From Takakia lepidozioides (lineage: Eukaryota; Plantae; Bryophyta): DNA of 64,000 nucleotides. Below the pieces are notes generated by a model. That model was not told where the DNA came from. It ran no database searches and saw only the letters and a list, made by a program, of their open reading frames with translations. Both the position numbers and the translations under genes were made by a program. Location of the stretch: the NCBI GenBank assembly GCA_030704615.1, contig CM060733.1:56544001-56608000 (forward strand). Reading direction: 5' to 3'. Shown piece after piece: positions 1 to 64,000 of this stretch (within the stretch, counting starts at the first letter, position 1; each line of letters begins with the position of its first letter).

Positions 1-672
1 CGTGCAGCCATGCGTATCTCGGCCCTTTGTGAGGCCGGTGTGATCTACGTTATGACCCATGACTCGATTGGCCTGGGAGAGGATGGGCCCACCCATCAAC
101 CCATTGAGCATTTGGCCAGCTTTCGGGCAATGCCCAACATCTTGGTGTTGCGACCTGCTGATGGCAACGAGACCTCGGGTGCATACAAGGTGGCCGTTCT
201 CAACCGCAAGAGGCCCTCAGTGTTGGCTTTGTCTAGACAAAAACTGCCCAATCTACCTGGAACATCAATTGAGGGAGTGAAGAAGGGCGGCTACATCATC
301 ACTGACGATTCATCAGACAACAAACCAGACCTCATCCTCATTGGAACAGGCTCTGAGCTTGAGATCGCTTTCAAAGCCGCAGACGTGATTCGGAAGGAAG
401 GCAGGACAGTACGCGTGGTCTCCCTAGTGTCGTGGGAGCTTTTTGAGGAGCAGAATGGTGAGTATAAGGAAAGCGTGTTCCCAGCAGGAGTGAAAGCTCG
501 TGTGAGTATTGAGGCAGGGTCCACATTTGGGTGGGAGCGATATGTGGGACTGGAAGGGAAGGCTATTGGCGTTGATCATTTTGGTGCCAGTGCACCTGCC
601 AGCGTCCTGTATCAGCAGTTTGGGCTCACAGTTGATAATGTAGTTGAGAATGCCAAACAAGTTCTAGCTTAG
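1..672 (+). CDS. TKL: Transketolase, C-terminal part (5' partial; gene begins before the window)
   Basis: Contains the signature [19 protein letters not shown] and [17 protein letters not shown]...FGASAP; the frame is open from base 1 to TAG at 670-672. Confidence 0.96.
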
Positions 673-1851
673 ATTTTATGCATATGTCAATCAACCCTCA
701 TCATGAAGCAGAGTCAGAGAGATTGTTGATCTGATACTTGTATCATCTTTGTCAAGTCAACCAACTTGAGAGCTGGCTACAGCATCCAAAACTTACCCAT
801 GCAACTGTTTTGCCCATGGATTTGCTCTGCTTGATTGGTCTTTCGAATTATGCATCAATAACTGGAATGGAACCATTCAGGGCAGAGAATCAGAAACCTC
901 AGAATAACTCTCTGAGGAACAGTCCACAACCCTGACTTGGCTTCCAAATCCTTTCCTGAACAAGATGCAAAAGCCCTTCAACCAGAAGAAGGCACAGGAC
1001 AGTGACAGTTGAGCAACTTGTGTCTACACTTGCTGGAGCCTTGGTGACAATTGGCAGCACCTTCATACTGTTTTAAGAGTCTGGAAAAGTATCCAATACT
1101 AGCTGGAACAACTGGGCACCAAAGAACTTGTTAAGTGTAAGACTGGAGATCAACGAAGAAAGACTGTCACTACCCCCAAAAAGTTTTTAAAGTGAATGCC
1201 AGAATCGTATCAAGCGGTTGACGGTGAGGGAAACAGAGCTTACAGTTGGAAACCATAAAAGCCAACCTACTCATTGTACCTCACATCTTACCTTCTGAGA
1301 CATGTGAAAGATGGATCCTAAAAAACATGAAGACACCGTCACGCTGCCCTTTCAGCAATCGGTCAGTCAAACCTACGAACATCAACGAGTCAAAAGAGGT
1401 GGTGCAGTGACTTAACAACAGAACATACACTATACGTAATACACTATGCAACCTGTGCCTAGCTGCAGAGCCGGTCGGTTCACAAAGAGAGGTGTTCTGA
1501 AAGAGTTCCACATACTGTTTTGCTCTCAACTGGAGGCCAAGAAACACACTTCTTTTCCCTGTTAAAGACCGTAATTGAAGAGTCAAACCTCATTTGACAT
1601 GCTCTGGAACCTCATCTGTGAAGTTAAAGTGGGAAAATGTGAACATTCACAAACACAACCTTGCTGCAAAGGGCAAGGTGCAAACCTAATTTTGAACTGT
1701 AATAAACCTTGAGGGATAATTGTACAGTCTCCCGGTGATGGTGTGCCAAAACAATCCTCCAAAAGAGATAGCATATGCAGTACTTCATGTCCTACATTGC
1801 AGTTCTCCTTGTCCTGTCCCCGCAAGCTTGACCCACAAGATTGGGTCAACT

Positions 1852-3171
1852 TCATACTGAAATTCTGATATTTGGTGAAAAGGAAAACCTAGTTTCAAAA
1901 ATGTCCTTCATGTCATAGAAGTTGCCTTTGATAGGCCTCTCCCATACTCCACTAGAAATATCATACACTGCCACTCGCATATCATATGCATAAGTGACCA
2001 CATAGATCCGCATACCATCAGCACCACTGCCGTATATTGCCCCCGTGGCCTGAAGAAAGTCTCTGTCTTGATACTGAGCTATTTCGATCCACTTGAGGGT
2101 GTTTGGCTCCAGCTCGAAGATTCCAACACTTGCAAGAGGTAAAATCCCACCTTCCAGGTGACCACCCACCATATAAATACGATCCCCACAAGCTACAACA
2201 TAAGGGTAGTTCTCAAAACCTTCAGGGAGGGGAAGAGGAGTTTCACTCCATACTCTCCTATGAACATTGAATAGCACAACTCTATATGAGCCAGTGGTCG
2301 AGTTACGAGCCACACAGTACAACCACCCTTTGCAATATGCACCAATCTTCAGAGCAAAGTCAGGGGGTAATTTGCCAGCCACCTTCCACGAGTTTGAGGC
2401 TGAGTCATAGACTTCAGTGCTCCTGTAACCATCCTCAGATTCCTTGTAGTTTGCATTGCCTGCAAGAATGATGGTGTATGAATTTGTCAGTTCATCCACC
2501 AACATGTGGGTTACGACTGGGGTGCTTGAATTCCAACTCAATGGAGGTAGCTCCTTCCACCGTTGCGTCATAGGGTTGCATACGAGGATGCGACGTTGCG
2601 TCATAGATACTAGGATACGACGGACTTCCAATGCTCCGAAACACAAAAGCCCCCCATGTGCTGCTATCAAATTCCAGGCCCAATTTCTGGCCGCGGTAGG
2701 AAAAGAGAGAGAGGGCATGCCAATCCATTTCTCATCTACGAGATCATATGTCGACCACACCAGAGAGGATGTGGCACCCTTCCAGCCGAGACGAGGCGAA
2801 TAGTAGCGACCCCAGGATATTGGAGACTCCGCCGAAAACTTCTTGAATTGGTTGCAGTGGATCAAAGAATCCCACCTCCTACATACGCTGCGAACTCGAT
2901 AGACGTAAGGGAAAGGAAGATATGAAACCACACGCTCCAGTAAGTCAGATGGCAGGGTACCCCACAAGGAGGTCTCTACAGGCAAAGGCCTGGAGATGAC
3001 ATCCAGCCTGCCCATGGCTGTCTCAGAACTCTCGATACATGCACAGTCCCCTGGACTGATCACAGCACACTCATCATCCACACTCGTTGCAGCTGGTGTA
3101 CTGCAGAGAGGCTTCATATCTTCCCCCCGACATTCGTCGATGTGGTATCCCTCACTCGATGCGGCTTCCAT
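1852..3171 (-). CDS. F-box/kelch-repeat protein
   Basis: F-box LPSDLLERVVSYLP...RSVCRRW is followed by kelch-like blades (HGGLLC, VCNPMTQRWKELPP, TEVYDSASNSW, IYMVGG); intact 439-aa ORF. Confidence 0.9.
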   Translation of the reverse strand: MEAASSEGYHIDECRGEDMKPLCSTPAATSVDDECAVISPGDCACIESSETAMGRLDVISRPLPVETSLWGTLPSDLLERVVSYLPFPYVYRVRSVCRRWDSLIHCNQFKKFSAESPISWGRYYSPRLGWKGATSSLVWSTYDLVDEKWIGMPSLSFPTAARNWAWNLIAAHGGLLCFGALEVRRILVSMTQRRILVCNPMTQRWKELPPLSWNSSTPVVTHMLVDELTNSYTIILAGNANYKESEDGYRSTEVYDSASNSWKVAGKLPPDFALKIGAYCKGWLYCVARNSTTGSYRVVLFNVHRRVWSETPLPLPEGFENYPYVVACGDRIYMVGGHLEGGILPLASVGIFELEPNTLKWIEIAQYQDRDFLQATGAIYGSGADGMRIYVVTYAYDMRVAVYDISSGVWERPIKGNFYDMKDIFETRFSFSPNIRISV

Positions 3172-4359
3172 GATCCGTCTACAAATCTGCCATACGGTAA
3201 TCGATCCACAGATGCAGTACTAAGCAGGATGCCAACGAGGGTGATTGTAGCTATTGATAGGACACATTCACAGCTACACTGCTCAAAAATCGCTCTACAC
3301 AGAAATCCCCTCGCTGCCGCATTCATTGGCAGGCACACTCATACATGTCCATGGCACAGTCAAAGCTCGTTTTGTGATGCACTCCCATTTTCCCACATCC
3401 CAAATCCTTGATGACGGACGACAACAAAATGCCTAAAACCCACGCATTGTAAGGCTGCTTTCTACAGTCATGACACCCAACACGAGATGAAATGAAAAGC
3501 AAAGGGGCTCACCACCACCTTCTCCTCGCGCTCTCAACCCTACTCGCCCATCCCTGAAAAAGGACTGCAATGATGATGTTCAGGAGACGAGATCCGCAAC
3601 CCCTTCAACAAGCTCTCAGACACAGACGAGCACAGACTGAAGCAAGCCCAGAATCCTAAACGCCCCAACTCGATCGCTCCCAGTAGCAAGAACTAACCGC
3701 AAGCGAGATTAGACCTCAAAACGCTCGCAACCTGGGCAATTCAGCCATGAATGCATCCCACTGCGAGATCCACAGAGGAGCAGACACGTTTGCGAGATTT
3801 GAGTAAGACTCCGAGTACTTGTAGTCCTGGCCAACCAAGCTGCAGTGCGAGTGGATAAATATAGAAACCATACAAGCTTGTCAGCGCAAACAACTCCCTC
3901 CTCTACCTCACCGTCCTAAGACTTATAAGCTCACCAAAAGCTTCCACATCTCCCGCACCACATCCCCAGCACTTCCGCTGACTGTGAAACACATCCACGT
4001 GAGAGCCCTCAGACCTCCGTCAGCCCCACATCAGCCTCAACCCTAAAAGGTATTCTCTCTCTCCTCTCCTGGCCCCATTCGCATCATGTCGAGTGCTGCA
4101 GTGCACACGAAGCACGATGGTGGCTGCATGTTTCTTCAGACTCTGCGATCGTCACTCTGCCGCCATGCTTCTCTTACAATTCTTCTGTTTTGCTCTGCAA
4201 GATTGCCCGTCCAGGATGTGCCCTACTTCCCTCCCTTTCTCATTCCTTCTCAACAATCTGCACGACCACACTCCATCCGGACTGCCATTTTGTACCTAAG
4301 TATTGCAGTGGATTTTTTTCGGATTTTGCTTGCTGCTTTCTCAAGAATTCCAAGAATCT

Positions 4360-4455
4360 TTAGTAGGAACCATACCACACCCGTCAGTAGCAAGATTTGA
4401 CCCCAGACACATCTGGGTGGCACTCAGTGCACTTAACCAACTGAGCTACTGACTG
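4360..4455 (-). mobile_element. tRNA-derived SINE-like head
   Basis: The minus strand has A box TAGCTCAGTTGG and B box-like GGGTCAAATC, with GTCAGTAGC/GCTACTGAC acceptor-like stem ends. An internally deleted copy is at 5043-5097. Confidence 0.6.
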
Positions 4456-5904
4456 TTGGTTCTTTTTTTTGAGAAACAGGGACAGAGGCACTGGAATTGC
4501 ATTAAAAAAAAAGGGAACATGGAACATGATAGGAAAATCAAACCAGTACTTGGAGTACATCATGTTTTTACTACAAAGATTTTCATGTCCCCTTTAATTA
4601 ACGACCCGATGCGAATGGACAGTCCCTAAACCCTAATACATCTTTCTCCTCTCTCTATCGAGGGGCCTGATTTGTGAGCTGTCGATCCCAAGTGTTGCCC
4701 TTTCTTTATATTTGTAAGAAAACAAAATACATCTAAAGCCTTTCAATATTTTCTTATTTTTATTGTTATTTTTATTTTTATTTTCACATACCTTACAATT
4801 ATCGAACAATGGTGATAAATGTACACACCTCTTCATCCCATTGCTATTGTACCATGTTCCTGCCTCCCGATTGGTCGCTTCCACTGTCTCCATTTCCTTT
4901 ACCTTCGAATTTCCCCCCAACTGCTGTTGGTTACCTTTTTCTTTTTTTCTAAAGGGAAATTACGAAATTACCTGGGAGCGACAGCTCACAAATCAGGGCC
5001 CTTAATTATAGTGAGAGGAGAAAATAACCTCGTCGTGAAGGCGTACCACACCACAGGTAGCAGGAATTGACCCCAGAATCATCTGAGCTACTGACTGTGG
5101 TGGTTACTTTACCTCTATGGAAGATTCATGCAATTATATATGCAATTATAGGAAGGAAAATTTGGCGGGTCAGCAACTGAAAAGTCCACCACACACGCAA
5201 GTCAGGCGGACGGATTTGGAATTTCCTGGCAGACATCACTATTTTGAGTCTACATGATCCAGACCGTCCAGGACCCATAGATGGACGGTGTACAGAAAGC
5301 CCTAAGTCTCGGATTGACATAATATTTTATTGTCATTCGGAGAGCCGACGCAGTTGACTGTATCAAACCTGCGGGGAATCCTAAGGCAAGACTTCTGAGG
5401 ATTTGACCACGGCACCGACTGCCACATCAGGACTCTCGTAGCTTCTGGAAGCTGAGTGTTAGTACCGCACGGCGGTGCAGTAGCGCCATCCCCTCCTATA
5501 TAGCGGTGCCTCCAGTTTGGCGGTACTCCCCGTATAGATGAATGACACATTAAAAGAAAAGTCAATTGTAGAATAAAGTTATTTTGGCGTCAAAGACAAT
5601 AAATCCGGACGGATGAATCCTATATATAGGGGTACTGGCTAAGTTGAGGCCGGATAATGGCGAGCTAATACTGGCGAGAGGAAAACCGTGTCAGGAGTCA
5701 GAAGTCAGAACCGCGGCGAAACCTGGCACGAGTTTTCGCCAGCCGCCGCGACCTTGTATAGGCAATTTCCGAGATTTGTTTGTTGTTGTTGGTCTGACTT
5801 GACAGTTCATTGCTGCCCTTGCCAATTGCTTGGGCTTGCGAATGCCAGTTGTTACTCATATCTATTAGGATTTATAACCTCATAAACAGAAAGTTGCTGT
5901 GAAA

Positions 5905-5976
5905 GTGGCTGTAGTTTAGTGGTAAGAATTCCACGTTGTGGCCGTGGAGACCTGGGCTCGAATCCCAGCAGCCACA
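5905..5976 (+). tRNA. trnH-GTG: tRNA-His (GTG), plant cytosolic type
   Basis: GTGGCTG...CAGCCAC acceptor stem, anticodon arm CCACG-TTGTGGC-CGTGG, T arm CTGGGCTCGAATCCCAG; TTTT terminator at 5992-5995. Confidence 0.95.
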
Positions 5977-7004
5977 TCCTCAAGTGGTTTATTTTGTTCA
6001 ACTCGTGTATGGATTTTAATTAAATCATCTGCTATTAATCCGGCTGCTTATCTACAGATTGAAATATTTTTGACACATGAACCTGGACACAGACCAGACC
6101 AGTCTACTTGCACTGGCTGCTTGCGGAGCTCTGAAACCCTGGAGCGGTCTATGTCTATGGTGCTGCAATTTCTATCAATCCCCCTCCTTCCTTGATGTTG
6201 CTTAACGTCCTCCCTGGATAGACAATGCTCATATGCCCAATATGGGCATGTCTTAGAGCGCATACTTTATGGTGTATTTGGAAAGACATGTGTTCGTGGA
6301 TTTATGAGGGGAAATCCCCCAATATCATATCAATTCTATTTTATATAGTGATCTGATGATTGAGGGGGGCGTAAAGCTTGGGTCTCTCATAGCTTCGGAA
6401 CAACGTGGGAGGCAGCTTTACGAGGATTTCGATCTCTCATGGGGCAAGGGCAACTTGCTCGGCACCCGTCTTTCCGACACAAGCTTCTGCTGGAAAGATT
6501 CAATCCCCACGCAATGGGTAGTCCCATGGTGATGGAGATGAAGGCGACTATAATTGGAGATCCACAAGAGAGCTCGGGACAACAAGCTCTCTTCTTATGC
6601 TTCCAGTTCTCCTCGTCCTATACTCCACATGGTTCTCTATTTTGCAAGATTATCAAAGCTACATCAGCTGGATCTAAATAAGACAATTCTTGCCTTATTT
6701 CAAATTTTCATATCCGATGGTTAGGTTCTTAAGAACCTTCATTGAAGCCAATACTTGCTTAACACTTGAATGAAGAAGCATCCAAGTTCCCCTAAAGTTT
6801 TGGACCATCCTCCAATACGCAGAGCATATCCAAATTTGGGGAACTTATTTCTCCTAGCTGTTCATTTAATTAGCAAGAGGAATCAAAACTTTACAGAGAA
6901 ATTTTAGTTTTAGATAACTTAATGGCTCCCTCGTGTGCCCTGGTAAGTACCCCTTGCACTTGGCTTCAAAGCCCTGTTGAGGATATTTCTCCTCGTGTAC
7001 TATA

Positions 7005-7505
7005 TTTTTTTTATGTTTTTTTTTTTTATGTTTTTTTAAAGGGATGAGAGGACCAGAAAATTTATTAAAAAGGGAAAAAAATTAAACCCTTACAATTGCC
7101 ATGAGGCTTAACACACGGGACCGTGTTGGAGATTCCAACGATCAGTGAACAGGGTAGAAAATAGACCTGACTACGCATGCAGCCCTGGTAGACCCATCTA
7201 TTATTGGTTGCAAGAATTGCCCATAGTGCAGAGAGCTAATTTGGGATTAGTTCATAGCAGTGAAAAACTCCATGAAAGAGAGGTGCCTATTGTAGAGGGA
7301 ACCGAACGGAACGACAAACAGTAAGAGCACAGGCCAGAACGTCCAAGGAGCGAAACTCTGAAGATGTCTATCTGAGGAAGATCAACTTAGATTTAGATCC
7401 CCTCTTTATGTGCTTCCAGTTAATATCTCTCGAGTCCAGATCAGGGGAGGCTGAAGACGGTGCCCCATCGGTGTTTCCAAAGTTCAGGTATGGAGTTTGC
7501 CCATG
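7005..7505 (-). mobile_element. L1-like LINE 3' end (last ORF2 codons, 3' UTR, poly(A) tail)
   Basis: The minus strand ends AATAAATTTTCTGGTCCTCTCATCCCTTT followed by an A-rich tail (7005-7037). It appears to continue the ORF2 fragment at 19760-20040 across an inversion junction. Confidence 0.6.
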
Positions 7506-8454
7506 TACAACGGCCAAGCTTTTCCTCAAGCATGTCTACAGAATCCATGACTTGCCATCAAATATTGTGTCTGATCGGGGACCTCAATTCATGTCAAGTT
7601 TTTGGAAGGGACTATTTGAAGTTCTACGGGTACAAATCAACCTCTCTTCAACCAATCATCCTCAAACAGATGGACAAATCGAGAGGGTAAATCAAGTTAC
7701 TATTGGAACAATACCTTTGTTGTACAATTAACTATCATCAGGATGATTGGGTAGACCTCTTGCCTCTGGCCGAGTTTGCGTATAACAACATATATCATGC
7801 ATTGCTTGGACACACGCCTTTCTTTGCAAATTATGGGCGACACCCGAGGTTCGATACTCTCGCGTTCGGAAAAACAAACAACCCTGCTGCTGTAAGTCTT
7901 GCAGAACGATTGATTAACATTCAGACTTAGGACCTCAAAAAACGATTGAAAGAGGCCAAGACCGTTATAAAGATCTAGCTGACCGTCACCGCGCACCACA
8001 CCCAGCCTATAAAATTGGAGATCGCGTCTGGTTACTTCGTCGAGATTTACAATCAAGATGGCCTTCAAAGAAACTGGATTATCGACGACTCGAGCTATTC
8101 ACCGTCATTGCCCAGGTAAATCCAGTTGCTTTTCGGCTACAACTCCCAAGCTCTATGAAAGTCCATCCAGTATTTCATGTATTGATTCTTGAACCATTTT
8201 ATGAATCTATCATTCTTGGAAGACATGTTCAACCACCTCCACCAATCGAGATTGATGGCGAAGAAGAATTTGAGGTCGAAGCAATCCTAGACTCTCGACT
8301 ATGTCATGGACGCTTGGAATATTTGGTCCATTGGCGTGGGTATCATGTCAGTGAACGAACGTTGGAACCATCATCCAATATCACTAATGCATCCCAGAAA
8401 GTTCAAGAATTCCATCACCGACACCCCTATAAACCTCGAGCCACGCGTCGATGA
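7506..8454 (+). mobile_element. Ty3/gypsy chromovirus 3' half: integrase core, GPY/F region and chromodomain (frameshifted)
   Basis: IVSDRGPQFMS, HPQTDGQIERVNQ, LPLAEFAYNN, VHPVFHV and chromodomain EFEVEAILDSR...YLVHWRGY. Confidence 0.92.
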
Positions 8455-10412
8455 ATTATTAGACCGTCCAACATTAATAGCCGTCAAAACTTGAAGATGA
8501 AGCCACCGCCTTTGGCGCATAATAAGAAGGAGAGAGCACCAAACAAATAGACATCTTGAGGTGGTGGAGTTGTCACTAACAGACATTACCATGGCATCAC
8601 AAGAACCAGAAGAACTTTCATTTGCTCAACTAGATTAATGGTGTTACGCATCAGTAGCAACGTCAGAATATGTTATGGAGATGCAAGCACAAACAGAAGA
8701 AGATGATAATGTTGTTCCAATTGGTGAAAGTGAGACTCAAAACGATAGTATTGCGAATGATCATAATACACTGATAGAGTCAGATCCAGATTACATTCCA
8801 GCTGGCGTTGAAGGGGCCAATCCATTTGGTGAAAGAACAGAGATGAACCTTGTGGATGGATTTCATTATACTACGAATGGACGACGGTTTTGACAAGACC
8901 TACATCTTCCAGTTACTGAATCGGAGGTGGAACGTTATGGCACACAAGCAGGGATGCGATGGATACAAACGGTACATGACCAACTTACATTAATACATGA
9001 GCCGTTTTAAGTCCTCATGAATGTTACTCCTCATCCATGTCATACATCTGTTTGGGAAGTGGGGATTGTTACCCTTGATCAACCAATATCCAGCGGTTCA
9101 CATTTATCATTGTTTTCCCATTAGCTCCCTTTCCCGTGCTATGTTGAGATCGGGGAGAGGTTCCCATGCTTGAAATAGCGAGTTGTCGCGTTGTTCTGAG
9201 AGTCGTCTGCTGGCGAGATCCTCCAGCAAGATAAGCATATTTTCCTGCATTTGCTAGTCAAATTAACGTATGTGACGTGCAGTCTGCATTGTCTTCTGAG
9301 CAATGCCGACAGATGATCCATCAATTTCTGGGGGTCGCCCCAAAACAATAAAAACCCTCCGACTTCCTTGAAGACAGCTAGAGGATCCGATGTAGGGATG
9401 ATGGCAAGATAATTGAAGTACTTCGATCATTTGTCCGGCCATGACTAGATTCACTATGTCTGATCATGTTGATGCTTTCAAGATTATGCATGAAATGGCC
9501 CAGAACTCTCTACGTACGCATATTCCGTGAAATCCTAGGTAGGCCTCATGCTAACTACTTTGAGAATCCTCATCCATGACGATGTACCGTGATATTAATG
9601 AAGCCGTCACAAAAAAGACACATGTCCATTTTATGTTTGCACACGCCAACAACCCAAAACAGCCGCGTAAAGGAACAGCTGTCCCAATTAGGTTACGCCA
9701 TTTTCACTGAAAACATACATTCATGTATCGGACACACAAGAGGGAATCCGACGGTTCCAGGGACACTCCCAAAACGACGGAACCGCGTAAGAAAGCGAGT
9801 TTGTTCATCTTTCTTGTTTCTGCACGCAGAGGAAGAGAGGTAGTCAAGCTGGAGAGGGTTCCTTGTTCGGTTCGGAAGAGAAGGAAGTCATTGTATTTTA
9901 CATCGCTTAGAGAGAGGCTGAGATCAAGAGTGTAAATGACGAGGCGTCGCATACAAGATGGTGCAGCGCTTAGGCAACATGTGAACTTGGAGACATGTCA
10001 AGCAGAAGAGCATGTGGGAAGTGAGAGTGAGGTCGCCGCAGTCGTAGCGACGGCTGGAGCAGTGAGCGTAGGTAACCAGACAGTGCCAGCCGAGTTCATG
10101 CCCGAAGACAAGAGAACAGGGGGAGGAGCAGAGGACGCCATACAGGGAGGAAGTCTCCAAACCCTACATCATACAGAATTGGTGAGCACTCCATATCCAC
10201 ATACTACTGTTTTCATTAGTCTTGATGTTTTCCCTTCCATGTGGGATTCAATAACATGTATCTTGTGTTCAGACCGATGAAAAATGGAAGAGGAAAGCAG
10301 AAGAGGGCGATCCGAGCGATGCAGCCATGAAGCCGAAGAAGGCGAAGGGATCCGTAAGTTGTCTCACACGCACTTCTTTTTCTTTACTGATGGTCCCCAG
10401 ATGTGAGAAAAA

Positions 10413-11515
10413 CGATGATCGGTGGCGATCATCGCTTTACATAATAATATAGTTGGTGTTGTAGTTCAGCAGATTCTGGAAGGCAGGCAGGCAGGAAAAT
10501 ATACGTTTCACGGCGAAAGTGATGATCGGTGCCGACCATCACCTTCGCCATTGCTTTATTTAAGCATAGAATGCCAATTTCATGGTGATGCAAGAGTGTC
10601 AGGGAACTTAAGTCGCATCTTGCAATGACGTAGAAGCTATGATCGGTAGCGATCATCGCTTTAAGGTCCATTCCCTTCTTGTTCAAACCAGTTTGGAAAT
10701 GGCGTGGTCGTTCAGGAAAGTGATGATCGGTGCCGACCATCACATTCAGACCTCATGGTTTGTGCATCCCACGGCAGTTACATTGTGATGGTCGGTACAG
10801 ATCATCACTTTCTGTAATGACTGGATATTACCCCAAAATCCAAAATCGCAATGCAACCCTTTGTAGAATGAAATGCTTTAGGTTGAAAAATGTTCATCCC
10901 ACTTCTTCAGATCTGGAATTGCAGTAACAGAAAAGCGAGCTTCCAAGTCCATTTCTTTGCTCTAAATCTCATACAATGAAATGCAAAATTCTGTTGGAAA
11001 GTGATGGTCGGTGCCGACCATCACATTCAGACCTCATGGATTGTGCTTCCCAAGGTAGTCTGATTGTGATGATCGGTACCGATCATCACTTTTTGAACTA
11101 ATTGGGCACTACACCAGAATCCAAAAGAGGGGACCAACCCTTTGCATACTGTAAAGTTTTAGGATGTAAGAGGTCTAGATAATTCATAGGAGAAATCGCA
11201 GTGACACAAAAGCGATGATCTGTGGCTGTCATCGCTTCCAGGTCCATTCCTTCGCTAAAAAGCTCAGTGAGTGAAAGAAGGGATTCTATAAAAGAGTGAT
11301 GATCGGTGCCGACCATCACATTCAGACCTCATGGGTGTGTGCATCCCAGTGCTGTCTTCTTGTGATGATCGGTACCGATCATCGCTTGCATCATCCTGAT
11401 GGTCGGCACCAATCATCGCAGTCTAGTGAGAACTGAGTCAACGTGCATTGGGAAACCAACTAAATTTTCCATTCATTTGTTAGAAGGCAAAGTGATGGTC
11501 GGTACCGATCATCAC
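10413..11515. repeat. Intronic array of 12 copies of the 24-bp palindrome GTGATGATCGGTACCGATCATCAC, partly within ~280-295-bp tandem units
   Basis: Copies start at about 10413, 10519, 10636, 10720, 10785, 11001, 11066 (perfect), 11212, 11296, 11362, 11396 and 11492; the higher-order unit recurs at 10720, 11001 and 11296. Confidence 0.93.
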
Positions 11516-13427
11516 TGTTTAAAAATGTATGTTTCCAGAACACCAGTTGAATGTTGCTCTTGTGGGTCTTGGGTATGCAGAAAAATGTAAAGTCTAAGCA
11601 GAGAGAAACAGAAGCAAAGGGCTCTGGAGAAGGGGACGACTCCACGAAGAGTTCTGAGTGCAGCGAAGACACAGACGAGCCTGAATTGCAATACCTTGAC
11701 AAGGTGAAAGAACTTATGTCATATCAAAAGATAAATTCCCAGGAGGTTATTAGGGACATAATCGTCTTTGAAGGACGTCTTGAAATCCCTCTCTGCCGGA
11801 TGATCTCCATGCCTGTTGTTCGTCCTCCGCTTTCGCATGACATTACCAAGTTGGAAACAGATTTCGTGCACGGGTACAGAATGGGTGCACAAGTTTTCTA
11901 CGTATACAAATGGTAACAACACAAAAGTGAGCCCAGAGATAACGGACAACTGGGATGATTGCTGGAAGGATGTGAATGACGAGTTCGAGGACTCCCTGCT
12001 ACTTGGACATAACACCCAGCAGTTCTGCAACCACATATTCTATGTCTGGGACGGGAACCAGCGTTTGCTAGCTTGGATGGGGTACATTGCGAAACACCAT
12101 TCAAAAGACAAAGACAAGCATTGTGCAATGGAGGCAATGGTTTTGGATCCTGGGAACGACATCGCGAGACTTCTGACAGCTATGCATGACGTGAACAAGT
12201 AGGACATCCTAAAAATCCCATTGCCTTTCAAATTGCATGTTGTGCACATTTCAAGTCCAATCGTAAAATATTTCTTACCTATGCAATGTGTATTCCCTGT
12301 TTGCAGATCGACAGAGAAATCACATGTTACTACGAGCTTGGTCCACACACTTTTCCGTATTCAGAGAATTGGTTTGATGAAGCTTGATGAGTTCCGCACA
12401 GTGCTAAATCCTGATGTAATCAAGAAGTGCGAAACATGAAGGGTTGCAGGGACCTGGTACTCGTTGACCCGAGAAGCATTTCTGGAGTACATGTATGCGG
12501 TATGGCCCAACCCACATCTTCCTGTCTTCTTCAAAACAAATTTGTAATCCTCTGTGTTCTAATCCAATCGTTGTTACATGCAGCAAGAACTAGCAGAGGC
12601 CGCTGAGACGGGGAAATTTGAGTACTACCGCACTACTGTAGAAGAGCTGAGGACTGCTAAAGGTGTTGGGGCAGCCATAAAGAAGGAGTACGAGATAAGG
12701 AGGACGAAGCTGATGTTCGCCTTCCTGAAGCAATTGAGAATAGTGGATCTCGGACTTGGGGAGGAGTTCCTTCTCCAAATCAAAGCCCACTACGAAAGCA
12801 TGTACATCCAGAGATGCAACAGGAGAAATTGCACAGGCTGGCTCTCTCCATGGCCGACCCCCAGACAAAAGTTAGATGGCTTGAGATTTGAAACTCGGAT
12901 CAAACGGTGAAGGATCTGAATCAGTTCCCAAAAAGCACAATCCAGCCTGGCACAAAGGTCGAGGGAATAAGTGACATTGTTTTTTATCAGTGGCTTCACA
13001 AGGCCACATTTTGGAGTCAGGTATTTGTGGATTCAAGTGCCTATTGTATATGAATTATCCTATGGCTTTGTCGTGCGCAATTCTGATAGATGTTCCCTTT
13101 GCAGCTGGAGAAACGCGCCATTCTTGTCCTGGAGCAGAATTTGAAGGACTTGAATATTTCGATGGTCTCACCACCATAGATGACCTTGGAGGCGTACATT
13201 AGAAAGTGGAAAGGTCTCACGTGGCGGTACTGTTTCTTCCGCGAGTTCTCCAAGGATGGTAACATATTGAGGTCAAACAATTTCGACAGTCAAGTTGGAG
13301 GGGAGTGGGCGATGATGCGTGTTGTGTACAGGTGCAGTACCTCAAGCCTATCCATCACATTCTTTGAAATTTTGTCATGCCTTATTGAGAAAAGCTTAAT
13401 ATTTTTTTTCTGCTACAAAGCAGTTTG

Positions 13428-13683
13428 GTGATGGTCGGTACCGATCATCACTTCCACTACTCTGATCTTCTCCCGTCAAATGAATGAATACTGCAGATCA
13501 TGTCCATGTTTCCATTCTTAATCCTACCTCTATTAACATAGGCAGTTTGTTTCTGATGAATGAAGTGATGATCGGTGCTGATCATCAGATTTCCCAGTTG
13601 TACAGTGTAGATAATCATAAGGATTTGCCAACCCATGTTGCATTCTCTCTCATGTGAAAGTGATGATCGCCACCGATCATCAC
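13428..13683. repeat. Three further copies of the 24-bp palindrome in intron 13332-13738
   Basis: Copies at 13428-13451, 13565-13588 and 13660-13683. Confidence 0.9.
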
Positions 13684-14651
13684 TTTCTACTGCTTTTGAT
13701 ATCTTGTTTTGGGGGTGGTGTTTGTTTGAGCGTTCGCAGGTACACTAAATATGTGTTGATGGAAGGAAAACACCTGAGTGGAATCCCAGATTACCTGGAC
13801 ATGTGGTTCGACCCTACCATCGATCCCACCATGTACACAGCTGGTATCTTGAGGGACTGGAGTCCTGCCCATTTCAGGGACTGTGGATGGTACCTCGACT
13901 GCCCTCCAGAGCACACGACATTTCAAGAGCAGCAAATGAAGTATTTGAACAACCATGCGGAGATGCTGGCACCTTTGAACGACGAAGAGTACTAGAGGAA
14001 CATAGCTTCATTGGCCGGCAAGGAACCAGACGCACAGGCAACTCCCTAGAAAGGCAGGAAGGGGGGTCGCTAGGTGAAAGACAAGGATCCAAAGGCTTCG
14101 GAGGTTGATTTCTTTTCTTAATCTGGTAAGAATCTTTCTCTTCACATGGGACATTCGAAATTGTCAATGCCAATGTAGATGTTGGTTTCTGTTGGGACCC
14201 TCATTTTTCTTTGTATTTAAATTGGACCTGTATGCTGCAGGTGAGCACTGGTCCCTCATTCGTATGCGGTGTTCAAAAAACCTTTGCCGCTGACATGGTC
14301 ATCCTTGACATCCAGATGGCCAGCCTCTCCCCGACGTTCCTCCAAAGGGAAAGACTCCATCCTGGAACAGATTCGATGAGAACTACTGGAGTTGGGTATT
14401 CGGGTTCTGCAATAATTTCCTTTCAGATGCAGGAATGCTTTTGCTCTTCCAGTCATGTGACAAAGATAGTCGTAGGGACAGGCATCATACCTGAAGTCGT
14501 CTGGGTTTGAAATTCTGAGGACATGGAATTGTGTGAACATCCTCTACCTTCTGAAAGGTGGTTGCCCTGGATAGCTGGTATGGTACCACCCTCCTCCGTA
14601 CTGTTCCCAATGTCTTCTTGTTATTTCTGCTGGCTTGCTCTACCACCATCT

Positions 14652-14675
14652 GTGATGATCGGCACCGATCATCAC
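14652..14675. repeat. Single copy of the 24-bp palindrome in the intron starting at 14558
   Basis: GTGATGATCGGCACCGATCATCAC. Confidence 0.88.
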
Positions 14676-16029
14676 AAATACATTCCATTGTAGTTTTCAT
14701 TTGCAGTCCATGTTTTGTTCCTTCCTGCGCCGGACTTCCTCCAATATTTCCATGTCTCACCCCTACCTTGCATATTTGCCAAACGAGGATGTTTGAGGCA
14801 ATCTGCCTGAGGAGGATTCGCATCTCAAAAACACCATCCTCCATCCGCAACTTTGAAATTTCCGACCAGGGGTGTTTCATCAACCCCCCCTATGAACCGC
14901 ATGTGGATGACATGCTCTACAATTTCATGCACTCCAGTCAGATAGCCAAAAGACCAGATGGGTTTCCGTGGAGAGGTGCAAGGGAGAGAACCCCAACGTT
15001 CATGCAGATGCTTTTGGAGTCATGCAACCACCATTCTGCAAGGGTGGTCGACCTCACACTATCCACAGGTTCGTTGGTTCAATACTGTTCCCATTTTCGA
15101 GGTCTTCCAGTTTGCATCCGATACAACCTTCTTGAGGCTTTCTGTCTTGGCAGGTGTGATTTATCGTGCTTGCAAGGTTGGCGGGAGAAGCCTTTTTGGC
15201 ATGGAGGGCGACACCGAACTATTCAAGAGTGTCCTCCTCCCTCTTGTGTCTGGCTCTACGTCTGGCACACAGACTGAACAAATTCAAATCAGAAATGATG
15301 AGGATACTGAGGATAAGCAGATCGACAACGACTTTTCATGTGAGTAAGTGTGCCATGGAATTGTCATTCCAGTTTGGGTGCTTGTTCAATTTCGCAGACA
15401 TCAAATTTGCAGTAATAACTTTTATCATGCTGTGACTTGCGGGAACGGCAACGATGGAACTTCAGGAGAAACCCCCATTTGTGGCGAGACTGTTTTTGAT
15501 AGTTCCCTTTCCACTTTTATGCTTCCTGTGTATGCCGAAGCAATGACACTTCAAATGGCCGAGGCTCTATCCCCTGACTTCTTATTGCTCGATCGCAGGT
15601 GTATCCATCGTAGATCCGGAGTTCTTAAATTCTTGGACTTGGATGTAGAGGACGCGATGATACATTGTACTGACTTTGAGTCTGAACTTTGCAATGTCAA
15701 TCTTCATGAATCCATCGCACAAACCCCTCACACTCATGTCATATCCATTGTGTATTCATCTACTGTGTATTCATGCATCCTCCATTCAAGAATGTTTTCA
15801 ATTATTCAACATCCATTGTACATTCATCCATTGTACTCTCATCCATCCCACATTCATCCATCTGCTTGCATTGTTCCCACACATCCATCTATTTCTCATC
15901 CACTCTACATTCATCCATCCTGCATTCATCTGTTGCTTTCAGGTGGGAATGACCACGTCCTTTTATTATTTCGTCCAACTTGTTTCCGCGGTTGAGGGTG
16001 CTCTTCCACGGAAATACACTCTGCTTCTT

Positions 16030-16150
16030 ACTTGGCGCGCGTTTAAGCTCGATGACGTGGAGTGAGCCTGGTGATGTGGCGTTCACTCAAGGTGATGTGG
16101 CGTGAGCGCTGTTGCGCTCACGCCGAGGCATACCTGGAAAACCTCTAGGG
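16030..16150 (+). other. Candidate transposon terminus (GC-rich motifs and a perfect 11-bp hairpin)
   Basis: GGTGATGTGGCGT occurs twice; hairpin GGCGTGAGCGC-TGTT-GCGCTCACGCC at 16099-16124; then GGAAAACCTC and CTAG (16145-16148). No matching left end was found. Confidence 0.4.
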
Positions 16151-16174
16151 GAATTGGGAAAAAAAATGACGTTT

Positions 16175-16813
16175 TCAAAGTACACTTTTAGCGAATACGG
16201 TGTTTGCCATTCTGCATCTTGTCGAATTGATTAAGGTTGAAAGTGAATCCCACAAACGCTTCATCTTATCATCACAAAACCCTAAGAACTTTTTCCAAGC
16301 CTCGATGTCTTTCGTGAGTCCTTGTAAAGTCCATTTCCCATACATAGCTGGAGCATGTACCAAGACCTCTTTCTGCTCTTTGTGTTCTTCCTCGTCAGAA
16401 ATATCTAGCGCACGTATCAATTTCCTCTCAGCACCACCATTGCTTTCCAAAGTCTGGATTCTTCGAAGAGCATCCCTGTTCGTCCATTCTGCAAACACAG
16501 CCTAGTTCACAACTCTATTTTTCTTCTCACAATCAATGCCCCGTGCAATAGTTTTGATAACTAGGTGGGAAGCTGGAACAATTGTGCGTTGGTGTGTTAT
16601 CATCCAAATCTGATCTACACGAGCTATCAACCGTGAATCTGCAAGGTTGAAGAGATAGCTACAGCCATTCTTATTCACTAAAGGCCCAAACAACTTGGCT
16701 ACCTCATTTTCGGTGCAGTCTCTATCTATTTTCAACCGCCTTGGAGAAACTCCATCATTGCAAAGACCGTAAGTCCCCAAGCATATGGTCCATCTCGACA
16801 TAAATGTAAACAT
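16175..16813 (-). pseudogene. TE-associated hypothetical protein fragment with an in-frame TAG (probably from TGG)
   Basis: ORFs 16502-16813 and 16175-16498 are in one frame, separated by ...RVVN*AVFAEW; the pattern resembles the hAT cargo ORF at 32673-32999. Confidence 0.45.
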
Positions 16814-16869
16814 TGCAGATCTCGAATTGCAAAGCTCTTGGGAGCTTTATCTGATTGGCCTATACAACC

Positions 16870-17600
16870 AAAGGAATATGTCTTCCAAAATATTGGTGGA
16901 AGAGACAAATTCAGAGACAAATTTGCAGGTTGCAAGAAACAAAAGAGAGGTTAGTCCAAAGGAGTCCATGGAGCAGTCATCACAAGAACAATATGAAAGG
17001 AAGAAACATGTCACTTTGATAAGCATGCACCGAGTTTTTGTGGGATCAATCAACGTGTATGCAGTTGTCCTCGTGTTGCTGGCCGCTGTGACATATGCTG
17101 GTTTCATGCAACCTCCAGGGTCCTTTGATGAGGATGGATATATAAGAACCTATTCGGATTTCAAGCTGATTCTATATGTCTACTTCAACAGCTTCTCATT
17201 CTTTTTTGCTGTGGCTGATTTGTTGTTATGCTTAAGTGGAAGTTTTGCACCCTAAGCGTCTTGAATCTAGGAATGTTCATCCGTCCAAAGACCCGGCTAG
17301 GCGGCACAATCAGCAGAGTATGGTCAAATAAATACGAAGCGGCCCCAATCCACGAGGAGCTATATTGAGAGCAAGCCCTAACTCACCAACTGGCAGGATT
17401 TGTAGCTTCCACCCTCACCAAATTGGTATGGATTAACATCTTATTCACAGTCTCACTAACTTCCTGTGTGGCTGCCTTTGTGCTATTGTGAAACCAAATG
17501 GAGCCCAACAAATGCCAATGATTGTTACATCAGTTGTCGGCTCGTTGCCGGCTGCTGCTTATATTTTGTATTCATAATATGGTTGCGACTGATTCCATGA
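16870..17600 (+). pseudogene. PGG-domain (ankyrin-TM type) membrane protein fragment
   Basis: VVLVLLAAVTYAGFMQPPGS...YFNSFSFFFAVADLLLCL; further hydrophobic helices (WINILFTVSLTSCVAAFV) follow a stop/frameshift; no ankyrin part present. Confidence 0.65.
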
Positions 17601-19759
17601 AGTTCGTGTGGCGTGCTGGATTTTGCCTTGAGGCCTTTAACGAATCACTACTAGTAGACGCACTAGCAGAGAATGCAGGACATTTGCAGGTTCAACTGCA
17701 ATATAGTGGGCCCCGTATAGTCCAGGACAATATTGGTGGTATAGGGTTGTTCCATGAATCAAAAATCGATTAGGATCCAGGGCACCACTATTTTGGTGTC
17801 ACAGCAGGTCTATTCTAGGAACAATGTCTCCTTCATATCAGAATGTGGCAATTGCGAGTGGCAACGATCACTGCCACAATGTTTTTCTCCCAGAATTTCA
17901 TTACTCAATTAGAAGAAGTTGATCCCTCATAGTTAGATTTGTCACTGGTCTGTCCTGCTTTTAGGCTAATGAATTGAGAACTCTTAGTCTTAGCTCGTAG
18001 TTTATGCTTCTCTGTCTATGTTTCACAGGTGGCTTCTTGGGCTTTAGGACTTTAGTGCTTTTCCTGGCAGCCCTCTTCAGAGGCTTTTGACGCTTGGCCT
18101 TCTGGTTTTGGTGCTGCTTCGTGGTTGTCGTCTTTAGCGGCATAGCTTCTTAGGCTTTGCTGTAGTTTTTAGGCTTTTGGCTGGCGCTGGCAGTTGGATC
18201 TTTTGCTTTTCTTTTTCTTCTGCGGTGCTGGTGGCTTTTGTGTTATCTTCTACCTTGTTTGGCCAGCCACTCAGCTTTGCTCGCAGGTCTTTGTTCCATT
18301 GGCATCTCTTTTCTGCTTCAGTCTTTAGTGTTCTTGCAGGTGTTTTTTCTCTTTCTTTTTGCTGCTGTAGCTTAGGGCTCTTTGGTTGCTGCAGCTTGGT
18401 CCCTTTGGCTGAGTTTGGTTCAGTTCCTTATTCTTCGCAGTTCTTGGTTTCTGCCTTGCAACCTCCCTTAGGTTGCCTTGTTCTCCCTCTTTTCCCCCTC
18501 CCTTCTTTGGGCTTTTGGCTCTGAGTAGTACCTCAGAGAATACGTCCCCAGCCTTGCTCCTAGCAGCTGACACAGACGGCGTGAACCCAGCAAACACCCC
18601 AACCCTACTTATTACAGTAGTTCCAATTCTGAATTGCATCTGCTTCTCTCTGTAGTTCAATGGGCATTCACATTTTTGTCTCCATGTTGTCACACGACTA
18701 ATCTCGAATATGACCTTTGGCGGAGTCGCATGCACAAGGGCAACAAAAAGAGATTGAACCTTCACAGCCGGCCACTCTATCTTGACAGTGTGGTTAAATC
18801 CCTTCTCCCGAGTAGTACAAGTAGAGGTCGACATATTCAACTAGCGCGCCTTCCGTCTAAGCTTCACTACTTTTGCATATAAAAATAAAACTAAAAAGCT
18901 ACGTAGCGGTGTAAGTACTGTACGTCCATTCTTGCACGACTTTCAACTAAGACGCTGAGCTACCATTGCCAGGCTCTCTAAACACAAGAAGGACAACAGC
19001 TTGTCCGAGGGAGAAGTTGATGCACGCGCAAAGCTCTCACTATCGGTGATCACAGGTAACGTCTCAGTCACAAAATGAGCAACGTGCTGCCAGCGCGGCA
19101 ATTTTGAAAATCTCACAAATGGTGAGCCAATAGAATTCGGCGCCTCAGCGTGGGTCCCGCCTTGACTTTTCAGATATGGACTTATATGGACGACGCGATC
19201 TGCCAAAAGTGAGACACCCCTATCTTGCAAACATTTATTTAAAAACATGTTTCCACTTTGTAGCTTTTTTATTTTTCTTGGGAATTATCCATGGACATGA
19301 TTGTGTTATCTGCATTTACATAATGACAATTCAGAAGATTTACTAAAATGCAAGAAGACAACTCTAAATGTTATATAATCCTGATTCTAGTACCAAAAAC
19401 AAGGATGGTTTAGAATGTGAGGAAAACTATGTGTGGAATAATTTTATGATGTCTCTTTAGGGTACCTCAAGTAGCAAAAACATAGCATAGTCTTCATCTA
19501 ACCAATCACTTGTATTTTGAACTTTCAATGGTATGCAAGCTATATATGTATATATGAAAATATTAATAATTGATTGATATTTAGTTTGTTGCAACAACTC
19601 AGATTTATGTCAATAATATATTTTCTGTTTCTATAATTTCATCTATAAATAATTTGGTATAATAATTATTGAAGGTTTTTAAAAAAGAAGAAGAAGAAGT
19701 TTATGGAGCCCTTTAAATCACATTAAGAAAAATATCCACTAGGCTTTAATCCCACTGAT

Positions 19760-20040
19760 ATAAAATTCTTGGGCTTCCATCCCCATTTAAAAATAAATGT
19801 TCCGCTCGGCAACACTGTGGCAAATCTGGAAGGCTCGTTGCAGATGGACATTAAACAATGCTTCCTCCTCCTGTACAAAAATCCTTGCTTGTGTTTTCTA
19901 TGATGTTACTATTGCAGCTAAGTTGGCCCGGCAAAAACTATGTACAGAAGCAGACAGGAAACCAGAACGAAAAGATTCCCTCCTCGCCTCCTTTAGAGCA
20001 TCTTGGGGAAGAGGAGGAATCATTTGTTGCATCATTGATA
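19760..20040 (+). mobile_element. L1-like LINE ORF2 C-terminal fragment
   Basis: LWQIWKARCRWTLN matches the plant L1 W.IWK.R motif; it breaks off at the inversion junction near 20040. Confidence 0.65.
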
Positions 20041-20041
20041 C

Positions 20042-23000
20042 GGACTGCTGACAGACTTGAGGGTTGGGATAAAATGTGCCATTTTTGCTAGGCGGTCGAC
20101 CACGACAAGAATAGTGTCAAAAGATTCAGAGCAGGGGAGATCTGTGATGAAGTCCATAGATAATGATGACCATGGGCCCTCGGGAATAGACAACGGCTGC
20201 AGCAGACCATATAGACAGTGATGTGGTGCTTTTGCTCGGGTACATGTATCACAAGTGTGGATGAATTCCTTTACCAACTTCCACATTTGTGGCCACCAAA
20301 AATCCCTTGAGATAAGCTCGGATGGTTTTAGTTATACCAAAATGACCAGCTGATGGAAGGTTGTGTCGTGCTTGAAGAACATGCAAGCGAAGTGGTCCTG
20401 GGTGGTACATAAATGAGTCCCAATAGTGGATAAGGCATTCTGACTCCTGAAATGCGCAATCTTCGTTCGTTCTTTGGCGTAGACGTCGTCTTATATCCTT
20501 CGCAAAATGATCATTTTTTAGACTTCCGCGAATCTTTGCAAGAAAACTCGTATCAAGAGGAATTTTACTTTCTATTGACATGAGACGCAATTGTTCTGGT
20601 TTCAGAATGATGGACTTCTGTTGATCGAATGCAGCACCTCCTTGTTTAGGAGCCAGATATGATCGGCGTGACAGTGCATCTGGCTTCCCCTGTTGGCTTC
20701 CTGGACGATAAACAATGATGAATTCAAAGTGAGATAGAAACATACCCCATCTGGCTTGTCGACGATTAAGTACTAGAGCATTCATGAAATATTCGAGATT
20801 CTTATGGTCGGTGTGAACTATGACCGTATGCCGAGCTCTTTCAAGAAAATGTCGTCATTCTTCGAAAGCATCGATGATTGCTAAAAGCTCTTTATCGTGG
20901 ATTTCATAGTTGATTTCTGCAGCCGAAAACTTCCTCGAATGGAATCCCGCAGGATGCAGTCGTCCGTCGTCTAAAATGGGAGCTGTAGTAAAAACGTTCT
21001 TCAATCTCTGGAAGGTTTTTGAAGCATTGTCGTCCCACTTGAATTTATCCTTTCCTATAAATCGTGTTAGGGGTGCGGCAACTTTTGAATAGTCCTTGAT
21101 GAAGATCCGATAAAAGTTTGCAAACCCCAAGAAACATTGCACGTCCCGGACCGAAGAAGGTGTATGCCAATCGACAATGGTTTGGACTTCCTTAGGGTCC
21201 ATTGAGATTCCATTATCGGAGATGATGTAGCCCAAGAATTCAACCTTCGACTGGTGGAAAAGACATTTTTCTAGCTTTGCATATAGTCTTTTCTCTCGTA
21301 ATTTGTCGAGGACGAGACGGATGTATTTTTCATGGTCTTCGGAATTTTTGGAGAATATCAAGATATCATCTAAGTAGATGACTACAAAGTCGTCAAGAAA
21401 TTCTCCAAATATGTCGTTCATCATATGCTAAAAAATTGTCGGAGCATTTGTAGACCAAATGGCATGACGTTGTATTCAAAATAACCATACCTTGTACGGA
21501 ACGTTGTTTTCCATTCGTTGCCTTCTTTAATTCGTACAAGGTTGTAGATACCCCTCAAATCGATATTTGTGAAGATTGTGGATTGACCAAGTTGTTCTAG
21601 AAGCCTTGAAATCAGCGGTAACGAACATCGATTTTTTATCGTGATTTTGTTGAGACCTCGATAATCCACGCACATTCGTAGAGTTCCATCTTTCTTTTTT
21701 ACAAAGAGTATTGGTGCGTCGGCAGGTGATTTAGAATGTCGTATGAAGTTTTTCGAAAGATTTTCGTCAATGTAGCTGCGTAGCTCCGTCAATTCATTTT
21801 GGGAAAGGTTGTAGATGGGTCCAAATGGTGGTTGAGCTCCTTCTTGTAGTTCGATCGCACAGTCATAGGGTCGATGCTGTGACAACATGTTAGCGTTGTT
21901 CTTTTCGAACACGTCTTTAAAATCATGATACTGTGGCGGTAGTGTTTATGTGATTTTGTCTTCCATATTTTTTGCAGGCGTCGCATAGATCATGAAAGAT
22001 GTACCTGTCTTCGTAGCTTGTAGAAATGCTCTTGCCCCCAATGAGTTTTGGTCGAATGAATCTCTGTCTTTGACGTTGTTTAGTCCTTGAGAATATTTTC
22101 CCTGTAGGCCAGTCGATATCTGGATTGTGTAAGTTAAGCCACGACCGCCCCAAGATTATTGGGTTCGAAGGTGATTTGATGATGTTGAGCACAATATTTG
22201 ACACAAATTCTCCGTGGTGTACTTCAAGAGGTTGAGTCTCCTGAGTCACGTCTCCTGAAGCGAGGGTACATCCGTCGATAACTTCACAAGTTGCAGAGTT
22301 TTCTTTCTTCATCGGCTCCAAATATTCTTGTTGAGCAAATTCTTTGTTGATGAAACATGGTATAGCACCACTGTCTACTAAAGCTTCTATATGTATTACG
22401 CGTCCTGTGATATGTATATCTATAGGGACCATGAAACTTGATACAGGGTCTGGGGGTAGGAATAGACCCTTTGTCTTCCTTTGATTCGTATTGCCCAGCC
22501 GCAAGGTCCCTATTGGGGCTGGACAACCTTGTTTTCCGCCTGGTCTGCTCCGTTGGTAGTAGCTATGCTTCGAACCTTGTACGTTCTTTTGTTGTGACAC
22601 TTGGATGCAATATGTCCAGGTTCTCTGCAATATAAACAAAGTCCTAGCAGTCGGCGACGCTGTTTTTCTTTTGGCGTGAGAGGTTTGAATCGCACAACAT
22701 CAATCTGCATAGGTTCGTATTCTCTCGTTGAACTGCTGGGTGTCGTTTGTGGAGTAGGAGGTAGGGTCGTATTGGGCGTCCAAAGGATCCGAGTCTTTCT
22801 TGTCGTCTTTCATATAGTTGATTGTCGCAGGCAATGGCTTGGCTAGTGATCTCCCTCAAAGTGGCCACCTTCAGCATGGTAAGCATGAGATCTTTTACAT
22901 CGTCTCGAAGTCCCCAACGAAATTGACTGATGTAGTTGTTTTCATTCCAATTTACATCGCATGCTAACTGTCAAAATTTTGTAGCATAGGTTGATGCAAG

Positions 23001-23340
23001 GCGAGCTCCTTGTCGTAGAGTTCGAATTTTTGTATCGGCAACTCTTTCACGATCAACTTCATCAAACGTTGCATTAAACTCCGCAAGAAAACTTTCAAAA
23101 TCATAAAGCAATGGTGCAATGGTGCAAACCATGACAAGGCGGTTCCTGAAAATAAGGTCCCTATCAATCCAACCTGGGAGGCACTGTCAGGGTACCGGTC
23201 ATGTTGCAAACGAATGAAGAGCCATACTTGTTGAACAAACCTTCGAAATTTTGAGCTTGTTCCATCAAACTTTTCAGGCATGCTGACATTGGGTTCTTTT
23301 GTTCGTTGTTGTACTGTTGCTAAGGAAGTTTCTCGGGAAG
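20042..23340 (-). mobile_element. Ty3/gypsy chromovirus (Tcn1-like) gag-pol 5' half, degenerate
   Basis: Gag MPEKFDG, zinc knuckle CLYCREPGHIASKC, protease ALVDSGA, RT ([12 protein letters not shown]), RNase H (YEIHDKELLAI), integrase HHCC ([10 protein letters not shown]...CDTC) and SMDFITDLP, truncated at AHFIPTLKSVSSP. Confidence 0.95.
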
Positions 23341-23499
23341 TTTCCTAACCGCTTATAGACGAAGTTTCTTAAGAAGTTTCTTTATTTTGCAGGAAGTTTC
23401 TTGGGGAGTATCCTAGCTAGCTTAGGGATCTTCTAGAAGGGTCTAGAAAGTTATAGAATGAAGTTTCTAGAAGCTTCTAAGAAGGTCGCAGATATATGG

Positions 23500-24953
23500 T
23501 GTAGTTTTATTTAATATGTCTGTGCCATAGGGTACATGAACCACCATGTGGAATATACCTTGATATGATCTCGGCTATGAACACCCAGTGAATGTAGCAA
23601 GCATTTGTGGATGTAGTTATAGATGCATCGAAGGAGAACGACAAGAGCTCGACACAATGATAATGAGCCTTCTTTCCTGTGGAAGGAACGTAAAAAAGAA
23701 GGTATTTTAGGTGAGTCTATGCATGAACGCCAAGTGACGCGATTTAAACATATGATATCTTTTGGTGACTCATTTTGATTACATGTGAGCAAATGATTGG
23801 TGTTGGTCCCTAGATGTGTTGACTAGGGGTGGTGTATATACACCACCCATAGGGGGGGTGGGTATACACTACACTACCTATTCCAAATACTATAATTACA
23901 CCCAAATATAGACAAATCAACAAATAATCATCATTAATGCATTAAACAAATTTCAAATTTCAAATATATGTACATTAATTATGGTGCTTTCTTATTGGCC
24001 TATATAGGAAATACACACATATCCCAAATGCTCTTGCGAAGATACAAGGACTATGCCTTCACAAATCGTGGTGACCCCAAGTCATTTTCATGAATTGCAG
24101 TTGGAGAGTTGGAGGCTAATGAAATGGAGCAAAGAGCCCAAGCTTCGTAAGAAATCTATGTAACTCGACATTATTTGTTCTAGGTGAGTACACTGTTGGG
24201 GCTTCCAAGGGGTATACACTACCATATTGGGGTGGTATGTGCACACCACCTTATATGTACATGTATATTGAGGAGAGGGTTGGTGCGTGCACACCACCCT
24301 ATTTCTATATATACATATTGAGGATAGGGGTGGTGTACACACATTACCCCATACAAATAATATAAATACAATAGGGATAGCACGTGTACACCACCCTGCA
24401 AGAAGCATATGAGAATTTATATACTTCGTTTCAAATACAAAAACATACGCTAGAGAGAGGGGTATGGTACATGAACAACCCCGTTAAACATACCTTGATA
24501 TGATCTCGGCTATAGACACCCAAAGAGCGTAGGAAACGTTTGTAGATGTAGTTGTAGATGCATCTAAGAGAGAATGACAAGAGAGACACAATGATAATGA
24601 GTCTTCTTTCCTGTGGAAGGAACATACAAAAGAGGGTATTTAAGTAAGTCTATGCATGAACGCCAAGTGACGTGATTTAAACATATGATCTTAATATCTT
24701 CTAGCGGCTCATTTTGGTTACATGTGAGCACATAATTGATGTTGACTGAGGTGTTGACTAGGGGTGGTGTAGTTAGAAAATTCCACAACACAATAATCAT
24801 TAATGCATTGGGCATATTTCAAAATTCAAAGTTCAAAACATGAATGTACATGAATGTACATTAATTATTATGCTTTCTTATTGGCCTACATAGGAAATAC
24901 ACACCTACCCCAAATGCTCTTGCAAAGAAGGACTACGCCTTCACAAATCGTAG
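23500..24953. repeat. ~940-bp tandem repeat in the gypsy 5' leader (unit 1 and the start of unit 2)
   Basis: TACCTTGATATGATC anchors at 23556 and 24491; unit 2 is interrupted by the hAT and resumes at 40242. Confidence 0.85.
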
Positions 24954-25159
24954 CCTAGTTATCATTCCTAACTTGACGTGGCACTGACACGTCCGAAGTG
25001 CGTCACGTCACGTCGAATCCGGACGTTTATCCATGCAATTTTTTTTTACATTTGACTTTTACGATTTACTTCTACACTTTGTAATGACATGGCAGCCACG
25101 GTGTAAAACAGACGTGGCCAATTATTAAAATTTATTAATTCTTAAAAAAAAATATGTCC

Positions 25160-25895
25160 ACCTATATTGGCGGTCGCATATAATTTATGATTTTAAAGAT
25201 AAAAGCGACCGCCCATATTGGCGGTCGCTTGTAATTTAATATTTTGTTAAATTAAGCGACCGCTTATAATAAGCGACCGCCGGTAATTTATTTATTTTAA
25301 AATGAAGCGACCGCCCATATTGGCGGTCGCTTGTATTGTATTATATTTTAAAATAAGCGACCGCCTATATTGGCGGTCGGTTAAAATTTATTATGTTTTA
25401 AATGAAGCGACCGCCCAGATTGACGGTCGCTCGCACTTTATTATATTATTATTATTATATCCTTGATATATTCTGTAAAAATACAGCGACCACCATGTGG
25501 CGGTCGCTTATTTTTATTTGTGTTCTTAAATAAAGCGACCGCCGTTTGGCGGTCGCTTCTTCAGTTAATTTTTGAAAAATGCAGCGACCGCCATTTTGCG
25601 GTCGTCGCTATTTTTGTTAATAAAGAATACAGCGACCACCATTTGGCGGCGGTCGCTCGATTTGATTTTGATTCTTAAATTAATCGACCACCGTTTGGCG
25701 GTCGCTTACTTAATATTTTTTTTTAAATGAAGCGACCGCCATTTAGCGGCGGTCGCTTATTTAATATTTTTTAAAAAAAAACAGCGACTGCCATGTGGCG
25801 GTCGTTCTTCTTGTTTTTATAAATATAGCGACCGCCATGCGGTGGTCGCGTGTTTTTTTTTTTCTTAGAAATCGAGGGACTCGCCGTGTGGCGTT
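25160..25895. repeat. Palindrome array A: AAGCGACCGCC-N4-6-GGCGGTCGCTT in AT-rich spacers
   Basis: More than a dozen copies; lies upstream of the kinase gene. Confidence 0.92.
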
Positions 25896-26481
25896 TTTTT
25901 TTTAATTTTTTAATTATGAAGCGGCGCCTGACTAGCCACGTGGTGAGGTGCCACGAGTCAGGAAAAACTAAACAAATGCGATGGAGGGAGGTGGTTTTGA
26001 ACCCTTGACCTCTCCCATGTGGGTGCGCGGGGCGAGGTGCGACTGGCCAATCGTGCCGCGCTGACACATGGTGAGGCGCCACTGGCCTGTCGCTCATTTT
26101 CAAGCATAATGTCATTTTTTTTTTTTTGGGGGGGGGGGGCTGATGGGCGCCTCTATAAACCATTCCCCCCTCCTTTTCTGATCACTTTTGCCCCTCTCGT
26201 GGTGTGGTTCCTTGGCATCCTATAGTCATTTCGGACTTCGTTGCTTGGTACTGCCAACGGGAGGTGCAAAGGCGATTATTTAGGGGGGGGAGAGAGGTTT
26301 TGTCAGTTTTCTATTGGTCAGTCCCACACACTTGTTCACGGTTCAATCATCGTATCACCATTTTGCCGTTTTCGGATCTCCGGCGGCCTGTTTTTTTGCA
26401 GAAACTACAAAGACACCATCCACACGCGTTCATTGCCGTTTTCTGAGGTTTTGGACCCTGTAGTGGGCAAAGGTTTATACA

Positions 26482-27935
26482 ATGTCGGGGGTTGTGAATT
26501 CAAGTTCTGGGGCGGGGTCGTCTGGGGGTCGGAGGAAGAGAAAACGTGCCCACGAGCGGGATAGCCAGATCAACAAGCCAGACTACCCGGGACTGGATGC
26601 CTTGGATAGGGTGAAAGAAGTGGTAGTGGATTATTTCAAGGGTAGGGACATGATGAGGCTGGAGAGTGCTTATGTCAGGCATGGATGGGAGGGGTTTCAG
26701 ATTTTCCAGCAAAATATGGAGAGAAAAATGACAAACGCTTTGGCGGGGGCTAAGTGGACGACAAACAGGGACAAACCAAAGTTCAATCGGTGGATCCAAA
26801 GCAAGGCGAAAGACGCCACATGGAATTTGAGGTAGCTAATGAAGACATGGAAGGGTAGAGCAACCGAGGGTCGAGTGCCCTCCGCCAAAGCTGAGTTAAT
26901 GCGGCGTGTTGAGTATTGGGCTTACTCGGCAAGTCAGAATTCACATCGCCGGACTAGGGTTGTCCCTTGGAAGGTGGGGTCATCGGGCGGGGGAGGCACA
27001 ACTGGTCTTTATTACCTGAACTCTACTGCGAATGTGATAGAGATTGGCCCTCACAAAGAAGGAGGGTATGCTAAGGTCCGTCAGTGTAGGATTGTTGGCG
27101 ATTCTAGAATACCGGAGCGTTGGGAGCTAGCGGGAAAAAAACCCAAGTCCAAAAATCCAGAAAAGGCGTTGAAACAACATAACGACGAGTGTTTGGCAGT
27201 GAAGTTCCAACATCCGGGTGTTATCTCATATTTTGCTGTGAATGCACGTGAGGTAGAGGGTTACACTCGTTGGTGGAATGGGGGAACAATACGCGACATG
27301 ATGAACCTTGACAGAAAATGGGACAACGATTCGGACAACAGGGTGATTTTGGAACAAAGGGGAACGGAAGCAAAGTTCCAGGAATGCGATCGCTTGCTTC
27401 GTTTCCGGAAAGTGCGCAGTAAACTTGCATGGGCACTAGTGTGCATCATGGATGTTGTCCACAAAAATGGTGTCCTGCACAATGACTTGTCCCCCGACAA
27501 CATCTTGTTGCATTTTCTAGATGACACCGAGGAGATCAAGATTGGGGTGTGTGATTGGGGCTTAGCCACCCCATTGGGCATACGCAAAGTCTCGTCGTAC
27601 CAGTTTGAAAACCAAGACAAGCTGGACCGAGAATTCGCGAAAAGATGGTGGGTGAAAAAAGATATTGCATCGGTTTTCAATGCGAATGTCACCCCCTCCT
27701 CCCAGGACATGACGTCGGAGGCATTTGCCTTGGGAAGATAGCCGTACGAATAAATGACGGCGCTCATTATGATCAAAGTATGTTTGAGGACCAATTTACG
27801 GGAGGTTGTTGGCATTCAATGCTACAAAGGTTGTACGACAACAACAAGAATGAGAGAGTCACATTAGCCCATATAGTACTTCGGTTCATGGGCAAGTCAT
27901 TCAGTTGGCCTGAAGACGTATATAGGACGGAGTAG
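26482..27935 (+). pseudogene. Intronless protein kinase with a basic NLS-like N-terminus (hAT cargo); one in-frame stop and one frameshift
   Basis: EGGYAKV Gly-loop, LAGK lysine, HNDLSPDN catalytic loop (27478-27501), DWG (27553-27561). The 26482 and 26839 ORFs are in frame across TAG 26833-26835; a frameshift near 27733 restores SEAFALGKIAVRI; N-terminal RRKRKR. Confidence 0.88.
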
Positions 27936-28017
27936 ACCATAGTCTCATAGATATGAGATTTGTGCAGTACAATGGTTCTTTTATGAAGACATAACTCAAT
28001 TTTGATCGTGCATGTAA

Positions 28018-29566
28018 TAAATAAAGTCCCATTGTAAATACTACATTGTATATGCTCGACCTTGGCACTTGTTATCGCAACATAAATGGTTTGTGTACTG
28101 GCTCATTGTTTGTATTTGTAATGTTCCAAGGTTTCGGATAGAGTTATGAGAAAACGATGTATTAGTTCCGTAAGAGTTAGACAACAAACGTCTCACATCT
28201 CATTCAACTGTGCGACACTACCATGAGAGGCATGGATCGGAAAGTAATAGGTGCACATGCGACCTCCGAACATTCGATACTAGATCCAGCGAATGGTTTA
28301 CTTGAACGTCTGAAGGTCGCATGTACACCTATTACTTTTTTATCCGTGTCACTCATGGTAGTGTCGACATTTGAATGAGATATGAAACGTTTGTTGTCTA
28401 ACTCCTATGGAGCCAATATATCATTTTCACAGTACCCTGTTAGAAAACATTGAAATATTCGAAGTTACAAACAGTGCCACAATACATGGCCGGTTTTGTT
28501 GAAATGACATCTGTGAGGTTCGAGCGTATGCAATTTATTATTTACAACGGAACTTTATTTACTCGGGGGACCGGTACTTTTGCTGGAGTGCAACTGATGG
28601 TGCAAGTTCTCTATTGATTAGAGCTGTCACAACCAATGTCAACAATCATATTTACGGTAAGGTGTTTCATGCTATTGTTGTTTCTCTGGCTGAATTCTGT
28701 AGTACTCTTTTTGCTATTCCCATGCCAACGTCCTCTGAGACTGTCATGTTCAAACGAATGTATCAGCCACCCCGGCCAACTTGTAGGCTGCAGCCACGGC
28801 CCACCTTAAATTGAATGAATTGGAGATTTTGTGCGAAGTTCCTAGTTTCATGTCCGTGGTGGCTGATACGGAATTCGGAATATGGTAGTCGCAGTGGACC
28901 TGATGTTGTTGGCATGGGAGTAGCAAAATGATTCCTAAATAATTCAGCTACATGAACATCGGCAGTATGACACACCTTGCAGTACATATAATTCTTGAGA
29001 TTGTTTGCACGGATTATTTGTGTTTGTGCTTTCAAGTGACAAACATTCCCGCCATGGTACAGAAGAGGTGGATTGGCCACATTAAACGATTGATGTGATA
29101 CCATTTCACAAATGTATCACATCGTACTTGTGAAAATGTATCACATGAACCGTTCTATGTGGCCTACGAGAGTCTTCGATGGGTACGAGATCAATGTGGC
29201 CTACGAGATCTGCTTCCACCAACAAACATGTGATCATTTCAGAAGCGCTTGAACTTTGAAGCGACGATGGGCAAGGTTCTTCATCCAGATGTTCAACATG
29301 CTGAGGTCTTCTGTAATGTCTCTTGCTTCGTAATGAGTGCTTCCCCAACTCTTATTTTCCAATGTTGATTTTCTATCTGGAACATATCCACAGATGCGTA
29401 TATAAAGGCTTAAAAATCCAAATGACCATCAAAACTGGAAGCTGGGGATGAGGCTTATAAAAGTGGAGATGGTCATTTGCTTATTTAAAGATTTCTGCAC
29501 ACATGTGTGGATCTGTTCCAGGTGGAGAATATCAACATATTGGATAAAGTGGACATAGAGAAGCAC
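28018..29566. other. Cluster of four consecutive long imperfect inverted repeats (candidate hairpin-RNA/pri-miRNA locus)
   Basis: Foldbacks at 28018-28561 (loop ~28278-28301), 28630-29007, 29075-29164 and 29337-29566; arms aligned by eye against their reverse complements. Confidence 0.8.
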
Positions 29567-29639
29567 CGTAACTACAAAAAGAGCTTCAAAGGGCATACTA
29601 TGTAACAGGTCCCAGTATAACCGAAGACGAAACCCCATT

Positions 29640-31008
29640 CATTCAATGGGCGATTGAATGGTTGCCCATCCAAATGATTTTTGTTTGCTTTCAATCTTTG
29701 CCACTATGTTCAACATACCATGTATCAGGTCCCGGACTTATATGAGATCAATCGAAATTCATTCGATGGCTCAACGGATGGTTGGCCATCGAAATGATTT
29801 TGGTTCGCTTTAAGACTTGGCCACTATGTTCAATGTGCCATGTAAGAGGCCCCAAAGTAACATGAAATCAATTGAAATTTTGTTCAATGGGCCAATGGAT
29901 GGTTGCCCATCCAAATGATTTTCGTTCGCTTTGAGACTTGGCCAGTATGTTCAATGTACCCTCTGATACGTCCTAGTGTAATACGAGATCAATCGAAATT
30001 CGTTCGATTGTCCAATGAGGCGTTCACTTGTCATCTGGTTTTTGTTCAATGCGAAAAAGAAATCATGCAATGCGTGCACGGCTATTGCACCCATTGAACG
30101 GATGTGGTTGAAGCCCCTATTTTGTCCCCATGTGCTGGAACATGTGTGGAGACACATTAGATGAATAAATCATTTGACTCCCCATCGACGCGTTCACCCC
30201 TCAAGCCATTCCACAATTTAATTGAATTTAAATTTATTTTAAGCCAATAAATAGGTTTGTACTGCCTTTCATTGGGGATTTCTGGCACGTATCGATTTTG
30301 TTTTTGGCTCAATTTTGTTCTGCGACTTCAAGCATCCTGCCGCTACTCCCCCGCCAAAATTTGGACCAATAAAAAATGCCCCCCCAAAAAAGTGTTCTCT
30401 TCGCTCACTATTGCATAACTCTCTACGAAGAGTGCATGAAGTTGAACACAAATCAAGTTTGGTGTGCAAAACAGGGAAGAAACTGTGGTTTTGGGTCCAA
30501 ATGAATTATGTTCGCTCCCACATTTGGCACGCACGTTGCATATGGCTACATTACACGCCCCATTAAAAAATAGAATGAAAAAAAAAATCGTGAGCATGCG
30601 AAACACAGTCCAACATGTCCCAAAGCAATAACAAATCCAACAGAATACATTCAACGGGTGAACGGACGATTGCCCATCCAAATCATTTTTGTTTGCTTTC
30701 AATTTTTGCCACTATATTCAACATACCATGTATCAGGTCCCGGACTAATATGAGATCAATTGAAATTCATTCGATGGCTCAACGGATGGTTGGCTATCGA
30801 AATGATTTTGGTTCGCTTTGAGGCTTGGCCACTGTGTTCAATGTGCCATGTCAGAGGCCCGAGAGTAATATAAGATCAATCGAAATTCGTTCAATAGGCC
30901 AACGGATGGTTGCCCATCCAAATGATTTTTGTTCGCTTTGAGACTTGGCCAGTATGTTCAATGTACCCTCTGATATGTCCCAGTGTAATATGAGATCAAT
31001 CGAAATTA
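29640..31008. repeat. Two blocks of three ~120-bp tandem units (29640-30000 and 30648-31008)
   Basis: Unit ...GGATGGTTGCCCATCCAAATGATTTT...GAGATCAATCGAAATTC; unit-specific variants recur in the same order in both blocks. Confidence 0.88.
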
Positions 31009-31461
31009 TTTTGTGCTTTGAGAACTTTGTGGGTATGTTTGTAGAAAGATCATAGATTTTGCGAAATGATTATGCAATACGCAGGGACCAGACGAAATTT
31101 GTTTGGAAGACGACCATTCGTAACTCGTTATAACTTATTGGTTAACATCAATTTTTCTTGTTCTCCAGCTTTCGGAGTTCATTGCAAATACCCACATACA
31201 CGTCATGGCCAAATATGACACCATTGTAAATTTGTTTACAGGGTGAATTACTTCTTCCCCATCACACGAGTGTAAATGTGAAGAAAACGCTCTCATGCAA
31301 TTGAAATTGGCAGGTGCTGCACATGTGCATTGTGTATTAACAAAATTGGTGATATACAAAATTGGCGAAATGCCATCACTGTGTTTTCCAACAATATTCA
31401 AGGTACAACAAAAATGCACATTGTATATGTACTTCGTTGCCAGTCATTAAAAGCTTAGTCG

Positions 31462-33159
31462 TCACTGTCCGAGGACCTTTGTGCCAATTGCCAGAGCTTG
31501 CGACCATGATCTCGTGGTCAATGAGGGGCCCAATAGCATGTGATCAATTCTGGCCTGCATCCGCCTACTTTGCGGTGAAAGTTGACTTTCTTCTTCACTC
31601 TCACGACGTGGCGGAGGTGGATCGAGAACAAGTACTCGGGCTGCATGCAAATCGGCAACAAAGGCGTCCACATCTGGCAATAGAGCCCCCGAAACACGAA
31701 GATAACGGTCTGTCCATAGTCGCATCCATTTCTCTACAACTGCCTTGATGGTACTTTTGAAACTTTCCAACTGCCTCTCGCGGGCCCTGTCATAATCATT
31801 GTGTCGTTTCGACGATAAGCCGTCTCGTACGCCTCATTCATCGGTTGACATATTATAGCATCTTCCATTTCGGACAACAACAAATGTCTCCCAATCGGTT
31901 GTCGGTCATACAATTCGTTCTCCTCTAGAACCAATTGATATACCCGGCAAACAAGCTTGATGTGATGCGGAGATCGTTATATCTTTGCATGTTGGCATAA
32001 ATGCTATCCACGCTACGGTTCGACATGCGTGCGACACGTTGCAAGCCTGACAGTGCCCACTCTACCCGTGCTTCTCTGGAGGCCAAATGGGTCGCCCATT
32101 GTACCCAATTCTCCCAATCACCATTCAATGGGACCCATGCCCGAATCTCCAGCGTTTTGGACAAGCACCATGCACTTGCCATGACAATGTCCCGTTCCTT
32201 TGTAACGCGGTCGACATCTAATATCGGGTTCATCTCGGATTGAATGACGACCCTCGAGCATTCCCCGGTTTCTAGTACTGGTTCTTTTCCTTTCCTCATT
32301 CTCTCATCCGCAATTCGCTTGTTCCTCAACCATGGTTTCATCGGCCACAGGGTCAAGGACGTCCGTAATTTCGTGAATGATGAGGTCAATACTACGATCG
32401 GGCATCGCAAACTCCGCGTCCATGTCTACGACGTTTGTTCAATCCACATTGTGGACAACAGTGCCTTCATTGTTTGGAGGAATGTCTTGCAATCTAGCTT
32501 CCAACTCGGCTATGCGCAGTGTTTGTCAGTCTAGTCAGTCCTGTAGGGTCTTGATTCGCTGGTCTCTTTCCGCCAGTTGTTTCTCTAACGTTGCAGCCGG
32601 TTGTATCCCGAACGTGTCCGGGATGTACTCTAAATCGTATAGCAACCTTGTGTTCCTCCTACTAGCAGTTTGTCAATTCACTGGACGTAAGAATATGATC
32701 TCCACGTACAACGTGGCTGCCAAGGTGTACGAGATTTTGCCCTTTAAGAGAGGTTGACCCCATAATGTGCAATGCACTTCATTCACCTTATGCTGGAAAT
32801 GCAAGTTCGTGCAAGACCTGGACTCTGCGTAATTGTTTCGGATTTGCACGTCATGCTTATCCAAAGGCCACAATTGATTGATGTGGTACCATTTCACGAA
32901 TTTTTTGCATTTTGCCATCGGCCACCTGAACTCTTCCGGAACATCCTCCCAGCCCTCTTCTGCTAGTATGCTAGGGTCACCATATACTTCCCAATTCAAG
33001 TCTTGCCTTGACCATTTGATTTTCGTAGGGGCGGTTCATGTTCATCGGGGTAATCTCTTCCAAGACGGTCATTCGTCCTGGCCCTCTGTCATTCTGCAAC
33101 AATCGGAGCAACACTAAACGAGGTTTATTAATACGACGTAACTCTAAACCCTTCCCCAT
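31462..33159 (-). pseudogene. Hypothetical hAT cargo protein with a coiled coil, several stops and frameshifts
   Basis: Collinear ORF pieces 32977-33159, 32673-32999, 31925-32410, 31734-31934 and 31462-31770; coiled coil LEKQLAERDQRIKTLQD...RIAELEARLQ; minus-strand TATA-like ATATAAG at ~33407-33413. Confidence 0.6.
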
Positions 33160-33460
33160 AAACGAGTTTGAGTATGTGTCAAAATAGTTCCTAAAAGCTG
33201 ATTTTGTAGAATAAAATGATCCTGGAAGCCAGATGAGGGCCTATGGGAGCATTCTGCAACGACTTCACAGAAATCGCGGCAAAAAAAACCCCCTACCCAA
33301 CCAATGGCCTCCTTCTCCACGAGACTACGTGTCGTGGAATAATAAAATGCCACGCACACAGAAGTTTGTGTGGGAGAGAAGTGAGGGGAGAATGAGCCTC
33401 CCTTGGCTTATATGCCCCCCCCCCCCTATTCCTCGGGCCACGTGCAGGGCGAACCTTCTA

Positions 33461-34983
33461 GAAGCGACCGCCAACTTGGCGGTCGCTCCAATTTCCGTAA
33501 AAAAAAAAAAAAAAAAAACGACTGTCATTAGGGGCGGTCGCTCCATTATCCGAAAATAAAATAAATAAGCGACCGCCAACATAGGCGGTCGCTACATTTA
33601 CAGAGACAATAAGAATTGAAGCGACCGCCAGTAATGTTGGTCGCTTCATATTCAAAACAATTAAAATAAAAGCGACCGCCAGTCATGGCGGTCGCTCCAT
33701 TTCCAACAAAATTTTAATAAAAGCGACCGCCAGTAGTGGCGGTCGCTGGATTTACAAAAAAAAAAAAACAATTGCGGCGACCGCCCGTAATGGCGGTCGC
33801 TCGATTTTTCCTCCAAAAAACAGAGAAGCGACCGCCATTCATTTTCAATTTTTTTAAAATAAAAGCGACCGCCAGTAATGGCGGTCGCTTCATTTTGAAA
33901 ACAATTAAAGTAAAAGCGACCACCACAAATGGCGGTCGCTCCATTTCCAACCAAATTTAAATACAAGCGACTGCCACTAATGGCGGTCGCTACAATTACA
34001 AAAAAACAACAATTGCGGCGACCGCCCCTAATGGCGGTCGCTCGTTTTTTCTCCAAAAAAAAAAAAAGCGACCGCCAGGAACGGCGGTCGCTTCATTTCC
34101 AAAATAATTTAAAAAACGACCGCCAGTATGGCGTCGCTTCATTTCCCAAATAATTAAATATAAAGCGACCGCCATGTATTACCCCCCCCCCCCCCTCATT
34201 CCTCGCTCCACGCGCATGACAGACCTCGTAGAAGCGGTCGCTCCATTTTTAAAAAAAAAACGACCGCCAGTAATGGCGGTCGTTCCATTTCCAAAAATAA
34301 AAAAATATAAGCGACTGCCAGTAATGACGGTCGCTGCATTTTAAAAAATAACCATTACAGCGACTGCCAGTCGCTATATTTTGTAAAAACAAAAACTGCC
34401 AGTAATGGAAGTGGAATGACTGGGAGCTTATATAGTCCTCCCCGCCTCATTCCTCGCTCCACGCGTAGGGCAGACCTTGTAGAAGCGACCGCCACCTTGG
34501 CGGTGGCTCCATTTCGCGAAAAAAAAAAAAAAAAAAAACGACCGTCAGTAATGGCGGTCGCTGCATTTAAAAAAAAAACAATTACAGCGACCCCCAGTAA
34601 TGGCGGTCGCTGCATTTATAAAAACAAAATAAACTTCAAGCGACCGCCTGTAATGGAAGTGAGGGGAGAATGAGTCCGAGCTTATATGCCCCCCTCCCCC
34701 AGCCTCACTCCTCGCTCTATGCGCAGGGCACACCTTGTAGAAGCGACCGCCACTTTGGCGGTCGCTCCATTTAAAAATCCCAAAATAACGACTGCAAAAT
34801 ATGGCAGTCAATCCATTTTCCAAAATTAAAAAAACAACCGACTGCCACTATTGGCAGTCGCTGGATTTTCAGAAAAAATAGAAATTAAAGCGACCACCAA
34901 TAATTTTACGAAAGACGATCGCTATTACATCGCGTTCACTGTATTTACAAAGAAAAATGCGACCGCCAGTGATGTCGGTCGCT
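33461..34983. repeat. Palindrome array B (internal), with four copies of a module ending ...GTAGAAGCGACCGCC
   Basis: Many GCGACCGCC...GGCGGTCGC copies; the module [CTTATA]...CCCC...CCTCGCTCCACGCG...AGAAGCG recurs at ~33405, 34170 (lacks CTTATA), 34425 and 34680. Confidence 0.92.
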
Positions 34984-35242
34984 GCATTAAAATAAAAATG
35001 AATGCAGAGTTGGAAGCATGACACAATTGTTCTCTATTCCACAAGCAAATCACCGAACACAAACATGAGCAAGTGACGGTGCATTTGGCCGACATTTTGA
35101 CTGGTATACACATGGGCAACATCTTTTATTTTCCAACACATACACAACAGCAATACAAATACTCATAGTGACAATGATCACACTGTAATTACTTCACTAC
35201 AGAAATATAAACATGTCCACTAAAATGTGCTGATGCATGCCT

Positions 35243-36023
35243 CACTACAACAGATCGCGGTATTTATGACAATATATATGACTATTCTGCAGTCATAAAC
35301 GGTACATATGACTTCTATGATTGTAAGTCGTGCAAACCAAGTGATATCTCTCACTGCAGTCATGTATATCATACTGCAGTCGCCGCTGCCGCGCCACGTG
35401 GCGAGGCGCAATTGATTTTTTTTTCTTCAAAATAAATAAATAAATAAAATATATGTCAGACGCCGCGTCGTATCGCATTGTGCCACGTGGTATAATATAT
35501 TTTATAATAATAAAAAAGACTACGCGGCAGCCCATCTAAGGTGCCGCGTACTATCCCTAGCTCGCCTACTAACCCTAGGGCCATCTTATCCATTTGATTG
35601 TATTTAGAGGAGTTTGAACCTCCAACCTCTTTACTATAAGAATTATAGTTCACTACCTGCTAACCAATACTCCCATTAGTCATTCATGTGATCATGTGGT
35701 GTTTAATTGTATTATACACACCAAATTACAAAATCCCCAGTAGTCATCATGACTATGTAACCTCATCCATGTACACTGTAGTCATGAAAATGACTATAGT
35801 GGTGAGCTAAATCTGGTCAATTGCCGTTGACCAGCCTTTCGCCCATTTCGGAGCCATGTAGTCATACAGACGACTACGTAAATAGTCGTTTATATGACTA
35901 CAGTCGTATGAACGATTGCGGGAGATCAAATTCATATAGAAACATGGTGCAGTCATGGTCAAAGTCAAGAAAACCATGACTACCACAGTTTGGCAGTCAT
36001 AATTACCGCGATCTATTGTAGTG
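35243..36023. mobile_element. Non-autonomous CACTA element (781 bp) nested in the hAT
   Basis: 28-bp TIRs CACTACAACAGATCGCGGTATTTATGAC / revcomp CACTACAATAGATCGCGGTAATTATGAC; 3-bp TSD CCT (35240-35242, 36024-36026); ATGACTA/TAGTCAT subterminal motifs. Confidence 0.93.
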
Positions 36024-36040
36024 CCTACATCTGTTTTGCT

Positions 36041-39000
36041 TCAATTCCTTCTACTGCTTCGACGGTGGGACGAAGAAGATCCTAATCCTAATGCTCCGAT
36101 GGATTGAAAATCCGGGTCACCCTCTACTTCACCACTATTGCCATGATCAGTGCTGGAATTGTCATCCCTATCTGACCTCATATGTCCAGGCCTTTGAATC
36201 TGCAAGCGACCTCGAACCAGATTTAGTTCTCTCTGAGGTCGACTCCCACTCCGGTCTTGAATACCATCCACGATATCTGGCCTGTTTGTGGGCCAATCGC
36301 CTACAAAAGGTTGGACTGTTCTCCGTCGTGTATGGACTTGGGACGCAATCGACGGTGGTCTCGAAGGAGGTACCGGAGGGGGGTCTGCCTGAGATGGACC
36401 GGCATTAGATGGTCTAGCATGTGAAGAACCACGGGTCTAATGCGCAACACGTTGGTTAAGATGAAGTTGTAGTGGCAGGTTGTCATCATCCGAGGCATCA
36501 ACTTCCGCCCGGTCCAATACAGCAGAATGATGCGTCCGTGTGGAAAACAGATCAACCCTGTTGCTCCTTAATGCCCGCTGTGTTGATGGGGAGCTGGATC
36601 GGTTTTGACATTGTGGTGGAGCTAGTCGTATCGGTGAGGCATGATCTCGTCCCGTCGACTGTACAATGGGTTCGACACCATCGTTTGTATGAACAGGGTT
36701 GCGTACGTCGCTCGGTCCTGGAAGTTCATCACCCCTAAGCTCCATTGGGACATTACCGGTGGCTTCAGCGTGTAGTGGGGGCGAGGGTTGACCCCAACTT
36801 CATTTTGAGGACCATGTTCTGGGGATGACACAATTGCAGCTTCACCTTCATCTGCGATACGCACTTCTTCAAGAAGGTCATAAAAGGTTGGCTGGATATA
36901 AACATCATCCTCTGTGAATGTAAACGGGTCATACACATTTTCGGGAACATCGTCGGATCTATCTTCACTATCGGAGGCAGATGATTCCCTCTGAGATGAT
37001 TCTCTCTGAGGCTCAGTATCGTCACTCATCGAATCTACTTCTGAAACAGAGTCTTCGGAATGCAAATTCCTCTCATACCATGCTGCAACATCATCCGTTG
37101 CCCTCTCACGTAGCAGTCGACAATTGATATACACATACACCAATTTGTCAGCCCTCGCGGGATTCAACCTGTTGCGAATCTTGTTGTGAATAAATGAGTA
37201 ACTGCTCCAATTGCGTTCGCAAGATGCGGCAGAGCACACTTGAACAAGAATACACTTCGCAATGGGAGCCAATGTTCTTACTCCACCTCCAATCAGATCC
37301 CACCATTCATTTGACAACATTATTGAGCTCTTTTGGATCCGGCATGTCCTAAAAAAGGTCACAGCGATCTGAGAAGCATTGGTACTCGGATATAGCTCTA
37401 TCTGCATGGTTCGGCGGAGCTAGTCGCATGAGCACTCGCACGAGGCCGGCCTTGGCATCAGCGTCGTCTCGGAGCATGGTATTGTCGAGCAAGAATATAT
37501 TGAGCAAAGCCCCCACATAAATGCAAGTCCGTTCGAACCATCCAACGACGGTCGTAAAATGCATCCTCAGCATTGTCCGCAAGTTCAGGTTCCAAGGAGA
37601 AGGGAGGATGCCTCAAAGATTGGACGTGCTTATCAAGATTTTGCATTAGTAACCATGCCTTGCCCATTACTAGTTGCTTTCCATCAAACTCCCGCAAGAC
37701 GATTAACACCGGCTCTACCATATAAACAAAGTTTTCACATTTCTTCCAGAAACCATCGCTGCGAATGCTATTTCGAACTTTTCGACTTTTGCCCAATGAC
37801 TTGGCTTTTCTGGAGTTCTGCAATGTCTGTGTGTACGCATCACATTGAGGATCGATAATGGTGTGCTCCAGACTGCTCTTCACCGTCACTAATCGATCCA
37901 CCATCAAGAAGTTAGTGACAAAACGAGTTTCGTCTGGATTGCAGAGGCTGTTTTTGGGTTCGTGCCTCCTATATATTGCTAAAGGAATGTGGTGTGTGCG
38001 GATGAACGACACAACAGTCTTCGCTCGCTTGACAAGTTGTTTCGCCCACTGTAATTTTCCTCAATCTTCCAAAATGAGATCAAGGATATAAGCAGCACAA
38101 CCTTGATAGTACATATGGGGATAACGTGCCAACAACATGTCTGCAGTGTTTCTCATGTTAGCGGCATTGTCTGTGCATATTTACACGATTCTATCACTTC
38201 CGACCTGTTCGATGAAGTCTGTCAATAGTTGACATTGATAACGTCCATATTTCTTTTCGCCGCTAGTGTCGACCGATCCCAAGAATTGTTCCCCAGCTGG
38301 ACATACGAGCATGACATTGAACAACGGTCTGTTTGTAACAGAACTCCAACCATCGGCACATATAGTGCTTCCATATTTTCTGATGCACTCGCCCGTCCTA
38401 TTGTTGACATTTTGGGTAAGCTCGATCATGGCGTCTTCTAACAATCAGTGCGGAGATTGTGATAAGTCGGAGGCACGTCCGTGGATTTGGACTCCGAGGT
38501 TGCTCTAACGGCAGAAACAAATGTCGGAAGCCTTGCCACATTAAATGGTATGTTGGCCTCGAAGAAAAAATGCGACCATTTTTTATCCAACTGTCTTTTC
38601 GTAGACAAGTTAAGACCTTCCTTCATGGATTGCTACCGTAATCCTCTACTCCGTTGAAGTGTAGGGGTACAAAGAGGTGTTGAAGCAGGTGTTGCTCCGG
38701 CACAACCCACTTGTCCAAGGACACCCGAAGCCTCACAAGAGTCGCCCTGGGTACCAATCGGGGCATCCTAACAGGAAGATGAAGTGTTCTACTCAGAGAT
38801 CATGTCCAGATCCAAAGACATTGGAATATTGCCTCCACACTGGGCAAAGTGGCTTTTTACCCGCATAGATGATTTATGGCATAAACCCACCCCAACGCTC
38901 TTCAGACCTTTATAGCCGAGGTGAGCGAGCAACCGATCCTTACGATAAGAAAGCCTTAATCCACATAGGTTGCACTCAACACTACCAGTGGCACTGACAG

Positions 39001-39085
39001 TGTTCGGGATTGTCGTATATCAAAGGCTTCATTCCTCCCTCATCTTCACCCAATATCCACTCCTCTGGGGCCTAGCGATGTAAGC
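36041..39085 (-). pseudogene. hAT transposase (BED zinc finger, DUF659 DDE core, C-terminal dimerization domain), degenerate
   Basis: VECNLCG...LLAHLG BED finger; FFFEANIPFNVA; TICADGWS (D1); ICTDNAANM (D2); ETRFVTNF; WW...CSAASCERNWSSY...RNRL (E). Confidence 0.93.
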
Positions 39086-39443
39086 AATAAAAAACAGTCA
39101 CCGGTAAATGAACGTGTTGTGAATGTAGAGTGCAATGCGATAGCCCAACACTTCTACACCTGTCAGCAACCCAAGTGGGTCGATGTGGGTTGTAGTGTTG
39201 AGCTTATACACAATCTGCTGAAGTGGCTTTGGTGGAAGCCACAACGGTAAAATGTGCGCACCCTCCTCTTGGGCTACACTCTCGTTCAATGGAAGAGAAC
39301 ATCCAAAGCAACCTCAAGTATTTGCGCAAAAAGAAGTGAGGAAAGGATGAAAGTGAAATGAAAGTGAAATGAATAAATGAGAAACCAATAGCACCCACCC
39401 GAAAAAGACTGTACAACCATATTTGTTATAATTTTGAAATTAA

Positions 39444-40042
39444 ACGACCGCTAATACTACGGTCGCTATTTCTATTTTTATGAAAAATATAATGCGACTG
39501 CCGGTATGGCGGTCGCTTCATTTGTTAATATATTTAAAATAAAACGACCGCCAATATGGTGCTCGCTTTTATTTTTAATATTTTTAAAAAAACGTGACCA
39601 CCAGTAAGGCGGTCGCTTTTAATCTTTATATTTGTCGTTGTTTTTTTAAAATATATATTTGAAATTATCCGACCACCATATGGCGGTCGCTTATTTTTTA
39701 TTTTTTATTTTTTTTGAAGTTATCCGACCACCATATGACGGTCGCTTGTTTTGTATATGTTTACAAAATTGTGCGACCGCCAATACGGCAGTCGCTTGTT
39801 TTTAAAAAAAAAATAGGCGACCGTCAATGCGACCGCCAATCCTTTTAAAAAAAAAAAAAAAATTGAAGCGACCGCCAAGATAGCGGTCGTTATTTCTTTT
39901 TTAATTCAAAAATAAAACGACCGCCAATGCGACCACCAATCTTGTTTTTTTTTAAAATAAATTGAAGCGACCGCCAATTATGGCGGTCGCTATTTCTTTT
40001 TTAATTTTGAAAACAAAGCGACTGCCATAATTGGCGGTCGCG
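39444..40042. repeat. Palindrome array C, upstream of the transposase (right subterminal region)
   Basis: Repeated GCGACCGCC-N-GGCGGTCGC in AT-rich spacers. Confidence 0.92.
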
Positions 40043-40241
40043 TTCATTTTGTTAATTTTCAAAATGTATTTGTCACCGTCACCGTGTCGGCAACGTGGTT
40101 GCTTAAGTAGTAATATTTTACCTGGTACTATTTTTACCAGAATATTCCTCGAACCTGACGTGACGGAGGTCCCGTCAACATTAGGTCTGACGTGACCTGA
40201 CGCTGACGGACGGACGTGACGCCGATAACCGGGAATCGTAG

Positions 40242-40910
40242 TGACCCCAAGTCATTTTCATGAATCGCAGTTGGAGAGTTGGAGGCTGATGAGATGGAGC
40301 AATGAGCTCTAGCTTCGTAACAAATCTATGAAGCCCAACAATCTTTGTTCTAGATGAGTACGCTGTTTATGTTTGGGGCTTCCAAGGGGGTGGTGTACAT
40401 ACATTACCCTACGTGAGCGAACAGTTTATGGTTGGGCTTTCGTGGTGATTGTGTACATTCGCTACCCTATGGGAGTGTTTTGTGCACACCACCCTATTTC
40501 CATACATATTGAGAAGCTGGGTGGTGTACACGCACTACCCTACATTGAGGAGAGGGGTGATGCATGCACACCATACTATTTCCATATATGTATTGAGGAG
40601 AGGGATGGTGTACACACACTACCCTATACATGTAATGTGAATACAGTAGGGATACTGCGTGTTCATCACCCTACAAGAAACATATGAAAACTTATATACT
40701 TTCAAATACAAAAAATTAGGGTGCATACACCAACCTGTAGAACATACCTTGATATGATCACGGTTGTAGATCACACCCAAAGAGCATAATAAGTGTTTGT
40801 GGATGTAGTTGTAGGTGCGAAGAGAAGATGGCGAGAGAGACACAAAAATAATAATTACTCTTTCCTCTAGAATGACTATACATAGAGGATATTTTAGGTA
40901 AGCATATTAC
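40242..40910. repeat. Continuation of the ~940-bp gypsy-leader tandem repeat (rest of unit 2, partial unit 3)
   Basis: GTGACCCCAAGTCATTTTCATG matches 24071 onward; third TACCTTGATATGATC anchor at 40745. Confidence 0.85.
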
Positions 40911-40914
40911 GGGT

Positions 40915-41502
40915 GCTCTGATACCATGTTAAAAAAGTAAAAGGTCGGCCAAAGTATATTTGTGTCGATTCCCTATCTATTGTGCGTATTGAAATTTGAA
41001 GGTATGGCAAATTTATTATTGCTTTGGTATACCAAATGTGATTAGTAATTTATGATTAATGATGGGGGATTGGGTCCATTTTTGTCTCTAGTGTTTGGTA
41101 GGAGCCTGCAAGCTTACTTAATTAAATGTCGAGAGTACAAATAGATCATGGTTTTGTTTGAGTAGGTGGATGAGAAGAGCCATAATGGATATGTATTTTG
41201 TTGTCAACTCGGGAGCAAATTGTGCCAGGAGGTCTACTGTTTCAATATTGCCAAGAATTTGTATGTATGGAATGTTGAGGAAGTGTGTAATATGTGCCTT
41301 GAGTACGATTATTCGGTCAATGATGCATGTTTGGATGAGAAAATACGTCGGGGTGGTTATCTTGGGACGATCTGGGTATGTAATGTGAAATAAGAATAGA
41401 GATGTTAAGCTATTGATGAAGGTGCTGAAAATTGTTAAGTTGGTTGACAACTTCAAATTGGCCACTAACTAAATATATGGGTCTCCTATCAAATCCTCAA
41501 CA
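40915..41502 (-). mobile_element. Probable 5' LTR (40927-41502) and tRNA-iMet primer binding site (40915-40926)
   Basis: The minus strand reads ...AACA-TGGTATCAGAGC (canonical iMet PBS). The LTR start TGTTG at 41502 is inferred; the partner LTR was not found. Confidence 0.65.
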
Positions 41503-43689
41503 AGTAGTTGGTGGGCTTGAATTAGATGTTGGCTTTTGGGCTATGAAACAACTAGATTATTTTAGCAAATACCTAGCCCTAAAATGCTTGGGAACGAAAG
41601 ATTAAAAGAAAGTAGCACATGCTTTGTCTTTTCAAAATCGCATAGGTAGTGCCAACAGTCAACGTATTGTGCCCCTTCCATACTCGACATTGTGTCTCTT
41701 CCTTTCTCCCTCACTAACCCACGCTGACCTTTGATGGTAGACTGAGAGACCGATTAGTGTGCATACCCTATTCAGTTTACAATTTTTCTTGTTCGTATCT
41801 TTCCTACCTACATCATATAATTTCAGTTGTGCCCATCTATAGAGACGGTTTGGTGAGTCATAAGCTTTTGACAACACTCATCACTCTCGAGTCTCAACGT
41901 ATGGACCATACTTGCCAAATTCTTTCAAATTACATCCATATTTAATCCAACTAAAACTCGTCACATTTTTTCAGTTTGAAACCAAACAGTTGCAGGAGAA
42001 AAGGGAATGCATATATATTCCACCAAATTTAGCAACCAGATTTGGAGTGGAGAAGGCCAATGCGAGAAGAATTGAGGGCTGGAGATAGTAGCTGAAGCTG
42101 TGGCATCACTATGATTCCAACTTGGAGTCGACACTTCTGTGACTAACTATGGGTAATTCACATATTAATATAGTGGAAGATGGTGGGATGCATAAGAAAA
42201 ATGGGAAAACCTCTTCTTACAAAATAAACATGCATGGGAAAGAAAATAAGAAGTACATTAATGAGAGATGTAGTGAGAGAAATGTTCAATCTTCAGCTTT
42301 ACTCTATTTCCCAACGATGACTTTGAATAAATCATGAAAGAGTAAGAAATAAAGATTAAAGAAATAAATCTTGACCAACCTAAAATCCTAAAAGGATGTG
42401 GATAATGTTTGTTTAAAAAAAAATACAATATTCGTGTAGAAATCAGACCTATAATGCATGTATGACTTCTAAAATCCCTAAAATTTCAAACCCAAAAATT
42501 CTCAACTATATTGAAATTGATGTGTCTCTTGCCCAAAGGTTTGATACTGACAGCAAGTTTTGGAATAAGTTATGTTTGTTATAAAACATTAGCCTTTTCT
42601 CTTCAAGCATCAATGTGGATATATGTAAGGTTGTCCAATAACAAGATAGAGTCGACTCAAGCAAACATAACTAATAGCCACTTCGTGAGGATAGTAACAA
42701 CAAACTTTCGACAACAACAATATTATATTGTGAGTCTGGGTTGTGAGCTTTAGCACAATTCACATTTATGTGTATAAACGTGAGCACTGAGAGAAATAGC
42801 AAGTATCACAATGAGATCCACTAATGCCATGGGATCAAATAATATTTGAGGGCATATAATTGTTGTTGTGAAAACCACAATGATCAGAAAAACATTAAAT
42901 GAGTATACATATATATTTTCTCAAGACATCAATGATTATGAAAAACAAATAATCACCTACATATATTTAAATATCCCTTCAATGTTGCAAAAAAAGTATA
43001 CACAACTAGGCAAATGTAAAAGTACAAGAAACACAGAAGTACAAAGAAATCAATTTTTTTTTAGAACGAAATAAAAACTCTAATATGTAGCCACATTATA
43101 TTTATCTATTTATATTATTCTAGATATATTTTAGAAATGAGATAAGATTGTATGTAATTAATATTATATAAACATTCAGATGTAAAGGGTGGATATCAAT
43201 GCGCATCATTTCTAGGGTATAATATGTGTTTGCTGCTCTAGTTTCCAAGTAAAAAAATTATTTATCATACAGGTTCCCTAAAACAAGATTTATGAAAATT
43301 CTCTTGATAATTAAAAAATATATATTTATACAATTTAACATCTTTAACTTCATGTTCGGAGGGTGAATACATTCATGTGAGGCTGCTCACATTGCATTTT
43401 AATGATGGCACTTATTTAAGCTCTCATGTTTATGAATTTGCTAAGTCCAAGTGTTTCATTTCTGTTAATAACATCACAATTCCACTATTACACACAACTT
43501 AAGATGTGAGCTGCGAGCATCGACCCATGCTCTCGGTGCCAAGCTGCTTGTGGCCTAATATACAAGCAACATTATGAAATACCTAGGTAGTGTAGGAATA
43601 AATTGACAATAGCATAACTCTTACAAACGATGATAAGGTACTAAACTTGAACAACAAATAGGGTAGAAAGGCCTATCTGTTCATCTAAC

Positions 43690-44020
43690 GATGGTGAAAA
43701 ATCTAACAATGAATTTTTGGATTTTTGTCCTTTTTAAAAAAAACAGATAGAATTTATCAGATGCCCCACATCTCGGCGGGCATCCCAATAGACTTCGAAC
43801 TACTTGATTTCATGAAGATTACACAAAGTTTTCAAAATTGAGCCAATCAGAATGCTTGCGTGAACCCTGAGCCCTATGACCAATCATACAATTGGGGGGT
43901 TTTTGATCAAATAACTGTTTGCCAACTGGCAAAAATGAGCAGTCTTGGGGCTATCAATGGCTGTTCATAGGCCCTAGCTATAGTTATGGGGTGATCGGTC
44001 ATAAGCACACTAACGGTCAT
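43690..44020. repeat. Dispersed repeat; inverted homolog at ~63130-63440
   Basis: GATTTCATGAA...TACACAAAGTT...CCAATCAGAATGCTTG...GAGCCCTATGACCAATC...TGGCAAAAATG matches the reverse complement of 63200-63360. Confidence 0.75.
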
Positions 44021-44880
44021 GGGCCTCTTTACCCTAGTTGTACAAAGTTAGAATAATATTTTACCATACTTGGAGTTATAAGACACTAAGATTTGAGATA
44101 GTGTTTTTTTTTTTTTTTTTTTTTTGGGTGCAAACACTTCCAAACACGAATTGTACTACATTAATCCTCCCTGACAAGTGCTATTTGGTGGGGGACAGTG
44201 CTCCTATATCCCGCAAAAGACCAGACCTGCCGATGGCAAACCTCGAATTCGGAATATGGCAAATTCTATGTGTCGATACATAGAGAGGTGAGGATTCTCT
44301 TTTTCTTTTCTTTTCTTCCCCCCATACCCCCAATTCTCCCAATAAAACCTTCTACGAAGCATATGGGATGTTTAACGATTCTCGTAGCATACAAAATAGA
44401 TATGTTAAATTTCCTATCCAAATTGGTTGAACTCTTTCCTTAATATTTTTCTGAAATTATTGAAATTCTTTGAATGCTGAAAATTTAGAGCTAATATATT
44501 TTCGTAAAAGGCTACAATGGGGCTTGACCAATGAAAAGTTGCAATGGAAGATAATAAAGAAGCTACTACCCCCCCCCCCCCAACTTTCTAGTTCACCATA
44601 TCATATGAAGCAATGAACACAACTGACCTCAATTATCGTTATGGTTTTTTCTTTCTTTCGAGAAGGTTGGGTATGGAGATGAACATAACACCTGAATTTA
44701 AAATATGGAACGGAAAAGAAACGAAAAATATGCAAGTTACAGATATCATTAGGTTGTCAAAATTGGTTTGGAATATAACTAAAATTTTGTTCGTAATGTT
44801 GAGAGCTGCCTTCTGATACTGTTCCTCTCGCTATCTCTTCCATCCCCACTACCATTTTTTAACATCAAATCTCCTTCACA

Positions 44881-47084
44881 ATGTTATGTGAATTCTCACC
44901 ATTTCATAATTATATGTATATTATGCACCAGATAATAAAGCACGAAGTAGCTCACGCCGAATGCCATCGAAGGGCGGAGTACTTGAGCAGACAGCTACAA
45001 AATTGCAAGGCCCAGTTGGAAATGTTGAAGCTCAGTGCTCCAGCTCATGGCAAACCCTACAAGTCTGGTGATTCTCTTTGGTTTTGTTGCATCTAGCCTT
45101 TAACTAACAAACAAATATTTGTATAGTATACGTTTAAATACATGTTAATATATTTTCAAATGTTTGAATTGGCTAGAATCTACAAATGTGACTTTGTTAA
45201 AAGCAATGAAATAATTAATGTGCTGATTTTTTAATCTTCTTAAGCATAGTATTTAATCACAAATGACCTATTATATACTCTTTAAAACTCATACTTTTAA
45301 AAAGGGCTTCAATCCCCCTTTTCGAAAAATAATAAATAATAAAACATTGTAGTTTTGATAGTTTTGGCTAATATGGGGACCAATAGTACTTTAGAATTTT
45401 ATATTTTGAGGGAAATATCTTTACAATTTAGGTGGTTAGATGAATGTAGGTCAGTCATAGTTTTTTTTTTCTAACTAACTGATCAATGTGTCATGTGTCA
45501 TCTCATCAACGATAACAAGGCCCGGGTACTTATGCTAGATCTATCGACTCTCCTCATTCTCCCCGCTCTCCAAAGGTTGGCTCTCCTCGCCCTCATTGCT
45601 CTACAGGGCCTCCAGGGCCTGATAGTTGTGGTCCAATGGTTGGCTCTCATGGCTCTCCAAACTGTCCCAAGGCTTATTCTCCTGGACCTCAGAGGGTTGG
45701 TTCGACTGGTCCTCCGGGAGCTAGCTCTCGGCCACGCTCTCCAAATGATCAATCTCATCACTCCCCAAAGGCACAATCTCCCCACTCTCCAAAGGCTCCT
45801 TACTACCCAAATGCTCAATCTCATCACTCCCCAAAGGCACAATCTCCCCACTCTCCAAAGGCTCCTTACGACCCAAATGCTCAATCTCCTTACTCCCCAA
45901 AGGCTCAATCTCCTCAGTGCTCCTCAAGGGCTTGTCCTCCTGGCTCACCAAGAGCCAACTCTCCATACTCTTCAGGGCATGGGCTCCCAGGCTCACCCAA
46001 AGTTGGTGACTGCCATTGTACAAATAGACCGGGTCCACCTTGTCCAGATACATATCAATCTATGAATGAAAGAGAATATAATGGAGGCAGACGACATGAT
46101 CCACAGTTATTGGATGAACACATTAAGTGCTACCATCCTCGGCTAGTGAAACGATTGGAACCAAAACTTCCGATATCATCACCTAACAGAGGACCTGCGG
46201 ACTCATTCAAGTAAGCAGAGTTTTAAACCCTTGCTTGTAAAACAATAATAATCTATCTCCATCTACCTTGCACAAAACATCATGAATGTACTAACATATA
46301 GTTCTCATTCAAGTAAGCGGAGTTTTAAACCCTTGTTTGTAAAAAAATAATAATCTATCTCCATCTACCTTGCACAAAATATCATGAATGTACTAACATA
46401 TAGTTCGTCTTGTTTAGTATTAGCTAGTAATCGATGCCGACAATATACAAGTGATAAGATGTGACAAAAATTAAGAGTATAATATAAGAAAAAGATGAGA
46501 GTGTTATATATATATGCCTCACCAAAAAAGAAAAATATAATACACACACACGGGATGTTGTCATTTCAAACCAAAAAGAATAAAATTTATCTTCTTTATG
46601 TTGAAAAAGTGGACACTTTAGAATTAAAAAAATTCGAACTTGACATGAAAAACCCAAGAGTAGTACCTCAGCTCAATACAAAAATTATGTATGTAGGAAT
46701 GTATCGGATGGTGGTTATGGCAATAATAGCGGTGGCGATCCTTCATCAGGTCGACATGCATATGATGAAATGAACGATAATAATAGACCTCGGCATTGCA
46801 AAATGGTTGGGCTCTGCAGAAGGCCAGGTTCTCCTGATGATGCTAGCAACTCAGGTGGGGGAGGAGGTGATCACAGGTTTAAGCGGAAGATGGTCGGTAT
46901 GTATAGAAAAGATGATGCTACAGATTCATATAAAGAACCAAAACACTACGGTGGAGGTGGTTCAGGTGGTCGTGGAAGGCCAACATCAGCTAATGCAAAT
47001 AATAAAAGTGCCCTACCCCCAAGTCAACGATACAATTTCTACCGATACTATGGTACGCTTCTCTCCCCACAATGTCATGTTTAA
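44881..47084 (+). CDS. Spliced hypothetical Ser/Pro-rich disordered protein with an N-terminal short coiled coil
   Basis: Approximate exons 44881/44932-45067, 45539-46210 (donor GTAAGC at 46211) and 46698-47084; 66-bp (22-aa) tandem repeat PNAQSHHSPKAQSPHSPKAPYY at 45741, 45807 and 45873. Confidence 0.55.
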
Positions 47085-47658
47085 CTAAGTCTTGGAGTTT
47101 ATAAATTGCTAGACCTAGAATAATTTGAAATGTAATATTTGTCCAACAACAACCATTTAAAAAAATAATCTATACACATATCCCTATTTATTTATCCCTA
47201 GTAAACATTTTTAGTTCATTTGTGTGTCTTAGGTTGCATATATCCTCATGCATGAATCTATATAAAATACTTCATGAGGTGAATTAGCCGGGGTTTTTTG
47301 TTTGGTTTTTTCTTTTCCCCTCTCATCCTCGAAGTCACAATAAAAGAACGATCCCTCTTCAGTTATTATATATATATATTTTAAAAACGACCGAATATAT
47401 TCTTAAATCATATATATTTTTCATCTCTTGTGAAATATCTTGTTAACTTTTGAGGTTGGATATCGGCTGAAAAGATGGGCATTCAAACATATAAACTAGA
47501 TGAGTTAGTGAATAAGGCTTTACAATAAGATTCCTACTTATACTATGAGGAAATAAAGTATTTGTTTAATTTTTAGTATATTAAACAAACATATGAAATA
47601 GTGATAAACCCTCATTATGTGTTAACTATTAAGAACCTTTCAATATTGTATAGAGAAT

Positions 47659-48237
47659 ATGCCTGGGTTCAACATGAGTGACATCTTTTATAATCAAGAG
47701 GGTGATGAGAAGTCATATCATCGAGCCGAAACAGGGGGCTACTTAGAAGAAATTTTTCCTTCTTTAATGTGCCATCGTACTGAGATCACACCCATACCCT
47801 CAGCAGATGGATATGAATCCAATTCAACAGAATGCTCTAATTCTGAAAGAGAAAAGTTTGGGAAAGAACCAACTTGTCCATGTCGTTGGTGCAACTCTGG
47901 TGTATGTCGTTGCACACATGATGATTGTCCATGTAACCTCGGCAAAGCCTGCTCGAATTCAGACGGATTTGACATTGAATCAAAACTGCAATGTACCTCT
48001 GACGTTTGTTGGTGTAATTCTGGTGTCTGCCGATGCCCATATGATGATTGTCCATGCCACCTATGCAAACCACAAGTAACTAATTTGGATATGGATACAA
48101 ATCATACCATGGAGCCAAAGAGCTTTATGATAGAACCAAACTATATTTGTTGTGAAAAATGCAATCATAAATTTCAAGAATATCCTTACTATACCGAACA
48201 AAAAAGTATCTGTTGTGAAAAATGTAGATTCCAATAG
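47659..48237 (+). CDS. Cys-rich hypothetical protein (192 aa)
   Basis: Intact ORF in AT-rich DNA; duplicated module CxWCNSGVCRCxxDDCPC and a duplicated ICCEKC. Confidence 0.55.
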   Translation: MPGFNMSDIFYNQEGDEKSYHRAETGGYLEEIFPSLMCHRTEITPIPSADGYESNSTECSNSEREKFGKEPTCPCRWCNSGVCRCTHDDCPCNLGKACSNSDGFDIESKLQCTSDVCWCNSGVCRCPYDDCPCHLCKPQVTNLDMDTNHTMEPKSFMIEPNYICCEKCNHKFQEYPYYTEQKSICCEKCRFQ

Positions 48238-50879
48238 TGTCCTAATAATAATGTAGAACCCATCTCAGATATTGAAAATACTACTGGATATAGCATTTAA
48301 ATTTTAAGCTCAACATTTCCAGTAGTGCTAGTTAGTGTCAATGTTGTCGGGTTGCTAATCTAGAGCTTGAGCCTTGAGATATACGATCCCCAATTTGATG
48401 AGGTTTGCATATAAAAAACTCTAATACATAATCTTATATGATTTTATTTTTTTGGTTTCGGTAGCCGGAAGATTTGGCATCGGAACTGCTTGATAAAGGT
48501 TTGGTTTTTAACAAGACATTTGATTTCTTCTTCAAATCGTTCTTTCGATGAGCATTTGAGCTGCTAAGCAAATAAATGTTTAGCGTAATTGGTTTCTATG
48601 ATTGTGATTTCAATATTCTAGACTGAAATGCAGCTTAATGATCTAAATTGGTTCCCATTATGCTTTTCTCCGTGAGATTTCAATGTTTTGGGGTGTTTGT
48701 ATCGGAGGGAGATTAGACGTACAATTTGACTATTTCATGTTAATGCAATTTGTGATATATTTTTGAGACAGTCATTGCAAGATACTAATCCTCTTCGAAT
48801 CAATTGTGGTCACCCACTAGGGTTGAAACCTAGCCCAATCTTACCAAGCACTCATGTCACATAGGCGATGATAATCTATGACAAAGTTGTTAAAGTGAGG
48901 ACTTAGAGGTTTCTTTAGAAATGTGTGTATCGATTTTCACAATCTCATTAGGTTGAATTGGCTATATTGAAATATTATGTTATTCAAATTTCTATTAATA
49001 AATATCCACGTTGAACAAGTTATTTCCCTCAATTGTAAGAATGACATTTTTGGGGTGCACATTTTAATGGATTTAATCAAGTATCCACAATCTAATGTAA
49101 ATCAACAGTGGACCTTGGATTGCTAACATGTATAAATGTCTTTTGATTTTTAGTTCGTTAATCTAATTTACCTACGGTATACAAAATACTATTGAAGACT
49201 TGATTTGGGATGCATAGCTTAAAAAACCTCTTACACTTATTGATGTTGGCACTCATTATTAAATTTTGTTCTAGCATAATTATCAAGAGAGATAAAACAA
49301 CTCAGTTTAGAAGTTTGGAATATAAAACAAAGGCTGACCTTGGGGTGTTCGGTTTTTGAAGGTTTTGCGGGCCAAAGTGCCAGGACTAGTAAAGGCTGGC
49401 ACACAAGGTCGTAAAAAGCAATGCTTCGAATGTGTGGCAAACTCTGGATCCACATTTGTAGCAGCACTTTTTATATAAATTGTGTGAGCTATCATGAACT
49501 TTAGAAATGGTCCACGGGTCTTAACAATTCCTACCAAAGGAATTGGGTACTTGGTGGCCCATCATCCCCCACTTAAAAACAGTCATGATCTAGCTGTTAG
49601 AACATAATTTGACTGGGTTGTCCTCACATATTGTGCTTTGAAACATTTTTATTTTTACAATCATGAGACGGCGTTTGGGGCTTTAAACTACTATTTAAAT
49701 ATAGAACAGTGAAGATAGTGGATTATATCAATTGTACCTTTAGGGTTCCTATTAGCCCATCTCTTTATGTTCTTCAATCTTTTGATCGTTTCGATCAACG
49801 TTGATATGAATTATCATATAGTTAAATAACCTTGGATACATTGTATTTATCCTCAATTTGTAGGTTTTCTTAATTTATTTGTTAAATTTTGTTTGGGTTT
49901 CAAAGATGTTATTGGTTGTCAATGTTAAGATTATTGAAAATAGACAATATGCAAGGCCTACCTTGGTCCTTGATTATGACCTCACATGATTTCTCCTTCT
50001 TTAATCTTAAGCAAATTTAGACAATATGCCATAATCAATATGTCCATAATTTGTTCTACTATAGTCCCATGGATGTTTAATTCATATTCATATTTAAAAT
50101 ATATTAGTAGATTTTATTTTAATTTATTGTTAAAAAAAACTTGGGGACAACATTTCAAAAATCTTGAAGTGAGGATAACCATTATGGCCAATCCAAGTCA
50201 ACTAGTTATTTAATGTACTATGGGTACCTAGGGTCCTTGGTGGAGGGTTGCGCAACTGCTTTGCCCCGGTTATGTTTGTTAGAAGTAGCCACCCCAAGCA
50301 TAATGTAGTAGCCTTTTGCGGGTGAAGTGACACCATAAGTTTGTTATAGCAATCTTCAGTCTTTCTTTCTTGTTTCGTCAACCTAATTTGGGTCGGGGAA
50401 TCGGTCATTTGTCCTTATGGCTCATTTAAAAGAGATGGTTTTGTCCCCTCCTTGAAAAGGGCCTAAATTATGATCCGCTTTTAGGTTCTTTTACTGGTAT
50501 ATAAACAAAAGCAAAAAAAAACTTTTTTCTTAACAATCTTTCATGTATCGAGTACCCTTCATCTGTTTTCCAAAGTTATTTTCATCCGACAAGTATCATG
50601 CGCCTGAATAAAAAACTAACCACCATCAGTTATTGAATCATAGTTGAGAATTTAGTCCATGTGATTTAGGACTCAAAGTTTGGCTAAATTGGACACTATC
50701 ATTGCACCTTTCACTGTATTGATCAACACTTTTTGTGGAAACATTGGACTTGCAGTCTTATGGTCTGGTTTATTAAAAGAAAAATGACCAAATTACCATG
50801 TGTGTGTGTGACTTCACCTTATGGCTTATATTGCATGTTATTGAGAGTGTTAGGTTGTACACGTCTGATTTGTATTCAT

Positions 50880-50965
50880 GGGACCTTTTGGATTTGAATC
50901 CACAACCATTTGTACATGCACAAGATGAAGACAACTGCTCAACCATTGGGCCATCAGGTGCCAAC
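50880..50965 (-). mobile_element. tRNA-derived SINE-like remnant
   Basis: Minus-strand A box TGGCCCAATGG and B box-like GGATTCAAATCC. Confidence 0.35.
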
Positions 50966-53829
50966 ATGTACTTTTCTGCTTCTTACATTAGGTCTTTTTT
51001 CACCATGATTCATTTCCATCAAGCTCCTCGCGTGCTTTTATAAAAACAATCTATCTCATTCATTGGGTCCATTTTGAATCCACCCACATGACATGCCATC
51101 AATCTAATGAACATTCTTGTTGTCCATCCCCCCCAAAAGATTAATCAAATTCCACGTCGGCACGAACCGCCCAACAAAAGACTTGTGCTCGATATTGTGA
51201 ATTGCACGCAGATAGAGCTTGCCCATGTTATCAACCTCACGATTGAGCACCTCATGTAGCTCTGAGGAGCTCTATTGGGAATCCAGACGTCCTCGATGGT
51301 AGATTCAATGCGATTCCAAGAGGGATTATCATGATCCTTATAAATATCACGAAGATCATCGGTCCTTATTTCCAATAGATTAAAGAAATGATTGTGATCA
51401 TTATTGAACTAGGTTACATGTAGAGGTTTGTCTCTCCTTTGAGGTAAGCTCTTAAATTTGGGGTTGTGTAGCTTGAAATAACATGCAATGCATAATAGGA
51501 ATTCAGTCACAGATAAGCACATATATACCTCGCAACTTGTCCAATTGACTACATAGTGGAAACTAGACAACACAAGAGTAAAAAGTAGTTATTCATGTTA
51601 CTGCAAGCCGGAATCTTGGTCAGGGCAGTTTCAGCCTAACTACAAACAAAACAAGAAAGACAATTGACTCTTAAGACGTACATTGTCGTAGTCTGAAGCC
51701 CATTCACCAATTTGCATAAGCCACACAATACCTCAGTTAGGGGGTGACGCCGGTATTATGACTTCACTCTCAACTCGCAATTCATCTATCATTCCTACAT
51801 ATACTCTATAAGGCACTTTCCAAAATTAGAAGAGGAAGAGACTGCCACACGGCAGGGAGGACAATATATCAGACATGGAGGGAGACTGTCTCCAGAGAGG
51901 GGAGGGGGGGGGGGGGGGGGACAAAGCAGCTGTACACAACACACGCACATCCATAGCAAGTATCTCAGCTTCACACAATGTGTACACCAAGCTCTACATA
52001 CAAATCATAGATCAGATTTTTTTACTCACGATGATAAATAATTTATACGTCGCACCATGGATCAAAGTCAAGCAACTTGACAGAAGTAAATAAGGTATTT
52101 AAATGTAGCTGACTTGAGTACATCCCCATTGTCCCCCCCTCACCATCCATATATTTGATTTTACACTACCATGACTTATCACGCACCTCCCATTGGTAGA
52201 CTCCTCTTCAAGTCATAATTACTTGTTTTGACGTGTGCGCTTGACTCTAGTCTCCCAAACTGGCCCCTCGGTTGGGCCGACTTTGAGAGTTGGTTGCAGT
52301 CTGTATTAGTTATGACATTTGGATGTTTTATACGCTCGAATGCTTCACTAGCTTTGGTCATTGAACGGGCTTGCACCGTTCTCGGATTTGTTAGTACTCA
52401 TTTTATATACTTATGTAGGTACTGTTGGTGTGGGTTGTTCAATCAGCCCATGCCCTATTTGGAGGATCCATGTAAGTCCACTACAACAAATTTGGGTTTT
52501 TATGACTTTGTTTATGACTGCATTTTTAGTTATAACTGACAAATATCACTACATGATCATCTCGGACATCCTGTTATGTGTGCCACCAAGACATATATGA
52601 TAGTAATGTATGTATCTGCTTACGTGACAATTACCTGGATTAATGAAGTCATACATTGGTGTCACAACTATGTCTTCATATGATACTTCATCCATCCATT
52701 CCAGCATAATGCGTGGTTAGGTCTGTATAACACGTGCATTAGTCGTGTCGGTACAAGTGTCAAGCTTCACGATGATCGTCTTTGTGAGATGGTTATGACT
52801 GTCATATATATAACTATAGAAAGACGTGTTTGTATGAGAATTACCAAGTTTGTTTCATTTTTAACATAATATTATCTGAGATCTTGTTGTAGTCATTCAA
52901 AAGTCATTCCTATGACTTCAATGGGATTTATTACCACCACATGGTGCATGGTAATTGTTAGTGCAGTCTAATGTGTAGTCATAGATATAACTCTCAGAGC
53001 AATGTATTACAACATATGCAAGTCCTAATACATGTAAGATATACCGGTGATAAGCAACACAATAAGACATTGAGCAAGACAGAACCAAGACACACTGTAG
53101 TGTGAATATGTGGTAATTCTGCAGTTGTGATTTTTGGCTAAGTTCTTTTGATGAATGTACATTTAGATGAATGTGCATTTGGATGGAGTTTTGGAGTTTT
53201 GGAGTTTTGGATGAAGACATTCATCCGACTTTTCCAGTGAGGACATCTGTTTGGTGTTCGCTTTATCATGCCAATCTTCTAGGGCAAAACTGATTGATTG
53301 CAGAGTGGGTAGTTTAGTTGTTTGGGCATTTATGAAGGGGTTTGATTGATGGATATAGCACACTGATCTACCAGGCTGCATTGAGCTGCATTCATGCGGT
53401 CAAACATTGGACCAAGAACATAGGCTTGGTTTATATAACTAGTAGTCATACACAATACTACACGTCAGACACGTGCCATGTAAGCTTATGACTAAATGAC
53501 TACACCACCACTACACATTGATGACATGCCATAGAAGCTTATGACTACATGACTACAGGAGGTTTCACTTTGTTTATATGACTACATCACTGCACGTGGC
53601 ATCTTAAGGCATATACATGAATGGGTTCATCCATTGGATGACCTCATCCATCTATCTTTAACGAAGCACTTGTGTTAATGGAATGACACAAAGTACAAAA
53701 AGTTAAGAAATTCAAAAAATTGCTTTAGGGTTGCCCACGTTCAGCCGTGAACATGGAGGCCTGGGACTTAGCCTCCTTTTGTCTCCCGCGCTACCATTTG
53801 TTTTTTGTAGTATCGAGCCCAAGCAGTGA

Positions 53830-55410
53830 GAACTTGTGTCATGGAATGGGATGATCGCAGGATATGCAATGCAGGGGCACTGATGCAGCCTTCTTGAGCT
53901 TATTCTATGTGGTTGCATCGAGGATGCGAAGGGAGTTTGCAACGGTATGGCTGAACGATGCTTGCGGGGTATGCACGGCAAGGCCGCGGGAAGGAGGCTT
54001 TGGAGACCTACGATCAAATGATGGCGGAAGGGGTGAAGCCCGACCACATCACGTTTGCATTTGCAATGCATGTGCAAGCCTGGCAGCCCTGGAAAAGGGC
54101 AAAGAGGTCTATGGTGACATTGTCAAAGCTGGAATTGTACCCGATGTCATTCTGAACAATACCCTCATGGACATGTATGCCAAATGTGGCAGTATTGAGG
54201 ATACAAAGGGAGTGTTTGAGAATATGGCTGAACGAAATGTCGTGTCCTGGAGTGTGATGATCGCGGGATATTCCCCAGCATGGATGCGGGATGGAGGCAT
54301 TGGAGACCTATGAGCAAATGATGTGGGAAGGGGTAAAGGCACACCTGGTCACGTTTGTTTGTATATGCAATGCGTGTGCAAGCTTGGCAGCCTTGGAAAA
54401 GGGCAAAGAGGTTCATGGTGACATCATCAGAGCTGGCGTACCCGACGTCATTTCTGAACAATACCCTCGTGGACATGTATGCAAAATGTGGATGCATCGA
54501 GGATGCGAAGGGAGTTTGCAACGGTATGGCTGAACGATGCTTGCGGGGTATGCACGGCAAGGCCGCGGGAAGGAGGCTTTGGAGACCTACGATCAAATGT
54601 TGACGGAAGGGGTGAAGCCCGACCACATCACGTTTGCATTTGCAATGCATGTGCAAGCCTGGCAACCCTGGAAAAGGGCAAAGAGATCCATGGTGACATT
54701 GTCAGAGCTGGAATTGTACCCGATGTCATTCTGAACAGTACTCTCGTGGACATGTATGCAAAATGTGGGTGCATCGAGGATGCAAAGGGAGTGTTCAACA
54801 GTATGGGTGAACGAGATGTGGTGTCGTGGAGTGCGATGATTGCAGGGTATGCACAACATTGAGCAAATGATCCAGGAAGGGCAAGGATATGCACATCGGA
54901 GGTGTGGTATAGAGGCTTCGGAGACGTATGAGCAAATAATGCGGGAAGGGGTGAAGCCGGACCGGGTCACGTTCGTTTGTGTTTGCAATGCGTGTGCGAG
55001 CCTGGCAACCCTGGAGAAGGGTAAAAGGTCCATGGTGACATTGTCAAATTTGGAATTGTACCCGATGTCATTCTTAACAATACCCTCGTGGACATATAAG
55101 CCAAATGTGGCAGTATTGAGGATACAAAGGGAGTGTTTGAGAATATGGCTGAATGAAATGTCGTGTCCTAGAGTGTGATTATCGCGAGATATTCCCCAGC
55201 ATGGATGCGGGATAGAGGCATTGGAGACCTATGAGCAAATGATGCGGGAAGGGGTAAAGGCACACCCGGTCACGTTCGTTTGTATATGCAATGCGTGTGT
55301 GAGCCTGGCAGCCCTGGAAAAGGGCAAAGAGGTTCATGGTGACATCATCAGAGCTGGAATTGTACCCGACGTCATTCTGGACAATACCCTCGTGGACATG
55401 TATGCAGCTG
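53830..55410 (+). pseudogene. Tandem degenerate PLS-class PPR repeats
   Basis: Repeated CNACASLAALEKGKEVHGDI...NTLVDMYAKCGCIEDAKGVF...DVVSWSAMIAGYAQ with many frameshifts. Confidence 0.9.
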
Positions 55411-55584
55411 AGCAGGCACAGATTGAAACACGGCCTGCTAAGGGTGGACAAACTTCTCACATCGTACATTAAGAAAAGCCACACCTTGTGATTGCGGTTG
55501 TCCCACCATCGTGAAGGATCTTTTATAAAACTCATGCCAGCTCACATCATGAACAAGCTAACTTGCAGAATTCTACATGAAATT

Positions 55585-57000
55585 TTAGGGACGACTCTGA
55601 TAACATGGCAAAACAGGGTGAAATGTGGTGAAGAAGGTACCTTCATTAGCAGCGAATTGTTCTATCAATTGTGTTGTTGCCGCTTCTGTTTCCAAGATGA
55701 CATCTGGTACGATTCCAGCTTTGATAATGTCACTATGGACCTCTTCCCTCTTTTCCAGAGCTCCCAGGCTTGCACACGCGTTGCAAACACAAACAAATGT
55801 AATGTGGTTGGGCTTCACCGCTTCGCACATCATTTGCTCATATGTCTCCAAAACATTCCTACCACACCTATGCTTGATAAATCCTTCCAACATAATTCCC
55901 CATGTGATCAAAGATCATTGAGGCATTCTGTTGAACACTTGGTGAGCATCCCTGATGCTCCGGCACTTAACATACATGTTGACAAGGGTGTTGAGTAGAA
56001 TTTTTTTTGGCATGAATCCACTTTGGATAATGTGAGTGTGCACCTGCTTTCCAGCTTCCAGACCTTCCATCTTGATGCACTTAAGCAAGAGTCAGACATA
56101 CATATCTAAATCTGCCGACATGCCTCCTTGGTTTAGAGTCTGTAGAGCCTCTGTCAGGCTGCCTTACGCACAAAATATCTTCACATGCCCAGAAGTGCCA
56201 GAAGAGGCATTGTGGACTCCCTCTCTTGATCCTCTAATTTCAGAAGCTGTGGTCATGGTTGAGGTGCCTGATTTTATCAACTATGCCGTTGCAGCTGTTG
56301 CATTTAGTTGACCATCTACCCATGCAGGTTTCTTGTAGCTACTAATCCACCTGGAATCAAGGTAATCTGGAGCTTGAAGTCCAGCCCTCTTGGATGAATC
56401 TGGACCCACACTCTATCCCTGCTCCTTCAGCTATCCATGCCTCTACACAAATCATGCATACATCCTTGCCTTGTAGCTGATAATGACAGCCTAGATTTGT
56501 TCTACGAAACACCCAACTCAGCTTATTACACTAGTTCTATACTGAATTGCGTCTGCTACTCTCCTGTAATCTAACAGGCATTCACCTTTTTGCCTCGGTG
56601 TCCCACCATTCACTGGGGTCAGAAAAGTATTCATTCCACAGCTTCTCCTCATCTCTGTTACGTGTTTTTGGATACTTTCATGTTGTCACAGTGGCATCAT
56701 GTCAAAGTCACTCCAAACTACATTCACTCAACCAGCTAACTTGCAGAATTCAACATGGAAATTTAGGGCCGATTATGATAAGAGGGAAAAACATGGTAAA
56801 ATGTGTTGAAGAAGGTGCCTTGATTACCAGTGCCTGATTTTATCAGTTGTGCCGCTGCTGTTGCGGCATTCAGTTGACCATCTACCCATGCAGGTTTCTT
56901 GTAGCTATTGATCCACAGGGAATCATAAGTAATCTTGTGCTTGAAATCTGGCCCTCTTGGATGAATCTGGACCCACTCTTTATCCTTGCTCCTTCAGCTA
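55585..57000 (-). pseudogene. PPR gene fragment with N-terminal OSB-like WWDN/PDF motifs
   Basis: The minus strand gives KLWNEYFSDPSEWWD and HPRG(P/L)DFK..IT...WI.SYKKPAWVDGQL, followed by GSLTEALQTL...NTLVNMYVKC...ITWGIMLEGF. Confidence 0.7.
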
Positions 57001-58179
57001 TCTCTGCCACTATGTTCCGGCAAACACCCTAACCCTACTTATCACACAAGTTCCTATGGTGACTTGAGCTTCCAACAGGCATTCACCTTTTTGCACCATG
57101 TCTTTTTGCACCAACGAGCTAACTTGCAGAATTCAACCTGGAAATTTTAGGGATGACTCTGATAACAGGGGAAACAGACTGAAATGTGTTGACTCTCACC
57201 TCATAGGTCTCCAAAGCCTTGGTGGTTCTCACACACCAAATCTGACATTACATGACTACAGACACAAGCAGCACACACAAGAGGTCCTCTTGGATTCATG
57301 GTCAGTCAAATCCTCCATGGGTTATGACACAAGGTTGAGGACAAAGTGGTGAGGGCACCTTCTGCTTCGACCTATTTTAGCCTGTTTTGCCCTCTCATCA
57401 GACTTGGCCTTGAATTTGAAACATCACAGCCAGCTCTAGGGTGTTATCAGGAATAGAGCCTTAAATGGTACATCAGAGCCCCAAACAACCATAGATCCAC
57501 CCAACGAGCTAACTTACAAAATTCATCATAGGTAATCTTGTGCTTGAAATTTGGCCCTCTTGGATGAATCTGAACTCACACTCTATCCCTGTTCCTTCAG
57601 CTATCACTGCCTCTGCAAATCACAAATCATGCATACATCCTTGCCTTGCTGCTAGCAGCTGATAATGACACCTACCAGCAACGAGTAGACTCTAGAAATT
57701 CATGCAGATTTGTTTTAGCAAACACCCCAACCCTACTTATCACACTAGTTCCTATGCTGACTTGCGCTTCCAATAGGCATTCACCTTTTTGCTTTGGTTG
57801 CATCTGCTTCTCTCTGTAATCCAACATGCATTCACCTTAGCCTCCTTGTCCCACCATTGACTGGGGTCCGAAAAGTGTTCATTGCAAAGCTTCTTTTTAA
57901 ATCTTTGTTATCTGTTTTTGGTCACTTCCTGCTGCCACATCAGCACTAACTTGTCAAAGTCACTCCAAACCACCACAGATCCACCCAAAGAGCTAACTTT
58001 CAAATTCAATCCACCGGGATATATGAGACTAGACCCAAATTGCCATTGTAATTCAATTCCCCTGGGAATGGATTTATGTCCATTATTGAGGAATTGTGAG
58101 GTTGATTTCAAACTGCTCCTCTAGTAGAAAGAGAGCGAGGGCTAATACATCTGGATTATAAAGGGGCTGAGAGGAAATG

Positions 58180-58345
58180 TTCATGGATGGTATGGCATGG
58201 CAGCTCGGATGAGGCATCATGGAAGCATGTTGCAAAGTTATTGGTTAAGGTGGCAGCACATGTGGAGATCAATGGGTTTGAGGTGCCTTGCCTGTTCATA
58301 GCTGCCAAAGATGATCTTGAGCCTAATCCTGCTTGCACCCACACT
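58180..58345 (+). pseudogene. Miro (mitochondrial Rho GTPase) C-terminal GTPase exon fragment
   Basis: SSDEASWKHVAKLLVKVAAHVEINGFEVPCLFIAAKDDL resembles the second GTPase domain of plant MIRO, as recalled (SSDE.SW.....LL.+VA...E..G+EVPCL+++AKDDL). Confidence 0.7.
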
Positions 58346-58799
58346 CTGCACTGGTATGGACACCTACTACTTTGTTCCTGTGCTTGGCTGTCTTGGCCAT
58401 GGCAGATTTGTTAGTCTCAGGTCAAGCTGCATGGATAGTTTGTCAATGAGGTGAGAGTCATAGTCTGTTCAAGTGTCAGTTCACATTCTATCGATGGGGA
58501 TATTATGTCTGCCATGAATAGTCTTTCACTGGAATCCACAAAGGCAATTCAGGTATGATCTGCAGTATGTCACTGTGCTATGTCAATTGGAAGCCGTAGA
58601 AGCAACGACACAATTGATACGCACTGCTAATCAAGGCACCTTCTTCAACACATTTCACCCTGTTTTACGACCCTAATTTCCATGTTGAATTCTGCAAGTT
58701 AGCTGGTTGAGTGAACCTTTGATAGTTTGGAGTGACTTTTGACTTGATACTGCCAATGTGACAACAAGAAAGTATCCAGAAACCGGTAACAGAGACAAG

Positions 58800-60002
58800 G
58801 AGAAGCTGTGAAATGAATACTTTTCTGACCCCAGTCAATGGTGGGACAATCGAGGCAAAAAAGGTTAATGCCTATTGGATCACAGAGAGTAGCAGATGCC
58901 ATTGAGCATAGGAACTTGTGTGATAAGTTGAGTTGGGTGTTTCCTAGAAAAAATCTAGGCTGTCATTGGCAGCTGCTAGCAGCAAGGCAATGATGTATGC
59001 ATGATTTTGTGCAGAAGCATGGATAGTTGAAGGAGCAGGTATAGAGTGTGGATCAGATTCATCCAAGAGGGCCGGATTTCAAGCTCCAGATTACCTATGA
59101 TTCCTATGGAATGATAGCTACAAGAAACCTGCATAGGTAGATGGTCAATTGGAAGCCGCATTAGCAGTGCCTGATTATCATTCCACAAGAAACCTGCACG
59201 GGTAGATGGTCAATTGGAAGCCACAGCAGCAGCGGCACATTCGATGTAATCAGGCACTGCTAATGAAGACACTTTCTTCAACATATTTCACCCTATTTTT
59301 CCCTCTTATGAGAATCGGCCCTGAATTTTGATGTTGAATTCTGCAAGTTAGCTGGTCGAATGAATTGAGTTTGAAGTGACTTTGACATGATACTGCCAAT
59401 GTGACAACATGAAAGTATCCACAAACAGGTAACAGAGATGAGGAGAAGATGTGGAATGAGTAATTTTCTGACCCCAGTCAACGGTGGGACAACCGTGAAT
59501 GCATGTCAGATTACCAGATGTCATTCTGGACACCCCTGGTATTGGACCTGTATGACAAATGTTGGTGCATGCAAATGGAGTGTTCAACACTATGGCTGAA
59601 CGAGATGAGGTATCGTGGAGTGCGATACTTGCAGGGTATGCACAACAGGGACGTGGGATGGAGGCTTTGGAGACCTATGAGCAACTGATGGGGGAAGAGG
59701 TGAAGCCCGACCACATAATGTTTGTGTACATTTGCAATGCGTGTGCAAGCCTGGCAACCCTAGAAAAGGGCCAAGAGATCCATGGTGACATCATCAAATC
59801 TGCAATTGTACCAGAACTCATCCTGCACACTCCTCTGGTGGACATGTATGCCAAATGTGGGCGCATTGAGGATGCGAAAGGAGAGTTCAACACTATAGCT
59901 GAACGAGATGTGGTGTCCTGGAACGCGATGCTTGCAGGGTATGCACAACAGGGGCGCGGGATGCAGGCTTTGGAGACCTATGAATGTTGGGAGAAGGGGT
60001 GA
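58800..60002 (+). pseudogene. Inverted copy of the WWDN/PDF motifs joined to PLS-PPR repeats
   Basis: FSDPSQWWDNRGKK (~58820-58862) and RGPDFKLQIT (~59067-59096), then the PPR ORF at 59559-60002. Confidence 0.8.
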
Positions 60003-61739
60003 AGCACATGGTCATTGACTCAAGGTTTCCCACATTTCTATACATTTGTCAAGCTCCCATTTCCTGCTGGTCTAGAGAGTGAACACATATGAAGGCATGT
60101 GCTCATTTGGCTGGCCTTACTCTCGGGTTAGATTGCAAATGTGATGGCCGTTGTATGTGTGCTATCCTAGCTGGTTGCTTGGGCGGCGTAAGCTAGTTGC
60201 TTGGACCCCGATGTTTCTCGGGGGGTTTCTTAGGGGGTTTTCTTTAGTTTTTCTCTTGGGGTTTCTCATGCTTGAATAATGAAGTATATTTTGGGAATAT
60301 ATATAAGACCATGTCAGTGTCTGATGTATTAACCTCCAATATCGTTCGAAGATGTAATGTCCTTTGAGGTTGTTGTGGTGTTTCTATGGATGGCATGTTT
60401 GGTTGTAGTTGTGTCTTTCATATTGTATCATATTGTTGCAGCCTCTTCCAATCTATGCAACAGGGTTGGTGGTAGAATCTTTCTTTGCCACTCTTTGCAA
60501 CTGCCAGCAGGGTTGGCCTTTCATCTTTGCCAATTGTTGTGCTTATGAGAGCTCCAAATGGTTTATTAAATTTCATATTATATTATATTATTTTAATATC
60601 TGAATTAGTCATTTAAAATTAAATAATATTTAATAAATTATAAAATCTATGACCAACACGTGTCAGTCACAGGCCACGTAACATAGTGTTGTAGTGATAT
60701 AGCCATACCCATAGTCATGTAGTCATAAAGATATAAGTACTTCATTGCTCCATCAGGGATGATTACACATGTCAAATCGCAAAGGATCCCACGTGTCACG
60801 CAGACGCCTCTCCATGTAGACGATACGTATCACATCCGGAGGGTCACACGTGTCATGGAGACGCCTCTCCATGTAGGCGCTCTATAGTAGTGTAGTAGTC
60901 GTAACCTTAGTCATAACATTCAGTCGTGTAGTCATCTATTTATGATTACATCACCAAACCCTACATCACTATGCGTCGATGGGCAAGTGCCACATCCTCA
61001 GTGACGACCATGACTTCGCACTTATCACTTTGTAGTCATGGTAGAATTGACTTCGTGTTTGTCACTGCAGAGTGAGGTAGTCATAAAAGCACTTGCAGTG
61101 ATATCCATAGTCATAAAAACGTTAATCTGTACTAGTGGATCATGCCACGAAACTAGTTGAACATCTACCTATGTCTTCCCTTCCGCTGCGGCATGGGTAG
61201 GATATGTCACTACTCTGATAAGCTAGTGTTATTGTCAAGGGTTCACGTTATAGCCCTTTTCTTTCACACCACAACACACCAAAAGATAAAGAGCAGTAAA
61301 ACAGAGCAAATGCAATACTGGGGGAACACTGGACCAAGACAGACCCATAGCAAAAGAACTAGCACCACACCATGATGACCAGAACAAGACACTAGTTGGA
61401 AGAAAAGAAATAGTATCATAGCTCCGAGAAATGAGATCCCATTTACTCAGATATATAGATTCAACACATGAAACTCAGATAGGGTGTGTAATTGGATTAA
61501 CACTAGAGTAATATTGTTCAAACCATATCCCATGTGTTCCCTCACTTCTTTGCGTAGACAACATCTGTTTATGTTGAATTGCACAAAATACAAATTAGAG
61601 AATGGATCCCACTACACAAACAACGGAACGATCCAAAAAGAAAACCACGGTTTCGTGCTATTAACCAATTTGAATGGCATGCCTATAGTAAAGTCGTATT
61701 TGGTAGGTCTCCATAAGCCTCCAACTCACACACATTAAT

Positions 61740-61812
61740 TCCTACGATCATCCCATTCCACGACACCACATTTCGTTCAGCCTTTGTCAAACACTCCCTT
61801 CGCATCCTCATA
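61740..61812 (-). pseudogene. Isolated PPR motif fragment
   Basis: EDAKGVFD...AERNVVSWNGMIVG with a frameshift. Confidence 0.6.
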
Positions 61813-64000
61813 AACCTCCTTGAGTATTCCATACAAAGTCGTGATAGATTTTGCCTAAAGTGATACAGCATGTTCATAAATTCAAAGATCTTTATGCTAT
61901 TTCAGCTTTGCAAGGGCATTCCCTAACTATAATCTTTGATTAGTGCTAATGTTTAGGAAAAAAAGAAAATTATGAAATGCCCATTCATCATAAGATAGTA
62001 ATTTTCTCCTCTCCGTGACTTCACAAATTCTACATAAGGCTCACAATCTAGCCTATTCATGAATACATAACTTTGTGTTTGTCTGTTTGTTTTACAATTT
62101 CAACATGGCGATGGGTTCACTTAAGAATATTCTTTGATCCAAACTAAAGTTCAAGCATAATAGTCACTCCAGTCCGAAGATATGCAGTTATGAAAAATGC
62201 TCTTTGTAGAGCAGAAGACCGTCATTTTCTCTCCAACTTTAACCCTTAAGTTCCCAAGCGACCTGAATCGGGTCACTATGAATTTGAGGTTCGACCTAAT
62301 TTTTGCAGATCTAATCTGATGGGGCTCACTCCTGAAGCTTTAATGACAAGGGATTTGTCTCCGTATGATGCAAAAAACAAAACTAAAAAAAAACAAAAGC
62401 TGCGACCTACCAAAAATATCTTAGATCTCATTTTTACGTTTTGGGCTGAAAAGGGCTTGTTGACCGCTGACATGGCAGGTAAACAAGCCCTAAACAGTTT
62501 GCACTCCAAAGGCCATTTTTGGCAGAAAATTAGCAATTTTGGAAAAAGCACTTGTGGTGTGTGAGCATTACAACACATCCACCATTGGCTTTCAAAAAAT
62601 TTGTAGAAAAAAAAGTACTTCATTTGGAGGCACATTTTCTCTTGTCAATTTTGAGATTTCAACCCCCATGTAATTGCATACATAGCAACCATAGGTGAAA
62701 AAATCAGTTGGACCTGCAATTTAGTGGGGTCATAGCCACTCCACTATTGATTTGGAAATGGTGGGTCTTGGGGCAAGCAAAATTGGATAAAGCTAGGTTC
62801 TGATTTGGTCAAACCAATTTCTTTTTCACTTTTTCTTTGGGACCTGATATTTGAGGTCTGGGCCAACGCTATAATCTCACAATTTCCACTGTGGACTTGG
62901 CTCCTTTTTTGGTATGTCATGCATAAATGAGTTGGGCCCATTGCTATAAGGCTGGAATCTCTGGATGATTTTCGGTAGGTTTCTAGGGGCAATTTAGTGT
63001 AGCTGGGTACCCAAAATTGGTAAAATGTCAAAAAAGGGCTTGGGAACTTGAGGGTAAAAAAAAAAAAAAAGGGCCTGCACAAAGTTCGCAATCCAGTCTT
63101 TTCATAAATTCATTAGGGTAAGTTGGCCTTTGACCAAACAGGCGTCTATGACCGAACACCCCATTAACGCTTCTGTCAGCACCTACGACCATGCAGTGCT
63201 GGTCCCAAGACTGTCCATTTTTGCCATGTGGCAAACAATTGTTTGATAGAACCCCCCAAAAACTGCGATTGGTCATAGGGCTCTGCGTGCACACAAGCAT
63301 TCTGATTGGTTCGACTTTGAAAGCCTATAACTTTGTGTAAAATTCATGAAATCAAATGGTAGCCCCCATACGTGGGACACCTTACAAATTTTACCCGGGG
63401 TAAAAATGACAAGAATTCACCGTTGGATTTTTCACCATCCTCATAGGCCAACATACCCTACCTCATGTTTGTCCGTTCATTGTACAGTTTCAAGTTTCAA
63501 CATGGTGCTGGGTTCACTTAAGAATATTCTCTGATTAAGGCTAAATTTTGAGCAAAATTTACTCTAGTCACAAGGTATGCACCTATGAAACATGCTCTTT
63601 GTACATCAGAAGATAGTCATTTGGCATGACTTAAGAAGCTTATTCATAAATTCATAGCTTTGTTTCAGTTTTTTGTTTTTGTTTTATTTCAAAAACATAA
63701 AAAATTTCATGACCCATTTCTTAAAAGATAAAATAAAATAAAAGGAAATAAAACAGCAGCCATGGAGACCTGTGCTCCAATCCCAGCAGGCGCACTTCCT
63801 GCGAGCTAAAGCAAGGCTGTAGTATGGTTACATCACTCCCTAACCGCCATCTTTTGGTAAGAGCATTGCAAGCATTCAAAATCTCTAGTGGGAAATGTGA
63901 GCATGGAAGGCTGCGGCTTGTCCTTGCTGTGGCCGCACCACGCAGCCGCCGTCAATTCCATTTCAAGGTGCTCGCATCAACCTACCCTCTTGTTTCTATT

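Follow-up and report, generated by a model that had tools for sequence, protein, structure and literature searches.

The window analysed here, a stretch of 64,000 nucleotides from the moss Takakia lepidozioides, carries an intron-rich gene in which a ParB-like domain precedes an amino-methyltransferase-like domain, which raises the question of what such a gene is and what its product would do. The answer favoured here, with a probability of roughly 0.45, is that the locus holds the dead copy of what is likely an accessory gene carried by transposons in seed-free plants, the intact product of which would be a ParB-fold clamp that loads at its own intronic palindromes, spreads and counters or tunes silencing. 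The features involved are given below.

8970..16204, no strand assigned: high-copy element, approximate extent (left end about 8,950-9,010; right end 16,174 or 16,204)
9724..10353, plus strand: N-terminal low-complexity exons, placed by splice signals only, without homology
about 9,724-9,794, plus strand: N-terminal exon 1, doubtful, from splice signals
9,830-10,181, plus strand: N-terminal exon 2, broken, from splice signals
10,273-10,353, plus strand: N-terminal exon 3, with a basic KRK/KPKK stretch, from splice signals
10354..11580, plus strand: large GT..AG intron with 12 palindromes (starts 10,412-11,492)
11581..12198, plus strand: exon with an acidic linker and the ParB/Srx-fold domain (IPLCR, VRP, DGNQR..AW, HDVN), frame broken near 11,905
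about 11,785, plus strand: peptide IPLCR..VVRP
about 12,040, plus strand: peptide FYVWDGNQRLLAW
12,180-12,196, plus strand: peptide AMHDVN
12307..14102, plus strand: four exons of the helical middle region and linker (12,307-12,499; 12,584-13,020; 13,105-13,331; 13,740-14,102), with 6 stops and 1 frameshift
13332..13739, plus strand: intron with 3 palindromes (13,428, 13,565, 13,660)
14241..14577, plus strand: methyltransferase exon, motif IV region (DMVILDI../PSWN../GMLLLF), with two frameshifts and one stop
14,312-14,315, plus strand: frame switch inside the peptide DMVILDI/DG
14578..14782, plus strand: intron with 1 palindrome (14,652), acceptor AA in the window copy
14,783-15,068 and 15,154-15,339, plus strand: two methyltransferase exons, motif X/I region (WRGARE..VVDLTLSTG..ACKVGGRSLFGME)
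14,980-15,215, plus strand: peptide RERTPTFMQMLLES..VVDLTLST|G..ACKVGGRSLFGMEGD
15466..15700, plus strand: possible extra coding segment, a final exon or a separate ORF, conserved in other loci and in fern models
15700..15935, plus strand: short repeats containing CATCC, clustered close to the right end, with similar clusters in loci L035 and L046
16098..16149, plus strand: GC-rich hairpin with 12-bp arms, followed 21 nt on by CTAG, a candidate terminus

The peptides quoted in the first-pass annotation are all present on the plus strand where it had placed them, and its estimate of about nine introns agrees with the nine that are well supported, seven of which lie within the region homologous to other copies. 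The introns at 10,182-10,272 and 10,354-11,580 have GT..AG ends, the latter having grown through internal duplications of about 280-400 nt; a few boundaries in the splice check are one base off, and a short first intron and an intron at 15,340 are doubtful. The gene end read as CE* at 15,347 is doubtful, since that reading runs through a donor-like T/GT site which is also present in the homologous loci L006 and L081. A small profile of the segment at 15466..15700 is matched by four other loci (L043, L066, L041 and L035, E 4e-21 to 0.007), and its best match in the window lies at the expected place, with an E value of 0.32 that is not significant. A contig from a run guessed to be RNA covers 14,785-14,942 with 26 other letters, and is neutral as to expression.

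The window copy is dead, a pseudogene with seven stops and four frameshifts. In-frame stops occur at 12,437, 12,889, 13,177, 13,993, 14,047, 14,071 and 14,572, frame switches near 11,905, 12,796, 14,313 and 14,476, and an AA replaces the AG acceptor at 14,781-82. A single frameshift had been proposed at about 14,313; the switch is there, but it is one lesion among many. At three of these switch positions contigs of other copies differ by indels; the fourth, 14,313, is not among the 12 of 125 indel rows listed.

The domain calls rest on homologs, since no piece of the window gene reaches a ParB or methyltransferase Pfam family alone (11 pieces searched; best match GmrSD_N, E 0.2), and a word-based homolog search with the window ParB read-through found nothing. 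The window exons align along a 1,147-residue Ceratodon protein bearing PF01555 above the cut-off, and introns occupy positions common to the window copy and other copies. The proposed fusion of ParB and amino-methyltransferase is borne out by gene models that join both domains in one gene, P0158 and P0181 from Ceratodon and P0154, P0155, P0104 and P0160 from Adiantum. Among the open-access papers searched, none listed describes a plant ParB–methylase family; the supplements of PMC4738411 and of the ParB survey may list members.

For the N-terminal domain, a ParB/Srx fold is predicted, as the model of a homolog (P0001, pLDDT 88) matches only such folds, with modest scores. All 32 Foldseek rows listed are of ParB/Srx type (best E 5.7e-3, none at E<=0.001), two of them being presumably so from their labels. 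Structure comparison gave eight rows with Z of at least 5, all of this type and led by KorB (Z 7.7, rmsd 2.5, 90 aligned), a modest score that falls below the tool's caution line of 8. At the sequence level, Pfam placed none of 50 ParB-exon homologs in ParB_N or DUF3723 and two of them weakly in DndB, and a ParB-domain profile gave chance matches only against PDB sequences. Residues of ParB type are conserved among 50 selected homologs (R82 in 36/40, G163 in 48/50, H165 in 46/50, R166 in 44/50 and N210 in 42/45), [DE]GNHR occurs in 74 of the 109 pattern-matched proteins out of 157, and the homolog alignment contains the nucleotide-binding motif set of a Box I Arg, GxxR and a distal Asn. The conserved R, G, R and N positions are presumably equivalent to the ParB nucleotide-binding boxes; the pairing of the conserved Asn with KorB N146 comes from range ends only, and two models differ in it by two residues. 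No helix-turn-helix was detected in a full model in which ParB matches stop at residues 377-389, so that the middle region was barely probed, and an Atlas search with residues 384-740 gave leads under 0.9 only. The helical middle region is a candidate for the DNA-recognition part.

The C-terminal domain has the permuted order that had been described, with motif IV ahead of motifs X/I, as seen from PF01555 in P0158 (E 4.9e-7, 30.4 bits against a cut-off of 26.7, covering 2-217 of 221) and from the beta-class fold match. In the full model this fold is complete over residues 843-1,124, the match to 8urk reaching Z 16.1 (rmsd 3.5, 209 aligned, beta-class amino-methyltransferases), and M.BceJIV, MboIIA, M1.HpyAVI, CcrM and the bdelloid N4CMT are among the top matches; a methyltransferase profile against PDB sequences found DpnA (E 0.003). 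Canonical beta-class enzymes have (D/N/S)PP(Y/F/W) as motif IV and FxGxG as motif I. The first of these is found in no copy, and the atypical motifs noticed in the window copy are a property of the whole family: motif IV reads DTPF, DLPF, DVPF, DLPT, DFPI, DIPE or DVPE (DI/D across the break in the window), and motif I reads ASTG, LSTG, AGTG or AGCG.

An active amino-methyltransferase, which would deposit 4mC or 6mA at the palindromes or close to them and so block host 5mC or mark the element, with ParB as its loader or activator, is an unlikely alternative on these data. A complete fold and a nearly full-length PF01555 are what it would predict, the D-x-P of motif IV is kept in 13 of 13 pattern-matched long proteins as well as in L006 and L081, the fourth residue is aromatic in DTPF, DLPF and DVPF, motif I in ferns reads GAGTG, and between the two Ceratodon proteins the methyltransferase region differs by 1.4%, being as conserved as ParB. 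Against this, many copies that look intact have T, I, E or D as the fourth residue, moss-type motif I is ASTG or LSTG, and inactive methyltransferase domains carried by transposons are known, as in DIRS1 (PMC4738411). Since motif IV (D-x-P-variable) and motif I are both atypical, methylation by the family protein is doubtful from its residues, and the favoured reading treats the domain as a probable DNA-binding module.

A bacterial or phage origin of the fusion, proposed before as horizontal acquisition, is inferred from fold and architecture only; searches of prokaryotic and viral sequences gave no homolog of the ParB domain, and in viral contigs there were neither relatives of the ParB exon nor exact palindromes. 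The nearest profile is phrog_67 (E 5.6e-6), and the motif IV exon of L006 gave no real match among annotated phages. The sole match in a prokaryotic genome, L081, labelled as a cyanobacterial MAG, was rejected as a bacterial homolog; it has GT-AG introns at plant positions and palindrome arms identical to those of L044, and is probably plant contamination.

The gene family spans mosses and ferns, is highly repeated and is likely transposon-borne. The window gene lies inside a stretch of about 7 kb that is some 100-fold deeper than its flanks, with a summed contig depth, which is not a copy number, of 4,754-38,871 (run X1) over 9,008-16,021, compared with 45-135 for bins in the low-copy flanks; one sample has two runs in which the flank contigs stop at 16,175. 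This repeat-level depth upholds the suggestion that the gene is borne by a transposable element, as does a transposase-like gene upstream, always divergent, in 8 of the 16 long homologous loci (three of these eight supplied queries). The neighbour has Cys/His, DDE-like and SWIM-like motifs as judged by eye and no Pfam or PDB match; MULE transposons combine a WRKY-GCM1 domain, a DDE transposase and SWIM (PMC1702500). The window itself holds no transposase-like gene, and terminal inverted repeats were seen neither around the window copy nor in 11 long loci, the ends being unmapped. Helitrons have a 3' hairpin with CTRR at the terminus, insert between A and T and carry a RepHel gene. The hairpin and CTAG at 16098..16149 are presumably a Helitron-like 3' feature; a G comes directly after the CTAG, the flank contigs stop at 16,175 rather than 16,150, and no RepHel-like neighbour was seen near the window copy. 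Other elements within the window also bear hairpin arrays, and elsewhere in it such arrays flank a hAT-type ORF.

Very improbably, the family represents a host gene that was domesticated for a role in chromatin or the germ line, comparable to Marchantia DN4MT1; the window would then contain a piece of it that some non-autonomous element, for instance a Helitron, had captured and amplified. The many introns with conserved positions, the intact annotated genes in Ceratodon and Adiantum, the lack of a transposase in the window and the Helitron-like feature could be so explained, but each host has many divergent, degenerate copies, and loci share long non-coding flanks together with the divergent transposase-like gene. 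Moreover, the locus tags of the two Ceratodon proteins, which are 96% identical and differ by 1.1-2.0% in the folded domains against 12.7% in the N-terminus, lie on different chromosomes (1 and 4). A transposon accessory gene remains the preferred reading.

The palindromes were absent from the first-pass annotation's account of the gene. A 24-bp palindrome, composed of 11-bp half-sites GTGATG(A/G)TCGG and a 2-bp spacer, occurs 16 times in the window, always within three introns of the gene and never touching an exon (0/16), and a palindrome scan gave 13 matches against 0.00 in 100 shuffles. Homologous loci have their own versions, with a common CGG-NN-CCG core and clade-specific arms. Of 60 distinct loci, 15 contain palindromes with this core, 35 in all where 0.2 would be expected, and CGG ranks first of the 64 possible cores (35 sites), although it was defined post hoc from the same data; the next core, CAA (18 sites), fits a deaminated form of it, and three loci (L001, L004 and L037) have palindromes with other cores. 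Among the 34 loci whose upstream sequence reaches 800 nt or more, 17 have a repeated palindrome family, compared with 1.8% of simulations; one of the positives (L071) looks spurious. Left out of these informative loci was L006, which is intact-looking and without palindromes, its contig starting 170 nt before the ParB match and lacking the large intron. As the sites arose by duplication, they are not independent. In homologs their position with respect to the ParB exon is the same (about -380 to -1,950), and they lie in later introns too, with none at element ends. The arms track protein clades in a quick tree, which does not show co-evolution because kin share arms, and a search for recognition residues co-varying with the arms had too few rows to show any, its best candidate helix having 7. 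Inside one gene, asymmetric cores are found in either orientation, and half-site variants pair freely, which fits recognition as double-stranded DNA. As regards methylation, the core contains CG and CCG; in old copies it decays C-to-T, the mark of ordinary 5mC, which counts against an active amino-methyltransferase.

The palindromes may also be unrelated to the fusion protein, being internal sites at which the element's transposase binds, hairpins that act in pre-mRNA or single-stranded DNA, or remnants of very small insertions, with the protein as cargo that has another target. This is rather unlikely, even though hairpin arrays surround the hAT-type ORF in the same window, GNRA-type loops are possible for some cores (L004, L020), the other 17 of the 34 informative loci have no repeated family and the window copy ends with a hairpin and CTAG. 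The sites cluster in the introns of the gene, even in short ones between methyltransferase exons, and lie kilobases from the transposase-like gene and the element ends; A-C mismatched arm pairs recur, the central dinucleotide varies and has both orientations, and an Rfam search gave 0 matches. The palindromes are likely the fusion protein's own loading sites.

The favoured reading, that of an element-borne clamp, builds on the established fusion, both folds in homolog models, the broken copy, the depth, and palindromes that are confined to introns and combine a conserved core with arms specific to each clade. The element would be a DNA transposon of Mutator-like type, from which the window copy derives in a form that lacks the transposase. 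The intact product would be a ParB-fold nucleotide-binding protein, likely dimerising, in which one subunit reads each half-site and a sliding clamp like those of KorB, Noc and VirB shuts when an NTP binds to the conserved R..G-N-H-R..N residues. This clamp would load at the intronic palindromes and then spread along its own element, the methylase domain probably serving as a catalytically altered DNA-binding module, and the outcome would be element-specific anti-silencing, as with VANC. A clamp had already been suggested in the first-pass annotation; the intronic palindromes now supply candidate loading sites for it. Doubtful is the further proposal that transposons of mosses and ferns run a ParB-parS-like system, with a CTP-gated clamp, co-diverging intronic palindromes and a methylase-fold domain dragged across the element, by which silencing is escaped. 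Counting against CTP, the CTP residues are reported as dispensable in a phage ParB that activates a DNA-modifying enzyme (PMC13229309), and where a ParB fold is joined to a methyltransferase it can bind ATP or show no detectable binding (10.1101/2025.10.10.680097).

If that proposal is true, it would be the first case of a ParB clamp at work on eukaryotic chromatin. Sulfiredoxin is the commonest eukaryotic ParB-fold protein in the recent survey (10.1101/2025.10.10.680097), and few N6A-methyltransferases are ascribed to land plants (PMC4738411). ParB residues, a methylase fold and matched sites make the bacterial load-and-slide clamp testable on eukaryotic chromatin, and the family bears on how transposons obtain element-specific anti-silencing. 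With many protein-site pairs that have different arms, and intact genes in a laboratory moss, Ceratodon KAG0631975.1 and KAG0579660.1 being intact proteins, specificity could be tested through swaps, and such pairs could become tools for site-directed epigenetic editing.

Among eukaryotic amino-methyltransferases, the bdelloid N4CMT (structure 8s9n), reportedly of bacterial origin, has the same beta-class fold as the plant domain (Z 12.8). Marchantia DN4MT1 has TSPPY and is a host gene, with no mention of ParB in the text that describes it (10.1101/2021.02.12.428880); the moss and fern family lacks SPPY, has ParB and is repeat-borne. The phage and prophage fusions of ParB-N and N6_N4_Mtase have the same order, a ParB fold followed by a beta-class amino-methyltransferase, in a mobile context (10.1101/2025.10.10.680097; PMC4738411). 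The plant family differs from them in being eukaryotic and intron-rich, with a helical middle region of about 350 residues, non-canonical motifs IV and I, and candidate cognate palindromes inside the gene.

The clamps KorB-OB, VirB, Noc and ParB-parS likewise have a ParB fold with conserved Arg, Gly and Asn (PMC11790492, PMC10653881), and repeated palindromic sites on the same mobile element, as with the plant candidate sites; VirB is described as an anti-silencer that works without ParA (PMC10653881). The plant sites are longer, with their 11-bp half-sites and 2-bp spacer, and the protein has a fused methyltransferase. The clamps also have a helix-turn-helix and a C-terminal dimerisation domain, the first of which was not detected in the full model of the plant protein, where ParB matches end at residues 377-389. 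VANC, of the Mutator-like VANDAL elements, is an accessory gene whose family-specific motifs have been multiplied by duplication in introns and other non-coding parts (PMC5735166); in such plant systems the protein encoded by the element binds its family's motifs and clears methylation over the whole element. The moss and fern gene resembles it as an accessory gene, likely of a Mutator-like element, with motifs duplicated in its own non-coding DNA, but VANC motifs have 8-9 nt and are not called palindromes in that text, whereas the plant sites are 24-bp palindromes; homology is not expected, the plant protein having ParB and methyltransferase folds.

Lastly, a language model singled out the fungal DUF3723 (PF12520) as a look-alike of residues 225-520, the ParB-plus-helical region (0.97; 15/30 matches; 190/256 features), and Pfam found no PF12520 match in the family proteins. 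DUF3723 is a conserved Starship cargo gene with unexplained function (PMC9156397), and is, like the plant gene, an accessory gene of eukaryotic mobile elements. Kinship between the two is a lead, which suggests a testable function for the Starship gene and, if it holds, would place the family in a broader group of accessory proteins with ParB folds, encoded by giant mobile elements of eukaryotes.

The fusion of a ParB-like domain to an amino-methyltransferase (MTase) domain in one gene, proposed in the first-pass annotation, is real. Both domains are united in single gene models (P0154, P0155, P0104, P0160 and P0158), and the 1,147-residue Ceratodon protein P0158 aligns to window positions 11,686-15,296 at 28-42% per segment and matches PF01555 above the cut-off, spanning 2-217 of its 221 positions. 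The exon order of the window was seen across 80 metagenome loci (60 distinct once 20 near-duplicates were removed), and intact-looking copies are present at loci L006 and L081. A query taken from the latter half of the ParB-like exon retrieved 196 proteins at E<=0.001; the intron position at the exon end is common to 44 of 157 homologous proteins, and the species-named homologs among 30 looked up come either from ferns of the genus Adiantum or from the moss Ceratodon purpureus. These named homologs, together with PPR fragments elsewhere in the window, point to a seed-free land plant as the probable host.

Every peptide quoted at first pass was found on the + strand at 9,724-15,347, in a gene with nine well supported and two doubtful introns. 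This copy is a pseudogene, with seven in-frame stops, four frame switches and one lost acceptor; among the indels listed (12 of 125), other copies, represented by contigs of one plant metagenome and of a single sample sequenced in two DNA runs, carry indel differences at three of the four frame switches. Summed depth in one DNA sequencing run (X1) is 4,754-38,871 over 9,008-16,021 versus 45-135 in low-copy flank bins, a measure that does not equal copy number. The step marks a repeat of about 7 kb containing little except the fusion gene, which is thus repeat-borne, as had been supposed.

Three introns of this copy (10,354-11,580, 13,332-13,739 and 14,578-14,782) contain a 24-bp palindrome that the first-pass annotation missed, with half-site GTGATG(A/G)TCGG and a 2-bp centre. 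At <=7 mismatches, 16 occurrences were counted across the 64 kb of the window, always within 10,412-14,652 (12, 3 and 1 per intron; 0/16 touching exons), and at <=3 mismatches 13 times versus none in 100 shuffles, the sites not being independent because the large intron expanded through internal duplication. Palindromes of homologous loci differ from these in their arms but share the CGG-NN-CCG core; 15 of the 60 loci contain 35 such sites in total versus 0.2 expected, and seven loci have at least two. Since this core was picked post hoc from the same data, the comparison was extended to every one of the 64 self-complementary cores; CGG came first (35 sites) and CAA second (18), the latter having a sequence that would fit a deaminated form of CGG. 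With C-to-T decay allowed, a repeated palindrome family was detected in 17 of the 34 loci whose upstream sequence reaches 800 nt or more, versus 1.8% of simulations; the remaining 17 are negative, and the positive L071 appears spurious. Relative to the ParB match the palindromes sit some 380-1,950 nt upstream, likewise in the window, and occur also in later introns of L018, L056 and L066 (nine in L066, at 51-nt spacing). Their arms track protein clades in a quick tree, an agreement of purely descriptive value given that related proteins carry the same labels, and L001, L004 and L037 have additional palindromes with other cores. One contig of a cyanobacterial MAG (L081, CADCWO010000058.1) bears a copy that looks intact, is interrupted by introns and holds four palindromes; it was rejected as a cyanobacterial copy, as it contains introns and is probably plant contamination of the MAG. 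That the palindromes bear no relation to the fusion protein is somewhat unlikely: the position of the sites speaks against it, although palindrome-negative loci exist and hairpin arrays surround another transposon among the following features of the window.

1,852-3,219 (-): F-box/Kelch gene
7,276-8,454 (+) and 20,032-23,344 (-): LTR-retrotransposon fragments, Ty3/gypsy type by eye
16,175-16,846 (-) and 31,925-33,035 (-): low-copy ORF fragments, mutually alike by eye, for which no Pfam family reached the cut-off
25,130-25,920, 33,460-35,000 and 39,450-40,070: hairpin arrays of GCGACCGCC-N5/6-GGCGGTCGC units, ~50-nt spacing
26,836-27,741 (+): divergent intronless protein-kinase ORF inside a repeat-bounded region (Pkinase E 2.9e-8)
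28,124-31,054: 120-nt tandem units and inverted repeats adjoining the kinase ORF
36,622-38,500: broken hAT-type ORF (Dimer_Tnp_hAT E 3.4e-5)
53,800-60,000: several PPR-like gene fragments, duplicated and inverted, with stops (family by eye)

Two of the hairpin arrays flank the hAT-type ORF and two enclose the kinase ORF; the arrays probably represent subterminal repeats, belonging either to a single large element or to two related ones, and the kinase ORF is possible transposon cargo.

Structure predictions for homologs yielded the two folds expected at first pass. The AlphaFold model of P0001, a homolog of the ParB exon (pLDDT 88), gave structural matches only to ParB/Srx-type structures, with modest scores (best Foldseek match Noc, E 5.7e-3; KorB, Z 7.7), and 8/8 rows at Z>=5 belong to the ParB/Srx superfamily. 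The P0158 model (mean pLDDT 64) matched beta-class amino-MTases, including M1.HpyAVI (E 4.3e-8) and M.BceJIV (Z 16.1 across residues 843-1,124). Its ParB matches end at residues 377-389, so that no HTH was identified in the confidently predicted helical region that comes next. The ParB-type positions are conserved among 50 selected homologs, namely the Arg of VR (36/40), a distal Asn (42/45) and the G-N-H-R residues (48, 50, 46 and 44 of 50, respectively). In KorB, CTP binding is reportedly abolished by R117A and hydrolysis by N146A (PMC11790492). Judged from where the ranges of one structural alignment end, the fusion-family Asn falls on N146, yet the full model suggests an offset of two residues, and equivalence of the two is therefore suggestive only. 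Motif IV across the family reads D-x-P with F, T, I, E or D in fourth place. For motif I, moss-type copies show ASTG or LSTG and ferns AGTG or AGCG; the altered catalytic motifs first noted in the window copy are thus a family trait. Two Ceratodon proteins whose locus tags assign them to chromosomes 1 and 4 are 96% identical (differences of 1.1% in ParB, 2.0% in the middle, 1.4% in the MTase and 12.7% at the N-terminus), and the MTase domain is, judging by sequence, still conserved despite its atypical motifs. An active methylase marking the palindrome sites would agree with the intact MTase fold of the P0158 model and the invariant D-x-P, but the fourth residue of motif IV varies, and we regard this explanation as unlikely.

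Related loci have up to 13 kb in common, non-coding DNA included. Among the 16 distinct loci whose upstream sequence reaches 2.4 kb or more, eight contain fragments of one shared, divergent opposite-strand gene; three of these eight supplied the queries. Visual inspection of this neighbour shows a Cys/His domain, a DDE-like core and, at its end, a SWIM-like part, an arrangement known from Mutator-like transposases (PMC1702500); it had no match in Pfam or PDB and was not found within the window. Inverted termini were looked for around the window copy and in 11 long loci, and none found. Near its right end the window copy carries CATCC repeats and a hairpin plus CTAG, a possible Helitron terminus, but flank contigs stop at 16,175. 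Of the candidate classes, Mutator-like is the likeliest for the element. A second shared opposite-strand ORF, without Pfam match, lies downstream of the fusion gene in several homologous loci (L035 14,330-15,880; L056 14,800-16,340; L066 6,790-8,900; also L041 and L075) and is possibly a further accessory gene of the same elements. A domesticated host gene is the poorest fit to the data among the readings and is very improbable.

We tentatively propose, with a probability of roughly 0.45, that the fusion protein uses the palindromes in its own gene as loading sites, spreads and acts against silencing. In the simplest link, a ParB fold retaining nucleotide-binding residues would load at element-specific palindromes inside its own gene, and the loaded protein would then spread along the element and counter silencing in the manner of VirB or VANC. 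VirB has been reported to load at a parS-like palindrome, spread and relieve silencing (PMC10653881) and is, together with KorB, a bacterial precedent for the candidate loading-site relationship. VANC provides a plant precedent: its short target motifs have multiplied in the non-coding portions, introns among them, of the Mutator-like element that encodes it (PMC5735166), which resembles the intronic palindromes of the fusion gene. The clamp step is the least secure part, since ParB folds beside DNA-modifying enzymes can do without CTP (PMC13229309; 10.1101/2025.10.10.680097).

Phage ParB-N6_N4_Mtase fusions are described with the same domain order (10.1101/2025.10.10.680097). No sequence relatives of the ParB domain were found among viral or prokaryotic sequences, and a horizontal origin of the fusion gene can therefore only be inferred. 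Chlorophytes and chytrids have been reported to carry ParB-HTH fusions, and haptophytes MTases that come from ParB-terminase loci (PMC4738411); these architectures differ, a ParB-MTase fusion in land plants not being among those described in the available text. Marchantia DN4MT1 has TSPPY, and ParB is unmentioned in the accessible part of its report (10.1101/2021.02.12.428880). In a language-model search, P0158 residues 225-520 strongly resembled, without alignment, fungal DUF3723 (0.97, 190/256 features), a functionally uncharacterised gene that is conserved as Starship cargo (PMC9156397); this resemblance suggests that DUF3723 carries a ParB-like N-terminus. The same residues also resemble an unnamed basidiomycete set. 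In the open-access literature no paper on DUF3723 together with ParB was found, nor, supplements aside, a description of the fusion family. Compared with known systems, the fusion gene is a real variant whose matched palindromic sites are an unreported feature, and it is these sites that make the loading-site hypothesis testable.

Follow-up and report, generated by a model that had tools for sequence, protein, structure and literature searches.

A stretch of 64,000 nucleotides from the moss Takakia lepidozioides (contig CM060733.1, positions 56,544,001 to 56,608,000; hereafter the window) contains a predicted gene whose introns carry 24-bp palindromes. What reads these palindromes? The answer that we consider probable is that all 16 are binding sites of the predicted ParB-type/amino-methyltransferase protein of their own gene, which would be an accessory gene of a many-copy DNA element. 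That protein is predicted to combine a bacterial-style ParB clamp with a DNA-methylase domain, which makes it likely that the palindromes are its landing sites.

Sixteen related palindromes lie in three introns

The preliminary description reported 16 copies of one 24-bp sequence, with 12, 3 and 1 in three introns. Count, coordinates and layout were right, whereas only one of the 16 sites, at 11066, matches the quoted sequence exactly. Twelve sites fall within three mismatches of it, a number reached in 0 of 100 shuffles; 15 fall within five mismatches and all 16 within seven, a threshold at which the simulated null gave a mean of 0.07 and a maximum of 1 (30 runs). All 16 are intronic and, as had been claimed, the palindromes are absent from the rest of the window.

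Intron 2 (10354-11580) holds 12 palindromes (10412..11515; starts at 10412, 10519, 10636, 10720, 10785, 11001, 11066, 11212, 11296, 11362, 11396 and 11492), intron 6 (13332-13739) holds three (13428..13683; starts at 13428, 13565 and 13660) and intron 8 (14578-14782) holds one (14652..14675); none of these is assigned a strand. Eight of the 12 intron 2 sites belong to a tandem unit of 281-296 bp that is present three times, and a 13th site in this intron has collapsed via an 18-bp deletion near 10938. The flanks of the intron 6 palindromes are unrelated, with spacings of 137 and 95. The palindrome-bearing introns measure 1227, 408 and 205 bp and the remaining introns 84-115 bp; being the only long ones, they therefore look like expansions. 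A lone half-site lies at 54254, outside the 16 palindromes.

The half-site consensus from 32 halves is AAA-G(T/C)GATG(A/G)TCGG(T/C). Two GATC sites around a GGTACC core had been given as the description of the site, and both features occur together in only 2 of 16 sites; GATC is intact twice in seven and GGTACC is intact in four. The emphasis on GATC is unsupported because its adenine is among the three letters that vary (A in 23 and G in 9 of the 32 halves). A Dam-like GATC methylation target was rejected on these same counts, the adenine being G in 9/32 halves and both GATC being intact in 7/16 sites.

The host gene is a broken copy of a moss and fern family

The three introns belong to a broken 10-exon ParB-like/amino-methyltransferase gene (9936..15347, + strand) that is collinear with Ceratodon purpureus M758_1G295400 (P0161), an annotated 1,147-aa relative that is apparently whole. 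Exons 1-5 are 9936-10181, 10273-10353, 11581-12198, 12307-12499 and 12584-13020, the first two placed from the open frame and splice signals only; exons 6-10 are 13105-13331, 13740-14125, 14241-14577, 14783-15068 and 15154-15347. The spliced model matches the Ceratodon protein more strongly, with E 2e-78 against 7e-40 before splicing. Intron 13332-13739 appears as a gap in the alignment to that protein, and intron 14578-14782 is skipped in one contig of a run that may be RNA; its acceptor is CAA in the window copy and CAG in other copies. A look-up of sequencing runs listed no RNA run as a carrier, which has no bearing on expression. Intron 10354-11580 ends GT..AG and is the least proven of the three because it lies upstream of the alignable region. 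The gene copy in the window is dead, with at least six in-frame stops and at least four frame changes. None of the 11 pieces of the gene region was assigned a Pfam family, and 15 read-through frames gave nothing near the cut-off. No ParA-type Pfam match was found in the scanned frames of the element, which is truncated and decayed in this copy.

Relatives were found in Ceratodon, a moss, and Adiantum, a fern, and the tree is a quick version built on 85 of 166 sequences, with 81 excluded as too short. Scans with the palindrome pattern returned 0 stretches in metagenome contigs and 0 in viral contigs, and a first attempt at a word-based homologue search found none. Protein-led locus searches of sequence collections obtained no plant locus, those of prokaryote genomes no locus, and the P0161 search of viral contigs likewise no locus. 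One phage locus has a distant ParB-like domain, and none of such palindromes is among the repeats listed for it. A beta-lactamase-like bacterial contig was a false match in the protein-led locus search.

The gene is carried by a many-copy mobile element

The gene had been placed in a mobile element, and contig depth bears this out. A many-copy element, left-truncated and internally rearranged in this copy, extends from 8974 to about 16204 (8974..16204, no strand assigned). In two runs of one sample, 2,804 and 3,674 contigs were placed on 8.4 kb, most of them less than 99% alike, and summed contig depth was 40-140 in the flanks versus thousands to tens of thousands inside the element. Its right end is estimated from contigs that break off at 16175, to which a word overlap of 30 letters is added. 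Before 8974, the sequence in other element copies is unlike that in the window. Neither a terminal inverted repeat nor a target duplication was found for the element, the left end of which is missing in this copy. A different 24-bp palindrome lies near the right end (16100..16123, no strand). A Helitron-type end (hairpin at 16100, CTAG 30 letters on) was dropped because the spacing and the flanking letter do not fit the usual pattern and the repeat continues to about 16204.

Divergent from the ParB-methylase gene is a fragment of a second gene (8974..9255, − strand), a candidate transposase, with minus-strand frames such as NAGKYAYLAGGS. Contigs of 2.5-2.7 kb from two studies, which may be RNA, match 9197-9255 and extend past both sides. 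Differences in their loose ends, read by hand, are mostly at third codon positions of one minus-strand frame, and the window copy shows a 5-letter gap against these contigs. The Pfam search of the fragment gave no noteworthy match and identified no transposase. Several contigs have loose ends just past 9255/9256 and just ahead of 9257/9258, which mark an internal junction of this copy (9255..9257, no strand), either a deletion or a rearrangement.

The predicted protein joins a ParB/Srx-like domain to a methylase domain

The ParB-methyltransferase gene of the preliminary description has support for both of its domains, the methylase via the Ceratodon relative. For the front domain (11686..12198, + strand; VRP, DGNQRLLA, HDVN), which is frameshifted near 11900, the ParB/Srx fold is predicted from models of the relatives P0001 and P0161 and not of the broken window copy. 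P0001 is 57% identical to the window domain and its AF2 model has a pLDDT of 87.7. Foldseek with this model gave Noc, ParB, PadC and Srx in the top 12 ranks (probability 0.92-1.0, E 7e-3 or weaker), and the top rows from the viral structure library were ParB-type. With VIA-align against 48,161 chains, the top six were all of the ParB/Srx superfamily and the best match was KorB-CTP (Z 7.7, rmsd 2.6 A, 94 residues), with which Srx, SerK and SbnI tie. The three fold searches thus put only the ParB/Srx superfamily on top, with modest scores (Z 6.4-7.7; E 2e-3 or weaker). This fold is found also in enzymes without DNA binding (Srx, SerK, SbnI).

ParB carries GxxRxxA and EN motifs, according to the available portion of one account (PMC11229316), and the motifs of the aligned family match these in position. 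A 90-row alignment shows G in 81, N in 87, H in 80, R in 70 and A in 77 of 90 rows, with the VRP arginine in 48/56 and the distal Asn in 66/73. Among the 150 matches listed, G..R..A is present in 69 of the 105 that show the strand. The first arginine of GERR is changed to histidine in the family, and of the EN(I/L)QRE motif (ENLQRE) a single Asn survives at the corresponding end of the helix (66/73), its position judged by sequence order. Behind the ParB domain lies an all-helical region with generic helical matches and Atlas matches under 0.9; neither a helix-turn-helix nor any other DNA-reading fold came up among the matches of this region, which was modelled moderately (pTM 0.42) and may still contain one. 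The family profile found no relative by sequence in the PDB. In language-model comparisons the ParB-like domain lies closest to DUF3723 (PF12520; score 0.95, 176-179 shared features).

The rear domain (14241..15347, + strand), broken at motif IV, is by its sequence a beta-class N6/N4 methyltransferase-like domain. The Ceratodon protein P0161 matches PF01555 with 30.4 bits (cut-off 26.7); the exons in the window align with both P0161 and the family profile and have no Pfam match on their own. Motif IV, the catalytic motif that reads (D/N/S)PP(Y/F) in this class, comes before motif I, the SAM-binding motif, in the family. Seven of eight long relatives have a recognisable motif IV (DTPF, DQPY, DLPF, DLPF, DLPT, DFPI and DVPF), so that DxP(F/Y) is present in five of the eight, two have DLPT and DFPI and none was found in one, while motif I reads DLSASTG or ELGAGTG. 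A weak PDB sequence match was obtained to DpnA-type M1.HpyAVI (E 0.053). Motif IV of the window copy is broken and may be without an aromatic residue.

The palindromes behave like protein sites on double-stranded DNA

Between duplicated units the palindromes are 89-96% conserved (45/48, 46/48 and 64/72 identities) versus 64-71% in the flanks (102/153, 47/66 and 78/121), with Fisher P values of 1e-4 to 6e-4 for windows that were chosen around the sites and pairs that are non-independent. Grouped by flank similarity, the 16 sites represent 11 separate contexts. Positions 2, 7 and 12 vary (T/C, A/G and T/C), on both palindrome arms alike. The centre is pyrimidine-purine in 11/11 contexts, although it would be the loop in a hairpin. 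The core CG is intact in 27/32 halves, and the CpG observed/expected ratio of the introns is 0.43. Nine of 10 independent site spacings are within a quarter turn of whole 10.5-bp helical turns (P = 0.013), in a post hoc test for which P = 0.34 once every period of 5-20 bp is allowed; the single exception spans the collapsed site. Palindromes are also present in other element copies, in different unit arrangements. The sites thus behave like double-stranded DNA protein sites, and their better conservation than the flanks and their symmetric variation agree with the earlier reading of them as such. All three variable positions are transitions, which methyl-cytosine decay could yield too.

Other readers and neutral origins of the palindromes

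Instead of the ParB-like protein, the reader of the sites might be the second, minus-strand protein of the element, which may be a transposase, or a related transposase acting in trans. A second gene is indeed present in the element, and the helical phasing fits cooperative transposase binding equally well. A transposase-type reader remains a rival because a neighbouring 15.3-kb hAT element has three arrays, with at least 23 copies, of its own different 24-bp palindrome and has no match to the ParB-methylase family. Transposase binding sites are usually subterminal. The palindromes occupy introns of the ParB-like gene at distances of 1.4-5.8 kb from the mapped ends, with none close to the mapped right end, which argues against this reader, although incompletely because the left end is missing. 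Some transposases are able to activate their own copies, as the accessible part of a preprint reports (bioRxiv 10.64898/2026.08.24.746577). Overall we regard a transposase reader as improbable.

It is also conceivable, and in our view quite unlikely, that a single palindrome was multiplied through tandem and inverted duplications, as a product of neutral repeat dynamics or as a small independent MITE or satellite, with no reader encoded here. The location of 8/12 intron 2 sites within the tandem unit, the larger fold-backs made by 65-bp pairs and the expanded look of the palindrome introns are what such an origin would give. Neutral spread does not fit well with sites conserved far above their duplicated flanks, in 11 unrelated contexts without a shared carrier sequence, or with a core CG kept in so many halves despite the CpG depletion of the introns, and by eye no target duplication was present in the 10-letter flanks of the palindromes. 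The summed contig depth of the palindrome introns is not above that of the exons; we did not use this against a MITE because depth cannot rank parts of the element and short matches were left out. A role as pre-mRNA hairpins, in splicing control, as a small-RNA source or in autoregulation by RNA binding, is very unlikely. It would account for the intronic location of all palindromes, and 6/7 tested sites form stable hairpins (z −3.3 to −5.7), as expected of any palindrome. Sequence beyond pairing is kept over the 11 contexts, however, and A-C mismatches at position 7 persist in 3/16 sites (one lineage). Moreover the would-be loop retains dyad symmetry, the spacing tracks the DNA helix and the distances from palindrome to splice site vary (56-107 nt).

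Proposed mechanism of self-recognition

If the palindromes are sites of the ParB-like protein, a dimer would read the two half-sites AAA-GYGATGRTCGGY with the helical region that follows the ParB domain. A nucleotide, probably CTP by analogy with ParB, Noc and KorB, would close the dimer, which would then stay on the element or spread along it. We hold these two steps to be reasonably probable. Several dimers may sit on one helix face, as suggested by the observed spacing. The methylase domain, where active, might mark the element DNA with 4mC or 6mA; alternatively the bound protein might merely shield the element from host 5mC silencing. An active methyl mark is rather doubtful, and anti-silencing as the purpose of the system is somewhat more so. 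The palindromes would be propagated through tandem and inverted duplications in the manner of VANC motifs, and might gather in introns because introns are free space within the element.

A much broader proposal is that transposons of seed-free land plants carry a working bacterial-type CTP clamp: a ParB-methylase whose phased dimers would load on private palindromes in introns, slide over the element that encodes it and write 4mC or 6mA there, so blocking host 5mC silencing. These plants would hold a single lineage within a pan-eukaryotic class to which DUF3723 might also belong, each element family evolving its own palindrome. We offer this as speculation that is unlikely to hold. If true, no CTP-switch DNA clamp would have been described in a plant nucleus before, and the protein would act as a self-addressed epigenetic writer.

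Relationship to known systems

The predicted N-terminal fold, a GxxRxxA-type motif and degenerate palindromic half-sites are shared with bacterial ParB, Noc and KorB and their parS, NBS or OB sites. Unlike these, the moss family has a methylase fusion, a fold insert of about 40 residues and introns, with no HTH matched and no ParA found. Bacterial ParB-type sites are 13-16 bp, versus 24 bp for the moss palindromes.

The self-binding design is already proposed for red algae (PAG3 with inverted-repeat arrays) and brown algae (a ParB-methylase). In Ectocarpus, the DNA transposon Sola1-1_Ec32 encodes a ParB-like protein of about 1,100 aa with an N4C/N6A methyltransferase, which is proposed to bind, and to modify, the element that carries it (PMC12477816, available text). 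The ParB-like/methylase fusion and a gene strand opposite to that of the element's other gene are common to both elements, but Sola1-1_Ec32 is from a brown alga and palindromes are unmentioned in that text, whereas the moss element has them in introns. PAG3 of the red-algal Plavaka (EnSpm) elements has a ParB-like N-terminal domain and inverted-repeat arrays, and self-binding is proposed in the accessible sections of the preprint (bioRxiv 2025.02.11.637652). Unlike the moss gene, PAG3 is there fused to a 2OG oxygenase with the methylase as a separate gene, PAG2, and its repeats are adjacent tandem arrays, whereas the moss palindromes are within three introns of the gene and partly dispersed.

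Beta-class amino-methyltransferases of bacterial origin are present elsewhere in eukaryotes, including MpDN4MT1 of Marchantia and N4CMT of bdelloids. As far as the available accounts describe them, these have SPPY and are domesticated host genes without a ParB domain, whereas the moss family has DxPF/Y. Green-algal cases are reportedly credited to Iyer et al. 2011. In the excerpted text of Iyer et al. 2016 (PMC4738411), chlorophytes and chytrids have a fusion of a ParB-type HTH with a methylase of another group, which is not the moss family. We found no land-plant report in the literature; the Bostrychia, Ectocarpus and Iyer 2016 supplements may list moss or fern members. DUF3723 is conserved cargo of fungal Starships, according to the part of PMC9156397 at hand, and thus shares mobile-element cargo status as well as language-model proximity with the moss ParB-like domain; the moss family, however, has no Pfam match to DUF3723, and the relationship is a lead only.

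Worked-out transposon anti-silencing systems are few, comprising VANC and, in the accessible part of the 2026 preprint, TnpA and some transposases. VANC motifs of Arabidopsis VANDAL elements lie in introns and other non-coding parts and are multiplied by tandem repeats (PMC5735166, available text). The moss element resembles VANDAL in having a predicted element-encoded accessory protein and motifs in introns. VANC motifs are 8-9 bp and non-palindromic in that text, unlike the moss palindromes; anti-silencing is demonstrated for VANC, and homology is not indicated. In the literature available, the algal ParB-type accessory genes come without a defined binding site, and the moss element gives a site consensus, tolerated variation and spacing. 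With this consensus in hand and an apparently whole relative in Ceratodon purpureus, a laboratory moss, the question whether eukaryotic transposons find and mark themselves with a ParB/parS-type clamp is directly testable, and a positive answer would also offer a programmable pair of protein and site with which plant DNA could be marked at chosen targets.

Degenerate palindromes in the introns of a dead gene copy

The 24-mer quoted in the preliminary description is perfectly palindromic and has a single exact match in the window, at 11066. Allowing up to 3 mismatches gave 12 places, with none in 100 shuffles; up to 5 gave 15 and up to 7 gave 16, where a simulated null averaged 0.07. Twelve sites lie at 10412-11515 in intron 2 of the ParB-methylase gene, three at 13428-13683 in intron 6 and one at 14652 in intron 8, and none was found outside these three clusters within the 64-kb window. 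The previously described count, its 12/3/1 layout and the absence of sites elsewhere in the window at up to 7 mismatches were therefore reproduced, but the sites are degenerate and not true copies of the 24-mer. Likewise, the reported pair of GATC sites around GGTACC does not describe most of them: GATC is intact twice in 7 of 16 and GGTACC in 4, with both features together in just 2.

A one-exon query against 1.84 billion representatives returned 202 clusters at E up to 0.001. Of those looked up, all 10 long matches were Adiantum proteins and 10 short matches were unnamed or 'hypothetical'. A profile search led to the 1,147-aa Ceratodon purpureus protein M758_1G295400, collinear with 11686-15296, and a ten-exon GT..AG model improved this match from E 7e-40 to 2e-78, with one acceptor decayed to CAA. 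The model has 6 or more in-frame stops and shifts frame no fewer than 4 times; this copy is therefore dead. Introns 2, 6 and 8 are its only long introns and hold all 16 sites, as first proposed. Intron 6 was confirmed by homology, intron 8 is skipped by one contig of a run guessed to be RNA (the same contig retains the next intron), and intron 2 was placed by splice signals alone. A quick tree placed the window's domain and the Ceratodon protein in a 44-row group (support 95), separate from 8 named fern rows; taken together with the genes nearby, this placement suggests a host of moss type.

The ParB-methylase element

Contigs from two public runs of one sample (2,804 and 3,674 contigs, mostly 80–99% alike) heap on about 8,974-16,204, with summed depth in the thousands inside the element versus 40–140 outside. 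This pile-up shows many diverged copies and gives no copy number. Contig joints indicate that other copies carry the palindromes in different unit arrangements. Other copies also extend beyond 8974, and the left part of the window's copy has a junction at 9255/9257. This left part also holds a fragment of a second gene (8974-9600, minus strand by hand reading), represented by 2.5–2.7 kb contigs in two studies, again guessed to be RNA. No terminal repeat or target duplication of the element was found. At 8974 the element is joined to a repeat of lower copy number, at a depth of a few hundred, which holds an ORF remnant on the plus strand (8592-8970). At 15400-15950, 3' of the methylase stop, an ORF-like high-copy stretch without a Pfam match precedes ATCC-rich 15-bp tandem repeats.

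Predicted domains of the encoded protein

The Ceratodon protein scored above the PF01555 cut-off, and its motif IV precedes motif I, the beta-class order; motif IV reads DxP(F/Y) in 5/8 long relatives. The front domain had no Pfam match and no PDB match by sequence. A model from a relative (P0001; pLDDT 87.7) matched first Noc, ParB, PadC, sulfiredoxin and KorB in a fold search, and phage ParB proteins in a viral structure library. When 48,161 chains were ranked with an independent aligner, the six best all belonged to the ParB/Srx superfamily, KorB first (Z 7.7, rmsd 2.6 A, 94 residues). Since these separate searches agree, a ParB/Srx-like fold is predicted from their agreement and not from any strong single score. 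Some enzymes with this fold do not bind DNA. The family retains G-N-H-R-x-x-A, preceded by a kept arginine and followed farther on by an asparagine, where ParB CTP motifs sit, as located in the accessible text of PMC11229316; histidine takes the place of the first arginine, and ENLQRE is present in reduced form. The 350 residues between front and methylase domains are helical in a moderate model, with no specific match in structure or Atlas searches.

Language-model neighbours of the ParB-like domain (P0001 residues 45-211) in the Atlas were fungal DUF3723 and cnidarian clusters at 0.95, with a ParB_N-bearing cluster at 0.92. DUF3723 is described as conserved Starship cargo of unassigned function (PMC9156397, accessible text); as a lead, this neighbourhood suggests that it may hold a ParB/Srx-like domain.

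Scans of metagenome contigs, viral contigs and prokaryote genomes gave no plant locus of the motif or gene family. At a phage locus from the protein-led search (L002, 4893-10481), next to a tRNA cluster, a 1,862-aa protein combines other domains with a ParB-like stretch in its interior (YVWDGNHR).

What may read the palindromes

The 32 half-sites give the consensus AAA-GYGATGRTCGGY, with ATG invariant. A tandem unit accounts for 8 intron-2 sites, leaving 11 separate flanking contexts, in all of which the centre is pyrimidine-purine. Between duplicated units the palindromes are 89–96% identical and the flanks 64–71%, in comparison windows chosen around the sites. The core CG is kept in 27/32 halves; intron CpG is only 0.43 of expectation. 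Three positions vary identically on both arms, including a non-pairing A-C. Since all three are transitions, decay of methyl-cytosine may have contributed. The adenine of GATC is itself among the variable positions, and this speaks against a Dam-like target. By these features the 16 sites look like double-stranded protein sites, and the palindrome, judged from its sequence, is a real, selected motif within a dead ParB-methylase element copy of seed-free plants.

The most likely reading, and a probable one, is that the palindromes are the predicted landing sites of the encoded ParB-methylase protein. RNA hairpins are very improbable: 6 of 7 tested palindromes fold, but hairpins need neither a pyrimidine-purine centre nor the same letter varying on both arms, A-C included. 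Somewhat less improbable, although still doubtful, is a neutral repeat or MITE. A transposase-type reader is unlikely, yet ranks ahead of both. Transposases can regulate their own copies, according to the accessible text of bioRxiv 10.64898/2026.08.24.746577, and a neighbouring hAT-like element (24954-40233, 15.3 kb) carries 24-bp palindrome arrays with no match to the ParB-methylase family; such arrays therefore need not mean a ParB reader. In that element, three arrays with a spacing of mostly 50–52 bp together hold 23 or more copies of GCGACCGCC-N6-GGCGGTCGC, a palindrome that shares the 24-bp length and GYGA...TCRC ends with the ParB-methylase palindrome.

The hAT element has short, imperfect terminal repeats; its 8-bp target duplication, AATCGTAG, stands at 24946 and 40234 and does not recur in the window. 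Near 24060 there seems to be a paralogous empty site. The element carries a broken hAT transposase (36622-38444, minus strand), recognised by the Pfam families DUF659 and hAT dimerisation, a cargo gene for a protein kinase (26464-27741) and a further broken gene (31462-33035, minus strand). Inside it, a 120-bp tandem unit forms two arrays at 29637-31007. The repeat hosting the insertion carries a third palindrome family, GGGGTGGTGT..ACACCACCC, at 23826-24400 and 40380-40740.

Among the ParB-methylase sites, 9 of 10 independent spacings (107, 117, 84, 65, 146, 34, 96, 137 and 95) fall near whole helical turns; the tenth, 216, runs across the remnant of a site that an 18-bp deletion has collapsed. 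This pattern, noticed post hoc, gave p 0.013 with the period fixed at 10.5 bp; an open test over 5–20 bp returned a best period of 10.6, but with p 0.34. Helical phasing is thus possible, and the signal modest.

Relation to known systems

The preliminary description's self-recognition idea is already in print as a hypothesis for algal transposons, because algal ParB-like accessory genes carry the same proposal; the following rests on the accessible parts of each source. Sola1-1_Ec32 of Ectocarpus has, opposite its transposase, a gene for a 1,104-aa ParB-like and N4C/N6A methyltransferase protein, a fusion in common with the family described here; its authors suggest that such accessory proteins form a class whose members bind the element encoding them and modify it, and cite green and red algae (PMC12477816). 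PAG3 of red-algal Plavaka, for which self-binding is likewise proposed with a VANDAL comparison, joins a ParB-like domain to a 2OG oxygenase beside inverted-repeat arrays (bioRxiv 2025.02.11.637652), whereas in Takakia the partner is a methylase and the sites lie in the gene's introns. For VANC the targets are short motifs lacking palindromic symmetry, which lie in non-coding parts, introns among them, and have been multiplied by tandem repetition (PMC5735166); the Takakia sites are likewise intronic and partly tandem-multiplied but are 24-bp palindromes. The general kind, a self-binding ParB-type transposon accessory, is thus already known as a proposal. Among the records listed by literature searches, none was a land-plant report of such a gene. 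New here are the land-plant lineage, including an apparently whole relative in the laboratory moss Ceratodon purpureus, the sites within the gene's own introns, a defined consensus and possible helical phasing.

Other features of the window

Relics of Ty3-type retrotransposons lie at 7276-8454 and about 20000-23350, and broken PPR repeat genes cluster on both strands at 53700-60000. The gene at 1852-3219 is, we presume from its sequence, F-box kelch-like.

Follow-up and report, generated by a model that had tools for sequence, protein, structure and literature searches.

The window, a stretch of 64,000 nucleotides of the Takakia lepidozioides genome (contig CM060733.1), contains a 15.3-kb hAT transposon at 24954-40233, which carries a protein kinase gene and a second cargo gene (its partner) besides the transposase. 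Its 8-bp target-site duplication (TSD), short terminal inverted repeats (TIRs) and DDE transposase with a dimerisation domain place it in the hAT superfamily. We give about an even chance to the reading that it is one decayed, full-length member of a multi-copy hAT family with two long-resident accessory genes, which in intact copies would likely act jointly on host silencing proteins and keep the element expressed, a putative role. The features of the element are as follows, with the basis of each in brackets.

24946-24953, no strand: left TSD, 8 bp (flank comparison)
24954-24963, plus strand: left TIR, 10 bp, 8/10 identical to the right end (end comparison)
25160-25870, no strand: palindrome array GCGACCGCC...GGCGGTCGC, ~50-bp period, subterminal, upstream of the kinase (repeat analysis)
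26482-27935, plus strand: atypical Ser/Thr-type protein kinase, intronless, ~484 codons, pseudogene (Pfam, profile, AF2)
28018-28561, no strand: hairpin H1, 544 nt, z -21.8 (folding versus shuffles)
28630-29007, no strand: hairpin H2, z -11.0 (folding versus shuffles)
29075-29164, no strand: hairpin H3, pre-miRNA-sized, z -7.5 (folding versus shuffles)
29362-29538, no strand: hairpin H4, z -8.9 (folding versus shuffles)
29594-31007, no strand: tandem repeat, ~1-kb unit with three 120-bp subunits, ~1.4 units (repeat analysis, depth)
31462-33159, minus strand: second cargo gene, ~560 codons, broken, start presumed (ORFs, profile)
33460-35000, no strand: internal array with the same palindrome as the element ends, upstream of the second gene (repeat analysis)
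36041-39043, minus strand: DUF659-type hAT transposase, ~1000 codons, broken, start presumed (Pfam, alignment)
39430-40070, no strand: right palindrome array, subterminal, upstream of the transposase (repeat analysis)
40224-40233, minus strand: right TIR (end comparison)
40234-40241, no strand: right TSD, 8 bp (flank comparison, run joints)

The element is bounded by an exact TSD, AATCGTAG, at 24946-24953 and 40234-40241, and a paralogous repeat at 23909-24212 aligns with the joined flanks without a break at their junction (80% over 332 nt, E 8e-86); in this in-window comparison the empty site holds a single copy of the TSD 8-mer. The earlier note had fixed the boundaries by TSD, TIRs and in-window empty site, and these are confirmed; the empty-site joint 24945>40234 is also contained in sequencing runs X1 and X2, which are possibly the source sample of the window itself, with the eight letters fitting either side. 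The TIR is 10 bp long and imperfect (8/10, CCTAGTTATC versus CCCGGTTATC), both mismatches being one C>T/G>A pair, and is followed inward by a CACGTC-rich stretch that is loosely alike at the two ends. The terminal motif does not recur anywhere within 24954-40233. The layout described before, with the kinase on the plus strand, then hairpins (now four), and the second gene and transposase on the minus strand, also stands. A neighbouring element is present in the window at 10-17 kb; its interpretation as a methyltransferase/ParB or partner-like element received no support from the databases.

The transposase matches PF04937 (DUF659, E 2e-14) and PF05699 (Dimer_Tnp_hAT, E 3e-5) and is 42-56% identical to 17 intact hAT transposases. 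Its DGW, TDN and CERN motifs are kept, CxxH has decayed to CxxY, and it ends in a long, low-complexity, Ser/acidic C-terminal tail; transposases of this kind are mostly ~1000 aa, with long low-complexity tails. A 1902-nt contig from X7, a run tentatively taken as RNA, aligns to the transposase and skips 201 nt, either an intron or an indel.

The kinase is assigned to Pkinase by Pfam and is intronless, profile positions 4-416 and 414-482 being contiguous. Its RRKRKR patch, HNDLSPDN and DWG are kept and APE is absent, as had been described for this copy. Among its near-full-length relatives APE occurs in 17/59, with VDP in its place in many others. The remaining catalytic positions are nearly invariant in the 59 relatives of at least 380 aa: K in 58/58, alphaC-E in 57/58, HND in 57-58/59, N in 58/59 and DWG in 56-57/58. 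The AF2 model (pLDDT 83) has a protein-kinase fold and matches ULK/FGFR/JAK-type kinase domains. By sequence profile, solved kinases reach no better than E 5e-5.

All 110 matches to the kinase come from one divergent, odd family and are at most 49% identical to it, with no close cellular kinase among them; the near-identity to a host gene that would have spoken against dedicated cargo is thus not observed among these matches. In Ceratodon, one cluster holds 126 near-identical dispersed members, of which the 15 listed are spread over autosomes, U, V and one scaffold (7/15 on U/V). Prokaryote genomes gave two weak, short matches. A viral origin of the kinase is a lead: giant-virus kinase clusters rank next to it by Atlas features (0.97), yet no viral contig encodes a relative, with 0 confirmed among 106 pattern stretches. 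Contigs of a diverged kinase relative also occur in X7 and X8, both tentatively taken as RNA runs; neither these nor the X7 contig over the transposase are counted as expression, and for the stretch from kinase to partner the listing gave no RNA run.

The partner has a conserved N-terminal domain at 33011-32616 and a coiled-coil-like stretch, judged by eye. The domain belongs to a 120-aa family of 151 clusters at 50% identity, which surfaced only with HMMER; word-based searching from the fragment of the partner gave zero matches. Its AF2 model has a pLDDT of 92, and nothing corresponding to it was found in Pfam, NCBIfam, PDB sequences, Foldseek PDB, viral libraries or Atlas, the wide search with VIA giving at best Z 3.2 (rmsd 4.1, 73 aligned). 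By these searches the family is new, and the absence of matches falls short of proving a new fold.

At the C-terminal end, 6/9 partners of at least 600 aa carry a RING-H2 domain (C3H2C3, ubiquitin-ligase-type), and the RING region is present in the kinase-adjoining partners of loci L005 (E 2e-63) and L015 (E 3e-51). The RING/C-terminal profile has no match in the window, so the window partner is without a RING, as is that of L002. Two collinear, non-significant matches link the C-terminus of the window partner to the post-RING region of another partner, P0202. Pfam finds no Ulp1 domain in the partner, and the cargo searches detected no nuclease or known toxin domain.

Between the kinase and the partner lie the hairpins, which have no Rfam match at the gathering threshold. 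One arm of H3 (29088-29113) is identical to the second gene at 32876-32901 in 24/26 nt, so RNA from the plus strand would be antisense to the partner mRNA. The target score is 2.0 (lower is better), a value that none of the 100 shuffles of this comparison reached, and one of all 720 shuffles. H1, H2 and H4 match the genes of their own element no better than shuffles, 11/12 comparisons in the window being negative. H3, a stable hairpin by predicted folding, is a putative miRNA-type precursor. At L002 the hairpin has no match to the L002 genes (best score 7.5), so the H3-type link is not conserved there.

The internal array at 33460-35000 includes duplicated promoter-like blocks. At L001, L002 and L013/L014 other palindrome arrays stand ahead of the kinase or the partner; the palindrome array heading each gene is family-specific. 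Palindromic subterminal arrays are the usual transposase-binding sites of hATs, and the arrays therefore need no anti-silencing reading. The tandem repeat at 29594-31007, which the earlier note had not mentioned, reaches a depth of 1.3 million, far over the rest of the element; it is probably a high-copy repeat in its own right or a derivative of one.

The cargo had been called near full-length. This is correct in that both genes are full-length, but the kinase, the second gene and the transposase are all pseudogenes here, which had gone unmentioned. The kinase has a stop at 26833-26835 and a frameshift near 27730-27738, the second gene several stops and frameshifts, and the transposase six stops in aligned segments and at least three frame changes. 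In X1, 97% of the depth has Gln in place of the kinase stop, which is hence private to the window copy; an extra base carried by loose ends at 27729-27730 suggests that the frameshift is private as well. Of 28 private kinase substitutions scored, 11 are synonymous and 17 are not, where neutrality predicts 34% synonymous, and 9/24 private C>T/G>A transitions fall in CHG context, compared with 57/458 sites. These private changes look like neutral methylation decay. Together, the private stop, the signs of a private frameshift and the neutral-type substitutions indicate that decay followed insertion.

Summed contig depth in X1, which is not a copy number, is 20,000-60,000 in the gene bins and 450-620 in two flank bins, and X5, from another study, has the same step between element and flanks. 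The kinase, second gene and transposase share a similar high depth, about 40-80x that of the flanks, and so were amplified together; the kinase is not restricted to one copy, the other outcome that the earlier note had named as fatal to its proposal.

Linkage in relatives was assessed at 36 metagenome kinase loci (L001-L036). Of these, 14 (L023-L036) are weak generic kinase matches and were left out of the counts, and the duplicates L013/L014, L016/L017 and L020/L021 were merged, giving 19 distinct loci. Five of the 19 adjoin a partner or a hAT transposase (partner at four, hAT at two, all three genes at L014), with the pair of kinase and partner alone at L002, L005 and L015; the pair is tightly linked in variable orientation. 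Neither partner nor transposase is near the kinase at the other 14/19 loci, seven of which are on stretches of 8.6-20.6 kb. The linked kinases occupy three distant parts of a quick-method tree that is midpoint-rooted with no outgroup and has the window kinase on a long branch. The proposed linkage of kinase and hAT in other species is therefore seen to recur in distant relatives, together with the second gene. A weak sign in the same direction is that kinase and partner/hAT record sizes coincide at 6261, 5439 and 27639 (P ~0.025 for at least three). Intact members are found at L001, at L002 and among the Ceratodon models. The divergent family, the amplified copies and the recurring linkage support the proposal that the cargo consists of dedicated accessory genes and not of recent captures.

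In intact copies, the transposase would bind the end arrays and cut and paste the element, making the 8-bp TSD, as in the textbook hAT mechanism. Basic N-terminal patches, found in 19/33 kinases and 27/41 partners, likely take both cargo proteins into the nucleus. There the new domain of the partner would bring the module to the arrays or else to a target of the host, which the kinase would phosphorylate. In RING-bearing lineages the partner may then ubiquitinate it; as the window copy and L002 are without a RING, ubiquitination cannot apply in every lineage. A small RNA made from H3 may damp expression of the partner. Only tentatively do we extend this to an ancient giant bryophyte hAT lineage with a phosphorylate-and-ubiquitinate kit, in which a kinase family specific to transposons is joined by a RING E3 ligase whose targeting domain has a new fold, the kit being driven by family-specific palindrome arrays and tuned by the element's own microRNA cluster.

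The same dedicated cargo might instead regulate the element itself and attack no host silencing factor, the kinase phosphorylating the Ser/acidic tail of the transposase or the partner, the partner acting on the arrays either by repression or as an adaptor, and H3 closing a negative feedback. The array ahead of each of the three genes, the long low-complexity tails of the ~1000-aa transposases and the antisense match of H3 to the partner, equalled by none of its 100 shuffles, agree with this, but a RING ligase and a kinase kept over deep divergence would exceed the usual needs of autoregulation, and the H3-type match is missing at L002; we consider it unlikely. More doubtful is a poison-antidote pair favouring the spores or gametophytes that inherit the element. 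Spok genes in fungi are kinase-domain spore killers, and the tightly linked pair of variable orientation, a host that is likely haploid-dominant, the share of listed Ceratodon copies on U/V and a small-RNA-like hairpin aimed at one of the pair would fit such a system. Hundreds of dispersed copies would, however, blunt single-locus drive, no nuclease or known toxin domain was detected, and U and V, at about 110 Mb against 16-29 Mb, are the largest contigs in the list, so that many copies are expected on them.

Slightly less probable still is that both genes ride along passively, as host genes that were captured a single time, were amplified by hitchhiking in Pack-type fashion and are useless to the element. 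At seven long loci a kinase relic does stand without a transposase or a partner close by; against this stand the lack of a close cellular kinase among the matches, two full-length intronless genes with catalytic residues nearly invariant at 30-49% identity, and a linkage that recurs across the kinase tree. That the pair is a mobile unit of its own, inside or beside an ordinary hAT, is very improbable: the internal array at 33.5-35.0 kb could be what is left of an end and the pair-only loci would suit such a unit, but there is no internal TIR of the kind that the nested element envisaged in the earlier note would have, depth is alike over all three genes, the true ends carry the same palindrome as the internal array, and no other transposase family was found in 175 ORF fragments (27 + 148) of 14 kinase loci. 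Long-resident accessory genes acting on host silencing thus remain the preferred reading.

To our knowledge, few eukaryotic DNA transposons carry dedicated genes other than a transposase; in plants the examples are VANC/KIU, whose action is on DNA methylation. With autonomous plant hATs of the Ac/Tam3 type the element shares the 8-bp TSD, short TIR, subterminal arrays and DDE transposase with DGW/TDN/CERN, but it differs by its 15.3 kb, two extra conserved genes, third internal array and hairpin cluster, and its TIR starts with CC, whereas that of hATs usually begins with CAG/TAG. Pack-type transposons carry host gene fragments and similarly have non-transposase coding sequence between their TIRs; here the cargo is full-length, intronless and deeply conserved, is accompanied by the element's own transposase and has no close donor among the 110 matches.

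Some fungal DNA transposons are reported to carry accessory enzymes, IS3EU an alpha-kinase with TET/JBP and hAT7 a TET, so that in IS3EU, too, a gene for a kinase adjoins a further accessory gene (PMC12730594). The present element differs from these TET/JBP elements in its conventional kinase fold, plant host and 8-bp TSD (PMC12730594), and Pfam finds neither TET/JBP nor alpha-kinase in it. VANDAL elements (MuDR; VANC/KIU) are reported to be likewise large autonomous plant DNA transposons with extra genes, family-specific arrayed short motifs and an accessory protein made of a conserved domain and a variable region (PMC5735166, PMC13317346); VANC motif arrays are described from non-coding sequence, some of it ahead of genes (PMC5735166). 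Compared with VANDAL as presented there, the transposase here is hAT and not MuDR, the motifs are palindromic and not in the same orientation, and the partner has no Pfam match and no Ulp1 (PMC5735166, PMC13317346); of the VANC system only the motif-array anatomy is seen here, and anti-silencing is putative. No kinase-carrying plant hAT was found in the literature searched, though Repbase, subscription papers and supplements may hold such families, and PMC13547354 has zero whole-word occurrences of hAT, kinase, RING or moss.

Scores of Ceratodon "protein kinase" models (the 126-member cluster) are probably transposon cargo, and their reclassification affects kinome counts and sex-chromosome gene content. 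The partner contributes a domain with a confidently predicted fold and no structural match. Mosses are transformable and intact members exist, so the function is directly testable. A conserved kinase with a RING-type partner would mean that transposons use host-style signalling and protein degradation; if true, it would give them a virus-like route, by way of protein modification, to anti-silencing or to drive that is undescribed in plants.

The hAT transposon in the window is a real element of about 15 kb.

Features of the element (window coordinates, strand, description)
24954-40233, hAT element, flanked on both sides by AATCGTAG
Left end, palindrome array 1, before the kinase
26482-27935, plus strand, kinase, intronless, full-length against the family profile
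Inside the element, palindrome array 2, before the second gene
33159-31462, minus strand, second gene (the partner), broken at several points
About 39043-36041, minus strand, transposase, matching DUF659 and the hAT dimer domain
Right end, palindrome array 3, before the transposase

The limits that the earlier note drew from a target-site duplication, terminal inverted repeats (TIRs) and an empty site hold. The 8-mer lies on both sides, the 10-bp TIR has two mismatches, and in silico excision of the element with one 8-mer yields a junction that aligns with the paralogous repeat 23909-24212 (80%, 332 nt). This joint recurs, its two sides overlapping by 8 letters, in contigs of the sequencing runs X1 (n=2) and X2 (n=3) and was not found among those of X5 and X7. 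Cut-and-paste mobility is indicated by the hAT anatomy. The palindromes have 9-bp arms, GCGACCGCC...GGCGGTCGC, and a period of ~50 bp.

The transposase shares 42-56% identity with 17 intact transposases (776-1148 amino acids) and keeps the DGW, TDN and CERN motifs; it carries six stops in the aligned segments, several frame changes and a CxxH to CxxY change. The kinase has one stop and one frameshift. With all three genes broken, the window copy is dead, unlike its family.

The kinase had been described as intronless and divergent, and its contiguous full-length match to the family profile and its 110 relatives (E 1e-5 or better, 32-49% identical, full-length members ~480-525 amino acids) agree. 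The closest named relatives are from the moss Ceratodon purpureus, which points to a bryophyte-like host. Its profile matches solved kinases weakly (best E 5e-5), and its AF2 model (pLDDT 83) matches protein-kinase domains at no more than 22% identity among the matches listed. In 59 relatives of at least 380 residues, the catalytic Lys, the alphaC Glu, the HND..N and DWG motifs already read in the window, and the family signature WWNGG are nearly invariant; APE is present in 17. One cluster has 126 members at 90% identity, and the 15 members listed are Ceratodon gene models on chromosomes 1, 2, 3, 4, 12, U and V and a scaffold, a spread that is the pattern of transposon genes. Giant-virus kinases rank next after the family by Atlas features, and no relative was found on any viral contig searched. 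P0008, a family kinase annotated to a 'Bacilli bacterium' MAG (2.9-kb contig), nests among plant-type members and is therefore probably contamination.

Open-reading frames matching the N-terminal 120 residues of the partner adjoin kinases at other loci, and a search with a two-sequence profile gave a family of 151 clusters at 50% identity. The predicted fold of this domain is confident (pLDDT 92), with no match in Pfam, PDB, the viral structure library or Atlas. Six of the nine members of at least 600 residues carry a RING-H2 pattern at the C-terminal end, after a coiled-coil-like region; it is present in the partners at metagenome loci L005 and L015 and was not found in the window's partner or that of L002.

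Summed contig depth in X1 is 20,000-60,000 over gene-bearing bins versus 450-620 in the flanks, though summed depth is not copy number and X1 and X2 may be the window's own sample; values are lower across the palindrome arrays, whose repeats are skipped. The step recurs in X5, which comes from a different study (12-59 against 0.7-1.6, leaving the 1-kb repeat aside), and the kinase is thus not confined to this copy. Against the summed depth, single X1 contigs at ~40-85 suggest, roughly, hundreds of copies. Some copies in X1, X2 and X5 lack a 784-bp segment (35237-36022, 5-bp microhomology). Where the kinase has its stop, C (giving Gln) makes up 97% of X1 depth, and loose contig ends with an extra base suggest that the frameshift, like the stop, is private to the window copy. 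The 28 scored differences from the kinase majority include 11 synonymous ones, leaving 17 that are not (neutral expectation 34% synonymous); 24 are C>T or G>A in the window copy, nine of these in CHG context. The lesions look like methylation decay of a previously open gene, later than the insertion of the element.

A scan of about half of the metagenome collection gave 36 loci, with 22 family kinases (19 after merging duplicates). The partner adjoins the kinase in four of the 19 (L002, L005, L013/L014, L015) and a hAT transposase lies near it in two (L014, L018), so that the linkage recurs; L014 has all three, and gene order and orientation vary among loci. Neither partner nor transposase is seen at 14 loci, seven on contigs under 6 kb and seven on contigs of 8.6-20.6 kb. 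Among 175 ORF fragments taken from 14 of the kinase loci, no other transposase family appeared. L001, L002 and L013/L014 have their own, differing palindrome arrays before kinase or partner. A quick tree of 70 kinases places the linked ones at three widely separated positions: the window's kinase is alone on a long branch, L002 sits in a clade containing Ceratodon, and L005, L014, L015 and L018 lie in another. The association would thus be old, the root being set by midpoint.

Kinase and partner are very probably dedicated cargo, and conserved families, co-amplification and recurring linkage favour this over recent capture; that the cargo merely hitchhikes passively is distinctly unlikely. A nested unit of kinase and partner is highly improbable, the TIR motif occurring within the element at its two ends only. 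The favoured reading of their role, with about an even chance, is that the two genes act in anti-silencing, where phosphorylation by the kinase would counter silencing and RING-bearing partners would add ubiquitination. This reading is by analogy: VANC systems have family-specific motifs arrayed in non-coding regions (PMC5735166), like the element's palindrome arrays, and fungal transposons carry TET/JBP and alpha-kinase genes (PMC12730594), comparable to its accessory genes. Autoregulation of the element by its cargo is a weaker possibility, and a poison-antidote drive is unlikely.

Four hairpins (z -7 to -22, no Rfam match) lie 3' of the kinase. An arm of the third, H3 (29088-29113), matches the conserved domain of the partner (32876-32901; 24 of 26 bases) in antisense orientation to the partner mRNA. 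The target score of 2.0 was reached by none of 100 shuffles for this pair and by 1 of 720 overall; none of the remaining 11 pairings of hairpin and gene gave a positive result. Between its partner and kinase L002 carries a 383-nt hairpin, without a match of this kind. The segment 29594-31007, a 1-kb tandem unit with 120-bp subunits, reaches a depth of 1.3 million, 20-40 times that of the element's other parts. Its units join head to tail (30990>29993), and it is possibly a satellite or a very abundant derivative.

Elsewhere the window resembles plant DNA, with domains of PPR, F-box/kelch and PGG type and fragments of Ty3/Gypsy pol.

Features outside the element
1852-3219, minus strand, F-box/kelch ORF
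7918-8454, SH3_Tf2-1 and chromodomain fragment of a chromovirus-type retroelement
11551-12202, plus strand, ORF piece with a DGNQR motif
14555-15347, plus strand, ORF piece within a second decayed element
16773-17255, plus strand, PGG-domain fragment
20250-23350, minus strand, decayed Ty3/Gypsy pol and gag fragments
23500-24950 / 40240-40900, repeated flank on either side of the hAT
45516-46214, plus strand, Ser/Pro-rich repeat ORF, extensin-like by eye
53900-60000, PPR fragments, duplicated and inverted, broken, clustered

The second decayed element (10400-17000) has a palindrome array of 15 copies, GTGATGATCGGT..ACCGATCATCAC. Its two ORF pieces may resemble a ParB-like domain and the C-terminal part of an N6/N4 DNA methyltransferase, a reading without support from Pfam, NCBIfam or PDB. 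The repeat at 23500-24950 / 40240-40900 is the hAT insertion site.

No description of a kinase/partner hAT family was found in the literature searched, which lay outside Repbase and supplements. The window newly provides a complete bounded element, co-amplification data, a partner family with RING and an antisense hairpin.
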